Shown here: one piece after another, positions 1 to 32,000 of the stretch
Position numbering within the stretch: the first letter of the stretch is position 1
Layout: each line of letters begins with the position of its first letter
Source: Acaryochloris marina S15
GTDB taxonomy: Bacteria > Cyanobacteriota > Cyanobacteriia > Thermosynechococcales > Thermosynechococcaceae
Direction of reading: 5' to 3'
Assembly: GCF_018336915.1 (NCBI RefSeq)
Contig: NZ_CP064923.1
Coordinates: 5,460,001 to 5,492,000 of the forward strand
Length of the DNA: 32,000 nucleotides
Position numbers and translations under genes: made by a program
The notes under the pieces: generated by a model
What the model was told of the DNA's origin: nothing
The model's input: the letters and a program-made list of their open reading frames with translations, nothing else
Databases searched by the model: none

Positions 1-2558
1 AGCAACTGCAAACCTTCCAGGCTGAGATTAAGCAGGTTAGTGAACAACACCAAATATTAACCACTACTGAAGTTGCCCGGTTAACTCAGGCTCGTGAACA
101 GGCCCAGCAAGCCCTGGATACCACCCGGCAACAGGCTCAGGCCATTGCCCAATCTGCTGATGCCTGGATCGAGCAGCAATCCCACCTGAATCAGCAAATC
201 AAAACGGTTCTGCAAGCTTTGGAACCCCAGCGGGCCGAACAAGCTCAACTACAAGAGCGGGTCCAGCAATTAGATCGCCAAAGCGATCTCCAGCAGCAAT
301 CGGTTCAGCAGATCGCCCAAGAGTTGACGGAGACCCAAGAACAGCTAGAGGCAGCTGAAGCTGAGGTCTTACAACGACAAGAGCAGGTGCAAGATTGTGC
401 GGGTGCGATCGCAGAAGTGGATCACGATATCAATACCCAGCAAGAAACCCACAATCGACTGCTACGCGAACAACAAGAGAAGCAGCGCCAGCTCGACAAA
501 CTAGAAGCCCAAGAACAGGCCCAGCAAGAAGTTCAGGGTACCCATGCCACCCATATCATTCGTAAAGCCAAACTGGCAGGAGTCCATGGTCTCGTAGCTC
601 AACTAGGGCAAGTAGATGCCCATTATCAAACCGCCTTAGAAATTGCTGCGGGCGGTCGCCTTGGTTGTCTAGTCGTCGATGATGACGCCGTCGCCTCAGC
701 CGGCATTGACCTCTTAAAGCGAGAGCGAGGCGGACGAGCGACCTTCTTGCCCCTGAATAAAATGCGCCCCCCGAAGGGACTGCCCTCCTTAACCGCCTCA
801 GGTGCCATTGATTTTGCCATCGAACTGATCGATTTTGACCCGATTTATGAACCAATTTTTGCCTTTGTATTTGGCAATACCGTTGTCTTCAAAACCCTGA
901 GTGATGCCCGTCGCCATATCGGTAAATACCGGATGGTGACGCTGGATGGAGAACTTCTGGAACCCACGGGTGCCATGACGGGAGGCAGCCGCAATCGCCA
1001 TAACACCCTTCATTTTGGTACGGGTGAAGCAGGAGAATCAGCTGCCATTATGGCGTTGAAACAACGCCTATCAGAAATTGCGACGTTGCTACAGCCCATT
1101 GAAAACAAAATTGAGCAGACCCAAGCTCGATTAACCAGTAAACATCAAGAGTTAAGCGGCCTGCGTCAGCAACATCGTGAGGCCCAGCTCAAAACGGAAC
1201 AGTTGCAGAAAGAACTCAAGGTGTTGGCCGACCGACAAGCCCACCTAGAAAAGCAGCAGCAAACCTATGGCCTAGATTTGAAGGGCGCTCAGGATCGCCT
1301 CCAGACCCTGCAAACCAATTTGCCCCAACAAGAAACAGAGTTAGAACAGCTGCGAGAATCCCTAGAAGAACTGGAACAGTCCCAAACCCACGGTGAATGG
1401 AAGACCCTACAAAACCAGATTCAGGGCCAAGAGTCGATTGTGGCCGGACGAGAACAGGCCCTGCGCGAAGTCCAACAAAAGATTCAAGAGCTGACTAGCC
1501 AGCAAGAGCGTCTGCACGAGAAACAAGAACAGGCCGAGGTCACCCTCCAAACCTTGCACACCCAAACCGAAACCCAGGTCACCCAAAAAACCGAAAATCA
1601 AGAACAGCAACAGAAAATCGAGGCCACCATCGCCACGTTCCGCACCGAGTTGGGTAAATTGGAAGAGCGCTTAGGGAGTGAGAAACAAGAACGCGATCGC
1701 GTCGAGACCCATCTACAAGAACGCACCGCTGCCCATCAGCAATTGCTATGGCAAATCCAAAAAACCCAAGATAAGCAGCAGGAGCAACAAGAGCTAATTC
1801 AGCAGCTACAAACCCAACTACAAGCCAAAGCAACAGAACTCCCCGACCCCTTACCGGAAATTCCGGATGACCTCACCCTAGAGCAGCTTCGCGAGGAATT
1901 GCAAAAGCTGCAAAAGCGCCTCCAGGCCATGGAGCCGGTGAATATGCTGGCCATCGAGGAATACGAGCGGACCCAAGAGCGGCTGGTTGAGTTAACGGAC
2001 AAACTAACGACCCTGGAATCCGAACGCACGGAACTCCTCCTGCGCATCGAGAATTTCCGCACCCTGCGCTATCAATCCTTTCGTGAAGCCTATGATGCCA
2101 TTGACATCAATTTCCAGAGTATCTTTGCCGAACTCTCCGATGGCGATGGACATTTACAGCTGGATAACCCCGAAGATCCTTTTCAGGGTGGTCTCAATTT
2201 AGTCGCCCACCCCAAAGGCAAACCCGTCCAGCGTTTAGCTTCCATGTCTGGAGGAGAGAAATCTCTGACTGCCCTCAGCTTTATCTTTGCCCTACAGCTG
2301 TATCGGCCTTCTCCTTTCTATGCCTTTGATGAAGTCGATATGTTCTTGGATGGTGCTAACGTGGAACGCTTGTCCAGCATGATTCAAAAGCAGGCCAAGC
2401 AAGCGCAATTTATTGTGGTCAGTCTGCGTCGTCCCATGATTGAGGCCTCTGATCGCACCATCGGCGTCACTCAAGCTAGAGGAACACATACTCAGGTGAT
2501 CGGCATCCAGCTTCGCCCTACAGCAACCGAACCCGCCACCCCTGTAGAAGCCTCATAA
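1..2558 (+). CDS. smc: Chromosome segregation protein SMC, C-terminal ~850 aa (5' end lies upstream of the window)
   Basis: The reading frame starting at nt 3 is open from the window edge with no stop, so the TTG at 219 in the ORF track is not the true start. It has a long Q/E-rich coiled coil and an SMC hinge (GVHGLVAQLGQVD...AAGGRLGCLVVDDD...RATFLPLNKM). The C-terminus has the ABC signature LASMSGGEKSLTALSFIFAL and Walker B FYAFDEVDMFLD. Confidence 0.93.
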   Translation, partial: QLQTFQAEIKQVSEQHQILTTTEVARLTQAREQAQQALDTTRQQAQAIAQSADAWIEQQSHLNQQIKTVLQALEPQRAEQAQLQERVQQLDRQSDLQQQSVQQIAQELTETQEQLEAAEAEVLQRQEQVQDCAGAIAEVDHDINTQQETHNRLLREQQEKQRQLDKLEAQEQAQQEVQGTHATHIIRKAKLAGVHGLVAQLGQVDAHYQTALEIAAGGRLGCLVVDDDAVASAGIDLLKRERGGRATFLPLNKMRPPKGLPSLTASGAIDFAIELIDFDPIYEPIFAFVFGNTVVFKTLSDARRHIGKYRMVTLDGELLEPTGAMTGGSRNRHNTLHFGTGEAGESAAIMALKQRLSEIATLLQPIENKIEQTQARLTSKHQELSGLRQQHREAQLKTEQLQKELKVLADRQAHLEKQQQTYGLDLKGAQDRLQTLQTNLPQQETELEQLRESLEELEQSQTHGEWKTLQNQIQGQESIVAGREQALREVQQKIQELTSQQERLHEKQEQAEVTLQTLHTQTETQVTQKTENQEQQQKIEATIATFRTELGKLEERLGSEKQERDRVETHLQERTAAHQQLLWQIQKTQDKQQEQQELIQQLQTQLQAKATELPDPLPEIPDDLTLEQLREELQKLQKRLQAMEPVNMLAIEEYERTQERLVELTDKLTTLESERTELLLRIENFRTLRYQSFREAYDAIDINFQSIFAELSDGDGHLQLDNPEDPFQGGLNLVAHPKGKPVQRLASMSGGEKSLTALSFIFALQLYRPSPFYAFDEVDMFLDGANVERLSSMIQKQAKQAQFIVVSLRRPMIEASDRTIGVTQARGTHTQVIGIQLRPTATEPATPVEAS

Positions 2559-2559
2559 A

Positions 2560-3816
2560 TTAGAGATCATCAGAGACGCCTATTGCTTTCTTTGTGGGCT
2601 CCGGCTCAATATCTCGTTCAGTTTTGAGCCATTGCGTCTGAGGTTGAACAAAAAACTTGAAGTAAATCGGCAATTTCCACAGAAGATAGACCGGAATAGA
2701 TAAAAGAGTCGATACGGGCAAATCCTCTCGTCCAACCTTCATCCAGGCTGCACCTAGGGCAAGACTAAGTAGACTACCAGCAACAGCCAACACCAGAAGG
2801 GGGAGCCATGAGACGAGACCTAGCCCCCAGAACAGGCCAGAAAGACTAAACGTGAACAACCACAATAGAACTAACAGAGATAAGGGCGGCACGGATAAGT
2901 CCAAAACCAGCATCACGAGATCCAATCGTTTCTGTCGCCATGCTTCCCCAAGCAGCTTCGGAACCTGAGTAAAAATCACCTCTAAATGGCCATGTTCCCA
3001 GCGAGACCGCTGACTTTGAGCCGCCTGGTTTTGCATCAACCGTCCGGTGACTCGGCCAGTGGTGATATAAGCGGGAGTATGACCTGCGATCGCAAGATCG
3101 ATCGTCAGCTGCATATCATCCACACACTTACTACCCGCCAACGGGGCCTGCTCCAAAATAGCCCAAGGAAAGGCCATTCCCGAGCCCGCTAAAAGACAGG
3201 GATAGCCTAGCTGAGTAATGCCAACCGACCGCACCCAATTCCGTACTTTAATGGCAAAGACAGAGATACGATCTGTGATGCCACTTTCTGCTTCCACATC
3301 CATTAGATAGATCGCCTGAACCGGGCGCTGTTGCTGCACCCCTTGCTGAGCTAATTGGGCAATCGTTCCTGGCGTCAGCCGACAATCAGCATCAAAAATA
3401 ATCACCACTTCTGGGGGATTCGCCTGTATATGCTTCACTACAAAATCTAAGGCATATCCTTTGCCCCGACAGATCAAGTCCTCCCGCTCCAAAACCTTAA
3501 CCCCACAGGAGCGCGCTATCGTGGCGGTTTGATCCGAACAATTATCCGCAATGACAATAATCTGAGAGGCCTCTGCAACTTGCCCTAGCAGATCTTCCAG
3601 AGTAGACCGAATATTGTCCGCTTCATTATGAGCTGGCACGAGAATATTGAGATCAAGTGGAGGCGGAACCTCACCCTCCTCCTTATCCCCATGCTGGATT
3701 GCAGCAGCTCCGACGAAACATTCCACAGCAAAAACGATACTGGGAATGACAAGGAGTACCACACTACTCCACAGTAGAAGATGACTAAAAAGAGCAATCA
3801 GCCTGCTCAACAACAC
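2560..3816 (-). CDS. Membrane-embedded family-2 glycosyltransferase, processive beta-glycan synthase type
   Basis: There is an N-terminal TM helix followed by a GT-A core: LVPAHNEADNI, VIADNCSDQT, IIFDADCRL (DxD), VDDMQLT and QRSRW (QxxRW motif). About 4 hydrophobic helices follow at the C-terminus. The D,D,D,QxxRW layout is the hallmark of processive GT2 synthases. Confidence 0.85.
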   Translation of the reverse strand: MLLSRLIALFSHLLLWSSVVLLVIPSIVFAVECFVGAAAIQHGDKEEGEVPPPLDLNILVPAHNEADNIRSTLEDLLGQVAEASQIIVIADNCSDQTATIARSCGVKVLEREDLICRGKGYALDFVVKHIQANPPEVVIIFDADCRLTPGTIAQLAQQGVQQQRPVQAIYLMDVEAESGITDRISVFAIKVRNWVRSVGITQLGYPCLLAGSGMAFPWAILEQAPLAGSKCVDDMQLTIDLAIAGHTPAYITTGRVTGRLMQNQAAQSQRSRWEHGHLEVIFTQVPKLLGEAWRQKRLDLVMLVLDLSVPPLSLLVLLWLFTFSLSGLFWGLGLVSWLPLLVLAVAGSLLSLALGAAWMKVGREDLPVSTLLSIPVYLLWKLPIYFKFFVQPQTQWLKTERDIEPEPTKKAIGVSDDL

Positions 3817-3950
3817 AGTAATTTCGCCTTATGAATGAAGAACAAACAGCCTCTGAGGCGAGACTTCCCCCTAGTGTGCCCTTGGCGCTCAATTTACCCC
3901 TCTCTCATTTAGGTAGAGGGCACTGAACACCCGCCAAACAACGATATACC

Positions 3951-6278
3951 TCACTGTCGAGAACTGACTCGAAAAATATCAAACTCATCTTCCAGTTCTT
4001 CAGCATCAAAATAGTCATCATCGACGTATTCCTCCTGGGAGTCACCACTCGCATCTTCGCCAGAGAAATTAGAGACCAGTCCCAAAATGGGCAATCGCGA
4101 TGCCTGTAGCTCCTTCAACATTTTGATCAGGCTAGACTGCTGTGTTTTGCCAATTCCTACTACCATTAACAACCCGTCAGCATTGATCGATAGGAAATTA
4201 GCATCTGCATGTCCTTGGAGATAAGGCGTGTCATAAATGACTAAATCAAACGTACTCTGGAGTTGCTCCATTAAATACTTCATCTGATTCGAGGCCGATG
4301 CCTTATTGGCCTTGGAACCAGTTTGTCCCGCCGTCAGCAGCGACAGATTTTTCTGATAGGGCACCCGTTGAATCAACTGATTTGGATCCAGATTGCTGTC
4401 GATCACATCACTTAATCCCTCTGCATTGGGTACACCTAAGCGGGTATGGAGCTGGGGGAACGCTGTATTGGCATCCACCAACAACACCCGTTGTCCCATT
4501 CGGGCTGCGGATTGGGCCAGATAGAGAGCGACCGTTGTTTTGCCATCCCGAGCCGCCACAGAACTGATCACCAAGGATCGTACAGGCGGTTCCATCGGCA
4601 AAAACCGAATCTTGGTATACAAGGCCTCTGCTGCCTGCAAAAAGGTTTGGTTTTGATGATTCGCCACCGAGGCTTCCCCAAACTCACTGCCAGTCGGGTT
4701 CTTATCAATCGCCTCAATTGCTTGGTTGAACGGTAGACTTCCCAATAACGGTAACCGAGTTTGATCCGTCAAATCATCAATACTGAAAAAGGCATCTCGA
4801 TGTTTTTCTCTCAGCAGCGCAGCCCCTAAACCTAACAAAAAGCCACCCATTACCCCTAAGGCAATTTTTTTAGTCCGACTTTGCTCCGGAAGGACTAAGT
4901 TCCCTTCATCATCGGTTCTCAGCTGCGGTTCAGTCGGAATTTGCCAAGGAATTTCTCTTTGAGCTGATTCAACTTTTAGGGCTTCTCGTTTTAATAACAG
5001 CTGATTCAGGGTTGTGGTATCAATTTCTAGCTGACGACTGAGTTGCTCATACTTGCGCTTAACCGCAGGAAATCGGCGCAGTTGAGCATCCACCGTAGCT
5101 GCAGCTTGAACTGATGCTTGATTGCGTATTTCTAAGACTTGAATTTCATTCAACGTATCGATCATTTGCTGACTTAAAGATCGTTGAATAGAATTTTGAA
5201 ACTGAGGTAAAGAGGCGGCACCAGACGTGCTAGCCCGACTTTGGCTGACGAGCTTACGCGTTTCCTGATTCAACAAAGCCTGCAGATTTTTTTGCCGTTC
5301 CCGCAATTCTTGAACCACCGGGTTAGCATCCGTAAAACGTGCCCGTTCTTGCGCCAATTGAGTCTCAATTTGCTTCAACTGAGTAAGAAGTTCTTGATAA
5401 CGAGGATCTTCGCTGAGAGACGATGCAGCAATCACTTGATTGGGCGCTAGACCGAGCTGTTTTTGCAGATTGGCATACAGTTTTTGCTGGGCTCGCAAGT
5501 TCCGCTGAGTTTCTAGGCGCTGGGTTTCTAGTTCTCTCGCCTGCTTGGCCAATTCCACGCCTTCACTTTCAAGATCGCTAATACGCTCTTGTTGTTGCAG
5601 AGTTTGCAACTGCCCTTCCAGACTATTCACCCGCTGCCTCAGTTCTGGCAACTGTTGCTCAATAAAGGCCACCCCACCCCCAATGCGGCTTTTACGATCT
5701 TCCAGACTATATTTGAGGTACCCGTTGGCTAGCTGTTCGAGCACATAGATGATTTTGATTCGATCGGCTGACTCATAACTGACTCGAATCAGCTTTGTCT
5801 TATCAAACTCGTCCTGACCAATGCGCTCAACCTTCATATCCTTCAGAAGGGCGTTATAGCTCACTGGATATTTCGGTTCAATTTGCTTCAAAATGCCCGC
5901 CAAGACTTTGGGACTTCTGAGCACTCGAATCAGGGTTGAATAATCTAATCCTTCTTCATTGGGAATATTGCCATCACGAGATAAAACAGAGGGATCTGTT
6001 AGCCTACCCGTTGCCGTCACCGGCTCCACCAAAAGCTGGAATTCCCCTTCATAGGTCAAGGGGCGACTGAGCACTAAATAAATGGTTAACCCAGCCACTA
6101 AGACATTAACCCCACCAATCAGCAAAATATTGCGACGGATCAAGCGCCACAATGGACGAACATTCAGTCCCTGTTTGCCACCAGATTGATGATTCTCTGG
6201 ACTTCCTAGAGGCGTATACTCTGACTGCTCATAGGCCTGCATCAAAGATAAGGATTGTTCATCAAGTTCAGATTTCAT
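3951..6278 (-). CDS. Polysaccharide co-polymerase (GumC/Wzz-like) fused to a BY-kinase-type P-loop ATPase (Wzc-like)
   Basis: The N-terminal TM (LIGGVNVLVAGLTIYLVL) is followed by a long periplasmic coiled-coil region and a second TM (ALGVMGGFLLGLGAALL). The C-terminal domain has Walker A SSVAARDGKTT, Walker A' VLLVDAN and Walker B DLVIYDTPY. The acidic tail contains only two Tyr (EEYVDDDYFD). Confidence 0.85.
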   Translation of the reverse strand: MKSELDEQSLSLMQAYEQSEYTPLGSPENHQSGGKQGLNVRPLWRLIRRNILLIGGVNVLVAGLTIYLVLSRPLTYEGEFQLLVEPVTATGRLTDPSVLSRDGNIPNEEGLDYSTLIRVLRSPKVLAGILKQIEPKYPVSYNALLKDMKVERIGQDEFDKTKLIRVSYESADRIKIIYVLEQLANGYLKYSLEDRKSRIGGGVAFIEQQLPELRQRVNSLEGQLQTLQQQERISDLESEGVELAKQARELETQRLETQRNLRAQQKLYANLQKQLGLAPNQVIAASSLSEDPRYQELLTQLKQIETQLAQERARFTDANPVVQELRERQKNLQALLNQETRKLVSQSRASTSGAASLPQFQNSIQRSLSQQMIDTLNEIQVLEIRNQASVQAAATVDAQLRRFPAVKRKYEQLSRQLEIDTTTLNQLLLKREALKVESAQREIPWQIPTEPQLRTDDEGNLVLPEQSRTKKIALGVMGGFLLGLGAALLREKHRDAFFSIDDLTDQTRLPLLGSLPFNQAIEAIDKNPTGSEFGEASVANHQNQTFLQAAEALYTKIRFLPMEPPVRSLVISSVAARDGKTTVALYLAQSAARMGQRVLLVDANTAFPQLHTRLGVPNAEGLSDVIDSNLDPNQLIQRVPYQKNLSLLTAGQTGSKANKASASNQMKYLMEQLQSTFDLVIYDTPYLQGHADANFLSINADGLLMVVGIGKTQQSSLIKMLKELQASRLPILGLVSNFSGEDASGDSQEEYVDDDYFDAEELEDEFDIFRVSSRQ

Positions 6279-6992
6279 CGTGACCTCAAAGTAGAAGGCT
6301 CAGGACCCTGCACACATCAAAATACTAACTTGCAAAGCGATGGGGAAATGAATTTACAAGCCTGAGTTAGTTCTTGCACACCATATTTTAGGATTTATCT
6401 GCTGTTTCCACGCAGCTTACATCAACACTTAGAGTCTTTCTGGAGAGAATATTTCTTTGATGGGGTTCAACATTACCCGTGTCTACCCTTAGCTCCTTAC
6501 TTTCTGAGATAAAGGTGTCTCTTAATTGTTTAATGCATAGTATAACGAGGTATTTTCAAGAGAGTAAAACCACTAAAATTTCTAAAAGCCTTATGGGTTA
6601 AGACTTCTCACCTTATGCTCAGTGCAATAATCCATAATGAAAATTTTTAATTCTTGTGAATAATATTATATTTAGACTTCTATAATTTGTCTCAACTCAT
6701 TATCAGTAAACATCTCATGCCCTGGGAGTAGTTTTGTGACAAGGTATTTTATTGAGTGTGGAAGTAGGGTATAAACTATTTAGTGAATCTAACTTCTTTT
6801 TTCCCTAAGATTCATATTAGAATTACTCCATTCGATAGAATCTTTTCATTTGATTTCCTTTTTGTTGCCACTTCTATTTTCTTTGGCTATCCTTATGGAG
6901 TGTAATTTAGATCACAGCATTTCTTGTTTTACAAAACAGAAGTGTGGGGGCATCCTAACTAAAACCTATATTTTCTACAAGCGAGAGCACTC
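6279..6992. promoter_or_regulatory. Long AT-rich divergent intergenic region between the wzc-like gene and the exported-protein genes
   Basis: This is 714 bp with no convincing ORF and is visibly more AT-rich than the flanking genes. It must hold the promoters for both divergent units. It contains a TGT-N8-ACA dyad (tgttttacaaaaca, 6925-6938) about 55 bp upstream of the ATG at 6993. Confidence 0.6.
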
Positions 6993-7580
6993 ATGGATAA
7001 ATTAAGAAGAGTGGCTAAATTGTCGATTGTGGTTGGTGTTGTTTCCCTGTGCCCAGCAATTGTTACTCCTCAAGCAGCCTCTGCAGAGTCTATTTCTCCT
7101 ACGACTGCAGTAGGACAAGCCCCTCAGAATTACGGTATTGTTCGATCGACAGGCCTTAACACTCTTGAAATTAGACATTTGAGTGGTGGCTATCGGACCT
7201 ATTCTGTTTCTAGCGATTTAACGGCTTCTATGGCCCTGAGCCCAGGCGATTTTGTCGCTTACAATGCTGATGCCAGCGGTACGTTAACGCAACTTCAGCC
7301 CCCTAGAATTGCTCGCATCTTTGAAGGGACTATCTCTAACATTCAAGGGAATCAAATTACGGTTGTTGCTCCAGACGGTTCTTCTTTGACCACAACCGTT
7401 GCGGCTAACTCCATTAATCGACTAGAGCTATCTCCTGGAAAGGGCTTAAGTGTGACTCAATACGAGGGCCTGAGCGCTACTAAAGTATGCTGTATTTCTA
7501 AGTTTACGCAACAGCCTCCGGTGCTCCTACCCCCGGAACCCACTGCTGCACCGCCTCAACCCATCCCAGCCTTATGGTAG
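6993..7580 (+). CDS. Exported hypothetical protein (signal peptide, Pro-rich C-terminus)
   Basis: It has an ATG start and an N-terminal signal-like sequence (KLSIVVGVVSLCPAIVTPQAASA/ES). The C-terminus is PPVLLPPEPTAAPPQPIPALW. I recognise no family. Confidence 0.6.
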   Translation: MDKLRRVAKLSIVVGVVSLCPAIVTPQAASAESISPTTAVGQAPQNYGIVRSTGLNTLEIRHLSGGYRTYSVSSDLTASMALSPGDFVAYNADASGTLTQLQPPRIARIFEGTISNIQGNQITVVAPDGSSLTTTVAANSINRLELSPGKGLSVTQYEGLSATKVCCISKFTQQPPVLLPPEPTAAPPQPIPALW

Positions 7581-7683
7581 GCTCACTCCTCCTCAACGCC
7601 TCAAGCAACAGCTGAGGCCTGTCTGTCCATCAAGCTATAGCCCTTCTTCAGATTTACCCTGGGGGAGTAGGGAGTACAAGCAA

Positions 7684-8409
7684 ATGAACAAAATGAGTAG
7701 ACATCCATCTTCAACGATTGGCCTCGCCATTACCCTAGCAGGAGTCATGCAGACACTGCCCCTGCATGCAGCTCAGCTCAACTTTGACCAGCCAGAAACT
7801 GAGGGCAGTCTAACGACTCCTGAGGCCATTAGTAATTGTGCCCAAGAGCCGGATCCAAATTTAACGTCTCAGTCTAATCATGGGGTCTCTAATCCGTCCC
7901 AAACCCTCATCTTGGGACCGAATCTCATTGCTAATAATATTGCGACAGCGAATGATGCGGGTTTATTCACATCAGAGTCGCCCTTAGTTGCTCAATCCAT
8001 CGTAGATGATTGCTGTGTAGTTGGAGACACAGCCATTGGTGGCCCTTCTGCCTTTGAAGATGCTGCATTTTGCGGACTGGGTGGCGTACCTCCAGCAGGA
8101 GGCGCTGCACCTGGTGGCTTTCCTTTTCCTGTACTGGCCGCTTTAGCACCAGCAGCAGCAGTTCCCTTTATAGCAACGGGTGGAGATCCGGAACCGACTC
8201 CAACACCCACGCCGACTCCAACTCCAACTCCGACTCCAACACCCACGCCCACACCCACTCCAACACCCACGCCCACTCCAACACCCACTCCAACGCCGCC
8301 TCCTACCAAGCCTCCAGAGAAAGTACCTGAGCCTTCTACAATGGCTGGGTTACTCATTGGCGGTGCTATATTCGGCATCTATAAACGGAGAAAGAAATCA
8401 AAAGACTAG
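7684..8409 (+). CDS. PEP-CTERM sorting-domain exported protein with a (Thr-Pro)17 linker
   Basis: It has a signal peptide (IGLAITLAGVMQTLPLHAAQ). The C-terminal VPEPSTMAGLLIGGAIFGIYKRRKKSKD gives the PEP motif, a TM helix and a basic tail, which is the PEP-CTERM/exosortase sorting signal. A (TP)17 tract precedes it. Confidence 0.85.
   Translation: MNKMSRHPSSTIGLAITLAGVMQTLPLHAAQLNFDQPETEGSLTTPEAISNCAQEPDPNLTSQSNHGVSNPSQTLILGPNLIANNIATANDAGLFTSESPLVAQSIVDDCCVVGDTAIGGPSAFEDAAFCGLGGVPPAGGAAPGGFPFPVLAALAPAAAVPFIATGGDPEPTPTPTPTPTPTPTPTPTPTPTPTPTPTPTPTPTPPPTKPPEKVPEPSTMAGLLIGGAIFGIYKRRKKSKD
8197..8298 (+). repeat. In-frame hexanucleotide tandem repeat encoding (Thr-Pro)x17
   Basis: There are 17 consecutive ACN-CCN units with varied third positions. 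A higher-order 18-nt unit, actccaacacccacgccN, recurs at 8197, 8233 and 8257. The complementary strand reads (GV)n, which explains the spurious ORF at 7992..8378. Confidence 0.95.
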
Positions 8410-8436
8410 CGATTAAGGAAGCTAGCTTTACTCCTT

Positions 8437-8479
8437 AAACAAATAGCGACGGCTTTTGAAAGGCCGTCGCTATTTGTTT
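8437..8479. terminator. Bidirectional intrinsic-terminator-like hairpin between the PEP-CTERM gene and sqdB
   Basis: A perfect 17-bp stem pairs aaacaaatagcgacggc (8437-8453) with gccgtcgctatttgttt (8463-8479) around a 9-nt loop. A/T runs flank both sides. It lies between two convergent stop codons. Confidence 0.75.
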
Positions 8480-8507
8480 CAATTCAGTTAGATAACAGGT
8501 AATCTAT

Positions 8508-9671
8508 CTATTTACGCCATTTAGACGTACAGAGAATCTTGGAGTGATCACACCGATCTTTATACTTCGCTGCAATTTCAGTCACTTCTTTCATCAGGCC
8601 AACATCTAACTTAGTCGGTTGCAGACCTAAATCCATAAAGCACTTATTCTCAACATATAATTCGTTTTCCGCTGCCTCAGTTCTGGGATTCTCTAAGTGA
8701 TCAATCTTAGCCCCAGTAATGTCTGCAATGATTTTGGCTAGATCTCTCACACGGTGAGTTTCGGTCATTTGGTTAAAGATTTTGACCCGCTCTCCAGATT
8801 CAGGGGGATTCTCAACGGCCAGTTGAATACACTTAACCGTGTCCTGAATATGAATAAATGCTCGGGTCTGACCACCCGTACCATGCACCGTTAAGGGATG
8901 ACCAATGGCGGCCTGCATCAAAAATCGGTTCAGAACAGTACCGTAATCACCGTCATAATCAAAGCGATTAATCAGGCGTTCATCCTGCTTGGTCTCTTCT
9001 GTATTGGTTCCCCAGACCACACCTTGGTGTAAGTCGGTGACTCGAATCTTGTCATTCTTGTTGTAGTAGTAGAAGAAGAGCTGATCCTGAGTTTTGGTCA
9101 TGTGATAAACACTGCCCGGATCCGCAGGATAGAGGATTTGTTTTTCAACCACCTCACCAGTATCAATCACCACCTGAACGTCGAGATAGCCTTCAGGGAT
9201 CTTCATGCCGGCAGTACCGTAGCCGTAAACGCCCATGGTGCCGAGATGAACCACATGGATATCCAGGCCAGACTCCACAATGGCAGCTAAAACATTATTC
9301 GTAGCGTTGAGGTTGTTATTAACCGTATAACGCTTTTGCCGAGATGACTTCATGGAATACGGGGCAGCCCGCTGCTCAGCGAAATGTACCACCACGTCAG
9401 GGCGATAGGTGCACAACAGATTTAAGAGCCGATCATATTCCGCCGCAATATCGAAGTTATAGAACTGAATATGTTTGCCTGTTAAGTCTTGCCAGGTTTT
9501 CAGGCGAATCGAAATCGGACTAATGGGGGTCAACGAGTTGGTCTCTAACTCGTTATCAATGTTGCGCCTGGATAAATTGTCCACAATAACAACATCATGG
9601 CCAAGTTTGGATAGATGTAGCGCAGTTGGCCAGCCGCAGAACCCATCACCGCCCAATATTACAATGTTCAT
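8508..9671 (-). CDS. sqdB: UDP-sulfoquinovose synthase
   Basis: The N-terminus MNIVILGGDGFCGWPTALHLSKLGHDVVIVDNLSRRNIDNELETNSLTPI is the characteristic SqdB/SQD1 Rossmann start. Length (387 aa) and the SDR-like core (YHMTK) also fit. Confidence 0.92.
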   Translation of the reverse strand: MNIVILGGDGFCGWPTALHLSKLGHDVVIVDNLSRRNIDNELETNSLTPISPISIRLKTWQDLTGKHIQFYNFDIAAEYDRLLNLLCTYRPDVVVHFAEQRAAPYSMKSSRQKRYTVNNNLNATNNVLAAIVESGLDIHVVHLGTMGVYGYGTAGMKIPEGYLDVQVVIDTGEVVEKQILYPADPGSVYHMTKTQDQLFFYYYNKNDKIRVTDLHQGVVWGTNTEETKQDERLINRFDYDGDYGTVLNRFLMQAAIGHPLTVHGTGGQTRAFIHIQDTVKCIQLAVENPPESGERVKIFNQMTETHRVRDLAKIIADITGAKIDHLENPRTEAAENELYVENKCFMDLGLQPTKLDVGLMKEVTEIAAKYKDRCDHSKILCTSKWRK

Positions 9672-9933
9672 GCTTTGTCCCTAAACCGAATGTCTCAATT
9701 ACAGACGAGAATTCGAATCTTCAGAATTGCTAGTCAGTCAACGACACACCCTTCCCAGCAATCGTTAGATACGCTACTCGTTTACAACAGCTTCATAGTC
9801 TTTAAGAATATCTCAAATCGGGGACCATCACGATTTGGGGTTGTGACAATGATCAGATCGTATTTTGGTATAGAGCTGGGACAAGATAAGTCCTGAAAAT
9901 GAAGAGGTTCAGCTTCTAGTCGTCACTTCCACT

Positions 9934-11061
9934 TTAGGCTTTAGGCATAACGAAATTAGCATAGCTTAGTTCGTTGACTGCATTCCACTTATAAACCTTT
10001 TCGCGAAAGGCTTTCCAAGGTTCATAGATCTCTTTAAAGCTCGCTTCTTTCGCCGCATTCTCCTCATAGATCTCAAAAGAGATTTTCTGGGCAGCTTGAA
10101 GGATATCGTCACTATAGCGGGTGAGTTCCGTGCCCCCCGCCACCAGCTGAGAGATCACGTCACGATTTAAGGCATCATAGGCGGCCAACATATTGATATT
10201 GGCTTCGTAGGCAGCGGTTTTGAAGATTTCTTGATATTCCTTAGGCAATTTATCCCAAGCTTGGCGATTGACTAGGACATCTAAGGTGGGGCCAGGCTCC
10301 CACCAGCCGGGATAGTAGTAGTATTTTGCTGCTTTTTGCAAGCCGAGTTTCTGATCGTCGTAAGGGCCCACCCATTCAGCGGCATCGATGGTGTTCCGCT
10401 CTAAAGCCAGGAAAATATCCCCCCCTGGTAAGACTTGGACATTTACCCCTAACCGCCGCATCACTTCGCCTCCAAGGCCAGGGATCCGCATTTTGAGTCC
10501 CTTCAGATCGCTAGCCGTTTTGATTTGGCGTTTGAACCAGCCTCCCATTTGGGCTCCGGTGTTACCCGCGGGGAAGTTGATCACACCAAAGTCTGCATAG
10601 ACTTTTTGCATGGCTTCCAGGCCACCGCCATGATAGAGCCAGGCATTTTGTTGCTGAGCGGTAAGACCAAAGGGAACGGCAGTGGCAAAGCCCAGGGCGG
10701 GGTTTTTGCCAATGTAGTAGTAGCTGGCGGTATGGCCGCATTGAACGCTACCGGAGCGGACGGTGTCTAAAACTTCTAAAGGTGGGGCAATTTCGCCACC
10801 GGGTGACACCTGAATTTGAAACCGACCATCGGTCATGGCACTGACGCGATCGCTAATGGTTTTGGCACCACCATAAATGGTGTCTAAGGATTCTTGCCAA
10901 CTGGTGGCCATCCGCCAACGAACTCGGGGAAGGGAACCTGAGCTAGTGGTGGAGGAGCGTCGACAGGCCGCAAGGGTGGTGGTTGCGATCGCACCGACTG
11001 CCGAATTCCGTAATAACTTGCGTCGTTTCAACTTTTCGCTCCTGAACCCTACGTGTATCAT
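9934..11061 (-). CDS. TRAP transporter solute-binding protein (DctP-type, COG4663-like) with a twin-arginine signal
   Basis: Family-typical sequence includes [68 protein letters not shown] and [14 protein letters not shown] place the start at the ATG at 11061 ([33 protein letters not shown], Tat-like RR motif). The ORF track's start at 11121 would add 20 unsupported residues. Confidence 0.85.
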
Positions 11062-11282
11062 CTCGGCAACGGTTATGCAGACGGACTTTAGGGTAATCCG
11101 TAGGGAGATGACCGCCTCCAATCCTACCGATAAATGGATTCGCTACCGGAAAACGCAACAGAATGTTGTCATTCCCGCCCAATTCCACTGATTTTTTAGG
11201 CAGAAGAGTAAATAAAGACTGTCGCTTCATTCCAGACGAAGGGCATTCTAGGGCCATAAATAGACCCATCTCTGTTAGTCAG

Positions 11283-13619
11283 ATGTCGAAAAGTCGACGA
11301 TACCGACCATTTTTACTCTTATTTGCGATTGGCATATTTCTAGGATTCTTAACTGCCACCCATCCTAGGCTGATCGCCAATCCTCACCTGTTCCATGCCC
11401 AAGCCTACTGGACTCCAACCGTCACTCAGACGGTGGATCAAACCTCTTTGGCGGGCACCTGGGAATTTCAAGCTGACCCACAGCCGACCGCTGACAAGCT
11501 AGTGCTGCAACCGAGTGGACCCAATATTCCACCTATTCCCCAGGGCCAATGGCAAGAGATTGCAGTGCCTTCCAACTGGTACTTACAAGGGCAAGATATA
11601 TCGGGGGTGGTCTGGTATCGCCATCAGTTTCGCGCCAATGAGCGATGGCGTCAGAAGCTGACTCGTCTAGTGTTTTCGGGGGTCGATTACACCGCAGACG
11701 TTTGGCTCAATGGTCAGTATTTAGGCTTTCATGAGGGCTACTTTCAGCCCTTTTCCTTTGATGTGTCTAAGGCTCTGATGTTTACGGGCCAGAATGAATT
11801 ACTGGTGCGGGTCAATAGCCCTTTGGAGCCTCAAGGCCAGGATTGGTCCCTCCGCAAACGCTTAATTAAAGGCATTTTTAGTCACCACGATACCCGTCCA
11901 GGTGGAGCTTGGACCGATCGCGGCCAAGAGAAAAATACCGGAGGTATCTGGGCCCCGGTATTTTTGCAAGTCTCCGATCAGGTCGCCATTGAAACGATTC
12001 AAATCACCCCGGAGTTAGACGCCGACTACCAACAGGCCACGGCTAAGGTGGATCTAGTAGTCAATTCTCCAGGACTGGGCAAGACGAATCTTGATGCCCA
12101 TGTGCAGTTGGTGCCAGAGAATTTTTCGGGGTTACCCATTGGACCTATTCGCGTGAAACGCACCCTGCATCAAGGGGCTAATCACCTGAAGCTACAGATT
12201 CCTGTAGATGACCCGAAACTATGGTGGTCTTGGGAGCATGGAGACCCCAATTTATATCGCCTTACGGTGCAGTTGGCCGATGGCAGTCGACTGCTGGATA
12301 AAGCGTCAGATGTATTCGGATTTCGCACCATTCAGTTTGACCCGACCGAAAAAATCTGGCGACTGAATGGTCGCCGCCTATTTTTGCGAGGCACCAATTA
12401 CATTGCCACCCAGTGGCTCAGTGAAATGACGCCGGAGAAATACCAGACGGATATTGACCTGATGAAAGCGGCCAATATCAATACGGTACGAGTCCATGCC
12501 CATATCATCGGCAAGGATTTTTATAAGCTGTGCGATCGCAACGGCGTATTCATCTGGCAGGACTTTCCTTTGCAGTGGGGCTATGAAGATACTCCCCAAT
12601 TTCTCCAGGAAGCTACCCGCCAAGCCAAGGATATGATTGGCTACCTTTACAACCATCCTTCGATTCTGGCCTGGAGTCTGCATAATGAGCCGCCCTGGGA
12701 TGCGGACTGGATGAAGTACAAATACAAGACCTACGATCCAGAGCAAAATCGCGAGTTAGACGCCAAGCTATTGGCCAACCTGCAGGGAGAAGACCCCACC
12801 CGCCTCTTACATCCCGTGTCTACCGTCGGGGAGCATCCTTGGTTTGGTTGGTATTCCAACACCTTCTATAAATATGCAGAACCGACCACAGAAGCCATTA
12901 TTTCCGAATTTGGCGCTCAAGCTTTACCGCATCTAGAGTCCCTACGGCGCATCTTTACGGAAGACGAGCTATGGCCGGATACAGAAGCGGAATGGGACAA
13001 GTGGCTGTATCACAACTTTCAGCGCCATGAAACTTTCAATATTGCCAAGGTGCCCATGGGGAATACGACCCAGGAGTTTATCGATAATACCCAACAGTAT
13101 CAATCCCAACTGATTCAGTTTGCCGCCGAAGCCTATCGCCGCCAGCGTTATCAGCCCGTCTCATCGATTTTTCAATTTATGTTTGTGGAGGATTGGCCTT
13201 CTGTCAATTGGGGCATTGTTGATTACTGGCGACAGCCCAAACCCGGCCATGAGGCTCTGAAATGGGCCTACCAGCCCGTATTGCCTAGTATTGCTTGGCC
13301 TCAACTCACCTGGACTTTGGAGGAAACCGTAGAGCTGGAACTCTGGGCCATCAATGATTTATGGAAGGACTATCCAGAGGCAACCTATACCTATACTCTC
13401 CGCCAAGGCCAAAAACGCCTTAAATCTGGCAAAAGTAGGATTAATTTAACCGCAGATAGCAGCCAGCCTGTCGATAAGATTTTTTTTCAGCCCCAAAACT
13501 TGGGCAACTACACCGTCACAGCCACGATCAAAGATCGGCTAGGGACGGTATTAGGGGAAAACCAGTTTACGTTTGATGTGATTGATCGGGGGGATCAAAC
13601 CAATGAGTCGACGTCGTAA
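11283..13619 (+). CDS. Glycoside hydrolase family 2 protein with an N-terminal membrane anchor
   Basis: The GH2 sugar-binding region is present (VFSGVDYTADVWLNGQYLGFHEGYFQPFSFDVS). So is the TIM-barrel region (FLRGTNYI, NINTVRVHAH, ILAWSLHNEPPW with the NE acid/base motif). The likely start is the ATG at 11283 (MSKSRRYRPFLLLFAIGIFLGFL signal/anchor) rather than 11163. Confidence 0.85.
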   Translation: MSKSRRYRPFLLLFAIGIFLGFLTATHPRLIANPHLFHAQAYWTPTVTQTVDQTSLAGTWEFQADPQPTADKLVLQPSGPNIPPIPQGQWQEIAVPSNWYLQGQDISGVVWYRHQFRANERWRQKLTRLVFSGVDYTADVWLNGQYLGFHEGYFQPFSFDVSKALMFTGQNELLVRVNSPLEPQGQDWSLRKRLIKGIFSHHDTRPGGAWTDRGQEKNTGGIWAPVFLQVSDQVAIETIQITPELDADYQQATAKVDLVVNSPGLGKTNLDAHVQLVPENFSGLPIGPIRVKRTLHQGANHLKLQIPVDDPKLWWSWEHGDPNLYRLTVQLADGSRLLDKASDVFGFRTIQFDPTEKIWRLNGRRLFLRGTNYIATQWLSEMTPEKYQTDIDLMKAANINTVRVHAHIIGKDFYKLCDRNGVFIWQDFPLQWGYEDTPQFLQEATRQAKDMIGYLYNHPSILAWSLHNEPPWDADWMKYKYKTYDPEQNRELDAKLLANLQGEDPTRLLHPVSTVGEHPWFGWYSNTFYKYAEPTTEAIISEFGAQALPHLESLRRIFTEDELWPDTEAEWDKWLYHNFQRHETFNIAKVPMGNTTQEFIDNTQQYQSQLIQFAAEAYRRQRYQPVSSIFQFMFVEDWPSVNWGIVDYWRQPKPGHEALKWAYQPVLPSIAWPQLTWTLEETVELELWAINDLWKDYPEATYTYTLRQGQKRLKSGKSRINLTADSSQPVDKIFFQPQNLGNYTVTATIKDRLGTVLGENQFTFDVIDRGDQTNESTS

Positions 13620-15348
13620 GTTAAGGACGCTATTGATCTGTTTTGTCGCCTCAGTCGCCCTCACGATTGGGATTGCCAAATGGGTCTGTAGCCAGCAGCT
13701 CGCTGAAGACTTTGCACCTAAAATTGTCCTCAACCAAGTTGGATATCGCGCCAATTGGGACAAGGTGGCCTTTTTACTCAATGCGGAAGATAATGCACCT
13801 ATTAAAACAAAGGTCGTTGACCATCAATCTGGGAAAACAGTAGCGACGATCCAGCCTGGGTCTGCTGAATTAGATGAACAGAGTCGCGATCGCATCCAAA
13901 CTCTAGACTTCTCCAAGGTCAAAAGATCCGGTGAATACTACCTGCAAACAGGTGAGTTAAAATCCGTTCCCTTCCAAATTGGCCAAGATATTTATCAAGA
14001 CACCTTTACCAAACTCCTGCGCACCTATTATTTACAGCGTTGCGGCACGGTTATCTTTGACCCTATTACCGGGATTTATCATCCTCCCTGCCATATCAAA
14101 GATGCCTTGTTAGCCCATGATGATGCCTTCCACAAAGCAGGCGACACCGTTCAAAGCCAGGGCGGCTGGCATGATGCAGGAGACTATGGCAAGTATGTGG
14201 CGACCACAACCGTCACCATCGGTAGCTTATTCAGCCTATACGAGCAATATCCCCAGAACTTTACCGACGGCCAGTTAGATATTCCCGAAAGTGGTAACAA
14301 GGTTCCCGATTTACTAGACGAGATGAAAGTGGGTCTAGACTGGCTACTCTCCACTCAACGCCAAGATGGCGGTGTCTATCGCAAGCTCTCAGGTAAAGCC
14401 TGGCCCATTGGCAAAGCGCCCCATGAAGACCAGCAGCCCCGCTATTTATATGGTGTGTCTACGCCTGAAACCGGAAAATTTGCGGCGGTGATGGCCATGG
14501 CAGGTCGGATTTACGAAGAGAGTCAACCCAAACTAGCCCAAACATATCTGGATTCAGCTCGCCTGGCTTGGGACTATTTGCAGACCCAAGACAAAATGCA
14601 AGAGAGCTGGATTGATGGAGATGATAGCGGTTCCGGTAAGTATCTCCAGTCGGAGATTGACATCGAAGACAGTCTGAAAACCGATATTGACGATCGATAC
14701 TGGGCCGCCGCCGAATTATTCCTCACCACCGGAGACTCACAATATGAGCAATATCTGGTGGACCATTTCGACCAGATGCCCTTTAACCTCTATGAGTGGA
14801 AGGATGCCTCAACCCTAGGGATGGTGGATTATTTGCTCTATGCCAAGGCAGACCCCAACCAGCTCAAACCCCAAATCCGCGAAAAGCTCCTCGCCCGTGC
14901 CGATCAAATTATGGAGCGGGTCGAAGGAAGTGGCTATCGCCTCGCCAACCATCGCTTTATTTGGGGTTCCAACAAAATGACCGTCGAAGAAGGCATTACC
15001 TTAATCCATGCCTATCGCCTGACCCAAGACGCAAAATATAAAGCCGCCGCCCTCGATCAGCTCCACTACATGATGGGCCGCAATCATTTTGATCAAACCT
15101 TTGTCACGGATGTGGGCACCCATCCCGTGGAAAATGTGAACCATCTGTTCGCTAGGGCCAAGAAAATTAAAATTCCGGGGTTAGTCGTAGGTGGCCCGAA
15201 TGACGGAGCCCAGGATAATATTGCTCCCAAAGGGTTAGGCATTCGCAGCTATCTCGACAGCGAAAAGTCCTATGCCACCAATGAATATGCCATTGACTAC
15301 AACGCGCCCCTAATAACTCTTTTGGGAATGTTGTTAGAAACGTCTTAG
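13603..15348 (+). CDS. Glycoside hydrolase family 9 endoglucanase-like protein (N-terminal anchor + Ig-like domain + GH9 catalytic domain)
   Basis: GH9 signatures GGWHDAGDYGKY and YATNEYAIDYNAPL are present, along with an (alpha/alpha)6-type core. The likely start is the ATG at 13603 (MSRRRKLRTLLICFVASVAL). That start overlaps the last 17 nt of the GH2 gene. Confidence 0.88.
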   Translation: MSRRRKLRTLLICFVASVALTIGIAKWVCSQQLAEDFAPKIVLNQVGYRANWDKVAFLLNAEDNAPIKTKVVDHQSGKTVATIQPGSAELDEQSRDRIQTLDFSKVKRSGEYYLQTGELKSVPFQIGQDIYQDTFTKLLRTYYLQRCGTVIFDPITGIYHPPCHIKDALLAHDDAFHKAGDTVQSQGGWHDAGDYGKYVATTTVTIGSLFSLYEQYPQNFTDGQLDIPESGNKVPDLLDEMKVGLDWLLSTQRQDGGVYRKLSGKAWPIGKAPHEDQQPRYLYGVSTPETGKFAAVMAMAGRIYEESQPKLAQTYLDSARLAWDYLQTQDKMQESWIDGDDSGSGKYLQSEIDIEDSLKTDIDDRYWAAAELFLTTGDSQYEQYLVDHFDQMPFNLYEWKDASTLGMVDYLLYAKADPNQLKPQIREKLLARADQIMERVEGSGYRLANHRFIWGSNKMTVEEGITLIHAYRLTQDAKYKAAALDQLHYMMGRNHFDQTFVTDVGTHPVENVNHLFARAKKIKIPGLVVGGPNDGAQDNIAPKGLGIRSYLDSEKSYATNEYAIDYNAPLITLLGMLLETS

Positions 15349-15508
15349 CTGACCTCGTTCACCATTCCTTTGCGTGCCGAAGGCGACATTCTGAGTAACA
15401 ATCAACAGCACATAGGGTTCTCCCTTCAGAATTGGGGGCTAGGCTTTGAAGTCAGCTCAGCCGAACGGGACCAAAGGCAGCCAATGAAACCTTCACCCCA
15501 GATCTTCC

Positions 15509-15736
15509 CTAATCCTCTACCTGGATCTCCACCCACTTTTGGCGAGAAGCATGACCTGATTTGATGCTGATGCAAGCTTGGGTCACTCCAAATTCTTGAG
15601 CGAGGTATTGAATCAGCTCAGCATTGGCTTTGCCATCTACCGGAGGAGATTTAAGATGCACGGTCAAACTGCCATCTTCTTCATGGATCAGTCGCTGCTG
15701 TTTAGCATTGGGTTTTACTTTGATCCGCTTTTTCAT
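15509..15736 (-). CDS. DUF167 (YggU/UPF0235) family protein
   Basis: This 75-aa protein carries [23 protein letters not shown]...SGHASRQK, the conserved DUF167 core. Confidence 0.8.
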
Positions 15737-15891
15737 CAGGGGCTGTGAAGCGCCAATTCACCAAATGTTAAGCAGTAGGACATAATTAATTTCACAACAT
15801 TTTTGCTAAAACCCTGGCTTAGCAAGGAAATAGATTGTAATTACTTCTGCTTAAGTGCTTATCTTGAAGCATACTCGAACCCAAAAGTACT

Positions 15892-16497
15892 GTGAATACG
15901 CCTAGCCACGCGATTATCAACCTTGCCCTGCTCATGAATGTGACGGAGCAGCCAGCAGTGTTGGCCGTGACGGCGGGAGCCATTGCCCCGGATCTCCCCA
16001 TGTTTGTGTTTTATTTCTGGGTGAAGGGGATTCGGAAGTTACCAGAAGGCCAAATCTGGACGGAAGCTTACTATCATCCCTTTTGGCAAACCTGCATCGA
16101 TCTATGCCATTCCATTCCATTGGCGGGGCTAGCGGCTTGGGGCTGCTGGCAACTGGGCTGGATGCCTGCGGCCCTATTTTTTCTCAGCATGATTCTCCAC
16201 TCTTTAGGCGATTTGCCCGTTCATAATGACGATGCCCATAAGCATTTTCTACCGCTGAGTCAATATCGACTAATTAGTCCCCTGTCATATTGGGACCCGA
16301 AGCATTACGGTCGGCAAGTGGCGTTTGTAGAGATGCTGCTGGTGTTGGGGACTTCGGTATTGACGTTTCCAATCTTGGGTAATATTTGGGGCCAAGGGTT
16401 GGTGGTGTTGGTGAATGGGTTTTACTGGTTTACCTTTGGCTATACGTTTTTGCGGAGACAGCTTCCTAATTTGTTGTGTCGGGCGCGGAATGCTTGA
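15892..16497 (+). CDS. Integral-membrane, His-rich metal-dependent-hydrolase-like protein (YdjM/DUF4184-like; family uncertain)
   Basis: It has a GTG start, 5-6 hydrophobic spans and His motifs (TPSHAI, LCHSIP, ILHSLGDLPVHNDDAHKH). The family assignment is from pattern memory only. Confidence 0.5.
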   Translation: MNTPSHAIINLALLMNVTEQPAVLAVTAGAIAPDLPMFVFYFWVKGIRKLPEGQIWTEAYYHPFWQTCIDLCHSIPLAGLAAWGCWQLGWMPAALFFLSMILHSLGDLPVHNDDAHKHFLPLSQYRLISPLSYWDPKHYGRQVAFVEMLLVLGTSVLTFPILGNIWGQGLVVLVNGFYWFTFGYTFLRRQLPNLLCRARNA

Positions 16498-16500
16498 AGG

Positions 16501-18861
16501 TTAGGTTTCGTCGAAGGATAGGTTGGCGAAATGTTCTTGCAGGTAGCGATGGACGAAGACATAGCTGCCGCCTGTGCGATAGATAAATACGCAATCTTCG
16601 GCTTGTTGGAAAAAAGTGACGAAATTCCAAGGGATTTGCTTAGTTTGGCAGAGGACTAAACGCATTGACAAGTGTTGAGTACAGGGGTCTATTCCTTCGT
16701 TGTTGAGGATTAAAAAGAGTGGTAACACCATGAATAAGGCAATAATGAATCTCACTACAAATGGTTCTAGGAACAGAGGTAAAATATTTACCAGAGTAAA
16801 ACAAAGAACAATCATAAAAACAAGCGACACGATAACCTGTATCACTATCGTTTTTAAAGATCCCCAAATAACTTGATTAGGAAAAGTTCGATCTAGAATA
16901 TCGACTTTTAGCCCTCCAATCAGCTTGATACTTAGCCCTCCAATCAGCTTGATACTCTCCCCGAGAATCAATCCGAAAATTAGCCCGAGAATCAGGCCTC
17001 CAATCAGCCCGTAACTCTGCATGAAAAGCCCCCCGAAACTCAGCGCGTATGTCAGATAGCTTTCAAGGAGCTTCCAACTTCTTCGTCCCGTTTTGCGAGG
17101 CATTGGATTTTCTATAGCTTTTACTGAATACATCTTATCTCGCCTAACACTCAGCCCGAAAATCAATCCGATTAGCCCGAAAATTAGCCCAGAAATTAGT
17201 CCTCCAATTAGCCCAAAAACCCTTCCAATTAGCCCGAAAATTAGCCCGAGAATTAGCCCCCAAGCCAGCCCATAAAGCAGCCTATAAAGCCATTTAGTCC
17301 TTTCAGCTTCTACTAGATCCATCCCAACATACAGCCCTCCATACAGCCCCATTAGCCCTCCAAATAGCCCTCCGACAATACCTCCAAATAGCTCTCCGAC
17401 AATACCTCCAAATAGCCCGCAAATCAATCCGAAAATCAATCCGAAGATTAGCCCAAGAATCAGCCCAAAAAGCCATTTAGTCCTTGCTGTCTCCAGCCAA
17501 TCTTTGGGTTTCATTCGTTCGATCAAGAACTCTTTCCCCGCTCCCGTTTTCTTCGCTATTCCTTGCAGCCAGTGCAACATTTGTTGCTGTTCCGGCTCAG
17601 GTAAAGACCGCTGGGCAAACATTCGCTCAATATAACGATCAAACAGGAGTTTTAAGCGTTGGTCTTTAGGCAAATCCAGTAATTCCTGAGCTGGACGATT
17701 GCGATAGGCCAAAGTCAGAATCCATAGAAAAAGCGGCTTATTCACTAAGTCCCGTAAGGAGGGATCTGCCCCTAAAGCAGTTGCAATCCCTACTAACGCT
17801 TCCCCTCCCTCTTGTAAGTAATCATCTACCTGCTTTTCTGACAAAGGTTGAATATACACTGCTGCCTGAAACTCTTCTAAACGAGTGATCAAGGCTTGAT
17901 AGTCTACAATTCGGCAACACAGTGCGATTTCGATATTGCCAAACTTTTGCCGAAACTGATTCAATGCTTCCACACAAGCATCGCGATCTTGGGGTTTGAC
18001 TTCATCCAAACCATCCAGCAGCAAGGTCCATTTTTCCTGCTCCAGCCAAGTTTTTCCCACTTCTTTGCGAACTTGATATTGCTGCCATAACTCCTCCAGC
18101 AGCCACTGGGTAAAGGCCAGCGTTCCATCGTTAGGGAACTGCTGAGTGCCCCAAGCTGACAAATTCAACACAATCGGGATAGGCTGTTTTAGCTCTTGAA
18201 AATCAGTCGCTTCTAATAAATCTTGAGCCAGCTCCAAAAGCAAGGTTGTTTTCCCGGCACCCGGCTCCCCCAGCACCAACAACGTTCCGCCACCCCCCAA
18301 ATTAGCAAATCGATCCAACAGCCGCGTGCCAGGGGGCAACACCTGTTTCTCTTCTCCCGCCCTTTGCCACTCCATCCCCACCATCTCAGGCCGCTCTTCC
18401 AATCCCACTGCAATCCGAGCCTGCTCATACAGAGAGTTTTTCAAAACCCCATCAATCCATTTCACCCCCACCTTATCCATCAAGATTTGACGATTGTCTT
18501 GCCACCGGGCTTCATCCAATTCAGATGCTGTCAATATCGAGGGCTTGCGGACAAGCTGCACCACATCCACCACCATCATGCCCAGTAGCCCCACCAGCAC
18601 AACGCTATACAGCAAGCCAATCACTTTGGCAGTTGGGTTATCACTGCTAAAAGCAGCCATTGCCTCTGGAAAGACTCTGCCAATAAACCCCAACACGGCG
18701 GTTTCAACCACCAGCTTCAGCCATCGTCCCCATTTGGCTTTTTTCTGGTCAGCCGCAACTTGCCCCACCACCCAGCCCAACACCACCGGAATCAATACCG
18801 TGAACAGAGGCACCACAACCGTCTGAAAATTCGGATCACTCAGCAGTTTTTGAAGCATCAT
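16501..18861 (-). CDS. Membrane-embedded NACHT-family STAND NTPase with a C-terminal glycine-zipper transmembrane array
   Basis: Three N-terminal hydrophobic spans precede the NACHT core, which has Walker A LLVLGEPGAGKTTLLLELA and Walker B WTLLLDGLDEV. Then comes roughly 290 aa of GLIxGL/GGxxG hydrophobic repeats. The protein ends with FIYRTGGSYVFVHRYLQEHFA, a motif typical of the helical module after a NACHT core. I could not recognise any WD40, TPR or LRR repeats. Confidence 0.85.
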   Translation of the reverse strand: MMLQKLLSDPNFQTVVVPLFTVLIPVVLGWVVGQVAADQKKAKWGRWLKLVVETAVLGFIGRVFPEAMAAFSSDNPTAKVIGLLYSVVLVGLLGMMVVDVVQLVRKPSILTASELDEARWQDNRQILMDKVGVKWIDGVLKNSLYEQARIAVGLEERPEMVGMEWQRAGEEKQVLPPGTRLLDRFANLGGGGTLLVLGEPGAGKTTLLLELAQDLLEATDFQELKQPIPIVLNLSAWGTQQFPNDGTLAFTQWLLEELWQQYQVRKEVGKTWLEQEKWTLLLDGLDEVKPQDRDACVEALNQFRQKFGNIEIALCCRIVDYQALITRLEEFQAAVYIQPLSEKQVDDYLQEGGEALVGIATALGADPSLRDLVNKPLFLWILTLAYRNRPAQELLDLPKDQRLKLLFDRYIERMFAQRSLPEPEQQQMLHWLQGIAKKTGAGKEFLIERMKPKDWLETARTKWLFGLILGLIFGLIFGLICGLFGGIVGELFGGIVGGLFGGLMGLYGGLYVGMDLVEAERTKWLYRLLYGLAWGLILGLIFGLIGRVFGLIGGLISGLIFGLIGLIFGLSVRRDKMYSVKAIENPMPRKTGRRSWKLLESYLTYALSFGGLFMQSYGLIGGLILGLIFGLILGESIKLIGGLSIKLIGGLKVDILDRTFPNQVIWGSLKTIVIQVIVSLVFMIVLCFTLVNILPLFLEPFVVRFIIALFMVLPLFLILNNEGIDPCTQHLSMRLVLCQTKQIPWNFVTFFQQAEDCVFIYRTGGSYVFVHRYLQEHFANLSFDET
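16909..16956 (-). repeat. Perfect in-frame 24-nt tandem duplication inside the NACHT gene
   Basis: tagccctccaatcagcttgatact occurs twice back to back (16909-16932 and 16933-16956) with 24/24 identity. It encodes SIKLIGGL-SIKLIGGL. Confidence 0.95.
17155..17262 (-). repeat. Degenerate 12/9-nt periodic repeat encoding GLIF/GLI glycine-zipper units
   Basis: The plus strand reads agcccgaaaatc aatccgatt agcccgaaaatt agcccagaaatt agtcctccaatt agcccaaaaacc cttccaatt agcccgaaaatt agcccgagaatt. A 17-nt match, aaagccatttagtcctt, at 17286-17302 and 17469-17485 is 183 nt apart. That marks a duplicated 61-codon module beginning (E)RTKWL. Confidence 0.9.
17370..17417 (-). repeat. Second in-frame 24-nt tandem duplication (23/24 identical) inside the NACHT gene
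   Basis: ctccgacaatacctccaaatagcT (17370-17393) is followed by ctccgacaatacctccaaatagcC (17394-17417). Together they encode the GGIVGELF/GGIVGGLF units. Confidence 0.93.
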
Positions 18862-19192
18862 CGATATTTAAGAGAATAAGCAGCTTTAATCGAATATAAA
18901 CGAGAATAAAAGCAAAATCTATATAAAATATCCTTTCCAGCAAGAATTTTGCCGATTTACTCTCATTAAGATAAAGATCGATCTAAGTGCACGATCTTAT
19001 GCCCCATCAAACGTCTGGCCAACATTACCCTTGCCCCCTCCCCAGTACTCCAGATTTACCAACCAAGGTGAGTAGGCCCAAGATACGGGAACCCTAAATA
19101 TAAAGCGATGTAACGTTGGAACTTTTTATTGGTCAGCCAACCTGTTTCGCTCAGGTTCTACCCCATAATTTCCGACTCTATCCCCATCTCGC
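18862..19192. promoter_or_regulatory. Shared divergent promoter region between the NACHT gene and the first kinase/FGE gene
   Basis: This 331-bp AT-rich, ORF-free spacer is flanked by two outward-facing start codons (18861 minus, 19193 plus). No specific operator could be established. Confidence 0.55.
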
Positions 19193-21097
19193 ATGCTCCA
19201 TTGTCTGAACCCCACTTGCAGCAATCCTCAAAACCCAGACGGGCGTGACACCTGTCAACAATGCGGACAGCCCCTGATCGGCATATTGCGCAATCGATAT
19301 CGCATCATCAAACCACTGGGACAAGGTGGATTCGGCATCACTTATCTGGCCGAAGATATCGAGAGATTTAACGAGACTTGCGTGGTTAAACAATTAGCCT
19401 ATCAAAACCCTGATAGCCTCGCATCGCAGCAAAAAGTCCAAGACCTCTTTACCCAAGAAGCCCAACAGCTCTTTCAGCTCGGCACCCATCCACAAATCCC
19501 CAACCTGCTAGCCTACTTTCATGAAACAGGGCATCAATATTTAGTACAAGAATTTATCGAAGGTCCCAATCTTCTGCAAGAGCTGAAAAGCAACGGGGTA
19601 TATAGTGAATCCAAGCTGAGACACTTTCTCCGTAGCATCTTGCCCGTTCTAGACTATATCCATACCCAAGGCGTCATTCATCGCGATCTCAAACCCCACA
19701 ACATCATGTATCGCCCCGCCGATGATCGCTATTTCATCATCGACTTTGGCGTCACCAAGCAAGTCAATACTCAAGACCTCACAGGCACTGTATTAGGCAG
19801 CGAAGGATACGCCGCCTTCGAACAACTCCAATATGGTCAGGCCCATCCCGCGAGTGATTTATATAGTTTGGGGGTGAGCTGTTTTCACTTCTTGACAGGC
19901 CATGATCCAAGATCACTCCAGCTTCAGGTCGGGTATTCATGGACCCAAAACTGGCAGCAACATCTCCCAAAGCCCCTCAGCCCTGAGCTCACCTCAGTTC
20001 TTGACACCCTGCTCCAACTGCAACTAGAGAATCGCTATACCTCTGTTGCAGCAGTGCTCAAAGATTTAGCCCTCACCCAAACTTCTCCCCCCAAAAATCA
20101 AGTCGTGGCTCACAGCCAGCCACCTGCCCATCCACAACCCAAGCTTGAGTTAGCTCCAACCACTGACCGGACCGCCGTTATCTGGGAACCAACGAGCGAT
20201 ATCTCGACTTCATCCGCCTCTGCTGCGTTACACCCACCCTTACAAACCACACAGTTTGAAGTAGTAACCCTCGATGTAAGGGGGCAAACTCATTTGGTTC
20301 AGACCCTTACCGCCCAACAATATCTCGAAGAACTAGGAGACGGCATTTCCCTCTCGATGCTCGTTATCCCGGCCAGAAGTTTCTTCATGGGTTCATCGTC
20401 AACTGAAGTATCAAGACGCAAATTTGAAGGACCTCAACATCAAGTCTCAGTTGCCTCCTTCTACATGGGCCAATTCCTGATCACTCAAGCTCAATGGCAA
20501 GCCATAGCGGCTCTTCCCACCATCAACCATGACCTCTCCCCAGATCCATCGCAGTTCAAAGGAGCCGATCATCCAGTTGAGAGTATTTCCTGGCTAGATG
20601 CTGTCGAATGTTGTGACCGACTCACCCGCAAATTCAATCGACTCTATCGTCTACCCAGTGAAGCAGAGTGGGAATATGCTTGCCGAGCCAACACCACCAC
20701 CCCCTTCCACTGTGGCGAGACCCTCATCTCTGATCATGCTAATTTTCATGGCATGAAAACCTATCGATCCGCCCCTAGAGGTCAGTATCGCAACCAAACC
20801 ACTCCTGTAGGCAGTTTTCAAGCCAATGCTTTTGGCCTCCACGACATGCATGGCAATGTCTGGGAATGGTGCGCCGATGATTGGCATGCCAACTATCAAG
20901 GGGCTCCCATAGATGGCAGCATTTGGTTCACCCCAAACAACGATGCCATCGCAGGCAAGGCTCCCCATCCTTGGAGAGGTGGGTCTTGGTATGATGCCCC
21001 CGACAGCTGTCGGGCTGCCTATCGAACCTTTGCGGATGCCGACTTTAAGAGCAGTAATTTAGGCTTTCGAGTGGTCTCTCCAGTTCTATCCCCCTAA
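19193..21097 (+). CDS. Soluble Ser/Thr protein kinase with an N-terminal 4-Cys zinc ribbon and a C-terminal FGE-sulfatase (SUMF1-like) domain
   Basis: The zinc ribbon is CLNPTCSNPQNPDGRDTCQQCG. Hanks kinase motifs are intact: GQGGFG, VVKQL, HRDLKPHN (codons 163-170) and DFG (codons 184-186). A Pro-rich linker leads to the FGE-sulfatase fold (VIPARSFFMGS, HPVESISW, PSEAEWEYACR, HDMHGNVWEWC, RGGSW, SNLGFRVV). No TM segment is present. Confidence 0.9.
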   Translation: MLHCLNPTCSNPQNPDGRDTCQQCGQPLIGILRNRYRIIKPLGQGGFGITYLAEDIERFNETCVVKQLAYQNPDSLASQQKVQDLFTQEAQQLFQLGTHPQIPNLLAYFHETGHQYLVQEFIEGPNLLQELKSNGVYSESKLRHFLRSILPVLDYIHTQGVIHRDLKPHNIMYRPADDRYFIIDFGVTKQVNTQDLTGTVLGSEGYAAFEQLQYGQAHPASDLYSLGVSCFHFLTGHDPRSLQLQVGYSWTQNWQQHLPKPLSPELTSVLDTLLQLQLENRYTSVAAVLKDLALTQTSPPKNQVVAHSQPPAHPQPKLELAPTTDRTAVIWEPTSDISTSSASAALHPPLQTTQFEVVTLDVRGQTHLVQTLTAQQYLEELGDGISLSMLVIPARSFFMGSSSTEVSRRKFEGPQHQVSVASFYMGQFLITQAQWQAIAALPTINHDLSPDPSQFKGADHPVESISWLDAVECCDRLTRKFNRLYRLPSEAEWEYACRANTTTPFHCGETLISDHANFHGMKTYRSAPRGQYRNQTTPVGSFQANAFGLHDMHGNVWEWCADDWHANYQGAPIDGSIWFTPNNDAIAGKAPHPWRGGSWYDAPDSCRAAYRTFADADFKSSNLGFRVVSPVLSP

Positions 21098-21400
21098 AAA
21101 CCGAATTTGCTCAAGTTTTTTGCAGGGAAAAAGTCGATCGAGCAACCGTTATTAACACTAGTTCGATGGGTTTATGCCAATACTCACTATCAATACAGTA
21201 AGGTATTAGTAACAGAAATAGGGGGGGTAATTGAGTTCTGTGAGTGCCTCAATTTCTCTAGCAGACTAATGCTTCAAAACATGGTAGCTTCAATATTTCA
21301 AGTGTCTATTGGATAACACGATCAAAGTAGTACTTGAGCAATAAGCTATGTCAGTGTGCTGAGTGATTCTTTTCGATTGATTCCTATGAATATCTAAGCA

Positions 21401-23278
21401 ATGGTTTGTTGTCTCAATCCCAAGTGTGAGAAACCCCTCAACCCAGACACCAGTAAGTTTTGTCAACAGTGTGGTACAAAACTAACCCTGTTACGGCGAC
21501 GGTTTAAGATGGTTCGTCTGTTGGGTAAAGGTATGTTTGGCCATACGTATCTTGCAGAAGATCGAGATAATTTGCAGGAGCCCTGCATTGTCAAACAGCT
21601 AATTTGTCAAGCCCAGGGAACGGATGCCAGCCAGACGGTTGTTGAACCATTTTTACAAGAGGCAGAACAACTCAGACGGCTGAAAAAAAACCAACATATT
21701 CCCAGCATTTTAGCTTACTTCGAAGAAAATTATATTCCCTATTTAGTCCAGGAATATATCGACGGCCAAGACTTGCAACAAGTCATTGAGAATCAGGGTG
21801 CCTTCAGCGAGAATCAAGTCCGGGCCTTGTTACTAGAGCTCTTGCCGGTCTTACAGACGATCCATGATCAAGGGGTGATTCATCGGGACTTGAAACCCGC
21901 TCACATCATGCGTCAGCATTCAGATAGCAAGCTGATTCTGGTGGGGTTTTGTGTCTCCAAGCAACTCAGTTTATCTCAGTTACAGCAAACCGATAGCGTT
22001 CGAGAGAATACCAGCTACGCACCACCAGAAGTCTTTGCCGTCGATAAAGCTCGTCCCGGCAGCGATCTCTATAGCCTAGGTGCCACCTGCGTCCATTTAT
22101 TAACGGGAGTTGCTCCCCATGCTTTACCCATCCAAGGTGGAGAAGTATGGGTCGAACACTGGCAACAGCATCTTCCCCAGCCCTTGAGTGCTGAATTAAA
22201 GCCTGTGCTGGAGAAGTTACTCCGCACAGACCTAGCGGAGCGATATACTTCCGCCTTAGAAGTGCTCAGAGAAGTGCGCGGTTTTGCCAAAGCAACCTCC
22301 CGCCCCCTGCCCAAAATACCCGCCGTTCGAGCAGCCCAGACCTCTGGTCAGACAGCCCCACAAGCAGTCAGATCTCAGCCCAAGGCCCCGGCCCAGCCCA
22401 CCAAACTGCAGCCTAAACCCAAATCTTCCATCCCTTCCTTCCAAGCGGAAGTCGCCCAGGTCGATACCAAAGGCCAAGTGGTGAGTCGCCAATTTCATCC
22501 GATTGGCCACATCACCGAGGATCTCGGTAAGGATGTCACCCTGGAGTTGGCGCAGATTCCGGCAGGCCGCTTTTCCATGGGCTCGCCCCCTAGCGAGCAG
22601 CATCGGCAGCAGACCGAAAGTCCCCAGCATATTGTGTCTATCCCAGAATTTTATTTAAGTCGCTATCCCATCACTCAGGTCCAATGGCGTTTGGTGGCCG
22701 CCTTACCCGCAGTCAAGCGCGAACTGGATGATTCTCCGTCTCACTTTACGGGCGATGATCGCCCTGTCGAAAGCGTCTCTTGGTTTGATGTGGTCGAATT
22801 CTGTAACCGACTCTCCTTGTTAACTGGGAAGGACTATCACCTCCCTAGTGAATCTGCTTGGGAATATTCCTGCCGCGCCGCTAGTAACACCCCCTTTGCC
22901 TTTGGCGAAACCCTCAACACAGAACTGGCCAACTATGATGGCACAGCAGCCTATGGAGCTGGACCGACAGGCAATTTTCGCCAGCAAACCACCCGAGTGG
23001 GCAAATTCCCGGCCAATCCCTATGGGTTATCCGATATGCATGGCAATGTCTGGGAATGGTGTGCAGACCATTGGCATGGCAACTATGGCAATGCCCCAGT
23101 AGACGGCAGCGTCTGGCAAGATCAATACTTCTTTGCCTGTGTACTGAGGGGAGGGGCCTGGAATACCCAAGCCGCGAGCTGTCGTTCCGCCTCTCGCATT
23201 TGGGAAGCGGCCTCTGAACAAAGCAATCATATTGGGTTTCGGGTTGCTTGTACCTTAGTGAAACCAGCCAGCTCATAA
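21401..23278 (+). CDS. Paralogous zinc-ribbon / kinase-like / FGE-sulfatase protein; kinase domain predicted catalytically degenerate
   Basis: It has the same architecture as the upstream gene: CLNPKCEKPLNPDTSKFCQQCG, GKGMFG, IVKQL, and an FGE fold with IPAGRFSMGS, RPVESVSW, PSESAWEYSCR, SDMHGNVWEWC, RGGAW and NHIGFRVA. However, the catalytic loop reads HRDLKPAH, so Asn is replaced by His at codon 168. The DFG motif reads GFC at codons 182-184. Confidence 0.88.
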   Translation: MVCCLNPKCEKPLNPDTSKFCQQCGTKLTLLRRRFKMVRLLGKGMFGHTYLAEDRDNLQEPCIVKQLICQAQGTDASQTVVEPFLQEAEQLRRLKKNQHIPSILAYFEENYIPYLVQEYIDGQDLQQVIENQGAFSENQVRALLLELLPVLQTIHDQGVIHRDLKPAHIMRQHSDSKLILVGFCVSKQLSLSQLQQTDSVRENTSYAPPEVFAVDKARPGSDLYSLGATCVHLLTGVAPHALPIQGGEVWVEHWQQHLPQPLSAELKPVLEKLLRTDLAERYTSALEVLREVRGFAKATSRPLPKIPAVRAAQTSGQTAPQAVRSQPKAPAQPTKLQPKPKSSIPSFQAEVAQVDTKGQVVSRQFHPIGHITEDLGKDVTLELAQIPAGRFSMGSPPSEQHRQQTESPQHIVSIPEFYLSRYPITQVQWRLVAALPAVKRELDDSPSHFTGDDRPVESVSWFDVVEFCNRLSLLTGKDYHLPSESAWEYSCRAASNTPFAFGETLNTELANYDGTAAYGAGPTGNFRQQTTRVGKFPANPYGLSDMHGNVWEWCADHWHGNYGNAPVDGSVWQDQYFFACVLRGGAWNTQAASCRSASRIWEAASEQSNHIGFRVACTLVKPASS

Positions 23279-23355
23279 GCGCTTCAAGTCAGAGGGCAAA
23301 AAAACCGCAATAATAATGTGAATGCTCATTTTCATAAGGTGCAACATCCTGCCGG

Positions 23356-26097
23356 ATGGAAGTTCTCTCCGTTACGCTGAAAAACTTTAAGGCCCATCGC
23401 GATCGCTACTATGAATTCCGACCGGGGGCCAATGCCATTTGTGGTGAAAATGGGTCAGGGAAGACCAGCATCCTAGAAGCCATTGCCTGGGTTTTATTTG
23501 ATCACAGCGAGTACAAGCGAGCCGAACTAATCACCGTCGGGGCCAAAAGTGCCCAAGCCATCGTCAGCTTTATATCCCACTTGGATGGGCGAATCTACGA
23601 GGTGCGTCGCTGTACTAGTCGGGGCTATGAGGTTCACGACCCCCAGCTCAACCGCAAGCTAGAACTGAAAAAACTCGATGATGTCCGCTGCTGGCTCTGT
23701 GAACATTTGGGGGTGGGGGTCCACACGGAACTGGCCAAATTGTTTGCAGAAACCATTGGCATTCCCCAGGGCACCTTTACAGTGGATTTTCTCAAATCAG
23801 CGGGCGATCGCAAAAAGGTATTCGATCCCATTCTGAAGGTGGAAGAGTATAAACAGGCTTACGATCAGGCCCAAAAATTAACCAGTTATGCCCAGGCCCA
23901 GGTCCAACAGCTAGAGCAAAAATTACAAAGCTACGACCAGCAACTCGAAGGCTGGGAAGCGCTTAAGCAACAGAAGCTAGAGCTAGCTAAAACCTTGACT
24001 CAGCAGATGGCCCAGATGCAAACCCTGGCTCAGCAGTTGGGTGAGATTCGGACTGAACTCAAGGATTTAAAGACCCAAGACCAAGCCATCCAAACCCTAG
24101 ACAAACAGGTCCAGCATCTCCAAACCCAATGGACCAGTAAACAGGAAATTCTCCAGCTCTTAGAGGAGAATTGGCAGCAGGCAGACCAAGCCGTCCAGAT
24201 TTGTCGTCAGCATCGGCCTCAATTTCAGGCCTATCAAGCGGCCCAAGAGACCCTCAAGGCCCTCGCTCAACAACAAAAACAACGACAGCAACTGCTGCAA
24301 GAACGCGATCGCATCCAAAATACCCTCCGCGATCAGCAAGTCCTACTCTCCCAAAACCAAGGCCAACTCTCCACCTTTGCCAAGATGGACGCAGAACTCC
24401 AGGACTGGCAAACCAAAGTTCCGCAACAACAGCAGCTCGACCAAGAAAAGACCACTTGCCAACAGGCCCTCCAAACCCTAGTCTCCGACCAAAAACACCT
24501 ACAGCGACTGCAAGAGCAAATCCACAAACAGCAGCAGAGTTGGGAAACCCTCAGCCAGACCATTCGCCAACTGGTCGCCCTAGAACCACAAGTTCAGGCC
24601 ATTCCTAACTTCGAAGCCCAGCAGCAGAAGATTCAAGAACGGCTGGGACGAATTGCCGCCGCCCAGCAATTTGCCACAGAATTACAGACATTACTGACCG
24701 AGGCTGAACCCCAACAACAGCACTATCAGCAGCAAGTAGACACAGCGAAAGATCTGCTCAGTCGTTCCACCCTGAACCCAGCCCAGACCACTCAACTCGC
24801 CACCATTTTGGACCAAGGGGCTGCCCTCACCCACCAGATTATTCAGCAGCTCCAAACAGCTTTTGCCGACATTATTGATCCCCAGACCGTCACCAACCTC
24901 AAGCAACAGCTTCGGCAGATAAAAACCCAACTCAAAGCCGCCCAAAAAGCCCAAACCCAATGGTTGATGCTAGAGGCCCAACAGCATCAGCTAACGGAGC
25001 TAGAGCAAGGGATGACGTCACTGCAGCAAGAGTGCGATCGCATCCAGGTCACCCTCAACCAAGAGCCCCAGCTCCAGAGCCAACTAGCACAGCTCAATAC
25101 CCAGCTAACGGCACTCAGCGACCCCCAGGGCCATGTCCGCATCTTGCAGCAGCAGCTTCAAGGAGCCACCCAGCTAGAAGCAGAGATCACTCGCCTTCAA
25201 CAGGCCTGTCAAGGTCATCAGCAGTCCCTCACAACCTTTGAAACCCAGGTCGAAGCCTTGGGAGATCTAGAAGCCCAAGTCGATGCCCAACAGCAGATCC
25301 AGCAAGAGCATCAGGAGGTGTATCAGCGCTATTTACGCCATCGGAATCAGGCCAATACCTTTAAAGACCTAGATCAGCAACGCCAAGGTGCGATCGCTAC
25401 CCAAACCCAACTCCAAACCCAGTTAACGGGTGCTCAAGCCCAATGGCAGGAAAAGCTCAAAGATCATAATCCTGAGCGGCTAGCTGAAGTGAGTCACACC
25501 TATGAACAATTGCAGCGACACCATGACCAGCTCCAGGGGGGACTAGCCCCCCAACAGGCTCAGCTGCAATATCTCGATCAGCAATTGGAAGCCAAGCAAG
25601 CCCTCGCCCAAGAGCGCGATCAGATCTGGGTGACCTTAGAGGATAAGCGCCAAATCTCACAGTTCGTTATCGATGCTCGCAACGTCTACAAGCAAAGCGG
25701 TCCTCGAATCACCAAATTTTACCTGACAGAAATTTCTTGGGAGGCGGATCGGCTCTATCGGGAGCTGCTCGATCGGCCTGATGTGGCTTTACAGTGGACT
25801 GAAGATTACGAAATTCAGGTACAAGAGCAGGGCCATTGGCGTAGCTTCAAAAGCCTGTCGGGGGGAGAGCAGATGTGTGCTGCTTTAGCCGTGCGCCTAG
25901 CCTTGCTGAAAGTCTTAGTCGATATCAATATTGCGTTTTTCGACGAGCCCACAACGAACATGGATGAACTGCGTCGTCGACAGTTGGCCGAAGCCTTGGG
26001 GCATCTCAAATCCTTCCATCAGCTGTTTGTGATCAGTCATGACGACACTTTTGAGAGCGTTACAGAAAATATTATTCGGGTAGAGAGAGCGAGTTAA
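23356..26097 (+). CDS. Rad50/SbcC-like SMC-family ABC ATPase with a very long Gln-rich coiled coil
   Basis: The N-terminal head is LKNFKAHRD...ICGENGSGKTSILEAI (Walker A), followed by about 600 aa of Q-rich heptad-like sequence. The C-terminal head has SLSGGEQMCAALAVRLAL (signature), IAFFDEPTTNMD (Walker B/D-loop) and FVISHDD (H-loop). There is no CxxC in the coiled-coil region and no nuclease gene next to it. Confidence 0.85.
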   Translation: MEVLSVTLKNFKAHRDRYYEFRPGANAICGENGSGKTSILEAIAWVLFDHSEYKRAELITVGAKSAQAIVSFISHLDGRIYEVRRCTSRGYEVHDPQLNRKLELKKLDDVRCWLCEHLGVGVHTELAKLFAETIGIPQGTFTVDFLKSAGDRKKVFDPILKVEEYKQAYDQAQKLTSYAQAQVQQLEQKLQSYDQQLEGWEALKQQKLELAKTLTQQMAQMQTLAQQLGEIRTELKDLKTQDQAIQTLDKQVQHLQTQWTSKQEILQLLEENWQQADQAVQICRQHRPQFQAYQAAQETLKALAQQQKQRQQLLQERDRIQNTLRDQQVLLSQNQGQLSTFAKMDAELQDWQTKVPQQQQLDQEKTTCQQALQTLVSDQKHLQRLQEQIHKQQQSWETLSQTIRQLVALEPQVQAIPNFEAQQQKIQERLGRIAAAQQFATELQTLLTEAEPQQQHYQQQVDTAKDLLSRSTLNPAQTTQLATILDQGAALTHQIIQQLQTAFADIIDPQTVTNLKQQLRQIKTQLKAAQKAQTQWLMLEAQQHQLTELEQGMTSLQQECDRIQVTLNQEPQLQSQLAQLNTQLTALSDPQGHVRILQQQLQGATQLEAEITRLQQACQGHQQSLTTFETQVEALGDLEAQVDAQQQIQQEHQEVYQRYLRHRNQANTFKDLDQQRQGAIATQTQLQTQLTGAQAQWQEKLKDHNPERLAEVSHTYEQLQRHHDQLQGGLAPQQAQLQYLDQQLEAKQALAQERDQIWVTLEDKRQISQFVIDARNVYKQSGPRITKFYLTEISWEADRLYRELLDRPDVALQWTEDYEIQVQEQGHWRSFKSLSGGEQMCAALAVRLALLKVLVDINIAFFDEPTTNMDELRRRQLAEALGHLKSFHQLFVISHDDTFESVTENIIRVERAS

Positions 26098-26116
26098 AGC
26101 GTTCAGCCTCACGCCC

Positions 26117-26608
26117 TTAAGGGGTGGTCCACTTTGTCACAGGTGCCGCAATTTGCTGCTGTTTTTGGTAGGCCGCCACTTCCTGCTGGCACATGCTCAG
26201 ACTGTTCTGCTCGGTGTTACCCACGGATTTGATGTGATGCATTTTTGTGAGGGGGACTTCAACTTCTAGGGCATTTTCGTGGGGTGCGCCCAAAGATAAT
26301 ACTTCCAAACGCTGATTCTTGGCCGTGCCCGTAAAACAGCTGAACTCGGATTGGGGATAGAAAAACGCACCCGTTACTTTCTGACCCTGCTTTTTGAACA
26401 CGACATAACCCTGACCGATTTGATTGGCTTGGTCAGAATCACCATAGAGATACATGCCATCAGCAAGGGGCGTCGAAGGCCCAGAGGCAGCAATATTCGT
26501 GGGTTCTGCAACAGCAAGGCCCGTGCTTCCTAAGACGAGGGCACCACTAACTGCCAGAACTGCTTTGATAGAACCAGAGAGAATTGAAGCTTGGGGAAAT
26601 TTTTTCAT
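26117..26608 (-). CDS. Small exported hypothetical protein
   Basis: This is a 163-aa ORF with a signal-peptide-like N-terminus (MKKFPQASILSGSIKAVLAVSGALVLGSTGLAVA/EP). I recognise no family. Confidence 0.6.
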   Translation of the reverse strand: MKKFPQASILSGSIKAVLAVSGALVLGSTGLAVAEPTNIAASGPSTPLADGMYLYGDSDQANQIGQGYVVFKKQGQKVTGAFFYPQSEFSCFTGTAKNQRLEVLSLGAPHENALEVEVPLTKMHHIKSVGNTEQNSLSMCQQEVAAYQKQQQIAAPVTKWTTP

Positions 26609-27318
26609 TTTTAAAGTCTCACTACCACTTGTTTAATCTTCAGTTAAAAACCTAGGAAAAACCGTGATCTTGTTGTGTCTAAATCGTGCTTTAAATCAAT
26701 CATGTGCGTGATCGAAATCACTCTTAATACTGCATCACTTTGCCATCAAATTTTTGGTCACTAAATAAAATCTAAGGGGCTCAATGGGGGAACAAAATGG
26801 ATGATGCAGTCAACTCTGTAAAATTGCTTATCTATACTGTCGCAGTTTCTTCATGGGCCTCACAATGGTGTATCCACCTAGCCTATCGAGGCCAGATGAG
26901 CAGAACCTGTGAGGGGTAAAAAAATCTGATGAGACTTCCGTATATATACGGTTGTTCTGCTTTACCCTCCCGCTCCAACGATGAATTAAGAGTATAGAGG
27001 GCCAGAAAAATGTATCAGGTTGTAAACTCAAACTCTGGATTGTTTTGTATCGATGAATAGGCGAGGAAATCCTCTTCCCATACTGAAGATTACCTATTTA
27101 AAGCACCCATTGATCCTGATCACAATTGTTATGTGTTCATGATCATTAGAAGACTTGATGTACGTTACAGCACAGAGATGGGCAAAAGAAGAATATAACC
27201 TTGTGAGTTAGATTCTTCATGAATTTAACTCTCAGTCAGGTGGTATCGACAAAAGTAAGTCCGCTGTAATTCTGCTTACATCCGTTTCATTCTCTATTTT
27301 TTGAGGAGGGTACACCCC
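26609..27318. promoter_or_regulatory. Long AT-rich divergent intergenic region with a cluster of competing stem-forming segments
   Basis: This 710-bp stretch has no credible ORF. Stems are visible at 26858-26967 (see findings). A GAGGAGG Shine-Dalgarno sequence lies at 27303-27309. Confidence 0.5.
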
Positions 27319-27864
27319 ATGACTCCAGAAGCCAAACAAATCCTGGTTCAACTTCGAGAAACTTTCTACACCCAGTTTGCAACGGCTATGAAACGGGACG
27401 TGTCTGTCACCAAAGACAACTCCCTGATTTTTAGCCCGTCTCTCGCTGCGATCGCATCTTGGGTAGATGATCATCAGCGCTTTAACTACCTCAGCGTTCA
27501 GGCCCATACCACGCCCGACTCTCTCTTCCCCAATCGACCCCTGACGTTGCGGATTACCATTAATCCCTCCAGCGGTGTTTTCACAAATACCAAGAGCGTC
27601 CACAAAAAAACAGGATTGGGCCTCAACTCTGCTTGGAGCCTCAACCTGACGGTCTTACCGGAAGAAATTGTGGAGATGGCCCATTGGGTCGCCAGCTGGA
27701 TTCACTCCCAGGATAATGACAGCATTACCATTGCTGCTCCTTATCGACTCAAAGTCACGTCCGCTGACAACAACGACTCTCAAGTTTGGACTCAAACGGC
27801 TTGGTATAGCCTCAATCCAGAAGAGCAGCCCGTTGCTCCTGTCGACCAGCCCCAAGCGGCTTAA
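27319..27864 (+). CDS. Hypothetical protein (181 aa), no recognisable family
   Basis: The ATG at 27319 sits 9 nt downstream of a strong GAGGAGG ribosome-binding site. That makes the TTG at 27301 from the ORF track unlikely. There is no signal peptide or TM segment. Confidence 0.6.
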   Translation: MTPEAKQILVQLRETFYTQFATAMKRDVSVTKDNSLIFSPSLAAIASWVDDHQRFNYLSVQAHTTPDSLFPNRPLTLRITINPSSGVFTNTKSVHKKTGLGLNSAWSLNLTVLPEEIVEMAHWVASWIHSQDNDSITIAAPYRLKVTSADNNDSQVWTQTAWYSLNPEEQPVAPVDQPQAA

Positions 27865-28013
27865 TGACGTCAACTCGGATCGCCCAGTCTGTCACTGCGC
27901 TTAGACTCGCAGGGTTCTACTCAGACCCACTGGGCGACCATCTCCAATTCAGGAATGGCAAAGCCTCCTCACCACGCTAAAGTGAGGACGATTCTTCCTG
28001 ACAAATAGCACTT

Positions 28014-28751
28014 GTGAAACCGTCGAATTCTGCCCCGACTAAACCTTGGAATGCCAGGGAAACCGTAGGATTAACAATCCTAATTTTGGTGGTTTTCTTC
28101 AGTATCAGTAGTGCGATCGCACTCTTCTTCGTCATCTTGCAAATGGTGCAAGACCCCAGTCTCACCCCAGAAGCAGTCCTGGCAGAGATCGAAAAAGATG
28201 GCCTGGTCCTATCCCTAGCCACCCTGATCTCGGGTATCGTTACGAGCGGGATGATTTACGCGCTGTTAAAGGTTCGTCCGGCCTTGACCGTTAAACAGTA
28301 CCTCGCCCTCCGCAAACCGCGGTGGACCGCCTGGTTCATCTGGAATGGGCTATTACTGGCCCTGATTTTGCTATCAGAATCGATTCTGCGGTCTTTTGAA
28401 TATCAAGACACCTTTACTGCCGAACTCTATCAAACCGCTCAATTTCCCATCCTGCTCTACATTGCCATTGTGGGAATTGCGCCTGTGTTTGAGGAACTCC
28501 TCTTTCGGGGGTTCCTATTCCACGGTCTTCAATCTTCACGGCTGGGGTCTGGCGGTGCCATTGTCATTACGGCAGTCGGCTGGGCCATCTTACATGTTCA
28601 GTATGGCCCGCTAGTGATCAGCCAAATCGTTTGCTTTGGCCTGCTGTTTGGAGTCGCCCGTTGGCAAACGCATTCCTTGTTTGTTCCGCTTTCTATGCAT
28701 TGTCTCAACAATTTTTTAGCTTTGTTGACCACCAGCTTGCAGCACCCTTGA
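28014..28751 (+). CDS. CPBP (CAAX/Abi) family intramembrane glutamic endopeptidase
   Basis: It is a multi-pass membrane protein. Motif 1 is PVFEELLFRGFLF (EExxxR), followed by ILHVQY and MHCLNNF (HxxxN). It has a GTG start. Confidence 0.82.
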   Translation: MKPSNSAPTKPWNARETVGLTILILVVFFSISSAIALFFVILQMVQDPSLTPEAVLAEIEKDGLVLSLATLISGIVTSGMIYALLKVRPALTVKQYLALRKPRWTAWFIWNGLLLALILLSESILRSFEYQDTFTAELYQTAQFPILLYIAIVGIAPVFEELLFRGFLFHGLQSSRLGSGGAIVITAVGWAILHVQYGPLVISQIVCFGLLFGVARWQTHSLFVPLSMHCLNNFLALLTTSLQHP

Positions 28752-28905
28752 AATCAGCACTCCAGAGCACCGTCATACCAAGAGTTTCTCTGCCACAGGA
28801 CAACACTCGATTCATCCCAAATGACTACTGCTAAACTAAAGTACGAACGCTTTAACGCGATATTTACGTACGCCTGATTCAAGTCTTACAACGGTTGAAG
28901 TCATT

Positions 28906-29406
28906 ATGCCTAGCGACAATTTTATAGATAAAGCTTTTTCAGCAATGTCCGATGTCGTCATGAAAGTCATTCCTACGGATAAAAAGTCCAAAGATGCTTT
29001 CAAGTACTATCGGTCTGGAATGGCGGCTCAGGTAGATGGCAACTATGCAAAAGCACTGGGCAACTATACCGAAGCACTCACTCTAGAAGAAGATCCCTTC
29101 GACAAAAGTTATATCCTCTACAACATGGGATTGATTTTTGCCAATAATGGCGATCATGAAAAAGCCTTGGATTACTACCATCAATCGTTAGAGTTAAATC
29201 CAAATTTAGTCCAGGCGTTATATAACACTGGGGTCATTCTCCATTACAAGGGCGAGCAAGCAGAAGAAGCCACCGAATTGGATGAAGCCGAACGCTTTTT
29301 CGCTTTAGCCGCCGACTTCTGGAAGCGCGCCATTAAAATTGCCCCCAACAACTACAGTGAAGTGCAAAATTGGCTGAAGACAACGGGACGCATCGGCGTC
29401 GGTTAG
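28906..29406 (+). CDS. ycf3: Photosystem I assembly protein Ycf3 (TPR protein)
   Basis: The sequence is near-canonical Ycf3 throughout: DNFIDKAFS..., YYRSGMAAQVDGNYAKAL, LEEDPFDKSYILYNMGLIFANNGDHEKALDYYHQSLELNP, WKRAIKIAPNNYSEVQNWLKTTGR. Confidence 0.95.
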   Translation: MPSDNFIDKAFSAMSDVVMKVIPTDKKSKDAFKYYRSGMAAQVDGNYAKALGNYTEALTLEEDPFDKSYILYNMGLIFANNGDHEKALDYYHQSLELNPNLVQALYNTGVILHYKGEQAEEATELDEAERFFALAADFWKRAIKIAPNNYSEVQNWLKTTGRIGVG

Positions 29407-29498
29407 CACTAGCCCAACCTAGAGAGATTCTGCAACAAGTCTTCCACAGCTCTCTTCTCTCACTCCAGCGCTGATATCAAAATGCAAGAATCAGTTAT

Positions 29499-29526
29499 AG
29501 TCCCCTTGGAGATCTCCAAGGGGACT
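29499..29526. terminator. Perfect 28-nt palindrome between convergent ycf3 and the EamA gene (candidate bidirectional terminator)
   Basis: agtccccttggaga|tctccaaggggact is its own reverse complement. It lies 93 nt after the ycf3 stop and 24 nt after the EamA stop. No clear U-tract follows it. Confidence 0.5.
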
Positions 29527-29549
29527 TATGGTGTAGGAGATGGCGATGC

Positions 29550-30434
29550 TTATCCAGTTTGAGCCAATAACAAACCCACCCCAATGACTGCAATGAAAGC
29601 TCCCAACCATGCTCGGGAACTGATGCGCTCACCCATTAACACGGCAATGGGCAATACAAATAAGGGGCTCGTGGCATTCAAGGTTTGGGAAATCCCCGTC
29701 ACCGTGTACTTGAGGGAGAGCTGCTGCAGCCAAATCCCCAAATAGGTCCCGGCAAACGAGGCCGCAAACAGTCGGAGCAGCAGATCGGTAGTGTTCATAG
29801 CCTGCCACCAGGCCTGTAACTGCTGCCGCATCACCCCCCAAACCACCACCACAATCACGCCGGCCGCCAACCGCAACAAAGCCCCCCATTGTGGGCTGAC
29901 CGCCGTATTGTCCAATGCCGCCCGCGAGAGAATCGCGCCAATGGCCTGAGCTAAAGAAGCCAAGAATGCATAGAACAAACCACGTCCTTGCTGTGTCGCA
30001 GCATGGGTTTCAGCCGCCCGTTCACTAATTACCCAGACAATTCCCATAATGGTGACAGCAATCCCACCCCAGGCAAACGGAGAGAGCTGCTCCCGCAAAA
30101 ACCACAGGGCCAGACAGGCCGATATGGGAGGCGCTAGGGTGCCTAATAACAGCGTCCGCCGGGCCCCCAGATACCGTAATGCTTCCAGATACACCGTATC
30201 GCCAAACCCAATGCCAATGGCCCCACTCAAGAGCAACAACAGGCTGCTTCTTCCAGCCAACGCTGGAGCATCGAGACCCTGAACAACAATGGTGATTCCC
30301 AGTAGGGCAATCGCGATCACCCCTTTACCTAGATTCAAGGCTAAGGCAGGGGCTCGACGGCCTAAGGTCGCATAAATCATCGAAGCCACGGCCCACAGGA
30401 ACGCCGCACTAACAGCCGCGATTTCTCCAATCAT
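29550..30434 (-). CDS. EamA/DMT-superfamily transporter
   Basis: This 294-aa protein has about 10 hydrophobic helices arranged as two similar halves, typical of EamA-domain permeases. Confidence 0.75.
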   Translation of the reverse strand: MIGEIAAVSAAFLWAVASMIYATLGRRAPALALNLGKGVIAIALLGITIVVQGLDAPALAGRSSLLLLLSGAIGIGFGDTVYLEALRYLGARRTLLLGTLAPPISACLALWFLREQLSPFAWGGIAVTIMGIVWVISERAAETHAATQQGRGLFYAFLASLAQAIGAILSRAALDNTAVSPQWGALLRLAAGVIVVVVWGVMRQQLQAWWQAMNTTDLLLRLFAASFAGTYLGIWLQQLSLKYTVTGISQTLNATSPLFVLPIAVLMGERISSRAWLGAFIAVIGVGLLLAQTG

Positions 30435-30599
30435 GGTATCTGGTGATGACTCATCAGGGATGTCGAAGTAGCTAGTGTTGGCATTCCAAGTATTTTTGAC
30501 CTTTAAATTGGGAAGACTGGCAAATATTATGCTCTTGCGGATCTATTTTGGAAAGACAAGGGCTTAGGCTTAACAATGGTATGTCCTGGGGAGTAATTT

Positions 30600-32000
30600 G
30601 TGGCAATACACCTTCGTAACTGGCTGGCGGATCATCTAGAGATCAGTCCTCGCCGTAAAGCAGAAATCTATCACAGCCTCCTCGATTCAGTCAGTTTAGG
30701 GGATATCAGTTACTGGCTGCAGGTGCTTTTCTCGGCAGGCATTGCCACTCTCGGATTGGTCTTAAATAGTCCAGCCGTCATTATTGGTGCCATGCTCATT
30801 TCTCCTTTGATGGGAGGCATTTTGGCCAATGGCTTAGCCTTTGCTGTGGGTGATTTGGTCTTAGGCACCCGGGCTATCGTGAATTTAGCAGTGAGCTGTC
30901 TGGCTGCCATTGTCTTTGCCATCCTGATTATTGCCCCTATTCCTTTTAAAGAACTCACCCCTGAAATTGCGGCCCGGACACAGCCGAATGCCCTAGATCT
31001 ATTTATTGCCTTGTTCTCTGGGGCTTTAGGGTCGATTGCCACAGCCAAAGAGCCTAAGGGCGTGGTTACATCCATTCCCGGAGTAGCGATCGCTGTGGCC
31101 CTGATGCCACCCCTTTGTGTGGTCGGCTACGGTATTGGTATCCGTCTCAGCTCTGATGTGGTAGGCATTGGGGGCTTTCAAGTGGCCCGTGGGGGAGGGT
31201 TATTATTCTTAACTAATCTAGCCGCCATCACCTTAATGTCCATGTTGGTGTTTTTGGCCCTCAATATCGGCATGCCCGAAGTCAAATCCCAGGCCGTCGA
31301 ATGGCATGAACAGGATCCCGAAAGCCGATGGGTCAAAAATTTACTGACGCGTCTGCCGGTTACCAATCAGCTCCAGAAAATTGGCAGTTTACCCAGCCGA
31401 CTCGCGGTAATTTTACTCCCCATCCTGGTGTTACTGGTTCCTCTCAGTCAATCTTTTTCGCGATTACAGACACAGTTAGCTCAGAAACAGGAAGATAACG
31501 CCCTGCGCCGACTAGCCACCACGATCTGGCAAGGTAATTTTGCCAATACGGCCACTGGAGAACCTCGGTCCTACATTAGCCAGTTGAATACAACTGCCAT
31601 CGAGGATAAGCTAACGGTGCAGTTAACGGTATTTACCAGCGAACCGTATACTCTCGACGAGCGGCAGCGGTTCAGAGAGACCCTGGCCCGCCAATTAAAC
31701 CGACCGGCCAATTCTCTGGATATCCAGTTGATTGAGATTTTAACGGCTTCCAATGAGCTGCTAGCTCGGCTCTCCGATGACCCGGTGGTGACAGAACCTA
31801 TCACCCCAGAAGCTTCACCCATCAGCGTCTCCCAGGCTCAGGTTAATTTACTGCAAACGGTTGATACTGCCTTGGGAACGATGGTACTTCCCGCTCCTGC
31901 TCTCCCCCTCCGTCACGAAGTCAGCACGAGTGCGATTGCCCCCCTCACTCTAAAAATTTTCTATCTCAGCAATCGTGACATTGGGGGTGATGCCCAAACA
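30600..32000 (+). CDS. DUF389 (TIGR00341-like) membrane protein, 3' end beyond the window
   Basis: This ORF is missing from the ORF track because it has no stop in the window. My hand translation from the GTG at 30600, just after the in-frame TAA at 30594-30596, stays open to nt 32000. The product reads ...ISYWLQVLFSAGIATLGLVLNSPAVIIGAMLISPLMGGILANGLAFAVGD...IPGVAIAVALMPPLCVVGYGIG, the conserved DUF389 hydrophobic core. Confidence 0.8.
   Translation, partial: MAIHLRNWLADHLEISPRRKAEIYHSLLDSVSLGDISYWLQVLFSAGIATLGLVLNSPAVIIGAMLISPLMGGILANGLAFAVGDLVLGTRAIVNLAVSCLAAIVFAILIIAPIPFKELTPEIAARTQPNALDLFIALFSGALGSIATAKEPKGVVTSIPGVAIAVALMPPLCVVGYGIGIRLSSDVVGIGGFQVARGGGLLFLTNLAAITLMSMLVFLALNIGMPEVKSQAVEWHEQDPESRWVKNLLTRLPVTNQLQKIGSLPSRLAVILLPILVLLVPLSQSFSRLQTQLAQKQEDNALRRLATTIWQGNFANTATGEPRSYISQLNTTAIEDKLTVQLTVFTSEPYTLDERQRFRETLARQLNRPANSLDIQLIEILTASNELLARLSDDPVVTEPITPEASPISVSQAQVNLLQTVDTALGTMVLPAPALPLRHEVSTSAIAPLTLKIFYLSNRDIGGDAQT

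Follow-up and report, generated by a model that had tools for sequence, protein, structure and literature searches.

Two divergently oriented two-gene units found in a 32-kb stretch of DNA from an Acaryochloris-like cyanobacterium (hereafter called the window) probably belong to a dispersed exopolysaccharide system of the Wzx/Wzy type. We are inclined to regard the locus, with its chain-length/export protein, membrane sugar-transferase and two secreted proteins, as an unremarkable part of a cyanobacterial exopolysaccharide pathway whose genes are scattered. The membrane enzyme, a family GT2 glycosyltransferase, most likely adds a sugar to a lipid-linked repeat unit because of its match to the EpsU profile, the genomic context of its orthologues in 80 loci and the WecG/TagA/CpsF fusions that occur in its family.

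Layout of the locus and the exported protein pair

Re-derivation of the open reading frames returned the four genes, their coordinates and the 714-bp spacer as an earlier note on this DNA had described them. The gene for the EpsU-like inner-membrane GT2 glycosyltransferase (positions 2560..3816, minus strand; 418 aa) lies, as that note had also pointed out, directly downstream of a GumC/Wzc-type gene encoding a PCP-2a (Wzc/GumC-like) polysaccharide co-polymerase (3951..6278, minus strand; 775 aa). Both genes share the same strand and are probably co-transcribed; the 134-bp gap between them (3817..3950) contains one weak hairpin, and terminator-like sites are no more common in it than in shuffled sequence. 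Across an AT-rich divergent intergenic region of exactly 714 bp (6279..6992; 38% GC) lie the plus-strand genes for the exported protein EXP1 (6993..7580; 195 aa) and for the PEP-CTERM protein (7684..8409; 241 aa). No Rfam family was matched in this spacer, its promoter-like sites were not above chance, and its comparison with the corresponding region of the related locus L082 revealed conservation at the two ends beside the start codons only.

The absence of a flippase, a polymerase, a Wza-type exporter and an exosortase from the window was borne out. Scans with Pfam and NCBIfam profiles of 21 long, non-overlapping open reading frames of the window (one of them running off its 3' end) gave no match to exosortase, Poly_export (Wza), Polysacc_synt (Wzx) or Wzy_C, and a tblastn search with a genuine cyanoexosortase A as the query found nothing in the 32 kb. 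This absence matches the dispersed layout known in other cyanobacteria (PMC8205485, PMC12188702): the xss cluster of Synechocystis relies on a distant OPX gene (PMC8205485), and Nostoc punctiforme possesses 35 scattered PEP-CTERM genes and a single crtB gene (PMC12188702).

The PEP-CTERM signal recognized in the earlier note is genuine. The sorting signal (VPEPSTMAGLLIGGAIFGIYKRRKK; 8323..8397, plus strand) reaches 28.9 bits with TIGR02595 (cut-off 16) and 20.7 bits with PF07589, which is exactly the cut-off; it matched this generic type of model and not that of the cyanobacterial subclass (TIGR04155). No other PEP-CTERM-like C-terminus occurs in the window, whichever frame is read. The protein carries a signal peptide (assigned by inspection), a DDCC-containing region, an Ala/Gly/Pro-rich segment, a (Thr-Pro)n linker and the sorting domain (residues 214-238) with its PEP motif, transmembrane helix and basic cluster at the C-terminus. 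The linker is encoded by an imperfect 6-bp tandem repeat (8194..8294, plus strand), at which the short-read contig L001 stops. Besides its signal peptide, EXP1 has two small OB-like beta-barrels (residues 46-102 and 106-167; AlphaFold2 model of moderate confidence, pLDDT 67), an ATKVCC motif and a Pro-rich tail, and its C-terminal PIPALW is invariant. It matched no Pfam or NCBIfam family, and the 11 homologues detected all derive from Acaryochloris-like sources; the protein is restricted to the Acaryochloridaceae.

The link of the PEP-CTERM gene to the exopolysaccharide genes is conserved. The same four-gene block, with the exported pair divergent from the wzc-like and GT2 genes, is present in L082 (GT2 64% identical), which is collinear with the window all the way from DctP to SMC, and in an Altericista locus (L045; Wzc 51% identical) with different flanking genes, while EXP1 together with the wzc-like and GT2 genes was found again in L080. 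The flanks of the two latter loci lack SMC and contain GNAT or phosphomannomutase genes instead.

Motifs, fold and family of the membrane proteins

All residues of the D,D,D,QxxRW signature ascribed to the GT2 protein were found (D91/D95, D142-x-D144, D234 and Q269-R-S-R-W273), and each of them is invariant in 25 cyanobacterial homologues (alignment A1). The codons for the DxD metal/diphosphate motif D142-A-D144 occupy positions 3385..3393, that for D234 (VDDMQL), the presumed catalytic base, positions 3115..3117, and those for the Q(R/Q)xRW acceptor-binding motif Q269-R-S-R-W273 positions 2998..3012, all on the minus strand. In a weak alignment (E 0.03), D234 corresponds to the Asp residue of the BcsA TED motif, QRSRW to QQRGRW, and the subsequent helices to residues 400-475 of BcsA. 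A C-terminal motif, W396-L-K-T-E-R-D402 (codons at 2611..2631, minus strand), follows the last amphipathic helix; its residues W396, T399, R401 and D402 are invariant. This WxxTxRD motif may be the counterpart of the gating loop (FxVTxK) of synthases; its low pLDDT is compatible with a mobile loop, and HMMER gave no direct alignment of it to the gating loop of BcsA.

Hydropathy and the AlphaFold model (pLDDT 87) predict an N-terminal transmembrane helix (about residues 13-31), a GT-A domain (56-262), an interface helix bearing QRSRW and two to three C-terminal membrane helices (300-331, 338-356 and the amphipathic 374-390). Clear transmembrane segments thus number three only, plus one amphipathic helix, and we counted this small number in favor of a transferase of a Wzx/Wzy pathway. 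The membrane region is strongly conserved: E32, W319, W358, Y377, K381 and the C-terminal WxxTxRD are invariant, and so are S313 and L314 within a near-invariant VPPLSLL stretch. Such conservation exceeds the needs of a simple anchor and counts against the reading as a repeat-unit transferase.

Among structures, Foldseek ranked BcsA (E 3.8e-13, TMq 0.64), hyaluronan synthase (TMq 0.62) and the mannosyltransferase PcManGT as the best matches of the GT2 model, the former two over the whole chain, and the predicted fold is a minimal cellulose-synthase-like one. The family profiles point elsewhere. The best and only full-length match was EpsU (NF041865; E 1.7e-51), with residues 38-402 aligning to positions 21-391 of the 394 positions of the model. 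With 175.5 bits the protein does not reach the equivalog cut-off of 700 and is, judged from this score, a distant homologue of EpsU and not an equivalog; to our knowledge, EpsU itself has never been characterized biochemically. The earlier note had taken the protein for a synthase-type GT2 and had suggested a profile comparison with synthase families. That comparison went against the label: no cellulose, chitin or hyaluronan synthase model (CelA, Cellulose_synt, Chitin_synth, HAS) of Pfam or NCBIfam was matched, and PgaC_IcaA (TIGR03937) was matched by the N-terminal 100 residues or so of the enzyme (55-158), with 39.6 bits against a cut-off of 422.3. What endures of the label is the motif set and the structural matches to BcsA and hyaluronan synthase. 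Pfam matches were to generic GT2 families only, and an XrtP-associated glycosyltransferase model of NCBIfam weakly matched the N-terminal half (E 1.4e-9). The GT2 family is large, with 2,155 representative clusters at E<=1e-30, and in eight of ten long representatives scanned, a C-terminal WecG/TagA/CpsF domain is fused to the GT2. Enzymes of the WecG/TagA/CpsF family act on undecaprenyl-diphosphate-linked acceptors.

The Wzc-like protein has, by its predicted organization, the topology of a PCP-2a protein: a periplasmic coiled-coil domain lies between transmembrane helices 52-70 and 471-489, a MinD/ParA-type P-loop domain occupies about residues 550-740 at the C-terminus, and the protein aligns to residues 347-712 of E. 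coli Wzc. Its scores stay just below the cut-off for Pfam Wzz (22 versus 25.5 bits) and below that for TIGR01007, the polysaccharide biosynthesis tyrosine autokinase model (96.5 versus 108.05 bits), a cut-off that the Wzc proteins of its relatives in L045 and L016 pass. The models for XrtA/EpsH-type loci (Haft, 2006) likewise remain out of reach (TIGR03007, 80.5 versus 278.85 bits; TIGR03018, 87.8 versus 230.65 bits). The designation as a co-polymerase/BY-kinase holds for its first half, for the Walker A region (SSVAARDGKTT, residues 572-582; 4533..4565, minus strand), whose lysine is kept and whose DGKTT aligns to the corresponding motif of Wzc, and for the Walker B region (FDLVIYDTPY, residues 677-686; 4221..4250, minus strand), whose YDTP aligns to the Wzc motif. 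It does not hold for the degenerate Walker A' region (RVLLVDANTAFPQ, residues 597-609; 4452..4490, minus strand), which aligns to LLIDCDMRK of Wzc and reads VDANTA where canonical BY-kinases show DxDxR. All 17 orthologues of its group (group A) have DxN at this position, while 18 Wzc neighbors of the canonical type mostly have DADMR or close variants and always keep the second Asp. Nor is there a tyrosine cluster. The last 35 residues contain two tyrosines, neither conserved; at one of these two positions the 83% identical protein of L082 has Phe, and the proteins of L045 and L080 have no tyrosine there. Since Walker A' is degenerate and a conserved tyrosine cluster is missing, kinase activity of this protein is doubtful. 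It is 21-25% identical to the canonical-type Wzc proteins encoded beside the GT2 gene in heterocystous strains.

Genomic context of the GT2 orthologues and competing readings

We compared the neighborhoods of 80 orthologous GT2 loci (43-66% identity, all cyanobacterial), using neighbor labels that come from crude calling of ORFs and from the annotation of a single representative of each cluster; the 81 sources counted below comprise these loci, the duplicate contig L001 and the window. Wzc-like genes lie within about 4 kb of the GT2 gene in 35 of the 81 sources, and further neighbors are one GT4 cluster (28), WecG (19), a second GT2 (18), Wzy_C (17), a hexapeptide acyltransferase (16), Wza (12) and Wzx (10). 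In heterocystous strains the gene order is WecG-PHPT-Wzc-acyltransferase-GT2-Wzy-GT2-...-GT4-Wzx, the first GT2 being the orthologue, and loci with the Wzc type of the window also carry Wzx, a Wzy-like gene and a STAS-Bac_transf primer. Triads of wza, wzc and the GT2 gene occur in L016, L055 and L073, and 22 loci hold Wzx and/or Wzy in operon-like clusters. The PCP gene adjoins the GT2 gene, or stands one gene off, more often than Wzx or Wzy is near. Flanks of at least 5 kb on either side were available for 51 loci, and 17 of these contained none of the labeled polysaccharide genes. A self-contained or hybrid synthase system, the minimal or hybrid exopolysaccharide pathway of the earlier note, was not supported, in view of the EpsU match, the orthologues in complete Wzx/Wzy clusters and the WecG-type fusions. 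Counting against the Wzx/Wzy-transferase reading itself are, besides the conserved membrane region, the processive-synthase fold and motifs of the enzyme, its EpsU score of 175 versus 700 bits and the 17 loci free of polysaccharide genes.

The association of PEP-CTERM proteins with exopolysaccharide loci, which the earlier note had mentioned, can be recognized not only from the exported pair kept beside the wzc-like and GT2 genes in relatives but also from GT2 orthologues that stand beside cyanoexosortase A in three of seven CrtA loci sampled (L019, L084, L085). This adjacency fits the known association. In L019, crtA, a gene for a TIGR04153 protein and the GT2 gene follow one another in an operon-like manner, and in L085 a cyano_PEP protein is encoded between crtA and the GT2 gene. 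The four other CrtA loci are devoid of the GT2 gene, and crtA is carried by just one of the 80 GT2 loci. The three cases are closely related, with CrtA proteins 59-61% identical to that of L019, and may go back to a single event. No Acaryochloris protein was among the 100 CrtA-like matches listed by a word-limited search.

In the dispersed Wzx/Wzy-type system that we favor, the first unit would provide a PCP-2a co-polymerase and an EpsU-like inner-membrane GT2 enzyme. The cytoplasmic P-loop domain of the former probably binds ATP, despite lacking a canonical Walker A' motif and tyrosine cluster; the latter, positioned at the membrane interface, would attach a single sugar to a repeat unit carried on undecaprenyl diphosphate, probably immediately following a step of the WecG/GumM type. 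The polysaccharide would leave through a Wza-type channel, with Wza, Wzx, Wzy and the priming transferase presumably encoded elsewhere in the genome. The two proteins of the second unit are predicted to be Sec-exported, and the PEP-CTERM protein would be processed by a cyanoexosortase encoded elsewhere and then become associated with the polysaccharide or the cell surface.

Might the GT2 protein be a true processive, membrane-translocating synthase of the BcsA, HAS or Salmonella O:54 WbbF type, one that perhaps elongates a lipid-linked primer and hands its polymer on to the neighboring PCP and a remote Wza, as a synthase/PCP-OPX hybrid? We consider this unlikely. The invariant D, DxD, D and QxxRW residues, the whole-chain matches to BcsA and hyaluronan synthase as the best structural ones, the alignment of VDDMQL, QRSRW and the next helices to BcsA, and the possible resemblance of WxxTxR to a gating loop are all compatible with such an enzyme; so are its size of 418 aa, which is near that of streptococcal HAS, NodC and PgaC, and the more frequent nearness of its gene to the PCP gene than to Wzx or Wzy, which is likewise seen in Myxococcus. 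Yet the 22 operon-like clusters with Wzx, Wzy and priming transferases, the recurrent WecG/TagA/CpsF fusions and the failure of every synthase model argue otherwise, as do the roughly three predicted transmembrane helices versus the six channel-lining helices of BcsA, the about equal match to PcManGT (TMt 0.61), a mannosyltransferase with a small version of the fold, and the absence of a BcsB, PgaD or PilZ-type partner from the window. It is very improbable that the enzyme serves the PEP-CTERM/exosortase system directly, whether by glycosylating PEP-CTERM proteins or by producing a glycan or glycolipid for attachment to these proteins by cyanoexosortase, with the Wzc-like protein as a scaffold. 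The proximity of crtA in three of seven loci, the PEP-CTERM gene divergent from the GT2 gene itself (L085) or from the wzc-GT2 pair (window), the existence of exosortase-associated GT2 families in NCBIfam, one of which is weakly matched, and the long (TP)n stretch, a typical O-glycosylation-type linker, speak for it. It is weakened by the close kinship of the three cases, the four CrtA loci without the GT2 gene and the single crtA among 80 GT2 loci, many of which have Wzx/Wzy genes; moreover, the enzyme faces the cytoplasm like all GT-A enzymes of family GT2, which makes direct glycosylation of exported proteins unlikely.

That the exported pair is functionally independent of the wzc-GT2 unit, their adjacency being synteny inherited in one family, has a modest chance of being true. 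The EXP1 homologues are few and taxonomically narrow, conservation in the collinear L082 partly reflects mere relatedness, and the scattering of 35 PEP-CTERM genes in N. punctiforme agrees with it, but the block in Altericista and its three-gene version in L080 persist within different flanks, and GT2, PEP-CTERM and crtA genes are independently adjacent in L085 and L019. A more speculative proposal, to which we give little credence, makes the GT2 enzyme a dedicated partner of PCP-2 proteins that work without tyrosine phosphorylation (the cyanobacterial Tyr-less DxN Wzc proteins; Myxococcus EpsV/EcpK), wired in some cyanobacteria to cyanoexosortase A and PEP-CTERM proteins; it would then be no routine repeat-unit transferase but a PCP-coupled polymerizing or translocating enzyme, or the maker of a glycan for the attachment of exosortase cargo.

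The favored reading, that of a repeat-unit transferase in a dispersed Wzx/Wzy-type system, implies that a QxxRW motif alone is no proof of a synthase-dependent pathway: a large and widespread family of small GT2 enzymes with the cellulose-synthase fold is at work in Wzx/Wzy-type loci, often fused to WecG-type domains. The role of a membrane-embedded, synthase-like glycosyltransferase in such a pathway, and the reason for its place beside the co-polymerase, are worth pursuing, as is the question whether the Tyr-less DxN subgroup of Wzc corresponds, in fused form, to the phosphorylation-independent PCP-2/pseudokinase pairs described recently. Where the GT2 gene adjoins crtA, as it occasionally does, the adjacency offers a concrete starting point for studying the link between PEP-CTERM proteins and exopolysaccharides in cyanobacteria.

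Comparison with known systems

With BcsA, class I hyaluronan synthase, PgaC and NodC, the GT2 enzyme shares a GT-A domain with the D, DxD, catalytic D and QxxRW residues, followed by an interface helix and transmembrane helices; it differs from them in its approximately three transmembrane helices, in the residence of its orthologues in Wzx/Wzy clusters and in their fusion to WecG-type transferases. In the PDB, the sequence that matches it best (E 1e-7) is that of PcManGT from Pyrobaculum calidifontis (PDB 6yv7), a membrane mannosyltransferase, which is also the best structural match when normalized to target length; both combine a small GT-A domain with few transmembrane helices, but PcManGT is archaeal, 15% identical and alignable by sequence over the N-terminal 110 residues only. 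The co-polymerase resembles Synechocystis Wzc (Sll0923) and E. coli Wzc in its two transmembrane helices, periplasmic coiled-coil domain and C-terminal P-loop domain. In Sll0923 all three Walker motifs (A, A' and B) are canonical and the YYNNRYYDR tail is phosphorylated (PMC6562117), in contrast to VDANTA and the missing tyrosine cluster of the window protein.

With cyanobacterial PEP-CTERM/cyanoexosortase systems (CrtA; CrtB of N. punctiforme at a Wzy/Wza/Wzc locus) the window shares the Sec signal, the PEP-CTERM domain and the exopolysaccharide gene neighbors; it differs in that no exosortase lies within the 32 kb and in that its sorting domain matches the generic model instead of the cyanobacterial subclass TIGR04155. 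In the Wzx/Wzy-type EPS pathway of Myxococcus xanthus, EpsU (MXAN_7422), treated as a repeat-unit transferase, adjoins the PCP EpsV (MXAN_7421) (PMC7484181), whose partner is EcpK, a pseudokinase that is not phosphorylated on tyrosine (PMC12004946). Unlike the Myxococcus locus, the window has no Wza, Wzx or Wzy near its wzc-GT2 pair. Its PCP also carries the P-loop domain on the same chain, with Walker A and B preserved, whereas EpsV lacks this domain and EcpK retains none of the motifs. What the window has in common with the Myxococcus arrangement is a GT2 enzyme that matches EpsU over its full length, encoded directly beside a PCP-2 protein that likewise does without a tyrosine cluster.

Gene content of the locus

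The GT2 glycosyltransferase gene (2560-3816, minus strand; 418 amino acids) is faced by a convergent SMC gene, identified in profile scans, whose stop codon lies at 2558. Positioned 134 bp upstream of it, on the same strand, is the gene for a Wzc-like protein of 775 amino acids (3951-6278, minus strand), and the two genes are probably co-transcribed. Across an AT-rich intergenic region of 714 bp (6279-6992) lie the plus-strand genes for two exported proteins, EXP1 (6993-7580) and a PEP-CTERM protein (7684-8409). The ORF list matches exactly the gene order, spacer length and protein types that the earlier note had described. A protein of Acaryochloris sp. CCMEE 5410 shares 83% identity with the GT2, so that the window derives from an Acaryochloris-like cyanobacterium; when this GT2 was searched for by exact sequence, the one match was a 9.9-kb contig assembled from short reads, whose sequence is that of the window.

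From the window, 21 long ORFs that do not overlap one another, including one for a DUF389 protein running off its 3' end, were compared with the Pfam or NCBIfam models. None of them matched a model for an exosortase, Wza (Poly_export), Wzx (Polysacc_synt) or Wzy_C, and a tblastn search with a real cyanoexosortase A as the query yielded no match within the 32 kb; the absence of these components from the window, claimed from the sequence alone, is thereby borne out. The whole window was likewise without a match to Rfam at its gathering thresholds and without a predicted tRNA, and promoter- or terminator-like sites around the locus were no more frequent than in shuffled sequence. A comparison of the divergent spacer with that of a syntenic locus from another genome (L082, 6791-7509) revealed good conservation of about 120 bp next to the start of EXP1 and of about 55 bp next to the start of the Wzc-like gene, whereas the middle has diverged. 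The two conserved blocks are candidate promoter or 5'-UTR elements.

Several other genes of the window deserve a brief description. The gene for an SqdB-like UDP-sulfoquinovose synthase (8508-9671, minus strand; 353 bits, below the equivalog cut-off of 575) has no adjacent sqdX, its neighbors being the PEP-CTERM gene and a gene for a DctP-type TRAP solute-binding protein. Genes for a GH2 (11163-13619, plus strand) and a GH9 enzyme (CelD_N plus Glyco_hydro_9; 13582-15348, plus strand) share 38 bp and lie some 3 kb away from the PEP-CTERM gene; we rejected both as members of the module, as the syntenic locus L082 has neither. A single GH9 gene is found beside a GT2-Wzc-Wza-Wzy cluster in another genome (L039). 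In each of two tandem paralogues (19193-21097 and 21401-23278, both plus strand), a zinc ribbon at the N-terminus is followed by a Ser/Thr kinase domain and, at the C-terminus, by a domain of the FGE-sulfatase (SUMF1-like) type. Their kinase halves match the PADLOC PD-T4-6 models (E = 1e-98 and 1e-91), which may reflect only generic kinase similarity. Just upstream of this pair and of an SbcC/LmuB-like ATPase (23356-26097), a 786-amino-acid NACHT NTPase is encoded (16501-18861, minus strand); the C-terminal half of this protein is made up of hydrophobic repeats that resemble glycine zippers (GLIFGLI...). The PADLOC scan of distal genes of the window has no bearing on the EPS/PEP-CTERM finding.

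The GT2 glycosyltransferase and its Wzc-like partner

In Pfam, the GT2 matches generic families only (Glycos_transf_2, Glyco_tranf_2_3 and Glyco_trans_2_3). The earlier note had looked to the processive synthases for its relatives, but no synthase model is matched over its full length: the PgaC/IcaA model covers residues 55-158 only (39.6 bits against 422), and the cellulose, chitin, NodC and HAS synthase models found no match in the NCBIfam scan. Over its full length the GT2 matches one NCBIfam model only, that of EpsU (NF041865; E = 1.7e-51, with residues 38-402 aligned to positions 21-391 of 394), at 175 bits against a cut-off of 700.

The full set of synthase motifs read from the sequence is confirmed by comparison with 25 homologues from cyanobacteria (46-83% identity), in whose alignment D91, D95, D142xD144, D234 and Q269-R-S-R-W273 are invariant. 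So are E32, W319, W358, Y377 and K381 in the membrane part and the C-terminal W396-x-x-T399-x-R401-D402, while a VPPLSLL stretch is near-invariant, with S313 and L314 strictly kept. Hydropathy and the AlphaFold model (confident, with pLDDT 87 and pTM 0.86) indicate a single transmembrane helix at the N-terminus and, in the C-terminal part, two to three membrane helices plus an amphipathic one. The best PDB matches in Foldseek are BcsA (E = 3.8e-13, TMq 0.64), the Chlorella-virus hyaluronan synthase (TMq 0.62) and the archaeal mannosyltransferase PcManGT (TMt 0.61), the latter also being the top PDB match by sequence. From the confident model, these matches and the motifs, the protein is predicted to adopt a small cellulose-synthase-like fold with all catalytic motifs; the fold alone does not decide whether the enzyme is processive. 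A profile of the C-terminal half places VDDMQL on the TED motif of BcsA, QRSRW on QQRGRW and the helices that follow on BcsA residues 400-475, in an alignment that is weak (E only 0.03). The C-terminus may resemble a gating loop.

The Wzc-like protein has the PCP-2a topology of a polysaccharide co-polymerase (PCP), with transmembrane segments at residues 52-70 and 471-489, and residues 347-712 of Escherichia coli Wzc, including the P-loop domain, align with it. It keeps Walker A (DGKTT) and Walker B (YDTP), while its Walker A' reads VDANTA as against IDCDMRK in Wzc, its tail holds two tyrosines only, and its score with the tyrosine-autokinase model TIGR01007 (96.5 bits) falls under the cut-off of 108.05. 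Hence, of the label co-polymerase/BY-kinase given in the earlier note, 'co-polymerase' is supported by topology and alignment, whereas 'tyrosine kinase' is doubtful.

PCPs encoded beside this GT2 family fall into two groups. In the window's group (17 sequences, 38-51% identity to the window protein among distinct members), each protein has DxN at Walker A', lacks a tyrosine cluster and retains Walker A and B; its loci include L016, L025, L033, L036, L045, L055, L059, L072, L073 and L080. The canonical group (21-25% identity) has a Walker A' of the DADMR type, whose second Asp is present throughout, and its tails are for the most part of the YFYY type; PCPs of this distinct type adjoin the same GT2 family in heterocystous strains. 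One of the two tail tyrosines of the window protein is Phe in L082, and L045 and L080 have none; in the window protein and these relatives an acidic EDEFxxFR end is conserved in place of the cluster. The Synechocystis protein Sll0923 carries canonical motifs and a phosphorylated YYNNRYYDR tail, and the Tyr-rich region is missing from some cyanobacterial Wzc homologues (PMC6562117). Judged from its motifs, the window protein probably represents a PCP-2a that binds ATP and works independently of a Tyr-cluster cycle. In this it recalls the EpsV/EcpK pseudokinase pair (PMC12004946), without being identical to it.

Genomic context of the GT2 family and the exported proteins

A scan of one genome per species recovered more than 590 relatives of the GT2, and we analyzed the best 80 loci, all of which are cyanobacterial (43-66% identity). 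ORFs were called simply and clustered, and one representative per cluster was annotated. Within 10 kb, counted over 81 sources (the 80 loci plus the window and its duplicate contig L001), the neighbors include a Wzc-like PCP (35/81), one GT4 cluster (28/81), a WecG/TagA/CpsF transferase (19/81), a second GT2 (18/81), Wzy_C (17/81), a hexapeptide acyltransferase (16/81), Wza (12/81) and Wzx (10/81); Wzx and/or Wzy are present in 22 loci. When the count is limited to the 51 loci flanked by 5 kb or more on each side, a core gene of the Wzx/Wzy pathway occurs in 27 and a labelled polysaccharide gene of some kind in 34, while the other 17 have no such gene. Heterocystous strains possess an operon-like array of WecG, a priming transferase (PHPT; TIGR03025, 402 bits, over the cut-off), Wzc, acyltransferase, the GT2, Wzy, a second GT2, further genes, GT4 and Wzx. 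The order wza-wzc-GT2 occurs in Leptothermofonsia (L016), a Synechococcales genome (L055) and L073. In L025, L033, L036 and L072, the GT2 and the window's type of Wzc are found together with GT4 and Wzx, accompanied in the latter three by a Wzy-like gene and in L033 also by a STAS-Bac_transf primer.

An exhaustive profile search yielded 2,155 representative clusters of the family at E<=1e-30. About a dozen of the top 150 are much longer than 400 amino acids, and eight of the ten long members scanned (P0238, P0240, P0241, P0245, P0253, P0270, P0278 and P0354) are natural fusions to a C-terminal WecG/TagA/CpsF domain. Enzymes of the WecG/TagA/GumM family add the second sugar to undecaprenyl-diphosphate-linked intermediates. 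Fusion and frequent adjacency thus place the GT2, as far as sequence can tell, on the same lipid-linked assembly line. Three fusions (998-1120 amino acids) contain an extra unannotated region of about 400 residues, and one family member (P0233) is fused instead to a PqqD-like domain.

The PEP-CTERM protein (241 amino acids) comprises a signal peptide, a DDCC-containing region, a (TP)n linker and a PEP-CTERM domain. The latter is genuine, as the earlier note had held (TIGR02595, 28.9 bits against 16), and a search of all frames found such a signal in this ORF only. The linker is encoded by an imperfect 6-bp repeat (8194-8294), at which the public short-read assembly of the locus (L001) breaks; in L082 a Ser/Thr/Pro-rich stretch replaces it, so linker length and composition vary between strains. 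EXP1 (195 amino acids) matches no Pfam or NCBIfam family, and its 11 detected homologues are all from Acaryochloris-like sources. ATKVCC is nearly invariant among them and the C-terminal PIPALW invariant, with PVRGMW and PIRGLW as the corresponding ends in Altericista-like relatives. The paired cysteines of both proteins and the C-terminal Trp may be a sorting or cross-linking feature. A moderately confident AF2 model of EXP1 displays two small OB-like beta-barrels, matched in Foldseek by double OB domains of Mpa and ModG and by cold-shock domains at a TM of about 0.29, which supports no more than 'two small beta-barrels'.

The divergent arrangement of PEP-CTERM and EXP1 genes on one side and wzc and GT2 on the other recurs in L082 and L083 (GT2 64% identical), where the wider region is collinear with the window. 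More tellingly, all four genes recur in Altericista (L045), and EXP1-wzc-GT2 in L080, amid different flanking genes and with PCPs about 51% identical to the window's.

Screening of multi-TM ORFs uncovered in L019 a cyanoexosortase A gene (crtA; TIGR03763, 320 bits), followed by a CrtA-associated protein (TIGR04153, 211 bits) and the GT2, on one strand and with small gaps (6560-9348). Of six more CrtA loci sampled, two have GT2 orthologues (48% identical) adjoining crtA and its TIGR04153 partner, the corresponding stretches being L084 4682-6852 and L085 2607-7534; in L085 a cyano_PEP/DUF4114 protein is encoded between crtA and the GT2, and a STAS-Bac_transf gene lies downstream. The other four lack the GT2 and carry an HpsJ-family gene or unrelated genes. 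As L019, L084 and L085 are mutually related, the link is recurrent but not general. With the L019 CrtA as the query, 100 cyanoexosortase A proteins appeared among the matches listed, none labelled Acaryochloris, and a literature search on exosortase and Acaryochloris gave no match. Nostoc punctiforme has a single crtB, in a Wzy/Wza/Wzc locus, and 35 dispersed PEP-CTERM genes, whose products are proposed to stabilize EPS-surface contact (PMC12188702); the window block and the crtA adjacency fit this picture.

Placement of the locus among EPS pathways

We consider it reasonably probable that the wzc-GT2 pair forms a conserved part of an EPS pathway of the Wzx/Wzy type, the remaining genes of which would lie elsewhere in the genome. 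Such dispersal is documented in cyanobacteria, the Synechocystis xss cluster relying on a chromosomal OPX (Wza-type exporter) gene (PMC8205485). The GT2 would add a single sugar to an undecaprenyl-diphosphate-linked repeat unit at the membrane, and the polymer would be exported by Wza. The PEP-CTERM protein, and perhaps EXP1, would be secreted and, once processed by a cyanoexosortase encoded elsewhere, would become associated with the polymer. The adjacency of the cargo genes could instead be purely syntenic and non-functional, which the recurrence of the block amid different flanking genes leaves us regarding as rather doubtful.

The earlier note had suggested a minimal or hybrid pathway built around a synthase. 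The fold, the conserved transmembrane residues, the gating-loop-like C-terminus and the tight adjacency to a PCP all speak for a true processive synthase feeding a PCP/OPX system; nevertheless, the co-occurrence with Wzx/Wzy and the WecG fusions of the family argue against it, and we hold this explanation to be unlikely. That the GT2 makes an acceptor glycan for the exosortase is highly improbable, given that the crtA link was seen in three mutually related loci out of the seven sampled. The role of a repeat-unit transferase in a Wzx/Wzy-type pathway agrees with the precedent of Myxococcus, where epsU adjoins the gene for the PCP EpsV in a pathway genetically shown to be Wzx/Wzy-dependent, and where EpsU is counted among five repeat-unit transferases, inactivation of any of which abolishes EPS synthesis or the motility that depends on type IV pili (PMC7484181).

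Less ordinary are the persistent pairing of a synthase-fold GT2 with a PCP across phyla, the Wzc subgroup with DxN and without the tyrosines, and the occasional position of the GT2 beside crtA, features that do not justify the claim of a new type of pathway. The locus stands apart from the processive synthase families, its Wzc-like protein from the canonical BY-kinases, and membership in an XrtA/EpsH-type system was rejected on profile scores. It resembles the catalogued cyanobacterial EPS loci of the Wzx/Wzy type, and it appears to work like the EpsU/EpsV part of the Myxococcus EPS pathway, to which it is distantly related.

Follow-up and report, generated by a model that had tools for sequence, protein, structure and literature searches.

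The distribution in cyanobacteria of HIP1 (Highly Iterated Palindrome 1), the octamer GCGATCGC, has been described in several studies (Robinson 1995; Elhai 2015, PMC4390886; Xu et al. 2018, PMC5861425), and its patchiness, the conservation of its sites and the use of its scarcity as a marker of HGT are already published. Delaye et al. 2011 (PMC3025956) used the HIP1-less genes of Synechococcus elongatus PCC 7942 to flag xenologs and genomic islands. The logic is that of an earlier note on the locus studied here, in which HIP1-poor DNA was read as more recently acquired or as faster-evolving accessory DNA: long genes short of HIP1 may be recent arrivals, with the same caveat in both cases that the lack of HIP1 may have other causes. 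The method of Delaye et al. additionally requires unusual codon usage, G+C content or phylogeny. S. elongatus contains about 2.7 HIP1 per kb, and a gap of 9.5 kb would be extraordinary there, whereas it is not at the approximately 0.3 per kb of Acaryochloris; the A. marina MBIC11017 genome, with an average of 285 HIP1/Mb, has been classed as 'weak HIP1' (PMC4390886).

By analogy only, HIP1 can be compared with the DUS/USS uptake sequences, as a short over-represented motif that is scarcer in accessory DNA (165 HIP1/Mb in A. marina plasmid samples versus 370–585/Mb in chromosomal samples, that is, 2–3 times fewer). DUS and USS, found in Neisseria and Haemophilus, are biased towards core and genome-maintenance genes. 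Unlike them, HIP1 has no established uptake function; a 2024 preprint connects it with how efficiently Synechococcus PCC 7002 is transformed.

Results

The window, that is, the whole 32-kb stretch of Acaryochloris DNA analysed here, contains 15 exact HIP1 sites compared with 0.34 expected from shuffles, an enrichment of about 44-fold (none of 100 shuffles of the window reached 15 sites). The sites start at positions 405, 1693, 3086, 10846, 10985, 12532, 13886, 23399, 23804, 24305, 25034, 25390, 27448, 28113 and 31086, and form three clusters with their centres at about 2, 12 and 26 kb. Seven of the 15 carry the Acaryochloris-typical extension TGCGATCGCA, versus the 56% given by Elhai (PMC4390886). 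When exact GCGATCGC was searched, no HIP1 start was found within 13887–23398 or within 3087–10845. The main HIP1-free stretch (9.5 kb, 13894–23398, a feature without strand) is thus bounded by sites 13886 and 23399, and the second, also strandless, measures 7.75 kb (3094–10845); this recount agrees exactly with the 15 sites and two empty intervals of the earlier note. The second stretch holds the rest of the GT2 gene, the Wzc-like gene, a 195-aa gene, the PEP-CTERM genes, sqdB and the 3' end of DctP. HIP1 is wholly absent from the Wzc-like gene and from the core genes sqdB and ycf3, and the caveat made earlier, that the motif can be missing from core genes such as sqdB too, is correct and the more important point. 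The two HIP1-richest genes of the window are those of an SMC protein and an SbcC/Rad50-like ATPase, and no orphan methyltransferase gene cognate to HIP1 (GATC, CGATCG) was found in the window. Looking at HIP1 as published, we see no essential difference: here also it is over-represented, uneven or clumped, and conserved among relatives far above control octamers, in a single locus from a 'weak HIP1' genome (469/Mb versus 285/Mb).

The main gap starts inside a GH9 glycoside hydrolase gene (13582–15348, + strand; PF00759, E=4.7e-80) that carries the left flanking HIP1 site (13886), the other 1.45 kb of the gene being HIP1-free; its product is 91% identical in amino acids to that of MBIC11017 (dN/dS 0.065). 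The segment 15364–15891 is missing from CCMEE 5410 and reduced to about 170 nt in MBIC11017, and the small DUF167 (YggU-like) gene (15509–15736, − strand; TIGR00251, E=1e-25) is limited to the clade of the window. The next gene (15892–16497, + strand) encodes a 201-aa membrane protein, 97% identical to its MBIC11017 counterpart (dN/dS 0.045); labelled 'hydrolase-like' in the earlier note, it gave no Pfam or NCBIfam match above threshold. It is followed by a gene for a NACHT NTPase (16501–18861, − strand; PF05729, E=2.7e-10) whose product ends in a repetitive membrane region of the GLIFGLI type and which contains repeats of 24 nt and 90 nt at 16908–17485. This gene is hypervariable: its products are of 681, 726 and 786 aa among strains, amino-acid identity with MBIC11017 is 61% (dN/dS 0.37), nucleotide identity falls to 77–90% between strains whose flanks are 96–100% identical, and CCMEE 5410 lacks it, with about 33 nt in place of 16555–19082. 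Two genes coding for a Ser/Thr kinase joined to an FGE-sulfatase domain (PF00069, PF03781), both on the + strand, complete the gap. STK-FGE1 (19193–21097) is fast-evolving (78% identity with MBIC11017, dN/dS 0.15) and missing from one MAG; STK-FGE2 (21401–23278) shows a flank-like conservation (93%, dN/dS 0.07). The gap ends in the gene for the SbcC/Rad50-like coiled-coil ATPase (23356–26097, + strand; Pfam/NCBIfam), whose five HIP1 sites, already counted in the earlier note, were confirmed. The other family labels of that note (GH9, DUF167, NACHT and the kinase/FGE pair in the gap; GT2, wzc-like, PEP-CTERM and sqdB in the second stretch) agree with Pfam and NCBIfam.

We also considered identities in anti-phage defence (NACHT/EruA, PD-T4-6/MAD6 kinase, Lamassu LmuB) and retained none. 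The curated NCBIfam defence models all fell far short of their cut-offs, EruA reaching 29 bits versus 1000 and MADS6 122 versus 460, and the PADLOC matches to PD-T4-6, mad6 and LmuB covered only generic kinase or SMC-type ATPase domains.

The 9.5-kb gap is not statistically remarkable in HIP1-sparse Acaryochloris, where chance is expected to give such gaps. At 285/Mb, the probability of a gap of at least 9.5 kb is 0.066 per interval, and some 158–160 gaps of at least this length, holding about 25% of the genome, are expected per genome; these are Poisson values at the published mean density, as distinct from gap lengths counted on a complete Acaryochloris chromosome. At 285–320/Mb, 36–45% of 32-kb windows are expected to include a HIP1-free run of at least 9.5 kb (pure Poisson), the figure of about 45% applying to 285/Mb. 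The local density (469/Mb) exceeds the mean published for the genome, and the mean of the window is raised because the ATPase gene holds a local cluster of five sites. At this density the figure of e^-4.5 advanced earlier is right per interval, and the chance that the largest of 16 intervals is this long is 0.08. Taken jointly, the two large gaps have P=0.002 under a uniform model at the local density, meaning that HIP1 is here clumped beyond Poisson.

The map of sites and gaps turned out to be inherited. Collinearity of the block extends to every Acaryochloris assembly found, about 25 in number and 'Moss Beach' among them, including MBIC11017 and CCMEE 5410, whose nucleotide identity to the window is about 85%. 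Sites 13886 and 23399 and the empty interval between them are also present in MBIC11017, CCMEE 5410 and about 20 closer strains, and no HIP1 lies inside the main gap in any of the approximately 25 assemblies. The second stretch (3094–10845) is likewise empty in MBIC11017 and CCMEE 5410 in its aligned parts. All eight HIP1 sites of the MBIC11017 locus and all ten of the CCMEE 5410 locus match window sites; of the window sites, 8/9 and 10/11 are preserved in genomes diverged by about 15%, compared with 27–28% for other octamers of 75% GC (P=2e-4 and 2e-5). A single gain was seen, site 25390 of the ATPase gene, which is lineage-specific, the other four of its five sites being kept in MBIC11017 and CCMEE 5410. 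The only variable pieces of the block are NACHT (CCMEE 5410), STK-FGE1 (one MAG) and DUF167.

These data bear directly on recent horizontal acquisition, according to which 15.4–23.3 kb would be an island that entered a host genome where HIP1 had already built up. The absence of HIP1 in itself and the accessory flavour of the NACHT and kinase genes would fit such an event, but we consider it highly improbable: relatives are collinear down to about 85% nucleotide identity, synonymous divergence from MBIC11017 does not differ between the gap and its surroundings (dS 0.42–0.91 inside and 0.35–0.79 outside, taken as equal), and composition is typical. The codon bias of the gap genes versus the rest was B=0.145 (null 0.173±0.036), dinucleotide delta* was not elevated, tetranucleotides correlated with the rest of the window (r=0.90), and G+C was flank-like (0.44–0.52). 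At the gap there were no tRNA genes, no integrase, transposase or IS ORFs, and no bounding or direct repeats. Furthermore, among 5,891 homologues of STK-FGE1 at E≤1e-30, every named one in the best 120 is cyanobacterial, and the kinase/FGE family is thus native to cyanobacteria. The proposal that this DNA was 'more recently acquired' is therefore contradicted, and the two comparisons suggested with it, whether 15.4–23.3 kb is an insertion and whether codon and tetranucleotide usage is odd, gave a block syntenic in every Acaryochloris assembly found and gap genes typical of the window. Synteny and typical composition are the observations that the note itself had named as speaking against its reading.

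The block was also compared with two known classes and assigned to neither. As a genomic island it lacks broken synteny, odd composition and mobility signatures, and foreign phylogenetic affinity of the cargo was rejected on the STK-FGE1 homologues. As 'HIP1-less putative alien' DNA (Delaye et al. 2011), it does have genes of 1.9–2.4 kb with 0 sites, but not the codon usage, deviant from both average and highly expressed genes, that this class also calls for; the additional features of that method are normal here and the genes are vertically inherited.

The conservation of gaps as well as sites across the genus could also reflect functional spacing, a selected quasi-periodic HIP1 layout (10–90 kb) that has been proposed to be tied to chromosome or nucleoid organisation. 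Significant periodicity exists in many HIP1-rich genomes (Xu et al. 2018, PMC5861425), and the three cluster centres of the window might be read in this way. However, a period of 10–90 kb is beyond the reach of a 32-kb window, and when NACHT was lost in CCMEE 5410 the spacing shrank from 9.5 kb to 6.6 kb and nothing made up for it. Moreover, conservation of the gap is automatic, because sites are conserved and the rate of gain is low. We thus regard functional spacing as very unlikely.

We then looked at the contexts compatible with HIP1. The HIP1-bearing stretches contain 18 AIA or [SCRG]DR tripeptides versus 4.5 expected from composition; 14 of these 18 carry HIP1 and the other four correspond to the chance background. 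The main gap contains four such tripeptides versus 1.5 expected, none with HIP1, and the second stretch (3094–10845) contains zero. Judging from these sequences, HIP1 is installed and not converted from pre-existing contexts. Three of the compatible tripeptides lie in STK-FGE1 and are unused in every strain, as might be expected if HIP1 were selected against in these genes, for example through how strongly they are expressed or a constraint on RNA or peptide. Highly expressed genes do lack HIP1 according to Delaye et al. 2011 (PMC3025956), but high expression would not be expected for NACHT and kinase genes, the gap genes have an average, unbiased codon usage, and unused contexts occur at chance frequency, in the flanks too. 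Such counter-selection, modelled on what has been suggested for rRNA and ribosomal-protein genes, appears extremely improbable.

There remains the class of the genes. The most divergent segment of the locus, 16–21 kb, falls in the gap, and the description of the DNA as 'faster-evolving accessory' holds for this central part only (NACHT, STK-FGE1), GH9, the 201-aa gene and STK-FGE2 being flank-like. NACHT and kinase/FGE genes might belong to expanded, fast-turnover, accessory-type families that systematically gain or keep fewer HIP1 sites than long-resident housekeeping genes, a rather unlikely reading that would make the gap an old accessory signalling or defence-like module and not a product of chance. 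The hypervariability of NACHT, its absence from CCMEE 5410, that of STK-FGE1 from one MAG and the low plasmid density all fit, and the same logic was applied to S. elongatus (Delaye et al. 2011, PMC3025956). In a set of ten STK-FGE genes that includes both window genes and draws on Acaryochloris, Microcoleus, Dolichospermum, Oscillatoria and others, one HIP1 was counted versus 7.4 expected from the flanks (P=0.005); when the two window genes are removed, it is one versus 5.5 (P about 0.03). In contrast, the three STK-FGE loci chosen a priori gave one versus 2.6 expected, which is not significant, and related kinase domains on HIP1-rich metagenomic cyanobacterial contigs have 1–2 HIP1 each. Over half of its length (GH9, the 201-aa gene, STK-FGE2) the gap matches the flanks in conservation. 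HIP1 is just as absent from the Wzc-like gene, sqdB and ycf3, and codon usage in the gap genes is typical. The divergence and NACHT indels of 16–21 kb, the scarcity of HIP1 on plasmids and the STK-FGE deficit nevertheless suggest a real effect of gene class atop chance.

Discussion

The HIP1-free stretch is probably an ordinary fluctuation, passed on by inheritance, in a HIP1 distribution that is sparse and clumped along the Acaryochloris chromosome. Directly shown are where the sites lie, that the locus is syntenic and its sites conserved, that composition is typical and dS equal, and what Poisson statistics lead one to expect. HIP1 sites of Acaryochloris are few (about 0.3–0.5 per kb); they arise rarely, in place and by point substitution, and are strongly conserved thereafter. 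With rare creation and strong conservation, the map of sites and gaps changes very slowly, and the gap is a persisting ancestral pattern. The ancestor of the window lineage, MBIC11017 and CCMEE 5410 already had sites at the 13886 and 23399 positions with nothing between, and none of its descendants has since gained a HIP1 there. About 3 kb of lineage-variable DNA (NACHT and the DUF167 segment) stretches the gap from about 6.5 to 9.5 kb. Fast evolution of NACHT and STK-FGE1 may further reduce the odds that a HIP1 is fixed or retained, and we infer that fast evolution or accessory status may add to the local lack of HIP1.

A stronger claim, that HIP1 is systematically excluded from, or does not accumulate in, kinase/FGE and neighbouring NACHT genes across genera, seems to us quite unlikely. 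If it were true, HIP1 density would reflect a functional partition of the chromosome in which stable 'self' DNA is marked for recombination or repair while rapidly diversifying sensor or defence loci stay unmarked, and the conserved gap would be maintained, not accidental. The sole lead deserving a larger survey is that kinase/FGE genes may as a family be depleted of HIP1, along with the lower density on plasmids. In HIP1-sparse cyanobacteria, a 10-kb HIP1-free stretch says almost nothing about the origin of the genes it contains, and HIP1 scarcity is usable as a marker of HGT only where the genome is HIP1-dense and composition and synteny are considered as well.

HIP1 sites and gene content of the window

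When the window was searched for the HIP1 octamer GCGATCGC, the 15 exact sites listed in the earlier note were reproduced exactly, compared with 0.34 expected from dinucleotide-preserving shuffles. As had been claimed, neither 13894-23398 (9.5 kb, the gap) nor 3094-10845 (7.75 kb) contains a site, and the ATPase gene at 23356-26097 contains five. Pfam and NCBIfam supported most of the gene labels proposed: an SMC C-terminus (to 2558), GT2, a Wzc-like gene, a PEP-CTERM protein, sqdB, a DctP-type binding protein, GH2, GH9 (13582-15348), DUF167 (15509-15736, minus strand), a NACHT NTPase (16501-18861, minus strand), two Ser/Thr-kinase plus FGE-sulfatase genes, STK-FGE1 (19193-21097) and STK-FGE2 (21401-23278), the SbcC/Rad50-like ATPase (23356-26097), a CAAX protease, ycf3 and an EamA transporter. 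The label that failed was "hydrolase-like" for 15892-16497, which encodes a membrane protein of 201 aa for which neither database gave a significant family.

The two genes richest in HIP1, SMC (1-2558) and SbcC/Rad50-like (23356-26097; five sites in 2.7 kb), both encode SMC-type genome-maintenance ATPases. This is reminiscent of other bacteria in which uptake sequences occur preferentially in genome-maintenance genes; the amino-acid composition of the coiled coils alone may also be the cause.

Within the 7.75-kb interval, G+C falls to 38-39% (against about 49%) at 6001-7500, a segment comprising the intergenic DNA that lies upstream of the Wzc-like gene and the beginning of a 195-aa gene, and the PEP-CTERM protein encoded downstream of this segment has a long (Thr-Pro)n run. 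The Wzc-like gene is uninterrupted in the window and is broken in A. marina MBIC11017 by an insertion of about 1.08 kb (342-1424 of the MBIC11017 locus L003, opposite window position about 5019) encoding a 334-aa transposase-like protein that, from the appearance of its sequence, resembles IS630.

Chance expectation for the gap

Given 15 sites in 32 kb, the probability that the largest gap reaches at least 9.5 kb is 0.08, and that of the two large gaps taken together is 0.002, which points to some clumping of sites at the local density. That density, 469 per Mb in the window, is raised by the five sites of the ATPase gene; the published value for MBIC11017 is 285 HIP1 per Mb, in the class 'weak HIP1' (Elhai 2015, PMC4390886). 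At 285/Mb a single interval is at least 9.5 kb long with a probability of 0.066, and from this density we computed an expectation of about 158 gaps of that length or longer in an 8.36-Mb genome, with about one quarter of the genome inside them. The proportion of 32-kb windows expected to contain such a gap is 45% at 285/Mb, 36% at 320/Mb and 13% at 469/Mb. Since the distribution of HIP1 is over-dispersed and quasi-periodic (Xu et al. 2018, PMC5861425), these expectations are lower bounds, and at the published density the gap is thus not unusual in Acaryochloris. One-mismatch variants of HIP1 were not depleted in the gap (4 in 9.5 kb versus 9 in 22.5 kb elsewhere); their overall number is near chance and they are therefore uninformative on the gap.

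We also looked at the reading frames. Every HIP1 site that lies in a gene of the window encodes Ala-Ile-Ala or Ser/Cys/Arg/Gly-Asp-Arg, and none is in the third frame. The HIP1-bearing stretches encode 18 HIP1-compatible tripeptides, compared with 4.5 expected from amino-acid composition, and 14 of them carry HIP1, the other four corresponding to the chance background obtained by shuffling. The 9.5-kb gap has four compatible tripeptides (1.5 expected), none of them with HIP1, and the 7.75-kb gap has none at all. The contrast in tripeptide use between gap and outside (0/4 versus 14/18, Fisher P=0.0096) was rejected as a sign that the gap is special, because the unused contexts match the chance background both inside and outside it. 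These data show HIP1 sites to be an additional class with an influence on the encoded protein; the gap has received none of them and is not thereby shown to resist HIP1.

The gap is shared by Acaryochloris strains

The GH9 protein query matched MBIC11017 (NC_009925) and two Acaryochloris metagenome-assembled genomes (MAGs) with an amino-acid identity of about 90%. Ycf3 and SqdB, looked up as exact proteins, added 18 Acaryochloris contigs of 95-100% nucleotide identity, including the chromosome CP071717.1 of Acaryochloris sp. 'Moss Beach', and a look-up with a 76%-identical STK-FGE1 orthologue led to the Acaryochloris record AFEJ02000001.1, taken here to be strain CCMEE 5410. MBIC11017 is collinear with window positions 5018-25738 at 76-87% identity, and CCMEE 5410 with 6260-31072. 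Every HIP1 site of these two loci (8 of 8 and 10 of 10, respectively) lies at a window position: 10846, 10985, 12532 and 13886 to the left of the gap, 23399, 23804, 24305 and 25034 to its right, and also 27448 and 28113. No site was found inside the gap in any Acaryochloris assembly compared. In CCMEE 5410 the empty interval measures only 6,577 nt, this strain having neither the NACHT gene (window 16555-19082) nor the DUF167 segment (15364-15891); the latter is confined to the window's clade.

The suggestion that the gap is recently acquired DNA was not borne out: the block is syntenic in relatives and typical in composition, the outcome that the earlier note had itself named as contrary to it. 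The dS values against MBIC11017 overlap between gap genes (0.42-0.91) and flanking genes (0.35-0.79), meaning that both have been diverging over equal time. Codon usage pooled over the gap genes and compared with the rest gave B=0.145, where random four-gene sets average 0.173 ± 0.036; the dinucleotide delta* of the gap is not raised, its tetranucleotide correlation with the rest of the window is 0.90 and its G+C resembles that of the flanks. A search of the window found no tRNA gene, integrase or transposase ORF, or bounding repeat. STK-FGE1 has 5,891 homologues at E<=1e-30, and all those named among the best 120 are cyanobacterial. Collinearity, matching dS, typical composition, the lack of mobility signatures and the cyanobacterial STK-FGE1 family together contradict a recent horizontal acquisition of the block, which we regard as extremely improbable. 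In S. elongatus, xenologs were flagged by HIP1 scarcity together with codon usage, G+C and phylogeny, and absence of HIP1 may have other causes (Delaye et al. 2011, PMC3025956). That genome, however, has 7,402 sites in 2.7 Mb; density in Acaryochloris is about ten times lower, and a 10-kb gap is therefore of little diagnostic value there.

Divergence among close strains was mosaic over 11000-16000, where GH2/GH9 dS against the comparison loci L014, L016 and L018 ranged from 0.05 to 0.27 by strain; against L014 the leftward genes from SMC to DctP gave 0-0.055, a pattern suggestive of recombination tracts in the population.

NACHT and STK-FGE1 form a fast-evolving core

The other proposal, that the gap is faster-evolving accessory DNA, holds for NACHT and STK-FGE1 and fails for GH9, the 201-aa gene and STK-FGE2, as judged from identity, dN/dS and gene absences. 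The sliding profile has an identity trough at 16-21 kb, with 73-81% against A. marina strains (flanks 84-92%) and 77-90% among close strains (flanks 96-100%). NACHT is only 61% identical to its MBIC11017 orthologue at the amino-acid level (dN/dS 0.37); its product has 681, 726 or 786 aa depending on the strain, the gene is split in the comparison locus L018, and it is cleanly missing from CCMEE 5410. Internal 24-nt and 90-nt repeats in this gene encode GLIFGLI-type membrane segments. STK-FGE1 has a dN/dS of 0.15 at 78% identity and is absent from the MAG Acaryochloris sp. IP29b_bin.137, which retains NACHT and STK-FGE2. For GH9, the 201-aa gene and STK-FGE2, dN/dS is 0.045-0.07, and GH2, DctP and the ATPase are similar. 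The gap thus consists in about equal parts of variable, accessory-like DNA and of DNA no less stable than that around it.

The NACHT gene (16501-18861, minus strand) is a variation hotspot, with 77-90% nucleotide identity among strains otherwise 96-100% identical (L016-L019, L027), and several short-read contigs terminate within it. PADLOC models of one system match three neighbours in 16501-26097, mad8 on NACHT (weakly), mad6 on the kinase and mad3 on the ATPase, and PD-T4-6 and LmuB match there too, all through generic domains and below NCBIfam cut-offs; no methyltransferase is present in the window beside the mad-type matches. We assign none of the NACHT, kinase and ATPase genes to a defence system, since the EruA, MADS6, PD-T4-6 and LmuB models matched generic domains only, far below curated cut-offs.

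Gene class and HIP1 density

The main rival explanation, supported by two sets of counts, is that the class of the NACHT and kinase/FGE genes itself lowers HIP1 density. Four 50-kb samples of the MBIC11017 plasmids pREB1-3 contained 33 sites (mean 165/Mb, range 100-240), with largest gaps of 12-25 kb (up to 24.6 kb), whereas chromosomal samples had 370-585/Mb, about 2-3 times the plasmid density. Ten kinase/FGE genes, the window's two and those of L030, L031, L034-L036 and L117-L119 (from Acaryochloris, Microcoleus, Dolichospermum, Oscillatoria princeps and two further assemblies), had 1 site versus 7.4 expected from their flanks (P=0.005), and 1 versus 5.5 without the window's two (P about 0.03). 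However, the three loci picked after the idea arose gave 1 versus 2.6, which is not significant, and related kinase domains in HIP1-rich cyanobacterial metagenome contigs had one or two sites each, which argues against a cause intrinsic to the family. This metagenome scan, made with the kinase/FGE alignment, picked up generic kinase motifs and mostly non-cyanobacterial matches, leaving five usable cyanobacterial kinase-domain loci, in which HIP1 was present. The kinase/FGE depletion is thus a lead, not a result, and we consider a gene-class effect unlikely.

HIP1 sites are conserved and rarely gained

In aligned sequence only, MBIC11017 retains 8 of 9 window sites intact and CCMEE 5410 retains 10 of 11, compared with 27-28% of control octamers of 75% G+C (HIP1 excess, P=2e-4 and 2e-5, respectively). 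The sole non-conserved site, 25390-25397, reads GCAATGGC in MBIC11017 and GCCATGGC in CCMEE 5410 and is also missing from the loci L004 and L009; it is a recent lineage-specific gain, made in place through two substitutions. Two more sites vary, L005 and L011 lacking 24305 and L020 lacking 13886. At these three positions, individual gains and losses can thus be seen within the genus, and gains at this locus are shown to be rare. As gains are rare and sites conserved, an interval without HIP1 in the ancestor is expected to remain so.

Altogether, the HIP1 gap is real, and we think it likely to be an ancestral feature, and an ordinary one for a genome in which HIP1 is sparse. Conservation of HIP1 beyond background, reproduced here at one locus, and its unevenness have both been described (Xu et al. 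2018, PMC5861425), and all that we observed in the window stays within this known behaviour of HIP1.

Follow-up and report, generated by a model that had tools for sequence, protein, structure and literature searches.

The window that we analysed is a 32,000-nt stretch of Acaryochloris marina S15 DNA. [quoted passage not shown] Pfam's NACHT model (PF05729) matches aa 193-351 with 40.8 bits (cut-off 26.7 bits, E = 2.7e-10). G198, G201, G203, K204, and T205 of Walker A are invariant across 75 aligned family members, as are D283, G284, L285, D286, and E287 of Walker B. DGLDE fits the D[GAS]hDE signature by which Kibby et al. define the NACHT Walker B motif (bioRxiv 10.1101/2022.07.19.500537). With Foldseek, the best matches of both of our models (see below) were to the metazoan NLRs NOD2, NLRC4, NAIP5, and NLRP3 (PDB 5irm, 4kxf, 8fvu, 7alv), at sequence identities of only 13-17%. 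Searching PDB sequences with the full-length protein or with a spliced family profile gave only generic P-loop matches (midasin, ABC, F1-ATPase, ORC4); these searches were uninformative about the C-terminal segment. The database contains a protein that is 100% identical to this one (P0001).

Table 1. The NACHT gene and its features, with positions in the window
Feature	Position	Strand	Basis
Complete ORF with stop codon; 786-aa NACHT (NLR-like STAND) ATPase, predicted to be membrane-embedded	16501..18861	(-)	ORF list, Pfam, homologues
N-terminal domain, aa 1-106, with 2-3 hydrophobic helices	18544..18861	(-)	hydropathy, AlphaFold
NACHT nucleotide-binding domain, aa 193-351	17809..18285	(-)	Pfam, Foldseek
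Walker A, GEPGAGKT, aa 198-205; catalytic Lys204	18247..18270	(-)	read from sequence
Walker B with NACHT signature D[GAS]hDE: DGLDE, aa 283-287	18001..18015	(-)	read from sequence
Helical domain 1 and predicted first part of winged-helix domain, aa 352-458	17488..17808	(-)	AlphaFold, collinear alignment
Predicted inserted membrane block, aa 459-724 (266 aa)	16690..17487	(-)	hydropathy, GxxxG, AlphaFold, charged loops
Three putative glycine-zipper helical hairpin modules within the block, about aa 459-514, 520-572, and 591-650		(-)	
One ordinary hydrophobic hairpin of the block, aa 663-721		(-)	
Lineage-specific extra module, about aa 489-545	17227..17397	(-)	alignment occupancy
Imperfect 12-nt and 24-nt tandem DNA repeats encoding GLxx / GLxxGLxx	16908..17445	(-)	Tandem Repeats Finder
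Conserved loop motif PNQ, aa 661-663, in family motif T.PNQGIW.S between hairpins	16873..16881	(-)	alignment
Predicted second part of winged-helix domain, aa 725-786	16504..16689	(-)	AlphaFold, collinear match, Foldseek
His771 of FVH(771)R	16549..16551	(-)	invariant in alignment

The region that a preliminary description of this DNA had singled out, 16504-17500, corresponds to aa 455-786, and all of the strings that it quoted are found in the translation. It did not mention the hydrophobic helices at the N-terminus, which are relevant to the mechanism. By hydropathy, aa 10-38 and 76-106 are hydrophobic, and AlphaFold places helices at aa 10-33, 39-71, and 76-104. A word-index search with the N-terminal 118 aa matched a single fragment (the index limits such a search), and BLASTP found no match between this domain and the Bell-like protein of a relative's locus (L015, discussed below).

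The gene occupies a stable syntenic position in Acaryochloris chromosomes, among polysaccharide-metabolism genes rather than in a defence island; GH2/GH9, DctP, epimerase, and EPS genes are nearby. It is flanked by two Pkinase-FGE-sulfatase genes, an architecture that is associated with conflict systems. PADLOC gave only local P-loop matches to the protein (the best has E = 4.8e-5 over 28 residues), and NCBIfam's EruA scored 29 bits against a cut-off of 1000, which is again a P-loop-level match. No antiphage model of PADLOC or NCBIfam matches the protein over its full length, and these models assign it to no known antiphage defence system (bNACHT functional class). Across the family, PemK or PIN toxin genes adjoin some relatives, but we found no conserved neighbour, which suggests a single-gene system. 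Neither a tRNA scan nor an Rfam scan of the window gave a match.

A glycine-zipper membrane block

Between aa 459 and 724 there are four hydrophobic stretches with Kyte-Doolittle 19-residue means of 2.3-2.9. The first part of this block (aa 459-650) contains 43 glycines, 26 GxxxG motifs, and 19 [GAS]xxxGxxxG motifs. In 5,000 shuffles, the corresponding motif counts averaged 9.3±2.4 (maximum 18) and 2.7±1.7 (maximum 11), so the glycine-zipper pattern is not due to chance. There is only one GxxxG outside the block. By this measure the block carries the transmembrane glycine-zipper motif, and the family median is 10 [GAS]xxxGxxxG per block. None of Pfam's glycine-zipper families (Gly-zipper_Omp, _OmpA, _YMGG, and Rick_17kDa_Anti) was among the 17 Pfam matches at E ≤ 1. 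The block resembles transmembrane glycine-zipper proteins (channels and membrane toxins) in its repeated [GAS]xxxGxxxG on hydrophobic helices. But those proteins are small and are secreted or stand alone, while these zippers form an internal module of an ATPase.

The array that the preliminary description reported is therefore real, although its extent needs revision. Of the roughly 290 aa of zipper that had been proposed, the hydrophobic block stands, but it is 266 aa long and only about 190 aa of it (aa 459-650) are zipper; two ordinary hydrophobic helices (about aa 663-721) come after. The two RTKWL copies do lie 61 codons apart, with ARTKWLF starting at aa 459 and ERTKWLY at aa 520. These modules are identical at just 24/61 aa and 93/183 nt, which indicates that they are old or diverged repeats. 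We considered a recent tandem duplication and rejected it because the nucleotide identity is only 51%. The module at about aa 489-545 has an alignment occupancy below 0.2: it is missing from most relatives and is a gap in both syntenic orthologues (L006 and L007).

From hydropathy, AlphaFold helices, and the distribution of charge, we infer that the block is inserted in the membrane with about eight passes (6-8 helices). The loops on the putative cytoplasmic side contain 2, 3, 9, and 5 lysines and arginines, versus 0-1 in the turns. AlphaFold models modules 1 and 2 as continuous helices of ~54 residues instead of hairpins, which leaves both the topology and the pass count uncertain. The outer turns have 1-6 residues, which suggests that the role of the block is intramembrane rather than periplasmic. 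Throughout the family, three loop motifs in the block show strong conservation (I.PVE.LKWSW, T.PNQGIW.S, and GGG.ACIQHF), and P661, N662, Q663, and S668 are each at least 90% conserved across the 75 sequences.

An interrupted winged helix

In the AlphaFold model, helix 1 of the winged-helix domain (WHD; about aa 422-439) is followed by a short strand and turn (...FLIERMKPKDWLE), and ...LHWLQGIAKKTGAGKEFLIERMKPKDWLE ends at aa 458, directly before the block. After the block there is a soluble tail of 62 aa, which ends in FVHRYLQEHFA and has FIYRTGGSYVFVHRYLQEHFA at aa 759-779. The predicted elements of the tail (H724-739, H747-756, E760-763, E766-769, and H772-779, with a block-mean pLDDT of about 80-93) would make up the second part of the WHD: two helices, a beta-hairpin wing, and then FVHRYLQEHFA. 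F769, H771, and E776 are invariant across the 75 sequences. A histidine of the winged helix contacts ADP in closed NLRs, as is established for NLRC4 and Apaf-1; by its position, His771 is presumably this histidine.

We built a profile from 22 family members with the membrane block spliced out. This profile aligns to a NACHT protein from Gloeocapsa PCC 7428 that lacks transmembrane helices as one domain (positions 74-389 of 393 in the profile, 77.9 bits). The alignment crosses the splice junction uninterrupted and ends at YAFVHRTFLEYF (Y.FVHR..E.F). On the same Gloeocapsa protein, a profile of the C-terminal segment alone scored 11.8 bits, as compared to a maximum of 8.1 bits in 2,000 shuffles. 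We also modelled the spliced protein (398 aa), with the spliced query and intact homologues as input. The model had a pLDDT of 86 and a pTM of 0.82, and it ends in helix/helix/beta-hairpin/helix. Foldseek aligned it to NOD2 (5irm/5irn) and NLRC4 (4kxf/8fvu) over 405-418 columns (E = 1.6e-9 to 6.5e-9), with query-normalised TM-scores of 0.49-0.54. The full-length model aligned to these structures over only about 355-373 columns, because the insert interrupts the sequential alignment. Pfam's NACHT family matched all 22 spliced members (best E = 2.1e-15), but no winged-helix family such as NOD2_WH did, so the profile libraries could not settle the WHD question.

The collinear alignment, the confident spliced model, and the longer Foldseek alignments support the earlier proposal that the hydrophobic array is inserted within the winged-helix module of the NACHT protein and not fused to its C-terminus. 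They also agree with its suggestion that the F.H..QE.FA tail closes that module. The metazoan NLRs share the domain order (NBD, HD1, and a WHD ending in F.H...QE.(F/L)A), but they are soluble, with HD2 and LRR sensors after the WHD and no membrane insert.

Membrane helices are found inside other P-loop NTPases, namely KAP and YobI/Tmn (Aravind et al. 2004, PMC416466; Tmn preprint, PMC13001434). These are also signalling or defence NTPases whose transmembrane helices lie within the ATPase module instead of being appended to it, and Tmn illustrates that such a design can serve phage defence through an effect on membranes or ions (PMC13001434). They are different NTPase families from NACHT, however. 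YobI has two transmembrane helices inside its P-loop domain, whereas our protein, a NACHT STAND, probably has 6-8 in its winged helix. For sensing, Tmn uses a cytosolic solenoid arm, which this family lacks. Pfam's KAP_NTPase does not match the 786-aa protein, and its matches in 9/22 family members are weak (best E = 0.0053). With no KAP match and with the insert in the WHD, some 260 aa beyond Walker A, the protein does not seem to belong to KAP/YobI.

Constant and variable parts of the family

We found more than 2,000 relatives with the same layout: NACHT, transmembrane block, and F[IV]HR.L[LQ]EHFA. Almost all of the named ones are cyanobacterial; there is also a protein from a Streptomyces plasmid. 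In a Streptomyces relative the winged helix is split likewise, but by an ordinary transmembrane insert without zippers. The block begins about 260 aa after Walker A in essentially all relatives. Of the complete proteins among the 120 top matches, almost all have it at a fixed offset, with the C-terminal motif following 12-25 aa from the end. Most family members have nothing beyond the winged helix. When we compared the block alone to 1.84 billion representative proteins, we obtained 135 matches, 130 of them new. Walker A is present in 61 of the new ones, and 42 of these 61 have the C-terminal motif as well. Another 45, mostly short, lack Walker A and end in F.H..L.E.FA, and the remaining 24, also mostly short, have neither landmark. 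We thus see no sign that the block serves as a mobile module in other proteins.

The N-termini are diverse. Long enzymatic N-termini are found in 33 of 92 complete relatives, N-terminal transmembrane helices in 28, and short N-termini in 27. The domains found there include Pkinase, TIR, caspase, cyclase, trypsin, CHAT, and REC, as well as amyloid-type motifs that are paired with a small helical protein encoded upstream. At one locus (L015), the motif of the short N-terminus (AVTGDRNQTIGQV...) recurs C-terminally in the 155-aa helical protein encoded upstream and N-terminally in the TPR protein encoded downstream. This is the gene-pair logic of the Bell-domain/BASS amyloid-signalling NLR pairs of filamentous bacteria (Dyrka et al. 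2020, bioRxiv 10.1101/2020.01.06.895854). In our relatives with short N-termini, an N/Q/G-rich, putatively BASS-like motif is common to that N-terminus, the C-terminus of a small upstream helical protein, and a neighbouring STAND. The described BASS NLRs have TPR or WD repeats instead of transmembrane inserts (bioRxiv 10.1101/2020.01.06.895854), and the 786-aa protein has no such motif or partner, unlike its relatives with short N-termini. Thus, the transmembrane block is the constant module of the family and the N-terminus is the variable one; for the 27/92 relatives whose N-terminus is neither enzymatic nor transmembrane, this depends on reading them as amyloid-type adaptors, which we checked in two loci only. 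The predicted N-terminal helices of the 786-aa protein appear to occupy the slot that effectors or adaptors fill in its relatives.

Within Acaryochloris, the block is hypervariable in both sequence and length. In syntenic orthologues it is 25-51% identical and 106-266 aa long, as compared to identities of 77-97% for the NACHT module and 78-100% for neighbouring genes. The underlying DNA contains imperfect repeats (for instance, a 24-nt unit occurs twice at 100% identity in 16908-16956), and the hypervariability may reflect weak constraint together with slippage in the 12/24-nt repeats. We considered positive selection, but it is not demonstrable: dN/dS is 0.72, and dS is raised in the block along with dN (dS of 0.30 versus 0.055).

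A NACHT protein with a transmembrane insert has been noted briefly before. Kibby et al. (2022/2023, bioRxiv 10.1101/2022.07.19.500537, Supplementary Discussion) describe, in one sentence and without mapping or experiment, a "TM regions" sensor class of bNACHT that is enriched and paralogous in cyanobacteria, and propose intramembrane sensing. Our protein shares with this class a NACHT module with a D[GAS]hDE Walker B and a variable repertoire of N-terminal effectors. With its four hydrophobic stretches in aa 459-724, nothing after the WHD, and no repeat-type sensor, it probably belongs there. We did not find the clade that holds our family in their Table S1, where transmembrane segments are unannotated, and a literature search for NACHT with "glycine zipper" found no paper. 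What our analysis adds is the insertion point inside the winged helix, the array of zipper hairpins with conserved loop motifs, the hypervariability among syntenic orthologues, and a member with N-terminal transmembrane helices instead of an enzyme.

Candidate roles of the insert

We favour the view, to which we give a probability of about one half, that the insert acts as a sensor or anchor embedded in the membrane and coupled to the winged helix that senses nucleotides, and that the output is through the N-terminus. Our data show the architecture with its insertion point, how widely it is conserved in the family, the diversity of the N-termini, and the hypervariable nature of the insert; we infer the topology, the sensing role, the route of activation, and the output as follows. 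The protein would be an integral-membrane NLR-like STAND ATPase whose NACHT module (P-loop domain, helical domain, and winged helix) sits on the cytoplasmic face. After the first helix and short strand of the WHD, the chain would enter the membrane and form roughly four helical hairpins, three of them glycine zippers and all with very short outer turns. It would then return to complete the winged helix with two helices, the beta-hairpin wing, and the invariant histidine in FVHR. Since it is the winged helix that keeps NLRs closed with ADP bound, the insert would be well placed to convert an intramembrane event into release of autoinhibition. Such an event could be the binding of a membrane protein, whether foreign or from the host, or else a shift in lipid packing or in membrane potential. 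Once released, the protein would exchange its nucleotide and oligomerise in the plane of the membrane. The N-terminus would give the output: a kinase, TIR, caspase, cyclase, or amyloid-type adaptor in relatives, and here a domain of 2-3 transmembrane helices that could perturb the membrane when clustered. We place the block at the sensor position because it is constant while the N-termini are swappable effectors or adaptors, and because mostly nothing follows the winged helix.

A more specific and quite speculative version is that the hypervariable zipper array is an intramembrane recognition surface that corresponds, within the membrane, to LRR or TPR sensors. Slippage and recombination in the 12/24-nt repeats would diversify it. 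It would bind phage membrane proteins (holins, injection proteins, or superinfection-exclusion proteins) or sense what these do to the bilayer and, from its place in the winged helix, would directly unlock the NACHT switch. If true, this would be the first mechanism of intramembrane pattern recognition by an NLR-type protein.

The current picture of NLR and STAND immune switches is one of soluble proteins whose repeat domains read ligands in the cytosol. The very large and mostly cyanobacterial family described here seems instead to interrupt the domain that controls nucleotide exchange with 6-8 membrane helices. As a sensor, the insert would reveal how an NLR-type switch reads intramembrane events, and it would be a hypervariable receptor surface of a new kind. 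Were it only an anchor or a pore, it would still show a two-dimensional organisation of STAND oligomerisation. Because the family is abundant, has single-gene members, and offers natural variants in insert length and N-terminal output, the question is directly testable. The gene in this window is one well-defined member with syntenic orthologues for comparison and does not itself establish a new principle.

The preliminary description had instead cast the array as an abortive-infection effector: NTP-driven oligomerisation of the NACHT core would gather the helices of many protomers into a pore or ion conduit. Some features fit this. The [GAS]xxxGxxxG zippers are dense, and Kim et al., in PNAS in 2005, reportedly found such zipper motifs to be common in homo-oligomeric channels and membrane toxins. 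Pfam identifies no enzymatic domain in the 786-aa protein, and 27/92 relatives have little beyond NACHT and the block. Tmn is a precedent: this P-loop NTPase, with transmembrane helices inserted in its NTPase domain, assembles into a decameric membrane hub and exports Mg2+ in response to phage (PMC13001434). But the architecture of the block is unchanged in relatives that already have TIR, caspase, kinase, cyclase, or trypsin effectors, and the block is also kept in relatives whose amyloid adaptors are paired to a separate small protein. In STAND systems, the effector is normally the swapped module and not the constant one. Also, the block lies in the regulatory winged helix instead of at a terminus, its variability in sequence and length among orthologues would be unusual for a pore-lining element, and Pfam's glycine-zipper families do not match it even at E ≤ 1. 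The comparative evidence points away from the insert as a pore-forming or membrane-disrupting effector, a role that we consider unlikely; sensing in the membrane, or anchoring to it, is the likelier function.

A purely passive role is conceivable but doubtful. The insert would tether NACHT to the plasma or thylakoid membrane, with lateral self-association through GxxxG, and sensing would fall to the NACHT surface, the N-terminus, or partners. This would explain why the identity of the block is low and its length free (106-266 aa) while hydrophobicity and glycine periodicity are kept, and raised dS and dN are both expected from repeat turnover under weak constraint. The non-zipper insert of the Streptomyces relative is also consistent with anchoring, and the adjacent TPR or WD40 STAND proteins of some relatives, which share the N-terminal motif, could supply sensing. 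On the other hand, 6-8 helices are more than a simple tether needs, and a tether need not interrupt the domain that gates nucleotide exchange. The conserved loop motifs of the block suggest a specific function beyond hydrophobic tethering, and in most of the family no other domain in cis is a candidate sensor. We think it very unlikely that the protein is non-immune, such as an ATPase for cyanobacterial membrane-stress or developmental signalling that relays the status of the envelope or thylakoid to kinases, cyclases, and receiver domains. That would fit the stable site beside polysaccharide genes and the absence of full-length antiphage matches, and Pkinase, cyclase, and REC are ordinary signalling domains too. 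Yet relatives also have TIR, caspase, CHAT, trypsin, and amyloid/Bell-like pairings, a set that is typical of conflict systems (Kaur et al.; Kibby et al.). The toxin genes next to some relatives and the flanking Pkinase-FGE-sulfatase pair point the same way, and the rapid evolution of a single region, when the rest of the orthologue is conserved, is more in keeping with conflict.

A glycine-rich hydrophobic block in a NACHT protein

The region from 16504 to 17500, which the preliminary description identified as a glycine-zipper transmembrane array inserted in a NACHT module, encodes aa 455-786, or the 3' third of a single ORF. Every sequence string quoted in that description is present in the protein, and its two RTKWL motifs, ARTKWLF (aa 459) and ERTKWLY (aa 520), are indeed 61 codons apart.

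Features of the NACHT gene and its protein
Feature	Position	Strand	Basis or remark
NACHT gene, one ORF, 786 aa	16501-18861	-	ORF list
N-terminal region with hydrophobic helices	aa 10-38, 76-106	-	hydropathy
NACHT P-loop domain	aa 193-351	-	Pfam PF05729, 40.8 bits vs. cut-off of 26.7
Walker A GEPGAGKT	aa 198-205	-	sequence
NACHT-type Walker B DGLDE	aa 283-287	-	sequence
Helical region	ends at aa 458	-	upstream of block
Hydrophobic block, 266 aa	aa 459-724	-	
Soluble tail, 62 aa, includes FIYRTGGSYVFVHRYLQEHFA	after block	-	

Between aa 459 and aa 650 there are 26 GxxxG motifs, as compared to 9.3±2.4 (maximum 18) in 5000 composition-preserving shuffles, and 19 [GAS]xxxGxxxG motifs, as compared to 2.7±1.7 (maximum 11). 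The remaining protein has just one GxxxG. None of the glycine-zipper families in Pfam matched the protein. The hydropathy of the block is high, with 19-residue means of up to 2.3-2.9. Its DNA is made up of imperfect tandem repeats of 12 nt and 24 nt, which correspond to units of 4 and 8 codons. A recent duplication of the RTKWL modules can be ruled out, because they are only 39% identical to each other as protein and 51% identical as nucleotides.

The block has uncharged spans at 463-489 and 491-514 (separated by E490), 528-546 and 548-572 (separated by R547), 601-634 (followed by an amphipathic stretch), and 671-698 and 705-721 (separated by EPFVVR). The loops between spans contain 2, 3, 9, and 5 lysines or arginines, and the tight turns contain 0-1. 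The block must begin and end on the same side as the NACHT domain, which is the cytoplasmic one. In the simplest model, the block would form four helical hairpins (about 8 passes) and leave hardly any residues exposed across the membrane. This predicted topology is uncertain, because AlphaFold models modules 1 and 2 not as hairpins but as uninterrupted helices of 54 residues.

Position of the block within the predicted winged helix

Sequence searches of PDB and Pfam did not answer whether the block is an insertion or a fusion. We joined aa 123-458 to aa 725-786 and compared this spliced query to plasmids with tblastn. The majority of the plasmid matches were split in two, which means that they carry an insert. 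The match to a TM-free NACHT-HEAT protein from Gloeocapsa PCC 7428 (WP_015211463.1) was continuous over the junction. When 22 family members were spliced and made into a profile, it aligned to WP_015211463.1 as one domain (hmm 74-389 of 393, 77.9 bits) that ends at YAFVHRTFLEYF. The post-insert segment by itself, also used as a profile, found the same site at 11.8 bits, as compared to a maximum of 8.1 bits in 2000 shuffles.

The AlphaFold model of the full-length protein (pLDDT 81, pTM 0.69) has four elements in the tail: a helix at 724-739, a helix at 747-756, a hairpin at 760-763/766-769, and a helix at 772-779 (block-mean pLDDT of about 80-93). The spliced model (pLDDT 86, pTM 0.82) has the same tail elements. 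When we compared the models to PDB with Foldseek, the best matches were NOD2, NLRC4, NAIP5, and NLRPs. With the insert kept, the top alignments had about 355-373 columns. With the spliced model (a 398-residue query), they had 405-418 columns, with E values down to 1.6e-9 and query-normalized TM-scores of 0.49-0.54. Cdc6/ORC, which are AAA+ proteins with a winged helix, aligned to the spliced model over about 380 columns.

Because the spliced profile and the tblastn results, the AlphaFold models, and the Foldseek alignment lengths agree, a location for the insert within the predicted winged-helix domain is supported. Upstream of it are the domain's first helix and a short strand; downstream are the last two helices, the wing, and the invariant His771. 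As the preliminary description proposed, the one-piece alignment to a TM-free NACHT protein, the models, and the longer alignments of the spliced model all argue for an insertion instead of a terminal fusion.

A conserved module with a variable N-terminus

A search of 5.8 billion proteins found over 2000 homologs of this protein. The matches with an organism name are almost all cyanobacterial, and the nearest named relatives are from Acaryochloris. Among the best 120 of these matches, almost all of the complete proteins share a common layout: Walker A, about 260 aa, 3-7 hydrophobic stretches, and then F[IV]HR.L[LQ]EHFA, which lies 12-25 residues before the C-terminus. Across the family, the median length of the block is about 210 aa (range 112-294). 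Conserved motifs are found between its hairpins or at its exit (I.PVE.LKWSW, T.PNQGIW.S, and GGG.ACIQHF.LRL.LY), so at the level of sequence the block is not featureless. According to the alignment, roughly aa 489-545 of our protein form an additional module, which is missing from most relatives.

Plasmid-borne NACHT proteins from Crinalium and Nostoc have the split layout as well. Streptomyces xanthophaeus has the same layout with an ordinary, non-zipper TM insert; therefore, the split winged helix is not restricted to cyanobacteria. The S. xanthophaeus protein is encoded on a plasmid (locus L002, 3389-5167), with NACHT at aa 44-357 and the C-terminal piece at aa 545-579. It has the motif WRLGWSW, which is similar to the cyanobacterial LKWSW loop.

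Using the block alone as the query against 1.84 billion representatives, we found 135 matches, of which 130 were new. Walker A was present in 61 of the new matches, and 42 of these 61 also had the C-terminal motif. Another 45 lacked Walker A and were mostly short, yet had the same C-terminal motif; the other 24, also mostly short, had neither landmark. Given this make-up, the search gave no indication of the block being used beyond the NACHT-TM family.

We surveyed 92 complete relatives. Long N-terminal domains are present in 33 of them: protein kinase (about 15), cyclase (about 6), AAA-like PF14516 (5), TIR (4), or caspase (4), as well as REC, trypsin, and CHAT. Another 28 have N-terminal TM helices, as our protein does, and 27 have short N-termini with N/Q/G/V/I-rich motifs. 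For instance, at the locus of one relative (L015, 3520-9123), the N-terminus of the NACHT-TM protein is AVTGDRNQTIGQVLGGIVINHLTIHE, which matches the C-terminus of an upstream 155-aa helical protein (HVTGNQNQVIGQVTGGKVFGSVQGNVTISE). The downstream TPR protein has the same N/Q/G-rich motif at its N-terminus, so that ..VTG[DN][RQ]NQ.IGQ.. is common to three consecutive genes. At another locus (L014, 2702-8630), the motif is common to the NACHT-TM protein and a downstream nSTAND1-WD40 protein only, and is not at the C-terminus of the upstream CHAT protein. These layouts appear analogous to bacterial amyloid-signaling (BASS/Bell) gene pairs. Pairs of Bell-domain effectors and NLRs have been described in bacteria (bioRxiv 10.1101/2020.01.06.895854), but the description does not include NLRs with TM inserts.

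Most family members have nothing further after the winged helix. Because of the diversity of N-termini and the shared motifs, we propose that output across the family is through the N-terminus, which varies, and that the block is a constant module at the sensor position. The N-terminal TM helices of our protein would then occupy the position of an effector.

The preliminary description proposed that the block could itself be a pore-forming effector of abortive infection. This idea has a functional precedent, which keeps it alive. Two other groups, the KAP NTPases and the YobI/Tmn family, also carry TM helices within the ATPase or next to it, and Tmn is a decameric membrane defense protein that senses a phage protein via its cytosolic arm and then exports Mg2+ (PMC13001434), so NTPases can be coupled to membrane effects. 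But Tmn belongs to a different NTPase family and has a different insertion site, and a block that is constant at the sensor position while the N-terminus varies argues against an effector role. We consider a pore-forming block to be unlikely. Instead, the most likely mechanism, to which we give a probability of about one half, is that the block acts as a sensor or anchor within the membrane, spliced into the winged helix through which a NACHT switch senses nucleotide, and that the output of the switch passes through the N-terminal domain.

In PADLOC and the NCBIfam defense models, nothing past the P-loop was matched by our protein. NACHT proteins with a TM region were mentioned by Kibby et al., without mapping or experiments (bioRxiv 10.1101/2022.07.19.500537), so the architecture is of a known but uncharacterized kind and this gene adds another member. 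In their Table S1, where TM segments carry no annotation, no clade could be matched to this family. This gene is chiefly of value for its mapped insertion point, its hypervariability across syntenic orthologs, and its clear experimental handles.

Variation of the block at a syntenic locus

Synteny with the NACHT locus extends to AP026075.1, a chromosome of Acaryochloris marina, and to one further Acaryochloris-like assembly. All three share a gene order that runs from an SMC-like ATPase through two Pkinase-FGE-sulfatase genes, NACHT, the gene for a 201-aa membrane protein, GH9, GH2, and DctP to an epimerase. Identity to the closer assembly is 96-100% for the neighbors, 97% for the N-terminal and NACHT parts, and 92% for the tail, as compared to just 51% with 24% gaps for the block. 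Relative to A. marina, the neighbors are 78-98% identical, the N-terminal, NACHT, and tail regions are 77-84% identical, and the block is 23% identical. In nine close orthologs, the block is 106-266 aa long and 25-51% identical. Both dN (0.22 vs. 0.013) and dS (0.30 vs. 0.055) are raised in the block, so positive selection cannot be claimed; judging from these sequences, the variation would reflect repeat turnover and/or recombination.

We found no conserved neighbor in more distant family members, which suggests a single-gene system. One relative (P0018, at locus L009, 8176-9451) has N-terminal TM helices and the NACHT-TM layout. PemK-toxin and PIN-domain genes follow it directly, a hint of a defense or toxin neighborhood, which is absent from our locus.

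Divergently transcribed from the NACHT gene are two tandem genes (19193-21097 and 21401-23278, both + strand) in whose products a protein kinase at the N-terminus is joined to an FGE-sulfatase domain at the C-terminus. Both are syntenic in A. marina (78% identity for the first copy and 93% for the second), and this architecture has been linked to bacterial conflict systems. The pair is adjoined by a 913-aa SMC_N/AAA_23/AAA_15-type ATPase (23356-26097, +), which is syntenic and is 99% identical in the syntenic locus L006. An SMC fragment that includes a hinge domain is encoded separately, at 219-2558 (+).

On the other side, a 201-aa hydrophobic protein (15892-16497, +), which has no match in Pfam, is convergent with the NACHT gene, with stop codons 3 nt apart. 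Its conservation is 95% in both syntenic loci, in contrast to the adjacent NACHT insert. The GH2 and GH9 ORFs (11163-13619 and 13582-15348, both +) are listed as overlapping by 38 nt. The GH9 ORF has a TTG start and its orthologs begin 7 codons later, so the overlap is probably smaller. Together with the upstream genes (DctP, an epimerase, a glycosyltransferase, a Wzz/BcsQ-type protein, and a PEP-CTERM protein), this region looks like polysaccharide metabolism. The G+C content at 6001-7000, near an intergenic stretch and a Pfam-less ORF (6993-7580), is 0.384, as compared to 0.45-0.55 elsewhere.

Follow-up and report, generated by a model that had tools for sequence, protein, structure and literature searches.

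Among ten syntenic Acaryochloris orthologs of a NACHT-domain NTPase, an array of short hydrophobic repeats is the sole part of the protein with substantial length variation, and this array evolves by the gain and loss of repeat units together with concerted evolution. The copy analysed here lies in a stretch of 32,000 nucleotides of Acaryochloris marina S15 (hereafter the window). As a whole, the locus is probably best read as a hierarchical repeat array, generated by slippage or recombination in a membrane-embedded NACHT protein and likely functioning as its sensor or anchor module. The features are as follows:

16501..18861, minus strand: complete gene of 786 aa for a NACHT-domain NTPase with membrane segments (ORF list, Pfam, cluster look-up)
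18532..18861, minus strand: N-terminal membrane-helix domain, aa 1-110 (AF2 helices, hydrophobic sequence)
17809..18285, minus strand: NACHT P-loop NTPase core, aa 193-351 (Pfam, invariant columns, Foldseek)
17494..17667, minus strand: helical part and first winged-helix part, ending in the KEFLIERMxPxDWL array anchor (alignment, AF2)
17302..17484, minus strand: array module 1, aa 460-520, RTKW...MDLVEAE (pairwise alignment, repeat search)
17417..17448, minus strand: perfect 12-nt tandem, 2.6 copies of IFGL, reading IFGL IFGL I (Tandem Repeats Finder)
17357..17418, minus strand: 24-nt tandem, 2.6 copies, 94% match, in the centre of module 1 (Tandem Repeats Finder)
17086..17301, minus strand: array module 2 with a hydrophilic linker, aa 521-592, equivalent to module A of the other orthologs (alignment)
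16909..17085, minus strand: array module 3, aa 593-651, equivalent to module B of the other orthologs (alignment)
16908..16956, minus strand: perfect 2 x 24-nt tandem, SIKLIGGL twice, aa 636-651 (Tandem Repeats Finder)
16696..16908, minus strand: KVDIxDRTFPNQ C-terminal anchor followed by two more hydrophobic helices (alignment, AF2, dN/dS)
16504..16695, minus strand: C-terminal tail, aa 723-786, with IPWN and GGxYxFxHRxLxEHFA motifs (alignment, AF2, dN/dS)

By cluster look-up, the window protein is identical to QUY42382.1/WP_212663551.1 (Acaryochloris marina), and its 90% cluster contains just a Logan copy and the NCBI protein, which share the same sequence and differ in the start codon. Its N-terminal membrane helices (H10-35, H41-71 and H76-104 in the AF2 model) are followed by the NACHT NTPase and then by the 12-nt-periodic (Gly-Leu-Ile-x) array. 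The Pfam NACHT profile (PF05729) matches aa 193-351 with 40.8 bits against a cut-off of 26.7, and is likewise matched by 13/13 homologs in spliced form. In an alignment of 82 sequences the Walker A (GEPGAGKT) and Walker B (LLLDGLDE) motifs are invariant, the invariant columns of the core being G198, G201, G203, K204, T205 and D283-E287. The AF2 model (pLDDT 83, pTM 0.73) finds its best Foldseek matches in NOD2 (5irm, E 5.8e-8), NLRC4 (4kxf) and NAIP5 over 345-416 aligned columns, with E values for NOD2 and NLRC4 of 6e-8 to 4e-7. Profile, Walker motifs and the predicted structural likeness to NLRs together place the protein, as modeled, in the NACHT clade of STAND NTPases. The membrane helices of aa 1-110 occupy the same position as the enzymatic effector domains of homologs, and we infer that they are a candidate effector or anchor.

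The basic unit of the array is 12 nt, GGN-CTN-ATT-NNN, which encodes Gly-Leu-Ile-x and hence one GxxxG period; upon this are layered duplications of 24/36 nt and of modules of about 183 nt. Module 1 and the beginning of module 2 are paralogous (72% identity over 90 nt, at a spacing of 183 nt), module 3 ends just before the conserved KVDI motif, and the whole array is bounded by two conserved anchors (FLIE... and ...PNQ). The uncharged segments are 27/24, 19/25 and 14/19 residues long in modules 1, 2 and 3, respectively, and are separated by one charged residue in modules 1 and 2 and by one Gln in module 3. AF2 renders modules 1 and 2 as single helices of 52-54 residues, not as hairpins. In total, the stretch from aa 463 to 720 has eight uncharged hydrophobic segments, each 14-28 residues long and all predicted to be helical, and a conserved soluble tail follows C-terminal to them. 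At E<=1 there is no match to the Pfam glycine-zipper families (Gly-zipper_Omp, Gly-zipper_OmpA, Gly-zipper_YMGG), and the array would thus appear to resemble a glycine zipper in pattern only. The antisense ORF at 17093-17275 (plus strand) and the other-frame ORF at 17303-17476 (minus strand) are artefacts of the repeats (SPKISP... and WRAIWRYCRR...).

Two 24-nt tandem duplications within the array had been picked out by an earlier, sequence-only reading, and Tandem Repeats Finder and a second repeat search both recover them. At 16908-16956 the former reports period 24, 2.0 copies and 100% match, and 16909-16956 translates on the minus strand as SIKLIGGLSIKLIGGL, the claimed SIKLIGGL pair, placed at the Lys-bearing C-terminal end of module 3. 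In the case of the second tandem the 23/24 identity is correct in either phase, whereas the coordinates 17370-17417 are not: that interval is out of frame (it translates as GYLEVLSE twice), and the GGIVGELF/GGIVGGLF coding interval is 17362-17409, 8 nt away. The lone mismatch between its copies is non-synonymous (GAG for Glu490 vs GGG for Gly498). Both duplications keep the reading frame, as had been noted. At an offset of 24, exact matches run to as much as 25 nt in the window; in 200 first-order Markov simulations the longest run averaged 7.4 and never exceeded 10, and a run of >=24 arises in just 0.1% of 5000 trials in which the array's own 12-nt units are shuffled. The perfect 12-nt IFGL tandem at 17417-17448, which adjoins the second 24-nt tandem, was missed by the earlier reading.

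For comparison, ten syntenic Acaryochloris loci were assembled, the window included, of which nine carry intact genes; a contig scan of genomes gave just A. marina MBIC11017, whose ortholog is a pseudogene, and the others came from exact-protein look-ups. The array spans 216 aa in the window and 156, 208, 157, 197, 117, 56, 157, 157 and 209 aa in L002 to L010, respectively, a difference of about fourfold between otherwise near-identical strains. The flanking parts are near-fixed in length: in the nine intact genes the N-terminal part measures 441-445 aa (a difference of <=4 residues) and the C-terminal part 122-123 aa. This bears out the strain-to-strain length variation that had been predicted from the repeats. 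All ten spans are 0 or 1 modulo 4. Both 24-nt duplications are private to the window strain, as opposed to an identical two-copy state in all relatives, and each of the eight GLIx-type orthologs (8/10) has its own private perfect or near-perfect tandems of 12/24/36 nt, none of them that of the window; that of L006 is a perfect 36 nt x3 tandem. The degenerate arrays of L009 and L010, composed of generic hydrophobic sequence, have no such tandems.

The closest ortholog, L002, is 98% identical in nucleotide sequence in the flanks and the N-terminal part, yet lacks module 1 (183 nt) entirely; where the window has its first duplication, L002 differs in sequence and carries a GGGCTGATTAAC x2 tandem of its own. 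As L002 lacks a simple one-copy state, the gain at the first duplication is not polarizable, and none of the ten orthologs has a one-copy ancestor at this site; allelic recombination instead of local slippage could lie behind the difference. A gapped exact pattern for the one-copy and two-copy states gave 0 matches in JGI metagenomes, and the sole further copy of the window allele is that of L001, with the same sequence. The two duplications are the youngest visible events in the array. Their perfect identity had been taken to mean that the first is very recent, but it is a weak clock: only about 0.5 substitutions per 24 nt are expected even at the 2% divergence of the closest strains. The claim that the array is actively expanding is one-sided. 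The window array is the longest of the ten and ranks 74/77 by length in the wider family, and net expansion in the window lineage is therefore plausible; a fixed direction is contradicted by contraction in L007 (56 aa) and L006 (117 aa).

Concerted evolution is seen in the synonymous codons of the units. The Leu codon is CTA in 14/26 units of the window vs CTG in 14/19 of L002, and the Gly codon is GGT/GGC in 19/20 units of L004 and GGG in the other arrays. In all eight GLIx-type arrays the units are nearer to their own array than to the average of the other arrays, and in seven of the eight they are nearer, or tied, when compared with the most similar other array. That synonymous codons are homogenized within each array points to slippage or unequal recombination as the means of the concerted evolution. 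The entire gene is a hot spot of mosaicism: in L006 and L008 the flanks are 96-97% identical to the window and the N-terminal part just 80-82%.

The window protein belongs to a large family: aa 655-786 find matches at E<=1e-3 in no fewer than 3769 clusters of 50% identity, and among the full-length proteins listed the matching region lies at or near the C-terminus. In homologs, the same array and C-terminal module occur behind N-terminal kinase, caspase, TIR, cyclase, receiver, trypsin and CHAT domains. Among 77 wider-family members the mode of array length is about 157 aa, with 156-159 aa in 20/77; exact 4-aa tandems occur in 37/77 and exact 8-aa tandems in 7/77. Array length modulo 4 is uniform in the wider family, the 12-nt step signal being visible only among close orthologs.

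We propose that the near-identical 12-nt units undergo replication slippage or unequal recombination, each event gaining or losing multiples of 4 residues; neither the frame nor the Gly register of the helix would thus be disturbed, which would explain why such events are tolerated. The array would constitute a glycine-zipper-like hydrophobic segment, predicted to be membrane-embedded, of an Acaryochloris marina NLR-like STAND NTPase. Each module is probably a helical hairpin that enters and leaves the bilayer on one side, so that modules could lengthen, be added or be lost with the topology of the rest unchanged. Such a topology need not be uniform, because L007 has only one uncharged segment, of 18 residues, and module B of L006 is just 12 residues long.

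To judge from secondary structure, motif conservation and a remark in the literature, the array seems to interrupt the winged-helix domain of the NACHT module. The hydrophobic block, i.e. the array and the two further helices, would be an insertion just upstream of a conserved His motif, and we interpret the tail (aa 723-786) as the second half of the winged-helix domain. The tail is strongly conserved (dN/dS about 0.05, as against 0.14-0.41 in the N-terminal part) and is folded in the AF2 model as helix-helix-beta-hairpin-helix. Within this element YVFVHRYLQEHFA is near-invariant in the 82-sequence alignment (H771, R772, E776, F778, A779). In solved NLRs, the winged-helix His contacts the bound nucleotide, and the His of YVFVHRYLQEHFA may be the counterpart of this residue, which belongs to the NLR winged-helix motif F-x-H-x-x-x-Q/E-E-[FY]. 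A profile of alignment A2 (13 family members with the hydrophobic block spliced out) against PDB sequences, and its members against Pfam (E<=10), matched the P-loop/NACHT core only and no winged-helix domain. Inserted in the winged-helix domain near this His, the block would therefore most likely be a membrane-embedded sensor or anchor of the switch, with the N-terminal domain as its output: membrane helices here, and kinase, caspase, TIR or cyclase in homologs.

It is possible, if somewhat unlikely, that the repeats are instead a mutational by-product, the block being a hydrophobic spacer under little constraint, in a gene that is dispensable and partly decaying, where any GLIx-rich length works and slippage merely accumulates. 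This alternative bears solely on selection and leaves the DNA mechanism uncontested. The block of 16696..16908 that adjoins the array is constant in length and evolves fast in sequence (dN/dS 0.8-1.3 for the TM pair after the array), the MBIC11017 ortholog is pseudogenized, the arrays of L009 and L010 have decayed to generic hydrophobic sequence and the length tolerance is extreme, all as expected of such a spacer. Yet the frame is intact through a slippage-prone tract in 9/10 orthologs, the length mode of the wider family is sharp, and the GxxxG pattern is kept across thousands of distant members. A dN/dS near 1 and the MBIC11017 pseudogene are equally in keeping with relaxed constraint and with diversifying selection, and the variability of the array is compatible both with adaptive sensor diversification and with weak constraint on a hydrophobic spacer.

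The sequence-only reading had placed the duplications in an effector region, in which case the zipper helices of several protomers would form a pore or membrane-disrupting bundle upon NACHT oligomerization, and the length or stoichiometry of the pore would be adjusted as the repeats expand. NLR resistosomes are capable of forming pores in membranes, and GxxxGxxxG zippers reportedly occur in channel and pore formers; moreover, the window protein and its Acaryochloris orthologs have only membrane helices and no enzymatic domain. We nonetheless consider this unlikely. Homologs with the array and C-terminal module already have N-terminal effector-type domains, which makes the array more likely a sensor or anchor module. 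Further, it lies inside the NACHT module and not at a terminus, a range of 56-216 aa with a module B of down to 12 residues is hard to square with a defined pore, and the Pfam glycine-zipper families are not matched.

It is very improbable that, in place of passive slippage, the variation comes from dedicated machinery, for instance a diversity-generating retroelement or a cassette-switching recombinase. FGE-sulfatase domains do occur in neighboring genes, and in PMC10907252 this fold is given as a frequent target of diversity-generating retroelements in multicellular bacteria. Such diversification was rejected since no reverse transcriptase or recombinase is present among the scanned window ORFs of >=150 aa, no template-like second copy of the array is seen in the gene region, and the variation consists of changes in unit number and local tandems, not of adenine-specific substitutions. 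Long-read assemblies are prone to error in periodic sequence of low complexity, but an assembly or sequencing artefact is hardly credible because the short-read Logan assembly SRR12447961 (L001, probably the same strain as the window and so not an independent sample) is 100% identical over window positions 15834-19798 (3965 nt), the tandem tracts of 49 and 62 nt are shorter than one read, and eight other assemblies have comparable private tandems.

Bacterial NACHT proteins include a class in which TM regions are classed as sensing domains, predicted in the Supplementary Discussion to sense intramembrane or periplasmic signals, with cyanobacteria as the richest phylum (Kibby et al., bioRxiv 10.1101/2022.07.19.500537). 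The window protein, with its multiple predicted TM regions after or within the NACHT module, is of this TM type (class 4 of Kibby et al.), whose description there runs to one sentence. In the literature searched, no account came up of the GxxxG repeats of the insert, of their 12-nt periodicity, of the length polymorphism between strains or of the concerted evolution. A literature search for NACHT glycine-zipper, GxxxG or TM-helix arrays, or for Acaryochloris NACHTs, gave nothing specific on the array, nor is it described in the passages found in Kaur et al. 2020. TM-type bacterial NACHTs have been recorded before, and the literature searched has no earlier account of the repeat dynamic. We know of no member of the TM class that has been tested for phage defense.

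The closest parallel to the repeat dynamic is found in the WD40/ANK/TPR repeats of fungal HIC NLRs (HET-E/D, NWD), in which units are gained, lost and shuffled, length is polymorphic between strains, and concerted evolution is attributed to unequal crossing-over (PMC13449251). The Acaryochloris array has the same near-identical adjacent units, strain length polymorphism and concerted evolution. However, the fungal repeats are soluble structural units of 33-42 aa, C-terminal to the NOD, with a shown role in allorecognition specificity, whereas the Acaryochloris repeat has a hydrophobic unit of 4 aa (12 nt), apparently lies in the membrane and forms an insertion inside the NACHT module; WD40, ANK and TPR have no Pfam match in the window protein. 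The array would accordingly be an analogue of the HIC-type repeats and not a member. With transmembrane glycine zippers it shares Gly at every fourth residue in long hydrophobic helices, an arrangement that promotes tight helix-helix packing in membranes and may do so here; unlike them, the Acaryochloris arrays are far longer (to about 50 residues per module, in three modules) and genetically unstable. In the streptococcal alpha C and M proteins, in-frame tandem repeats likewise vary in copy number by slippage or recombination with no frameshift, giving size variants from strain to strain, but these are extracellular antigens under host immune selection and not a membrane-segment repeat of a cytoplasmic switch ATPase. 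On/off phase variation is not possible in the array, as its unit lengths are all divisible by 3.

In animals, plants, fungi and bacteria alike, NLR-like STAND proteins have a central place in immunity, and their repeat sensors (LRR, WD40, TPR) are classic sites of rapid diversification. The locus suggests that unstable, homogenized and strain-polymorphic tandem-repeat evolution can act on a membrane-embedded repeat as well, one whose unit, a single GxxxG period, is as short as it can be. At its most speculative, and with considerable doubt on our part, the array might be an intramembrane counterpart of the hypervariable NLR repeat sensors: a helix-packing surface that would recognize foreign membrane proteins (e.g. 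phage holins or injection proteins) or bilayer damage and pass the signal straight into the nucleotide switch via the winged-helix insertion, its specificity retuned by repeat gain, loss and homogenization, at a polymorphic immune locus in conserved synteny. If the array does set trigger specificity, it would be a tractable system for intramembrane recognition and membrane-to-NACHT-switch signaling; if not, it would be a clean natural example of how much length variation membrane helices tolerate while the frame stays intact. Annotators of array-bearing NACHT genes are thereby cautioned that differences in length are genuine alleles, not errors of assembly.

Weak PADLOC and NCBIfam matches of the protein to NACHT defense proteins run through the P-loop. 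Separately, genes in the neighborhood match the PD-T4-6 and LmuB models, a suggestive context.

The repeat array of the NACHT protein changes by in-frame gain and loss of units and is homogenised within alleles. The two 24-nt duplications lie in the minus-strand gene for this protein:

16501-18861, minus strand: NACHT gene, an ORF of 786 aa
16908-16956, minus strand: first 24-nt tandem (Tandem Repeats Finder: period 24, 2.0 copies, 100% match)
17357-17418, minus strand: second 24-nt tandem (Tandem Repeats Finder: period 24, 2.6 copies, 94% match)
17417-17448, minus strand: perfect 12-nt tandem (IFGL IFGL I), directly adjoining the second duplication

A separate repeat search recovered both 24-nt tandem copies identically, and Tandem Repeats Finder additionally reports overlapping 12-, 24- and 57-nt periodicities at 16917-17445. 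The minus-strand translation of 16909-16956 is SIKLIGGLSIKLIGGL, in agreement with the sequence-only reading that it encodes SIKLIGGL twice. For the second tandem, that reading had the 23/24 identity and the peptides GGIVGELF and GGIVGGLF right, but its interval of 17370-17417 is out of frame through an 8-nt slip, the coding interval being 17362-17409; the sole mismatch is non-synonymous (Glu490 versus Gly498). This duplication occupies the centre of module 1, a putative turn holding Glu490, and the first lies at the Lys-bearing end of module 3, adjoining the conserved KVDI motif. The exact run at offset 24 reaches 25 nt, whereas 200 Markov simulations of the window never exceeded 10, and only 0.1% of trials that shuffled the array's own 12-nt units produced such a run. 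An assembly artefact is an unlikely source of the duplications, since the Logan short-read contig SRR12447961, from the same strain and not independent, shows 100% identity to the window across 3965 nt, and the protein is identical to the Acaryochloris marina entry QUY42382.1 / WP_212663551.1. ORFs at 17093-17275 (plus strand) and 17303-17476 (minus strand) are spurious products of the repeats in other frames (SPKISPEISPPISP…, WRAIWRYCRRAIWRYCRR…) and not genes.

The protein begins with hydrophobic helices (aa 1-110) and contains an above-threshold Pfam NACHT domain (aa 193-351), with weak, P-loop-level matches to NACHT defence proteins in NCBIfam and PADLOC. An AlphaFold2 model built from an 82-sequence alignment (pLDDT 83.3, pTM 0.73) has NOD2, NLRC4 and NAIP5 as its best PDB matches. 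The NACHT core is followed by a conserved KEFLIERMxPxDWL motif and then by the array (aa 460-651), comprising three modules that each begin R-[TR]-[KS]-W. C-terminal to it come a conserved KVDIxDRTFPNQ motif, two further hydrophobic helices and a very conserved tail with IPWN and GGSYVFVHRYLQEHFA, predicted to form a helix-helix-beta-hairpin-helix. We infer that this tail is the second half of the NACHT winged-helix domain, for which profile searches gave no confirmation; the whole hydrophobic block would therefore be an insertion in that domain.

The window was compared with nine further Acaryochloris loci, all syntenic with it: two Zn-ribbon/kinase/FGE-sulfatase genes lie upstream, and a gene for a 179-201-aa protein, a GH9 gene and a GH2 gene downstream, a DUF167 gene being also called downstream in six loci and seen by alignment in A. 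marina MBIC11017. In the nine intact genes the protein is 441-445 residues long up to the FLIE anchor, and all ten loci have 122-123 residues after the PNQ anchor. The spans between these anchors are 216 (window, the longest array), 156, 208, 157, 197, 117, 56, 157, 157 and 209 residues; this range of 56-216 bears out the strain-level length variation predicted from the window alone. Every value is 0 or 1 modulo 4, the outcome predicted if the arrays mostly change by one 12-nt unit at a time. The closest strain (L002), 98% identical to the window in the flanks and N-terminal part, lacks module 1 (183 nt, the second duplication included) and at the site of the first its sequence differs, being 12 nt longer and containing a GGGCTGATTAAC x2 tandem of its own. 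Neither of the window's 24-nt duplications was found in the other orthologs of this set. All eight glycine-zipper-type arrays have their own perfect or near-perfect 12-, 24- or 36-nt tandems, including a perfect 36 nt x3 tandem in L006, and none were found in the two degenerate arrays (L009, L010). Turnover is bidirectional, and "actively expanding" overstates it; 24 identical bases are also a weak clock for calling the first duplication very recent.

The Gly-Leu units use synonymous codons in a strain-specific way. Leu is CTA in 14/26 units of the window and 12/13 of L006, and CTG in 14/19 of L002; L004 uses GGT/GGC for Gly in 19 of its 20 units, versus GGG in other arrays. In all eight GLIx-type arrays the 12-nt units are closer to one another than, on average, to units of other arrays, and for seven of these arrays not even the most similar other array is closer. 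Judged from these comparisons, the within-array homogenisation bears the mark of recurrent local duplication and loss, and the same concerted-evolution signature is described for high-internal-conservation repeats of fungal NLRs (PMC13449251). The cause would be slippage, or else unequal recombination, among the 12-nt units, and each event would keep both the frame and the Gly stripe because 12 nt make up one GxxxG period.

The uncharged segments of the window's array measure 27/24, 19/25 and 14/19 residues in modules 1, 2 and 3, separated by one charged residue in the first two and a single Gln in the third. Because the segments are so paired and split, each module may be a helical hairpin, entering and leaving the membrane on one side—beginning and ending there, such modules could be lengthened, added (window) or fused (L007) with the winged-helix halves undisturbed. 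Against hairpins, AlphaFold2 predicts one long helix for each of modules 1 and 2, and some orthologs include segments too short to span a bilayer.

The full-length protein has more than 2000 relatives, for the most part cyanobacterial, and the C-terminal 132 residues alone matched 3769 clusters (50% identity clusters, E<=1e-3), the match lying at or near the C-terminus among the full-length proteins listed. Many relatives sharing the array and C-terminal module have kinase, caspase, TIR, adenylate cyclase, receiver, trypsin or CHAT domains at the N-terminus. By the effector-NOD-sensor logic of STAND proteins, the variable N-terminus would be the output and the hydrophobic insert would belong to the sensing or regulatory side; the earlier placement of the array in an "effector region" is therefore doubtful, a sensor or anchor role being likelier. 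Exact tandems of 4 aa occur in 37/77 family members and of 8 aa in 7/77 at the protein level; the window's array ranks 74th of 77 in length (family mode ~157 aa).

When the window's gene is compared with other alleles, the winged-helix tail has a dN/dS of ~0.05, the N-terminal part 0.14-0.41 and the two helices C-terminal to the array 0.8-1.3. The whole gene (16501-18861) is a divergence hot spot among alleles: in L006 and L008 the flanking genes match the window at 96-97% identity and the NACHT N-terminal part at only 80-82%. This pattern, taken with the decay of the MBIC11017 ortholog, fits an immune-type locus under diversifying or balancing selection and fits weak constraint equally. In the same two comparisons dS varies along the gene from segment to segment, pointing to a mosaic formed by recombination. 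The ortholog of the type strain, MBIC11017 (L003, NC_009925.1, about 10001-12303), is a pseudogene, its frame shifted near codon 35 and interrupted by an in-frame stop (…VRLE*RPKMVG…), and only a 622-aa ORF (10435-12303) is left; its array nonetheless spans 208 aa with perfect 12/24-nt tandems.

TM-type bacterial NACHT proteins have been mentioned (Kibby et al., bioRxiv 10.1101/2022.07.19.500537), and repeat instability in fungal NLR sensors is well known (PMC13449251); our literature search turned up no account of bacterial NLR-like proteins with a GxxxG membrane array that is hypervariable and evolves in concert.

Divergent from the NACHT gene are tandem paralogs (19193-21097 and 21401-23278, plus strand) with Zn-ribbon, Ser/Thr kinase and FGE-sulfatase domains, syntenic with it in 10/10 strains; their N-terminal 300 aa match PADLOC PD-T4-6 (1e-98 and 1e-91), and published work on bacterial conflict systems describes FGE-sulfatase domains as sensors of the antigen-receptor type. 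A 913-aa SMC/RecF-like ATPase follows (23356-26097, plus strand; SMC_N, AAA_15, AAA_23, SbcC Walker B), with PADLOC matches to LmuB of Lamassu (1.5e-30) and mad3 (2.7e-28); it may form a small defence island with the NACHT gene and the kinases. Elsewhere, a 241-aa ORF (7684-8409, plus strand) without a Pfam match has a (Pro-Thr)n tract of ~17 dipeptides, encoded by a 6/12/18-nt tandem array at 8193-8294, and a PEP-CTERM-like C-terminal end (VPEPS, hydrophobic helix, KRRKK), and its product is probably secreted and exosortase-sorted. Convergent with the NACHT gene, the stop codons only 3 nt apart, is a gene for a 201-aa hydrophobic protein (15892-16497, plus strand) without Pfam or PADLOC matches; all ten strains have it, with lengths of 179-201 aa and a nucleotide identity of 90-95%. 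Between it and the DUF167 gene, ~91 nt of the window (15771-15861) are absent from L002—an intergenic indel around which the two are otherwise 98% identical.

Follow-up and report, generated by a model that had tools for sequence, protein, structure and literature searches.

Two tandem paralogs from Acaryochloris marina S15, P1 and P2, appear to be cytosolic signaling proteins in which a C-terminal C-type-lectin (CLec) domain with the fold of a formylglycine-generating enzyme (FGE), but probably without FGE function, offers a fixed binding surface through which a ligand would control the linked kinase. We give this explanation, taken as a whole, a probability of about 0.75. What the analysis shows directly is the identity of the domains, the loss of the catalytic Cys pair, the family to which the C-terminal domain belongs, the absence of diversification, and the substitutions that make P2 a pseudokinase.

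Both genes lie on the + strand of the 32,000-nucleotide stretch of DNA analyzed here (hereafter, the window), with P1 (634 aa) at 19193..21097 and P2 (625 aa) at 21401..23278. The two products are 45% identical and share one predicted architecture, in which a four-Cys zinc ribbon is followed by a Hanks-type Ser/Thr kinase domain, a flexible Pro/Gln-rich linker and the CLec domain. The four-Cys prefix (NF045510, aa 3–28) scores 35.5 bits in P1 and 41.2 bits in P2, above the cut-off of 24 bits, and Pfam places the FGE-sulfatase domain PF03781 C-terminal to Pkinase in both proteins, at aa 388–628 of P1 (20354..21076, + strand; E 2.6e-50) and aa 384–616 of P2 (22550..23248, + strand; E 4.5e-48). 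The initial annotation began this region at 20260, which is two bases off the P1 reading frame, a minor discrepancy. The NCBI label for both, “SUMF1/EgtB/PvdO family nonheme iron enzyme,” makes some other enzymatic activity conceivable as far as sequence goes. Across Acaryochloris genomes, P1 orthologs are 75–97% identical and syntenic, P2 orthologs are 68–99% identical, and the tandem arrangement itself is syntenic in four genomes. A Kyte-Doolittle scan finds no hydrophobic or transmembrane segment in either protein, the highest 19-residue means being 1.21 (P1) and 1.27 (P2) as opposed to 2.9 for the control, a membrane-spanning NACHT neighbor; no signal peptide is apparent, and the N-termini are polar zinc ribbons. 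The earlier view that both proteins lack a membrane anchor and an export signal is thus sustained.

The P1 kinase domain (Pfam Pkinase, aa 36–287; 19298..20053, + strand) carries the complete set of motifs expected of a competent kinase, namely GQGGFG at 43–48, Lys66, Glu89, HRD at 163–165, Asn170, and DFG at 184–186, with a dN/dS of 0.10–0.13 relative to its orthologs. P2 retains Lys65, Glu87 and HRD at 161–163, but its catalytic-loop and DFG region (21881..21952, + strand) reads HRDLKPAH, with His168 for the Asn, and LVGFC, with Gly182-Phe-Cys for DFG and hence Gly182 in place of the DFG Asp, so that the set is incomplete. Both substitutions are invariant in 12/12 P2-type orthologs, while Asn and DFG are kept in 97 of 101 other homologs and DFG in all 111 HRD-bearing homologs from the P1 search. 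With a dN/dS of about 0.05 for this domain, P2 has the appearance of a conserved pseudokinase, one in which residual or atypical catalysis is conceivable given that Lys65, Glu87 and the HRD Asp persist.

FGEs bind Cu(I) through a C-x4-C pair, C336 and C341 in the human enzyme; both Cys are required, and the C336S and C341S mutants are inactive. The titles of PDB entries among the structural matches include these two human mutants as well as Cu(I)-bound FGEs. The initial annotation held, from alignment by eye, that one Cys of the pair is missing from both domains, with Asp (P1) or Thr (P2) at the first position and the second Cys kept, and it proposed alignment to PF03781 and to characterized FGEs as a check. 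Run with HMMER against the human and Thermomonospora curvata enzymes, that alignment gives the same result. Against wild-type human FGE (8aru), the P1 row is RGGSWY-D-APDS-C---RAAYR, and against T. curvata FGE (5nxl/6s07), P2 reads RGGAWN-T-QAAS-C---RSASR where the enzyme reads KGGSFL-C-HESY-C-NRY-RVAAR. The first catalytic position is therefore Asp601 in P1 (nt 20993–20995) and Thr589 in P2 (nt 23165–23167), and Cys606 (21008–21010) and Cys594 (23180–23182), respectively, preserve the second Cys. No gap interrupts the alignment from GGS/GGA to the second Cys position, so the first site is assigned unambiguously; a three-residue deletion relative to FGE follows the second Cys in both proteins. 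The Cu(I)-binding pair is thus incomplete in P1 and P2 alike.

The fold is nonetheless that of an FGE, as the PF03781 matches and the similarity to FGE structures (TM 0.61–0.70) attest. In sequence, the best PDB match is PvdO (E 1e-33 for P1, 6e-38 for P2), with TvpA and the real FGEs each at about 1e-18. A Foldseek search with the AF2 model of the P1 CLec domain (mean pLDDT 86.5) ranks PvdO (TM 0.75) and TvpA (0.72) above the FGEs, so that, as modeled, the nearest structures appear to be PvdO and then TvpA, a variable protein of a diversity-generating retroelement (DGR), before true FGEs. TvpA is an FGE-type DGR protein reported to lack FGE activity (PMC5758913). We compared 238 homologs, 118 of them kinase-fused and 120 stand-alone or otherwise fused, and found the scaffold RGGSW..P..CRSA.R...GFRVVC to be invariant over the set, with RGGSW..P..C R.A.R...GFRV present also in TvpA. 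The second Cys is retained in 219/238, and the positions between scaffold residues carry N/D/S/Y/G/F/V/L/I/T/C/R/H/A/P. At the first-Cys site, every residue is of the NNC-codon type apart from two Glu (2/238); Cys occurs there in 5/238, and K, Q, M and W in 0/238. These residue patterns place the P1 and P2 domains in the cyanobacterial FGE-type C-type-lectin (“CLec” or “FGS”) subfamily whose scaffold is mutated by DGRs. The “missing Cys” marks one of the family's hypervariable ligand-contact positions, and the second Cys belongs to the invariant scaffold. As neither reverse transcriptase (RT) nor template repeat (TR) lies within 6–8 kb in four homolog loci, the link between subfamily and DGRs rests on this residue signature and on published surveys.

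Among cyanobacterial DGR targets and paralogs, fusions of a kinase with a CLec domain are the most frequent kind; most are cytosolic, and the set includes “VP homologs” without a TR match (Vallota-Eastman et al., 2020; PMC7517822). The joining of a CLec domain to a Ser/Thr kinase, in mostly cytosolic, ligand-binding proteins, is an architecture already on record (PMC7517822; PMC7159879). Membership in this subfamily, together with these published proteins, lends support to the suggestion of the initial annotation that the domains serve inside the cell as kinase-linked modules for binding a ligand or protein; they may also have the sensor role that it favored. As the binding-module reading is already published for the family, the finding for P1 and P2 is correct but ordinary. 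What can be added is its context: the DGR/CLec family, a binding site frozen by purifying selection in Acaryochloris, and the P2 pseudokinase.

The domain and scaffold of a DGR target are present at the C-terminus of both proteins, but the segments corresponding to the variable region (VR) are not hypervariable between related genomes. The P1 segment (20975..21079, + strand; aa 595–629, RGGSWYDAPDSCRAAYRTFADADFKSSNLGFRVVS), which holds Asp601 and Cys606, is 89–97% identical among orthologs with 75–80% overall identity, with a dN/dS of 0.07–0.13. The P2 segment (23147..23251, + strand; aa 583–617, RGGAWNTQAASCRSASRIWEAASEQSNHIGFRVAC), which holds Thr589 and Cys594, is 100% identical in amino acids to those of MBIC11017, CCMEE 5410 and “Moss Beach” despite 9–11 synonymous nucleotide changes (dN = 0, dS 0.58–0.78, dN/dS 0). 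Over all comparisons of the P1 and P2 segments, dS is 0.47–0.78, with 0–4.5 nonsynonymous as against 8.5–12 synonymous changes, and identity in the segment equals or exceeds that in the rest of the domain. No RVT domain is found among the window's ORFs (120 aa or longer) or the tabulated genes of orthologous loci, and neither the window nor four orthologous loci (RT and TR checked within 6–8 kb) contain a TR; a genome-wide scan for TR patterns matched poly-A/T runs only and is hence uninformative. A nearby DGR reverse transcriptase is not required for remote targets. Judged by the synteny in four genomes and by these substitution patterns, P1 and P2 are not being diversified in Acaryochloris, and their binding surfaces are fixed under purifying selection.

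Such selection implies that a constant ligand is recognized. The C-terminal ~35 residues would form the ligand-binding surface, the same that DGRs rewrite in other genomes, and a protein or small molecule seated on it would control or target the linked kinase. P1 would then be the phosphotransferase, with P2, which lacks both Mg-coordinating residues, acting non-catalytically as a partner, scaffold or second receptor. It is family and fold that suggest binding and regulation here; cooperation between P1 and P2 is our conjecture.

A related possibility, which we hold more tentatively, is that the CLec domain serves for docking and so chooses the kinase's protein substrates, instead of sensing a ligand and switching the kinase on allosterically. 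This is an explicit alternative of Vallota-Eastman et al. (PMC7517822); a fixed surface under purifying selection fits a constant protein partner, and the long disordered linker would permit tethered recruitment. On the other hand, the data do not separate docking from the sensor model, and apart from the paralog and a Rad50/SbcC-like ATPase, no gene for a candidate substrate is a consistent neighbor.

It is unlikely, in our estimation, that P1 and P2 are anti-phage or conflict-system sensors whose CLec domain sees an invader molecule, perhaps acting with the neighboring NACHT NTPase. The idea draws on the closest FGE-domain sequences (53–59% identity), which are parts of the VMAP/iSTAND-MoxR-vWA conflict loci described, and tied to DGRs, by Kaur et al. 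(2020; PMC7159879), and on the divergent NACHT protein gene upstream (16501–18861). The four-Cys prefix and kinase also match the PADLOC PD-T4-6 models (E 1e-98 and 1e-91), but as this system has about 25 broad kinase models, such a match mostly means “Ser/Thr kinase.” Against it, the chromosomal neighborhood of the pair is conserved, with polysaccharide and housekeeping-type genes around it, the NACHT gene is missing in CCMEE 5410 and the equivalent ORFs of MBIC11017 have no Pfam match, and frozen binding surfaces are unexpected for an arms-race receptor.

Far less probable still is genuine enzymatic activity of the domain, whether as an FGE working with a single cysteine or as a small-molecule oxidoreductase of the PvdO/EgtB kind. 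In its favor, PF03781 matches strongly, the family keeps one Cys of the pair invariant, and the top NCBIfam match for the domain is PvdO, “dihydropyoverdine dehydrogenase” (NF051459); yet this match scores just 143.0 bits (P1) and 148.2 bits (P2), far under the 500-bit equivalog cut-off. The EgtB/OvoA/SenA models fit the C-terminal part only, far under their cut-offs, and neither Pfam nor NCBIfam detects upstream of the FGE domain a DinB-type domain, which carries iron ligands in EgtB. An FGE needs both Cys, as the C336S and C341S mutant structures reflect, and across the CLec family the counterpart of the FGE active site is hypervariable, which a conserved catalytic pocket would not allow. 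Nor is there a sulfatase gene nearby, as a scan of 19 further ORFs from the 32-kb window detected no sulfatase domain. The contention of the initial annotation that these are unlikely to be sulfatase maturases therefore holds, given the incomplete Cys pair, the closer relation to non-catalytic PvdO and TvpA than to FGEs, and a window without a sulfatase gene; going by its residues, the C-terminal domain is evidently not a formylglycine-generating enzyme.

That P1 and P2 are active remote DGR targets served by a TR and reverse transcriptase elsewhere in the genome is the least credible reading and already largely refuted: the domain subfamily and 3'-end VR-like segment are those of DGR targets, such remote targets are common in cyanobacteria (PMC7517822), and P1 has only NNC-type residues at the family's variable positions, but the segments are among the best conserved parts of both proteins between species at dS 0.5–0.8, just 4 of 33 segment columns (12%) vary among 16 close P1 orthologs versus 17% of columns in the domain core, codons have mixed third positions, P2 has Gln, Glu and Trp codons unreachable by A-mutagenesis of AAY codons, the window holds no TR or RT and PLSDB plasmids no similar DNA, and the survey of cyanobacterial DGRs (PMC7517822) does not mention Acaryochloris in its main text.

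Set beside known systems, P1 and P2 share with the FGEs (human SUMF1; T. curvata and S. coelicolor) the Pfam family, the fold, and the GGS, WEW and terminal GFR motifs. They differ in having Asp or Thr for the first Cu(I)-ligand Cys, in the deletion of Y/N-R-Y after the second Cys, in being cytosolic and kinase-fused, and in belonging to a family in which the active-site-loop equivalent is hypervariable. PvdO of Pseudomonas aeruginosa (PDB 5hha) is the best solved relative by both sequence and structure, and since it aligns without gaps in the C-terminal segment, it shares the shorter stretch after the second Cys. Unlike P1 and P2, it lacks both Cys (Glu and Ser stand there) and is a single-domain pyoverdine-maturation protein; PvdO is periplasmic.

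TvpA, the DGR variable protein of Treponema denticola (PDB 2y3c; TM 0.72), likewise has the FGE-type C-type-lectin fold and an RGGSW-x6-C-...-GFR scaffold in which Gly, not Cys, occupies the first catalytic position and the second Cys persists. It is, however, a lipoprotein diversified by a DGR, with a supposed role in surface interactions (PMC5758913), whereas P1 and P2 are cytosolic, kinase-fused and undiversified, and only about 22% identical to it. As in the FGS domains of the VMAP/iSTAND-MoxR-vWA ternary systems (PMC7159879), the partner domain is always N-terminal to FGS, but here the partner is a kinase, the locus is a conserved chromosomal one, and no vWA, MoxR or VMAP genes adjoin it. 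The cyanobacterial Ser/Thr-kinase-CLec proteins (PMC7517822), among them DGR variable proteins (VPs), remote VPs and “VP homologs,” likewise combine an N-terminal Hanks-type kinase with a C-terminal CLec domain and a VR scaffold at the C-terminal extreme, are predicted to be cytosolic, show about 50% CLec identity, and are proposed to bind ligands. The P2 pseudokinase is a feature undescribed in that survey; lacking TR homology in the window and hypervariability between strains, P1 and P2 match its non-diversified “VP homolog” class.

On the + strand, a tandem of two genes, P1 (19193-21097, 634 aa) and P2 (21401-23278, 625 aa), encodes proteins that are 45% identical; the feature considered here takes in the C-terminal third of the P1 gene, the intergenic gap and the whole of the P2 gene. 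The two proteins have a common domain order, running from a 4-Cys prefix zinc ribbon (NCBIfam NF045510, score exceeding the cut-off) through a Pkinase domain (aa 36-287) and a Pro/Gln-rich linker to a PF03781 FGE-sulfatase domain, which is matched at aa 388-628 in P1 (E 2.6e-50) and aa 384-616 in P2 (E 4.5e-48). P1 shares 97% identity with a protein of Acaryochloris sp. 'Moss Beach', and P2 99% with one of A. marina NIES-2412. A domain scan of the ORFs found neither a sulfatase gene nor a reverse transcriptase (RT) in the window, a promoter/terminator scan of 18700-26300 returned counts no higher than those of shuffled sequence, and an Rfam scan of 18700-23500 gave no match.

The initial annotation had read the first of the two catalytic cysteines of formylglycine-generating enzymes (FGEs) as missing from both domains and the second as retained. 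HMMER alignments against solved structures, gap-free from the GGS motif across both Cys positions, bear this out: the first position is Asp in P1 (Asp601) and Thr in P2 (Thr589), and the second Cys is present in both. Over this segment the T. curvata FGE reads KGGSFL-C-HESY-C-NRY-RVAAR...HTGFRC (the aligned human FGE segment ends ...SNLGFRC), P1 reads RGGSWY-D-APDS-C-----RAAYR...SNLGFRV and P2 RGGAWN-T-QAAS-C-----RSASR...NHIGFRV, with RGGSWA-G-SADY-C-----AVGER...SDLGFRL in TvpA, a variable protein of a Treponema diversity-generating retroelement (DGR), and RGNDWG-E-PPIF-S-----RSGNR...DWIGFRV in PvdO. Downstream of the second Cys, P1 and P2 are three residues shorter than true FGEs; TvpA and PvdO align gap-free to P2 after this Cys, so the shorter segment is common to all. 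The absence of a TM segment or signal peptide, also proposed at the outset, is confirmed by a maximum 19-residue hydropathy mean of 1.2-1.3, as against 2.9 in the adjacent NACHT protein, and by N-termini that are polar zinc ribbons.

By sequence, PvdO comes closest among the solved structures (E 1e-33 and 6e-38), with TvpA and real FGEs following at E ~1e-18. An AlphaFold2 model of the P1 FGE-type domain (mean pLDDT 86.5) yields the same order in a fold-level comparison, with TM values of 0.75 for PvdO, 0.72 for TvpA and 0.61-0.70 for FGEs. TvpA is reported to be devoid of FGE activity (PMC5758913). The nearest sequences in a large protein collection (53-59% identity) are cyanobacterial stand-alone FGE-sulfatase proteins or TIR/EAD/vWA/HTH fusions, and all four fetched loci of the nearest FGE-domain homologs belong to VMAP/iSTAND-MoxR-vWA 'ternary' conflict systems; it is for these systems that Kaur et al. 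describe the 'FGS' domain and its DGR link (PMC7159879). Within 6-8 kb of the four best FGE-domain homologs, neither an RT nor a template repeat (TR) was found. Among cyanobacterial DGR targets and paralogs, the most frequent form is an FGE-type C-type-lectin domain (CLec) grafted to a Ser/Thr kinase, and such proteins are mostly cytosolic (PMC7517822). The C-terminal domain of P1 and P2 is an FGE-fold CLec module of the DGR-type subfamily, without the Cu-binding Cys pair. The earlier view that these are not sulfatase maturases but cytosolic binding modules on a kinase therefore stands, since the Cys pair is incomplete and the family is that of the DGR-type CLecs.

What occupies the position of the 'missing' cysteine is best seen across the family. 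When 120 homologs are aligned, the 35 C-terminal residues of the domain show two kinds of position in alternation: invariant scaffold positions (R595, G596, G597, S598, W599, P603, C606, R607, A609, R611, G624, F625 and R626) and, between them, positions filled by N, Y, D, S, F, L, G, I, H or V. The first-Cys position of these 120 homologs, which stand alone or have fusion partners other than a kinase, is taken by exactly the 15 amino acids encoded by NNC codons, with K, E, Q, M and W absent, and 118 kinase-fused homologs display the same repertoire save for two Glu. Such a repertoire is expected when the adenines of AAY codons are mutagenized, as is characteristic of a DGR variable region (VR) (summarized in PMC10907252). 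Cys itself occurs there in 5 of 238 homologs, approximately the level of chance, and the second Cys is kept in 219 of them. Because the first-Cys site is hypervariable family-wide, the 'lost catalytic residue' is, on the evidence of these alignments, a predicted ligand-contact site of a binding scaffold throughout the family, and the retained second Cys is part of that scaffold.

Other residues of this region (window 20870-21079, P1 aa 560, 565, 606 and 629) can be described in the same alignments. The family shows almost no variation at Cys560 (in WEWC), His565 and Cys606; Cys629 (in RVVC) is found in 108 of 120 homologs, P1 of the window having Ser629 and its 97% ortholog Cys. A kinase-CLec of Microcoleus vaginatus (cluster P0190) reads RGGGWN-C-NTVY-C, with both cysteines at FGE spacing. 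Since a Cys pair is expected by chance at so variable a site, the pair alone is no sign of FGE activity.

The segments that resemble a DGR VR span 20975-21079 in P1 (aa 595-629) and 23147-23251 in P2 (aa 583-617), and P1 and P2 belong to what Vallota-Eastman et al. call 'VP homologs'. Four genomes share the tandem arrangement in synteny: Acaryochloris sp. 'Moss Beach', A. marina MBIC11017, CCMEE 5410 and one Logan assembly. Among orthologs of 75-80% overall identity the P1 segment is 89-97% identical, and in 16 P1 orthologs of at least 90% identity only 4 of 33 VR-like columns vary (12%), compared with 17% in the domain core and 13% in the kinase. The P2 segment is 100% identical in four genomes, with DNA differing at 9-11 of 102 positions, all synonymous. 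Against MBIC11017 and CCMEE 5410, Nei-Gojobori estimates give a dN/dS of 0.07-0.13 for the P1 segment and, for that of P2, a dN of 0 at a dS of 0.58-0.78. In 11 further P2 orthologs (68-99% identity) the segment is 77-100% identical, more so than the domain core in all those that fall short of 99%, and the RIWEAASE motif is invariant. The family-variable positions of P2 include Gln, Glu and Trp, and third-codon bases are mixed in both genes, signs of an ordinary point-mutation history. A third Acaryochloris kinase-CLec paralog (AM1_2959 type, cluster P0133/P0270, in A. marina and relatives) varies at 0 of 34 VR-like columns; its segment, RGGSWYNKPRYCRAANRSRYTPNNRVNDIGFRVA, is wholly invariant in 14 sequences, and the first Cys is absent there too.

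Searches for a donor of variation were negative. Within the window, neither repeat finding nor sensitive blastn with the two 3' ends gave more than the weak match between the paralogs, a self-blast of eight loci gave no A-biased mismatch pairs, and neither VR-like segment matched a PLSDB plasmid in distant blastn mode. Paralog DNA identity is 72-73% just upstream and 58.6% inside the segment (20974-21072 vs 23146-23244), so no part of the domain differs more between the paralogs than the binding surfaces, which are nevertheless its best-conserved part among orthologs. Export signals are absent from both proteins, and purifying selection acts on their fixed binding-surface segment; because of this conservation active diversification of P1 and P2 appears very unlikely.

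The kinase halves tell the two proteins apart. P1 keeps all Hanks motifs (G-loop, K66, E89, HRD 163-165, N170 and DFG 184-186). P2 retains K65, E87 and HRD, with the catalytic-loop Asn replaced by His168 (HRDLKPAH) and DFG by Gly182-Phe-Cys (LVGFC) at window 21881-21952 (aa 161-184), so that both Mg-coordinating residues are lost. These substitutions are invariant in 12 of 12 P2-type sequences; Asn and DFG are kept in 97 of 101 other homologs from the P2 search and in every one of the 111 homologs with an HRD motif that the P1 search gave. Kinase-domain dN/dS is ~0.05 for P2 vs ~0.1 for P1, indicating stronger constraint on P2. Judged from these residues, catalysis looks feasible for P1 but not for P2; the lost Mg ligands, their invariance and the constraint together argue that P2 is a predicted, conserved pseudokinase-CLec protein adjoining an active kinase-CLec. 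In 'Moss Beach' (CP071717; fetched locus L003, 12209-14091) a frameshift within the linker divides the P2 ortholog between two ORFs, one of 362 aa for the pseudokinase and one of 265 aa for the FGE domain; either the gene is truly disrupted or the assembly is wrong at this point.

Divergently upstream of P1 lies a gene for a 786-aa NACHT NTPase (16501-18861, - strand) whose C-terminal half is made up of hydrophobic G-L-I-F-G-L repeats (DNA repeat family D2, 16952-17485); the protein is 688 aa in 'Moss Beach', the gene is absent from CCMEE 5410, and the equivalent ORFs of MBIC11017 have no Pfam hit. Beginning 77 nt past P2, a Gln-rich, Rad50/SbcC-like ATPase of 913 aa (23356-26097, +), with weak PADLOC LmuB and mad3 matches, is kept downstream of the pair in four of four genomes, with no adjacent SbcD-like nuclease gene. 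Farther away, a 241-aa PEP-CTERM protein (7684-8409, +) contains repeats at 8175-8318, eight overlapping copies of 12-nt period encoding a Thr/Pro-rich stretch. PADLOC PD-T4-6 models (PDLC04044, PDLC04062) match the 4-Cys prefix and kinase from profile position 1, with E-values of 1e-98 (19193-20140) and 1e-91 (21401-22360); some of these models were evidently built from 4-Cys-prefix kinases.

Kinase-fused CLecs have been proposed to bind ligands so as to release autoinhibition or choose substrates (PMC7517822). In P1 and P2, we infer, the CLec surface would bind a constant ligand, this binding would control or direct P1 kinase activity, and P2 would have a non-catalytic role, whether as partner, scaffold or second receptor. 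That the CLec serves as a substrate-docking module is possible, if doubtful. A role for the pair as conflict-system sensor, at which the PD-T4-6 hits and the NACHT neighbor hint, is unlikely: the NACHT gene varies between strains, and the locus is otherwise conserved and chromosomal. We give little credence to a cryptic enzyme in a domain with an incomplete Cys pair, and least of all to P1 and P2 as active targets of a remote DGR.

The main value of assigning the domain to a fixed, putatively ligand-binding CLec is correct annotation. P1 and P2 are already annotated, as a 'bifunctional serine/threonine-protein kinase/formylglycine-generating enzyme' or 'nonheme iron enzyme', names that mislead for a C-terminal domain that the evidence says is a predicted non-catalytic lectin-fold binding module. 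The literature already treats FGE-fold domains lacking the Cys pair as binding modules, often on cytosolic cyanobacterial kinases; new here are the placement of P1 and P2 as frozen, purifying-selected members of the DGR-type CLecs and the conserved kinase/pseudokinase pairing. The two cleanly illustrate the non-diversifying extreme of a DGR-target family, and their fixed, genus-wide conserved surface makes them a tractable place to seek the natural ligand of a cyanobacterial kinase-CLec. The strongly conserved pseudokinase paralog next door is the least expected element. A bolder reading, which we offer as speculative and rather improbable, is that these are 'domesticated' former DGR receptors, with surfaces once selected, then fixed and held genus-wide by purifying selection, and with the active kinase and conserved pseudokinase forming a heteromeric cytosolic sensor. 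If so, bacteria would have in this pair an equivalent of kinase/pseudokinase receptor pairs, and a somatic-type diversification system would here have left germline-fixed receptors behind.

What the first reader, a model, noticed from the sequence alone, without database searches (positions are those of the whole stretch)
21881..21952. The second kinase/FGE paralog has lost both Mg-coordinating kinase residues (predicted pseudokinase)
Paralog 1 has the canonical HRDLKPHN catalytic loop (Asn at codon 170) and DFG (codons 184-186). Paralog 2 reads HRDLKPAH, with His at codon 168 (21902-21904). It reads GFC where DFG should be (21944-21952). The glycine loop (GKGMFG), the VAIK-type Lys (IVKQL) and the HRD Asp are retained. 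In Hanks kinases the catalytic-loop Asn and the DFG Asp bind the two Mg ions of Mg-ATP. Losing both is a classical pseudokinase signature. An active kinase next to a degenerate paralog suggests a kinase/pseudokinase regulatory or scaffold pair.
Basis: partly seen in the sequence, partly recalled or inferred. Interest (0 to 1): 0.6.

Follow-up and report, generated by a model that had tools for sequence, protein, structure and literature searches.

The report
Conserved pseudokinase in Acaryochloris kinase/FGE-like gene
The second of two neighbouring kinase genes in this Acaryochloris (cyanobacterium) window has lost both magnesium-binding residues, and every relative in the genus keeps that loss under strong selection, so it is a working "dead" kinase, a known kind of signalling protein seen here in a new bacterial lineage.

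Summary
Paralog 2 (21401-23278, +, 625 aa) reads HRDLKPAH, with His168 at 21902-21904, and GFC (182-184, 21944-21952). Paralog 1 and 110/110 other family members read ...N and DFG. Alignments to StkP, S. aureus PknB and the family profile confirm the residue correspondence.

The change is neither an error nor decay:
- All orthologs found carry His, Gly and Cys, with synonymous codon turnover. There are 11 protein clusters and about 10 genomic loci, all Acaryochloris, down to 68-70% identity.
- dN/dS of the kinase domain is about 0.05, against about 0.28 for the linker and about 0.10 for paralog 1.
- AlphaFold gives an intact PknB-like fold.

The clade has also lost the P+1-loop Gly-Thr, the activation-loop Gly-Thr and one glycine-loop Gly. 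It keeps the beta3 Lys, the alphaC Glu and the HRD Asp. This resembles STRADalpha (Asn to His, DFG to GLR) and CASK (Asn to Cys, DFG to GFG).

The "kinase/pseudokinase pair" idea is only partly supported. Paralog 1 always sits upstream of paralog 2. Paralog 2 occurs without it in four diverged Acaryochloris genomes, has its own conserved upstream region, and is not a recent duplicate of paralog 1.

The "FGE" domain is PvdO-like and lacks one catalytic Cys.

Verdict: a real, lineage-specific bacterial pseudokinase; a new member of a known kind; moderate interest.

The parts
21401..23278 (+). Paralog 2 gene: 4-Cys prefix + degenerate Hanks-type kinase domain + linker + PvdO/FGE-like domain (625 aa). 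This is the predicted pseudokinase.
   Evidence: ORF; Pfam Pkinase 5e-34 and FGE-sulfatase 4.5e-48; 99% identical protein annotated in Acaryochloris marina NIES-2412.
21407..21484 (+). 4-Cys prefix / zinc-ribbon (residues 3-28, CCLNPKCEKPLNPDTSKFCQQCG).
   Evidence: NCBIfam NF045510 4Cys_prefix_kin, 41.2 bits against a cut-off of 24; weak Pfam zinc-ribbon hit.
21506..22261 (+). Kinase-like domain (residues 36-287).
   Evidence: Pfam PF00069. AlphaFold2 mean pLDDT 84.5 and pTM 0.84. Best structural matches are the PknB and PknA kinase domains. dN/dS 0.048.
21524..21541 (+). Glycine-rich loop GKGMFG (residues 42-47). The three GxGxxG glycines are kept in the window. The family's fourth-position Gly is replaced by Met.
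   Evidence: Position 45 is M/V/I in 12/12 clade members and G in 105/110 others. The first Gly is Ala in L013 and Ser in L004.
21593..21595 (+). Beta3 (VAIK-type) Lys65, retained.
   Evidence: K in 12/12 clade members and 110/110 others.
21659..21661 (+). AlphaC Glu87, retained in the window.
   Evidence: E in 11/12 clade members; Gly in P0002/L010.
21881..21904 (+). Catalytic loop HRDLKPAH. The HRD Asp163 is retained. The Mg-binding Asn is replaced by His168 (21902-21904).
   Evidence: The His codon is CAC or CAT across orthologs.
21944..21952 (+). GFC in place of DFG: Mg-binding Asp to Gly182, and Gly to Cys184.
   Evidence: Gly codons are GGG/GGT/GGC and Cys codons are TGT/TGC across orthologs.
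21992..22030 (+). Activation segment and P+1 loop, DSVRENTSYAPPE (residues 198-210). The family's two Gly-Thr pairs are lost and the APE Glu is kept.
   Evidence: Positions 198-199: G-T in 104/110 others, D/E-S/H/Y/R in the clade. Positions 202-203: G in 108/110 and T/S in 109/110 others, E/D/A-N/D/H/Q in the clade. Residues 187-199 have pLDDT below 50.
22550..23248 (+). PvdO/FGE-like (PF03781) domain, residues 384-616. Thr589 (23165-23167) sits where human FGE has Cys336. Cys594 (23180-23182) corresponds to Cys341.
   Evidence: Pfam. Best solved relative is PvdO 5HHA, 8.3e-38. The alignment to human FGE shows the incomplete Cys pair. dN/dS 0.035-0.06 for the window-L007 and window-L010 pairs, whose dS is about 1.4 or less.
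21098..21400 (+). Spacer between the two paralogs. About the last 230 nt form a conserved upstream region of paralog 2 (inferred promoter or 5' leader).
   Evidence: The region aligns across Acaryochloris loci, including L010 and L008, which lack paralog 1. No Rfam match. No convincing consensus promoter or terminator.
19193..21097 (+). Paralog 1: same architecture with all canonical catalytic residues (HRDLKPHN at 19679-19702; DFG at 19742-19750). Predicted active kinase.
   Evidence: All its orthologs are canonical.
23356..26097 (+). Context: Rad50/SbcC-like coiled-coil ATPase, 77 nt downstream of paralog 2. It follows paralog 2 in most but not all Acaryochloris loci.
   Evidence: Pfam SMC_N, AAA_23 and SbcC_Walker_B. 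NCBIfam Rad50 and SbcC hits are below cut-offs. Synteny. The gene is absent after paralog 2 in L001.
16501..18861 (-). Context: NACHT NTPase with a Gly/Leu-rich hydrophobic C-terminal half, divergent from paralog 1. It is variably present between strains.
   Evidence: Pfam NACHT 2.7e-10. Presence or absence across loci.

Best explanation
Paralog 2 is a functional, selectively maintained pseudokinase confined to the genus Acaryochloris. It belongs to the cyanobacterial family of "4-Cys prefix + Hanks kinase + PvdO/FGE-like domain" proteins.

**Shown:**
- In the ancestor of the clade the two Mg2+ ligands were replaced (Asn to His168, Asp to Gly182), together with the DFG Gly (to Cys184).
- The glycine loop, activation loop and P+1 loop also degenerated.
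- The kinase fold, the beta3 Lys, the alphaC Glu and the HRD Asp stayed, and the whole domain is under strong purifying selection.

**Inferred:**
- The domain no longer catalyses ordinary Mg-ATP phosphotransfer.
- It probably still binds nucleotide without a cation, as STRADalpha does with the same Asn-to-His and Asp-to-Gly changes.
- It then works as a non-catalytic signalling module: a conformational switch, scaffold or allosteric partner for active kinases of the same family, coupled to whatever its PvdO-like C-terminal domain binds.
- The adjacent active paralog 1 is one likely partner in A. marina-type genomes, but it is not required. The pseudokinase is older or more widespread than that adjacency and has its own upstream region.
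For: - Residue identity and register.
- Fixation in the clade: H/G/C in 12/12 clade members against N/D/G in 110/110 others. The same motifs are found in all genomic orthologs. Synonymous codon variation occurs at all three codons.
- Purifying selection: kinase-domain dN/dS is 0.048 (window-L007, dS 0.49; window-L010, dS 1.12). The linker gives about 0.28-0.30 and the paralog-1 kinase domain about 0.10.
- Intact fold: pLDDT 84.5, with PknB and PknA as top structural matches.
- Additional loss of the P+1-loop and activation-loop Gly-Thr pairs and of Gly-loop Gly45. Sporadic further erosion: alphaC Glu to Gly in L010, and the first Gly-loop Gly to Ala or Ser in L013 and L004.
- Precedent: STRADalpha has His200 for the Asn and GLR for DFG. 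It binds ATP without Mg2+ and allosterically activates LKB1 (PMC2686265; PMC4718504).
- Independence from paralog 1.
Against: - No biochemical data exist. Inactivity, nucleotide binding and any partner are all inferred.
- CASK shows that a kinase keeping the HRD Asp, the beta3 Lys and the Gly loop while lacking both Mg ligands can still phosphorylate (PMC4718504; CASK sequence confirmed).
- The HRD Asp, Lys65 and (11/12) Glu87 are conserved in the clade. That would be unexpected if catalysis were completely irrelevant, although pseudokinases that bind ATP structurally also keep such residues.
- dS is saturated for the more distant pairs, so only two or three comparisons give reliable dN/dS.
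- The four loci without paralog 1 come from MAGs. Paralog 1 could be encoded elsewhere in those genomes.
Confidence: 0.6

Rival explanations
1. Atypical but active kinase, CASK-like. Paralog 2 transfers phosphate slowly without Mg2+, or with another cofactor, using the retained HRD Asp, beta3 Lys and Gly loop.
For: HRD Asp163 and Lys65 are invariant and Glu87 is nearly so in the clade. CASK has HRDVKPHC...GGFG. It is reported active, with cations inhibiting it (PMC4718504).
Against: CASK keeps the P+1 loop GTPHFMAPE. The paralog-2 clade has lost that Gly-Thr, and the replacing residues vary (N/D/H/Q), so substrate positioning looks unconstrained. The family's activation-loop Gly-Thr, which I take to be its phospho-acceptor site (not tested), is lost. 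Some orthologs have also lost the alphaC Glu or the first Gly-loop Gly.
Confidence: 0.2
2. Dedicated two-gene kinase/pseudokinase pair. Paralog 2 exists to regulate or scaffold the adjacent paralog 1 specifically.
For: In every context where a paralog-1 ortholog was found, a paralog-2 ortholog follows it after about 300 nt (window, L007, L001, L086/L087, L088, L089).
Against: Paralog-2 orthologs occur with other upstream neighbours in L008, L009, L010 and L013. The conserved upstream region of paralog 2 persists without paralog 1. Paralog 1 is not its closest active relative. The two evolve at different rates (78% against 93% amino-acid identity between the window and MBIC11017).
Confidence: 0.2
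3. Part of an anti-phage defence locus (NACHT NTPase + kinase + pseudokinase + Rad50/LmuB-like ATPase) sitting in a variable genomic spot.
For: PADLOC PD-T4-6 models match residues 1-317 of both paralogs (1e-98 and 1e-91). There are also mad6 hits for the paralogs and LmuB (1.5e-30) and mad3 (2.7e-28) hits for the downstream ATPase. NACHT and paralog 1 are variably present between strains.
Against: All NCBIfam defence models are far below their cut-offs (MADS6 128 bits against 460). The NACHT hits cover the P-loop only. The kinase hits are what any Hanks kinase gives. The family is widespread in cyanobacteria, with thousands of members. The paralog 2 / SbcC-like adjacency is not universal.
Confidence: 0.07
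4. Decaying or neutral relic: a kinase gene that lost activity and is drifting, or a sequencing artefact.
For: Loss of catalytic residues is what a dying gene would show. A few orthologs have extra losses.
Against: The 625-codon ORF is intact. Orthologs are kept across the genus. dN/dS is about 0.05 in both globular domains against about 0.28 in the linker. Identical replacements persist with synonymous turnover. The sequence is seen in many independent assemblies.
Confidence: 0.02

Closest known systems
STRADalpha (human STE20-related pseudokinase, activator of LKB1)
   Same: The catalytic-loop Asn is replaced by His (His200). The DFG Asp is replaced by Gly (GLR). A Gly of the glycine loop is replaced by Met. 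STRADalpha binds ATP without Mg2+ and acts allosterically on an active kinase (PMC2686265).
   Different: STRADalpha also lacks the beta3 Lys (Arg100) and the HRD Asp (Ser195), both of which paralog 2 keeps. It has Arg at DFG+2, which contacts the beta-phosphate, where paralog 2 has Cys. It is an unrelated eukaryotic lineage with no FGE-like domain. The changes are convergent, not homologous.
CASK CaM-kinase domain (Mg2+-independent atypical kinase)
   Same: CASK keeps the HRD Asp, the beta3 Lys and the glycine loop while both Mg ligands are replaced (HRDVKPHC, GGFG, PMC4718504).
   Different: In CASK the Asn is replaced by Cys, not His. The DFG Gly and the P+1 loop GT are intact in CASK and lost in paralog 2. 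It is a eukaryotic CaMK family member. Its activity has been demonstrated, whereas nothing has been tested for paralog 2.
Described bacterial pseudokinase families (ActPs1-3, GLW, CP1, DYD, DLHK)
   Same: These are conserved bacterial Hanks-type domains with degraded catalytic motifs and unknown, presumably non-catalytic roles (bioRxiv 10.1101/2025.01.12.632604; PMC12599244).
   Different: Substitution of the beta3 Lys is reported in all seven families (in 34% of CP1 and 60% of DYD members, and in all members of the other five), and the HRD Asp is lost in six of the seven. Paralog 2 keeps both and loses only the metal ligands. CP1 is linked to a COG3899 ATPase domain, not an FGE-like domain. 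Paralog 2 is a small genus-level clade nested in an otherwise canonical cyanobacterial family.
Cyanobacterial 4-Cys-prefix kinase / FGE-sulfatase-domain proteins (annotated [quoted passage not shown])
   Same: Same three-part architecture and clear homology along the whole length.
   Different: At least 214 of the 221 other family members retrieved keep HRD...N...DFG; most of the other seven are pattern-matching artefacts. Only the Acaryochloris clade has H...GFC. Among the 150 nearest 50%-identity representatives only the clade's own representative has it.
PvdO (Pseudomonas pyoverdine maturation protein, FGE fold without FGE active site)
   Same: It is the best solved relative of the C-terminal domain (8.3e-38 with the single sequence, 2.7e-54 with the family profile). 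Both lack a complete FGE Cys pair.
   Different: PvdO is a stand-alone periplasmic protein. The NCBIfam PvdO model scores 148 bits against a cut-off of 500. Paralog 2 keeps the second Cys (Cys594).

Membership tests
Hanks-type (eukaryotic-like) protein kinase fold, Pfam PF00069 | Significant match to the Pkinase profile over the whole domain, and a bilobal kinase fold | tested here: met
   118.3 bits against a gathering score of 31.7, profile positions 2-256/263. The AlphaFold model matches PknB and PknA.
Pseudokinase (sequence-based definition) | Absence of at least one of the beta3 Lys, the HRD Asp and the DFG Asp | tested here: met
   The DFG Asp is replaced by Gly182 in all 12 clade members. 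Definition as used in bioRxiv 10.1101/2025.01.12.632604 and PMC4718504.
Pseudokinase (functional sense) | No phosphotransfer activity | not testable with these tools
   Needs in vitro kinase assays. The CASK precedent shows that sequence alone cannot decide.
Canonical active Ser/Thr kinase | Both Mg2+ ligands present (catalytic-loop Asn, DFG Asp), plus the P+1-loop Gly-Thr/Ser | tested here: not met
   His168, Gly182, and E-N at positions 202-203.
CASK-type Mg-independent kinase | HRD Asp, beta3 Lys and Gly loop retained, with both Mg ligands replaced | tested here: met
   This is a resemblance in pattern only. Paralog 2 is not a CaMK-family homologue, and its closest solved kinases are bacterial PknB and StkP.
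CASK-type Mg-independent kinase | Intact substrate-binding P+1 loop, and demonstrated cation-independent activity | tested here: not met
   The P+1 Gly-Thr is lost, while CASK has GTPHFMAPE. Activity is not testable here.
STRADalpha-like ATP-binding pseudokinase | His in place of the Asn, Gly in place of the DFG Asp, and a basic residue at DFG+2 replacing the cation | tested here: inconclusive
   The first two features are met. DFG+2 is Cys, not Arg. Nucleotide binding has not been tested.
Formylglycine-generating enzyme (FGE/SUMF1) | FGE-sulfatase fold (PF03781) | tested here: met
   164.6 bits against a cut-off of 23.3.
Formylglycine-generating enzyme (FGE/SUMF1) | Catalytic Cys pair (human Cys336 and Cys341). 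That this pair is required for FGE activity is from my own knowledge of FGE, not from a paper read here. | tested here: not met
   Thr589 aligns with Cys336; only Cys594 (equivalent to Cys341) is present. Paralog 1 has Asp601 and Cys606.
PvdO (NCBIfam NF051459) | Score above the equivalog cut-off | tested here: not met
   148.2 bits against 500.
Bacterial pseudokinase families ActPs1-3, GLW, CP1, DYD, DLHK | Beta3 Lys substituted (in all members of five families, and in 34% of CP1 and 60% of DYD members), plus family-specific partner domains (for example COG3899 for CP1) | tested here: not met
   Lys65 is invariant. The domains are 4-Cys prefix + PvdO-like. Family features taken. No profile comparison with those families was possible.
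4-Cys prefix kinases (NCBIfam NF045510) | N-terminal 4-Cys motif above the cut-off | tested here: met
   41.2 bits against 24.
Anti-phage kinases (PD-T4-6 / MADS MAD6) | Curated model above its cut-off, and a defence gene context | tested here: not met
   NCBIfam MADS6 scores 128 bits against 460. The PADLOC PD-T4-6 hits have no curated cut-off and cover only the generic kinase plus the 4-Cys prefix.

The most novel reading that the evidence does not exclude
His168 and Cys184 are invariant despite synonymous codon turnover. They may not be mere losses. Together they could build a new imidazole/thiolate site in the former Mg-ATP cleft. That would make paralog 2 a transition-metal- or redox-gated nucleotide switch, or an atypical kinase using a soft metal, which controls active 4-Cys kinases. 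It would be a bacterial counterpart of the STRAD/LKB1 logic with a sensor built into the dead active site.
Probability: 0.08. Interest if true: 0.65.

Novelty: new member of a known kind. Interest (0 to 1): 0.35.

Why it matters
Bacterial pseudokinases are recognised but almost untouched experimentally. The families described so far are mostly degraded in the Lys and HRD motifs.

This clade is a clean natural experiment. The fold is intact and the Lys, Glu and HRD Asp are retained. Only the metal ligands and the substrate and activation loops are lost. The protein is strongly constrained, and a canonical paralog of the same architecture sits next door in a cultivable organism, A. marina MBIC11017. 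That makes it a convenient system to ask whether STRAD- or CASK-type cation-independent nucleotide binding and allosteric kinase control exist in bacteria.

It also corrects current database names ([quoted passage not shown], "nonheme iron enzyme"). For this protein neither activity is likely.

The practical importance is modest. The clade is confined to one genus and no phenotype is known.

Tried and rejected
- **Shifted register.** I looked for an alternative alignment that would supply another Asn or Asp. The single-sequence and profile alignments to solved kinases leave no room for one.
- **Recent tandem duplication.** Rejected. The two paralogs share 46% kinase-domain identity, and other family members are closer to paralog 2. 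The trees are neighbour-joining only, so deep branching is not resolved.
- **Operon signals.** The consensus promoter and terminator scan of 18800-23500 found no more sites than shuffled sequence does. It is uninformative for cyanobacterial promoters.
- **Rfam search of the conserved spacer.** Nothing found.
- **Defence-system reading.** PADLOC hits exist, but the NCBIfam curated models are far below their cut-offs. I kept it only as a low-probability rival.
- **The same H...GFC pattern elsewhere.** None among 221 other family members or the 150 nearest 50%-identity representatives. Other degenerate kinase domains do occur there, mostly in multi-kinase-domain proteins, with different substitutions (HRN, GFG/GFS).
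- **CASK papers.** PMC3640377 and PMC3286871 are not held. I confirmed the CASK motifs from PDB sequences instead.
- **His168-Cys184 geometry.** This could not be measured, because the structure tool returns no coordinates.
- **PknB-type dimer interface.** Conservation of the N-lobe dimer residues (Arg34 and Leu58 as equivalents of PknB Arg10 and Leu33) was only eyeballed, not tested, and is not used as evidence.
Full report
**1. What is in the sequence**

Two same-strand ORFs lie 303 nt apart: paralog 1 (19193-21097, 634 aa) and paralog 2 (21401-23278, 625 aa). Both match Pfam Pkinase (143.9 and 118.3 bits; cut-off 31.7) and FGE-sulfatase (171.9 and 164.6 bits; cut-off 23.3). Both carry an N-terminal 4-Cys prefix, NCBIfam NF045510, above its cut-off. 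They are 43% identical end to end.

- Paralog 2 codons 161-168 (21881-21904) read HRDLKPAH, with His168 at 21902-21904.
- Paralog 2 codons 182-184 (21944-21952) read GFC.
- Paralog 1 has HRDLKPHN (Asn170) and DFG (184-186).

The closest database protein is 99% identical and comes from Acaryochloris marina NIES-2412. The A. marina MBIC11017 chromosome carries the same locus at 93% protein identity.

**2. Residue correspondence**

phmmer alignments of paralog 2 to solved StkP and S. aureus PknB chains place HRDLKPAH on HRDLKPQN / HRDIKPQN and "vgF" on "tDF" / "fDF" without gaps. A profile built from 27 family members aligns the family's HRDlKPeN and iDFG to the same positions of those kinases.

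**3. Is it an accident of this genome?**

No. Of the 120 best homologues of paralog 2, eleven clusters at 68-99% identity form its orthologous clade. All read HRDL[K/R]PAH and VGFC. All other homologues read N and DFG.

In a column-by-column comparison the three positions are H, G and C in 12/12 clade members and N, D and G in 110/110 others. Apart from a conservative Ile-for-Leu change at position 103, no other column combines an invariant outgroup residue with a different fixed clade residue.

The same motifs are present in every genomic ortholog retrieved:
- MBIC11017 (L007).
- GCA_000238775 (L087).
- Four Acaryochloris MAGs (L008, L009, L010, L013).
- Several metagenome contigs (L001, L004, L086, L088, L089).

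Across these loci the His codon is CAC or CAT, the Gly codon is GGG, GGT or GGC, and the Cys codon is TGT or TGC. The amino acids have therefore been held through synonymous turnover.

Pooling the top hits of both paralog searches, at least 214 of the 221 family members outside the clade are canonical (most of the other seven are pattern-matching artefacts), and H/GFC occurs only in the clade. In an exhaustive search of 1.84 billion 50%-identity representatives, the only one of the best 150 with this pattern is the clade's own representative. Every ortholog whose source organism is named comes from Acaryochloris.

**4. Is the gene alive?**

Pairwise Nei-Gojobori estimates:

| Region | Pair | dN/dS | dS |
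|---|---|---|---|
| Paralog 2 kinase domain | window vs MBIC11017 | 0.048 | 0.49 |
| Paralog 2 kinase domain | window vs L010 | 0.048 | 1.12 |
| Paralog 2 PvdO/FGE-like domain | same two pairs | 0.035-0.059 | 0.62-1.40 |
| Paralog 2 inter-domain linker | same two pairs | 0.28-0.30 | 0.42-1.44 |
| Paralog 1 kinase domain | window vs MBIC11017 | about 0.10 | 0.96 |

More distant pairs are saturated in dS and I do not rely on them.

The degenerate kinase domain is thus at least as constrained as that of its "active" neighbour. Within the clade it is as conserved as the C-terminal domain (75-91% against 73-87% identity). AlphaFold2 with a 27-sequence alignment gives a confident bilobal kinase model (mean pLDDT 84.5, pTM 0.84). 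Only the beta3-alphaC loop and residues 187-199 of the activation loop are poorly defined. Foldseek ranks the M. tuberculosis PknB and PknA and S. aureus PknB kinase domains first. The relic or pseudogene reading is rejected.

**5.

Relative to the family, the clade has also lost:
- The fourth-position Gly of the GxGGFG loop (Met, Val or Ile against Gly in 105/110).
- The activation-loop Gly-Thr (positions 198-199; G and T in 104/110 others).
- The P+1-loop Gly-Thr/Ser that precedes the APE motif (positions 202-203; G in 108/110 and T/S in 109/110 others, against E/D/A and N/D/H/Q in the clade).
- The Gln after APE (position 211).

The replacing residues in the two loops vary within the clade, which points to relaxed constraint there.

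Individual lineages have gone further. The alphaC Glu is Gly in L010/P0002. The first Gly-loop Gly is Ala in L013 and Ser in L004/P0011.

By contrast Lys65, His161, Arg162, Asp163, Phe183 and the APE Glu210 are invariant.

**6. Mechanistic reading**

The pattern matches two well-studied eukaryotic cases.
- **STRADalpha** has His200 for the Asn, GLR for DFG and a Met in the glycine loop. It binds ATP without Mg2+, with His200 and Arg215 standing in for the cation. It adopts a pseudo-active conformation that allosterically activates LKB1 (PMC2686265; PMC4718504).
- **CASK** keeps the HRD Asp, the Lys and the Gly loop, and has Cys for the Asn and GFG for DFG (sequence confirmed). It is a slow, Mg2+-independent kinase that cations inhibit (PMC4718504).

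Paralog 2 combines STRAD's Asn-to-His and Asp-to-Gly changes with CASK's retained HRD Asp and Lys. Unlike CASK it has lost the P+1 Gly-Thr, and it has no basic residue at DFG+2.

My best estimate, with a confidence of about 0.6:
- It does not catalyse ordinary Mg-ATP phosphotransfer.
- It probably still binds nucleotide without a cation.
- It functions non-catalytically as a switch, scaffold or allosteric partner of active family kinases.
- Its input comes through the PvdO-like domain.

The Mg-ligand loss, conservation, selection and fold are shown. Inactivity, nucleotide binding and partnership are inferred. A CASK-like residual activity remains a serious rival (about 0.2).

**7. The "pair" with paralog 1**

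Wherever a paralog-1 ortholog was found (seven clusters at 75% identity or more), a paralog-2 ortholog follows it about 300 nt downstream. This holds in the window, L007, L001, L086/L087, L088 and L089.

The reverse does not hold. Paralog-2 orthologs have other upstream neighbours in four loci:
- L008: the NACHT gene.
- L010: the 201-aa membrane protein.
- L009: a 330-aa ORF on the opposite strand (it looked carbonic-anhydrase-like to me; not tested).
- L013: two ORFs that I read by eye as a transposase and a cupin (not tested).

About 230 nt upstream of paralog 2 are conserved across loci, including L010 and L008, which lack paralog 1. Paralog 2 therefore appears to carry its own regulatory region.

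Neighbour-joining trees show the paralog-2 clade as a long-stemmed monophyletic group. Paralog 1 (46% kinase-domain identity) is no closer to it than several other family members (up to 52%).

So paralog 1 is a plausible partner in A. marina-type genomes, but the pseudokinase is not an appendage of it. The four loci without paralog 1 come from MAGs, so a paralog-1 copy elsewhere in those genomes cannot be excluded.

**8. The C-terminal domain**

The best solved relative is PvdO (5HHA), at 8.3e-38 with the single sequence and 2.7e-54 with the family profile. In the alignment to human FGE, Thr589 of paralog 2 (Asp601 of paralog 1) occupies the position of catalytic Cys336. Only the Cys341 equivalent is kept (Cys594 / Cys606). 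Neither paralog is therefore expected to be a formylglycine-generating enzyme. That FGE needs both cysteines is from my own knowledge of FGE. Calling the proteins "kinase/FGE" is an architecture label, not a function.

**9. Comparison with what is known**

Two recent surveys describe seven bacterial pseudokinase families: ActPs1-3, GLW, CP1, DYD and DLHK. Substitution of the beta3 Lys is reported in all seven (in 34% of CP1 and 60% of DYD members, and in all members of the other five), and the HRD Asp is lost in six of the seven. CP1, the one with cyanobacterial members, is linked to a COG3899 ATPase domain. Paralog 2 fits none of these. It is a genus-level clade nested inside a canonical cyanobacterial family.

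Full-text searches for Acaryochloris plus pseudokinase, and for FGE-sulfatase plus pseudokinase, found no description of it.

Degenerate kinase domains are nevertheless common among relatives. Several multi-kinase-domain proteins among the nearest representatives have HRN and GFG/GFS-type motifs.

I therefore class it as a new member of a known kind. Public annotation currently calls it a [quoted passage not shown] or "SUMF1/EgtB/PvdO family nonheme iron enzyme". Both names are probably misleading for this protein.

**10. Context**

The stretch between the 201-aa membrane protein (15892-16497) and paralog 2 is variable among strains:

| Locus | Between the membrane protein and paralog 2 |
|---|---|
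| window, L007, L089 | NACHT + paralog 1 |
| L087 | paralog 1 only |
| L008 | NACHT only |
| L010 | neither |
| L088 | NACHT + methyltransferase + paralog 1 |

A Rad50/SbcC-like ATPase follows paralog 2 in most loci but not in L001. PADLOC gives PD-T4-6 and mad6 hits for the kinases and LmuB and mad3 hits for the ATPase. The curated NCBIfam defence models are far below their cut-offs. I treat a defence role as a low-probability rival (about 0.07).

**11. Verdict**

The pseudokinase call is sound and now much better founded. The specific kinase/pseudokinase pair is possible but not required.
- Interest is moderate (0.35). This is a clean, testable bacterial example of STRAD/CASK-type active-site remodelling, confined to one genus, with no known phenotype.

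Noticed in passing
window 21170-21400 (upstream of paralog 2): About 230 nt of non-coding sequence upstream of paralog 2 is conserved across Acaryochloris loci, including two (L010, L008) that lack paralog 1. There is no Rfam match. It could be a promoter plus a long 5' leader or a regulatory element.
   Followed up: partly
window 15892-21400; L007, L008, L010, L087, L088, L089: The interval between the 201-aa membrane protein and paralog 2 is a variable spot. The NACHT gene and paralog 1 (plus a methyltransferase in L088) are present in different combinations in different strains, while the flanks stay syntenic.
   Followed up: partly
window 16501-18861 (-): The NACHT NTPase (786 aa) has an unusual C-terminal half made of repeated Gly/Leu/Ile-rich hydrophobic stretches (GLILGLIFGLI...) that look like multiple transmembrane segments. 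The middle of the protein (residues about 464-652) is not conserved between strains.
   Followed up: no
window 19193-21097 vs 21401-23278; L007: Between this strain and A. marina MBIC11017 the canonical paralog 1 has diverged much more (78% amino-acid identity, dS 0.91) than the adjacent pseudokinase (93%, dS 0.51). Its best database match is a different strain ('Moss Beach', 97%) from that of paralog 2 (NIES-2412, 99%). This suggests recombination or exchange of paralog 1.
   Followed up: no
window 23356-26097 (+): A Gln-rich coiled-coil Rad50/SbcC-like ATPase (913 aa) starts 77 nt after paralog 2. No SbcD/Mre11-type nuclease gene lies beside it. It scores below every NCBIfam cut-off and also hits the PADLOC LmuB and mad3 models.
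   Followed up: partly
proteins P0233, P0248, P0270, P0284, P0327, P0330, P0333 (relatives): Several relatives carry two or three kinase domains in one chain, of which one or more are degenerate (HRN, GFG, GFS, GFV, Lys lost). P0233 (1396 aa) has three degenerate domains. These are intramolecular kinase/pseudokinase arrangements in the same broad family.
   Followed up: partly
L004, L005, L006 (P0011 contigs): Three independent assemblies carrying the most diverged ortholog all end within about 300 nt upstream of the gene. This suggests a repeat or strain-variable junction there. The gene caller also started the protein at an internal Met, missing the 4-Cys prefix.
   Followed up: no
L013 631-1758: An ORF that I read by eye as a transposase (not tested against any family library) lies just upstream of the paralog-2 ortholog in Acaryochloris sp. 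CRU_2_0. This is consistent with rearrangement at this junction.
   Followed up: no

Follow-up and report, generated by a model that had tools for sequence, protein, structure and literature searches.

A hookless Rad50-type ATPase of Acaryochloris marina S15, probably part of a dispersed archaeal-type Mre11-Rad50 machine

The window analysed here, a stretch of 32,000 nucleotides from Acaryochloris marina S15, carries on its plus strand a complete gene for a Rad50-type ATPase without a zinc hook. Its parts, and the spacer in front of it, are the following (positions in the window, residues in the protein):

23279..23355, plus strand: spacer of 77 bp between the kinase/FGE gene and the ATPase gene, lying outside the system (only Acaryochloris loci have the kinase directly upstream)
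23356..26097, plus strand: ATPase gene, complete, 913 aa, ATG start, stop codon included (from the ORF list and translation)
23356..23838, plus strand: N-terminal half of the ABC head, residues 1-161 (from motifs in the translation; matches P. furiosus Rad50 residues 3-195)
23443-23466, plus strand: Walker A, GENGSGKT, residues 30-37 (translation)
23689..23700, plus strand: CWLC, residues 112-115, the sole CxxC of the protein, in the N-terminal head (translation)
23761-23772, plus strand: Q-loop, IPQG, residues 136-139 (translation)
23839..24762, plus strand: ascending coiled-coil arm, residues 162-469 (AlphaFold2 helices 162-196, 200-352, 355-407 and 416-469)
24202..24204, plus strand: Cys283, an invariant lone cysteine of the ascending arm (C in 64/64 sequences)
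24640..24696, plus strand: clade-specific motif close to the apex, RLGRIAAAQQFATELQTLL, residues 429-447, consensus SRIxAAxQFxxEL (family alignment)
24763..24783, plus strand: apex loop RSTLNPA, residues 470-476 (AlphaFold2 loop 470-474; zinc-hook position in relatives)
24784..25767, plus strand: descending coiled-coil arm, residues 477-804 (AlphaFold2 helices and breaks)
25768..26094, plus strand: C-terminal half of the ABC head, residues 805-913 (matches M. jannaschii Rad50 residues 235-360)
25855-25869, plus strand: signature LSGGE, residues 834-838 (translation)
25930-25965, plus strand: Walker B and D-loop, IAFFDEPTTNMD, residues 859-870 (translation)
26032-26046, plus strand: H-loop, ISHDD, residues 893-897 (translation)

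Every element of the split ABC head of Rad50/SbcC is there, i.e.: Walker A, Q-loop, LSGGE, Walker B, D-loop and H-loop. In a family alignment of 64 sequences, G30, G33, G35, K36, T37 and Q138 are invariant in the N-terminal half, as are S835-E838, F861-T866, D870 and H895-D897 in the C-terminal half. A Pfam search returned SMC_N, AAA_23 and SbcC_Walker_B, and did not match Rad50_zn_hook. The best curated model was archaeal Rad50 (PRK03918), although no curated cut-off was reached (PRK03918: 206 bits vs 700; PRK01156: 139 vs 847; TIGR00618, sbcc: 70 vs 478.5), and the best matches of a PDB sequence search were the Rad50 heads of M. jannaschii and P. furiosus. The window gene is a Rad50/SbcC-like ATPase with an intact ABC head. 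An earlier, sequence-only reading of this DNA had called the protein Rad50/SbcC-like, with clear head domains; the motifs lie where it had placed them in the ORF, and Pfam, curated models and PDB head matches agree on the type of protein.

Between the two halves of the head, the AlphaFold2 (AF2) model (mean pLDDT 77.6) is helical over residues 162-804 with short breaks, giving about 640 helical residues with a single apical loop at 470-474. Together with the heptad-like hydrophobic spacing, this single apical turn describes a long antiparallel intramolecular coiled coil. Its centre consists of helix and a 5-residue loop, with no beta-containing hinge, and the matches of SMC models are confined to Walker A or coiled-coil stretches; an SMC condensin-type hinge is thus absent, as had been claimed, and the modelling that the sequence-only reading proposed as a check has placed the apex and confirmed the long helical coil. 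A whole-chain Foldseek search with the model matched SMC-type long coils indiscriminately. The ascending arm conserves a 3-4 hydrophobic spacing with zero indels across the 64 sequences, and the descending arm has conserved breaks at DPQG (589-592, nt 25120-25131), 634-668 and GGL (728-730), with L587, P590, G728 and L730 invariant and Y659 and A666 nearly so in the same alignment.

Two features of the ascending arm stand out in the family alignment. The RLGRIAAAQQFATELQTLL motif is the most conserved patch of the coil (smoothed conservation 0.68-0.70), with A435, F439 and L443 conserved in at least 90% of the 64 sequences and R432 likewise in a 19-sequence alignment. By its conservation, SRIxAAxQFxxEL (429-447) appears to be a new conserved motif about 30 residues below the tip. 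The other is Cys283, which lies in a low-confidence part of the coil (pLDDT about 60-63 over residues 281-310). A metal site formed by Cys283, His652 and His662 was considered and rejected, the two histidines being conserved in only 46 and 45 of the 64 sequences.

The apical CxxC zinc hook of Rad50/SbcC is absent from this coil. The coil cysteines (283, 368, 560 and 618) are all isolated, and the 64 family members, many of which have four cysteines in total, contain neither a conserved CxxC nor any CxxC in the coil. A conserved CxxC was not found among 30 long-arm members of the Thermostichales class either, 20 of which carry the SRIxAAxQFxxEL motif at a fixed position under a strict pattern. 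A cryptic hook near the apex (CxxC, CPxLxxxC or conserved His/Asp/Glu) was sought and not found. These data bear out the earlier claims that the zinc hook is missing and that the only CxxC sits in the N-terminal head. CWLC occurs in Acaryochloris members only and is missing from the other 58 of the 64 aligned sequences; it is a head element and not a hook. The apex is the only indel site of the coil (473-476) and falls inside its least conserved stretch.

We surveyed the top 150 representatives among the relatives of the window ATPase. About 41 full-length representatives, at 34-57% identity, have no apical Cys motif, and the next 94 or so, at 27-34% identity, carry at mid-length either CP[VILMT]C (52) or CPxLxxxC (42), the apical cysteines being invariant within each hook-bearing class. 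These uncharacterised bacterial Rad50 proteins (for example P0324, P0402 and P0311; about 902 aa for CP[VILMT]C, about 886 or 1018 aa for CPxLxxxC) can be aligned with the window ATPase end to end. Profile-profile comparison (hhalign) of the hookless family with the CPxC class, whose members adjoin mre11, gave a probability of 100 (E 3e-169, 885 columns), and established full-length homology to these mre11-adjacent proteins. The two groups have in common the head motifs AFFDEPTxNxD and QLFVISHDDTFE and the coil landmarks LGDPR and AYxxYL. In this alignment CPVC 460-463 of the hook-bearing class falls on window residues 475-478, flanked by the pairs L468/L452 and L491/L467 (window/hook-bearing class). 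A MAFFT placement of the hook near residue 447 was rejected in favour of 475-478, which both the profile-profile alignment and positional equivalence give.

None of the hookless family members sampled retains either hook cysteine, and while arm length is strictly fixed, no part of the protein varies more than the tip. Compared with hook-bearing Rad50, which keeps its invariant apex cysteines, the cyanobacterial clade has lost these cysteines and gained SRIxAAxQFxxEL and the invariant Cys283: the hook-bearing profile has gaps in place of the former and a non-Cys position in place of the latter. The zinc hook thus seems to have been lost throughout the sampled cyanobacterial family. We speak of loss because the hook occurs in archaeal, eukaryotic and other bacterial Rad50/SbcC. 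The literature searched on cyanobacterial SbcCD/Rad50 or on hookless Rad50 was not found to describe this feature, which is no proof of novelty.

The family of the window gene is widespread in cyanobacteria; its members are nearly constant in length, and their neighbours are not conserved. More than 880 homologs were found; the best 120 measure 801-928 aa (nearly all 908-928), and all of these that bear an organism name are cyanobacterial. The family occupies at least 506 genome loci. Across 85 loci the neighbourhood is not conserved, and neighbours vary between genera. In the window, a kinase/FGE gene ends at 23278, directly upstream of the ATPase gene, an arrangement seen only in Acaryochloris loci (window, L001 and L011), and scans of the flanks for promoters and terminators, the 77-bp spacer included, gave nothing above shuffled expectation. 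Downstream lies a convergent ORF of 163 aa (26117-26608), and a tblastn search found no Metallophos/Mre11-like sequence anywhere in the window. The sequence-only reading had described this setting correctly (a kinase/FGE gene 77 bp upstream with no visible terminator, a convergent gene downstream, no adjacent SbcD/Mre11-type phosphoesterase), and it had judged the five HIP1 sites of the gene to look native. The count stands: GCGATCGC occurs at 23399, 23804, 24305, 25034 and 25390, and the whole window is enriched, with 15 sites vs 0.34 expected by chance. The gene looks native. The sole recurrent neighbour, in 19 of the 85 loci, is a convergent downstream gene for a small secreted protein, with no evident functional link.

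In the early-branching Thermostichales an equally hookless ortholog lies in an mre11-rad50-nurA-DUF8166-herA operon. Synechococcus sp. Nb3U1 (L095) has mre11 at 3725-4999 and rad50 at 5001-8597, followed by nurA, DUF8166 and herA; in a second locus (L094), mre11 and rad50 overlap by 4 bp. The hookless ATPase of Thermostichales is translationally coupled to mre11. Among five hook-bearing relatives that were looked up, four (L091, L092 and L093 included) have mre11 or nurA/herA adjacent, and one member of the CPxC class adjoins nurA/herA as well as mre11; the fifth, L090, has no mre11 within 6 kb. The Mre11 partners of the hook-bearing relatives are 34-36% identical to A. marina Mre11, and those of L095 and L094 are 52-53% identical to it over full length.

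The ATPase had been described as having no nuclease partner, which does not hold for the genome. The A. marina chromosome AP026075.1 carries both the ATPase gene and a gene for an Mre11-type nuclease (P0126/P0246), about 396 kb apart, and both families were present in every genome pair checked, A. marina and Altericista among them; further pairs were matched by organism name or by contigs identical in length. In this nuclease all five phosphoesterase motifs are intact, and it also has a capping domain and, at the C-terminus, helices that would bind Rad50. Its family matches P. furiosus Mre11 in sequence, with D9, H11, D51, N86, H87, H176, H210 and H212 invariant. In its AF2 model (pLDDT 86.7; top 50 Foldseek matches all Mre11/SbcD), three C-terminal helices (361-415) stand behind a low-confidence linker, and they stay conserved, K394 and Y407 being invariant. 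The two genes lie within 10 kb of each other in only 2 of the 85 loci. Because they are unlinked in most cyanobacteria, we infer co-function in Acaryochloris from orthology and co-occurrence. The sequence-only reading had held that an SbcD gene consistently linked to orthologs elsewhere, together with a cryptic hook appearing on alignment, would make this an ordinary SbcC displaced from its partner; one half of this came true, since a linked Mre11 does exist elsewhere, and the other did not, since the hook stays absent.

Archaeal Rad50 is among the closest known systems. Both halves of the head find their best sequence matches in the Rad50 proteins of P. furiosus and M. jannaschii, which have the same split ABC head and long antiparallel coil. 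For the A. marina nuclease, P. furiosus Mre11 is the nearest in sequence and M. jannaschii Mre11 the nearest in fold, and the Thermostichales orthologs show the mre11-rad50-nurA-herA gene order of the archaeal Mre11-Rad50-NurA-HerA system. The window ATPase differs from archaeal Rad50 by having no apical CxxC and by its score (206 vs 700), and the Acaryochloris genes differ by being scattered over the chromosome. E. coli SbcCD likewise combines an SMC-like ATPase with an Mre11-family nuclease, but the similarity to it is far weaker (70 bits with TIGR00618), and E. coli SbcC is not among the PDB sequence matches. E. coli SbcC has a CxxC hook, and sbcD-sbcC is an operon.

Three other readings were weighed against this background. 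With ATPase and mre11 unlinked in 83 of the 85 loci, the ATPase might, after operon dispersal and hook loss, have become an Mre11-independent, stand-alone SMC-like chromosome organiser or segregation factor resembling archaeal ClsN/ASRP, leaving the nuclease alone or with other partners. A degenerated apex, a weak match to the ASRP model (75.8 bits) and a faster evolution than that of the nuclease (41-50% vs 60-70% identity over a similar taxon range) would fit. We consider this unlikely: the two families co-occur in all genome pairs examined, the nuclease keeps its Mre11-like C-terminal helices with K394 and Y407, the arm length and coil landmarks common to the Mre11-linked relatives are strictly kept, and the hookless orthologs of Thermostichales are translationally coupled to mre11. 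In addition, the ASRP score falls short of the 300-bit cut-off, and ASRPs carry a zinc hook (PMC9389158), absent here.

Very improbable, to our judgement, is an anti-phage sensor, either similar to Lamassu LmuB, another hinge-less SMC-like ATPase, or part of a MADS-like island that would also include the upstream kinases and a NACHT protein. PADLOC does match the ATPase to LmuB (E 1.5e-30) and mad3 (2.7e-28), the two upstream kinases to mad6 and PD-T4-6 and, weakly, the NACHT protein to mad8, and only a short gap separates the ATPase from the kinase gene. These matches are partial or cover generic head, coil or kinase domains, however, and MADS6 scores 128 vs a cut-off of 460. LmuB and mad3 are expected to be co-located with their effector and partner genes and to be patchily distributed in islands; the neighbourhood across the 85 loci does not show the former, nor the family's spread through cyanobacteria the latter, and there is no LmuA-type effector. 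Instead, the ATPase has a housekeeping-like distribution, wide among cyanobacteria and near-constant in length, with native HIP1 sites; its neighbours differ between genera, the kinase being upstream only in Acaryochloris; and the early-branching orthologs and closest non-hookless relatives lie in mre11/nurA/herA repair operons. Because of this wide distribution, variable context and repair-operon ancestry we rejected the defence reading (Lamassu, MADS or PD-T4-6 island), and with it the suggestion of the sequence-only reading that the ATPase is an orphan and possibly a defence sensor. The window gene does not belong on a list of defence candidates. Just as hard to sustain is a cyanobacterial counterpart of Bacillus SbcE/SbcF (YhaN/YhaO), a precedent for an SbcC-like repair ATPase that lacks CxxC and has an Mre11-like nuclease of its own. 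Precomputed matches to PF13514 (AAA_27), which we take to be the YhaN-type domain, exist for a minority of the family, yet the window protein has none at E <= 0.01. The closest matches of its head and of the nuclease are archaeal Rad50 and Mre11, and the protein is homologous over its full length to hook-bearing Rad50 linked to NurA/HerA. According to its published description, SbcE has no CxxC, partners an SbcD-like nuclease and has a unique, hydrophobic and conserved central domain (PMC2811018); in the window protein a plain, variable helical hairpin stands in that place, and no nuclease gene adjoins its own gene as yhaO adjoins that of SbcE.

We conclude that the product of the gene is probably the Rad50 subunit of a cyanobacterial end-processing machine, an Mre11-Rad50 of archaeal type, ancestrally encoded as mre11-rad50-nurA-DUF8166-herA. 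This identity, a dispersed Mre11-Rad50(-NurA-HerA) system whose Rad50 lost its hook, is favoured because of the Thermostichales operon, the hook-bearing relatives alignable end to end and the position of CPVC on the apex loop. Cyanobacteria carry the archaeal-type module, which Thermostichales keep as an intact operon and later lineages have scattered; in Acaryochloris the ancestral operon is dispersed and Rad50 displaced from its partner, without being "ordinary" at its apex. By analogy with the established Mre11-Rad50/SbcCD mechanism, two Rad50 heads would, with ATP, engage and clamp the DNA ends; cutting would fall to an Mre11 dimer whose C-terminal helices anchor it at the foot of the Rad50 coil, and resection to NurA-HerA, if present. 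How the arm ends behave is a matter for a best guess, which we infer solely from conservation and hydrophobic patterns: they might be held together without metal, through helix-helix packing of 429-447 and 485-507 or through zipping of the arms. On balance we lean slightly toward the broader proposal that throughout the sampled family, Thermostichales and Acaryochloris included, the Mre11-Rad50 machine works with a Rad50 that gave up its hook, with either a metal-free contact (SRIxAAxQFxxEL and the following helix, perhaps with Cys283) or tips that are not joined.

The zinc hook counts as a hallmark of Rad50/SbcC and is generally regarded as universal and essential in Rad50; in yeast, its removal mimics the loss of Rad50. 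A large and ancient lineage without hook cysteines that keeps Mre11 and a fixed arm length raises two questions: must the tips join, and how would they do so without metal? Either a metal-free apex contact or unjoined tips would, if true, be a natural experiment on the purpose of the hook. According to PMC6969161, artificial dimerisers or an SMC hinge can replace it. Any link between hook loss and zinc economy, or the polyploidy of cyanobacterial genomes, is pure speculation. For annotation, these results correct proteins labelled "AAA family ATPase", "SMC family ATPase" or "SbcC"; automated names of the hookless family and of the nuclease include "SbcC" and "SbcD".

The ORF at 23356-26097 (+) encodes a 913-aa product (ORF list and translation), from whose translation we read the complement of head motifs listed here.

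Walker A, GENGSGKT, residues 30-37
Q-loop, IPQG, residues 136-139
ABC signature, LSGGE, residues 834-838
Walker B with D-loop, IAFFDEPTTNMD, residues 859-870
H-loop, ISHDD, residues 893-897

Pfam matches were SMC_N, AAA_23, and SbcC_Walker_B, with none to Rad50_zn_hook. The sole CxxC of the protein (CWLC, residues 112-115) lies in the head and, across 64 aligned members of the family, is confined to Acaryochloris; none of the 64 has a conserved CxxC in the coil, and in many of them the cysteine total is just four. In an AlphaFold2 (AF2) model built from this alignment (mean pLDDT 77.6), residues 162-804 are helical with short breaks and a single apical loop (470-474), and there is no globular hinge. 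The kinase/FGE gene lies 77 bp upstream and the downstream neighbour is convergent. The gene, 2.7 kb long (8.6% of the window), holds 5 of the window's 15 HIP1 sites (GCGATCGC), between 23399 and 25397. The description given by the sequence-only reading (ORF, heads, absent hook and hinge, neighbours, HIP1) was accurate, since ORF, motifs, cysteines, Pfam matches, model, neighbours, and HIP1 sites were all confirmed. HIP1 is absent from the adjoining kinase and NACHT genes (16.5-23.3 kb).

Proteins of Acaryochloris marina strains are 99% identical to this one, and the homologs number more than 880. Of the best 120, nearly all have lengths of 908-928 aa, and wherever an organism is named it is cyanobacterial; a genome scan gave at least 506 loci encoding a relative. 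The best curated model is the archaeal Rad50 PRK03918 (206 bits), with the bacterial SbcC model TIGR00618 well behind (70 bits), all curated-model scores being under the family cut-offs. Among PDB sequences, both halves of the head find their best solved-structure matches in the Rad50 proteins of M. jannaschii and P. furiosus. We identify the window gene as encoding the Rad50 subunit in a module of the Mre11-Rad50(-NurA-HerA) type, and our verdict is that its product is a naturally hookless Rad50. Archaeal Rad50 and Mre11 are the nearest characterised relatives of this protein and its nuclease; E. coli SbcCD is the same type of machine but far more distant. SbcE/SbcF of B. subtilis offers a precedent for an SbcC-like protein without a CxxC, although SbcE has a hydrophobic central domain of its own and an adjoining nuclease gene (PMC2811018). 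Archaeal ASRPs retain the hook (PMC9389158). The searchable literature yielded no account of a cyanobacterial Rad50 lacking the hook.

The gene had been read as an orphan without a nuclease partner, perhaps a defence sensor. There is indeed no Mre11/SbcD-like sequence anywhere within the window, so the absence of an adjacent partner holds. In two other loci, from Trichocoleus (L004) and Acaryochloris sp. (L011), a Metallophos gene of ~420-440 aa lies less than 10 kb from the Rad50-like gene; curated models and PDB sequences both make P. furiosus Mre11 the nearest match to its product. This Mre11-like family is as widespread among cyanobacteria as the ATPase family. In A. marina it is represented by WP_012163632 and relatives, whose gene shares the chromosome with the ATPase gene:

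AP026075.1, ~140,060-141,343, Mre11-like nuclease gene
AP026075.1 (record of 6,415,507 bp), ~6,156,999-6,159,740, ATPase gene

If the record is circular the two are ~396 kb apart. In Altericista the two genes stand at ~1.68 and 4.97 Mb, and in further nuclease/ATPase pairs the members have a named organism in common or lie on contigs of identical length. All five phosphoesterase motifs are invariant in the Mre11-like family. Its AF2 model (pLDDT 86.7) comprises nuclease and capping domains followed by a linker and three C-terminal helices, and the top 50 Foldseek matches in the PDB are all Mre11 or SbcD, the first being the M. jannaschii Mre11 of an Mre11-Rad50 complex. The reading without a nuclease partner is not supported, since A. 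marina has an Mre11-type gene with intact motifs. Next to the A. marina Mre11-like gene lies a divergent gene for a 733-aa protein without a Pfam match (3301-5502 (-) in L086-L088).

As for a defence role, PADLOC did return LmuB and mad3 for the ATPase, and mad6 and PD-T4-6 for the kinases, but these matches are partial or generic and far under the curated cut-offs. When ORFs were called and clustered in 85 loci, no neighbour was conserved across them, barring a small secreted-protein gene convergent downstream in 19/85. The kinase/FGE gene is immediately upstream in Acaryochloris only (the window, L001, and L011), and the neighbour is ruvA in Altericista and a cobalamin adenosyltransferase gene in Trichocoleus. 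Because the neighbours are not conserved and the matches are so poor, we ruled out the defence reading; with the nuclease elsewhere on the chromosome, neither half of the orphan-sensor proposal stands, and our verdict is that the window gene is native and housekeeping-like, neither an orphan nor a defence candidate.

Searched exhaustively with HMMER, a set of 1.84 billion cluster representatives yielded 882 matches at E <= 1e-30. Among the best 150, ~41 full-length representatives are hookless (34-57% identity) and comprise a 904-947-aa class, one 1061-aa member, and a 1170-1198-aa class. The next ~94 (27-34% identity), most of them aligned over the whole length, have a cysteine motif at the apex: CP[VILMT]C in 52, at about residue 460 of ~902, and CPxLxxxC in 42, the apical cysteines being invariant inside each class. 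In a profile-profile alignment of the hookless family with the CPxC class (885 columns, probability 100, E 3e-169), CPVC 460-463 falls on window residues 475-478 and the flanking conserved leucines are paired (L468 with L452, L491 with L467). This position coincides with the apex loop of the AF2 model, which belongs to the protein's least conserved stretch among the 64 sequences and is the only place within the ~600-residue coil where they show indels. Judged from the alignments, the most conserved coil residues of the relatives occupy the position of the hookless clade's most variable ones. Across the sampled members, the loss of the hook is clade-wide in the hookless family.

Hook-bearing relatives have repair genes beside them. 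One of them (P0324) has a 460-aa Mre11 gene 3 bp upstream, another (P0402) is encoded within an mre11-rad50-nurA-DUF8166-herA array, and a third (P0311) has nurA directly downstream; the Mre11 proteins of these relatives share 34-36% full-length identity with the A. marina Mre11-like protein. The hookless 1170-1198-aa class, from Thermostichus/Thermostichales and related early-branching cyanobacteria, has no conserved CxxC or CPxLxxxC among 30 members, most of which carry the clade-specific motif AA[RQ]QFxxEL at a fixed position. The operon is complete in Synechococcus sp. Nb3U1 (L095):

3725-4999, mre11
5001-8597, rad50-like
8587-9780, nurA
9777-10370, DUF8166
10370-12094, herA/DUF87

In a second such locus (L094) the ends of mre11 and the rad50-like gene share 4 bp, and the Mre11 proteins of both loci show 52-53% identity with the A. 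marina nuclease. The operon persists in hooked relatives and in hookless Thermostichales orthologs alike, which is most simply read as hook loss having preceded its break-up.

The ATPase and nuclease motifs are intact, the coil folds back, and arm length is fixed. Three features are specific to the hookless clade: SRIxAAxQFxxEL (residues 429-447), the most conserved patch of the coil; a post-apex helix (485-507) with more conserved hydrophobics than the remaining coil; and a lone coil cysteine in the ascending arm, Cys283 (window 24202-24204; A-V-x-x-C-x-x-x-R-x-x-Y-x-x-Y), which is invariant in 64/64 hookless members and non-Cys in hook-bearing relatives. Cys283 lies in a low-confidence stretch of the AF2 model, opposite a broken, conserved C-arm segment (634-668); a cross-arm contact or a redox site is conceivable. 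Following the established Mre11-Rad50/SbcCD mechanism, ATP-driven head engagement would clamp DNA ends, and the Mre11 dimer, tethered through its C-terminal helices to the coil base, would cut. In our working model, which we propose with low confidence, a metal-free bundle of helices immediately beneath the tip would hold the arms together, or the arms would zip up.

Several further observations concern these families. Thermostichales-type hookless Rad50 proteins are ~270 aa longer (L095 5001-8597; L094 5001-8573; P0296, P0297, P0305), and by eye the extra length consists of duplicated N-arm 'AxxxCxxxRxxY' and C-arm 'LGDPR...AYxxYL' modules. This suggests that the two modules pair in the antiparallel coil and that the arms lengthen by matched units. 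Four loci encode a HAS-barrel/DUF87 (HerA-like) ATPase within a few kb of the Rad50-like gene, at 17420-19195 (-) in L004 and ~4-6 kb downstream in L036, L042, and L059; these ATPases are only ~25-30% identical to the HerA of the L095 operon. A DUF8166 homolog lies ~9.5 kb upstream in another locus (L029 2-496). These scattered genes may be remnants of the ancestral operon.

In a large class of Rad50 relatives (P0311-P0321, P0320, P0338, and others; L093 2574-5654) an invariant apical motif, G-x-C-P-x-L-x-x-x-C-x-N (C-x6-C), replaces the canonical CxxC, and one gene of this class has nurA directly downstream. The motif looks like a variant metal hook, of which we know no description. A metagenome contig (L090 1-14655) carries a block of Rad50-like, Ribonuc_L-PSP, L28, and SurA-like genes twice in tandem, a repeat that may be genuine or may stem from the assembly.

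The product of the window's secreted-protein gene, 26117-26608 (-), is 163 aa long, is predicted to carry a signal peptide, and is matched by neither Pfam, NCBIfam, nor PADLOC; the 19/85 cyanobacterial loci with a homolog convergent just 3' of the Rad50-like gene span many genera, and in L004 a homolog (14912-15466 (-)) directly adjoins the Mre11-like gene. Upstream of the Rad50-like gene the window carries:

16501-18861 (-), NACHT NTPase gene, divergent, upstream of the kinase/FGE paralogs
19193-21097 and 21401-23278 (+), tandem kinase/FGE paralogs (4-Cys zinc-ribbon prefix, Ser/Thr kinase, FGE-sulfatase domain)

Over their N-terminal ~300 residues the paralogs give very strong PADLOC matches to PD-T4-6 (E 1e-91 to 1e-98) and weaker ones to mad6. 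The pair and the NACHT gene may form a defence or signalling cluster of their own, unrelated to the Rad50 gene.
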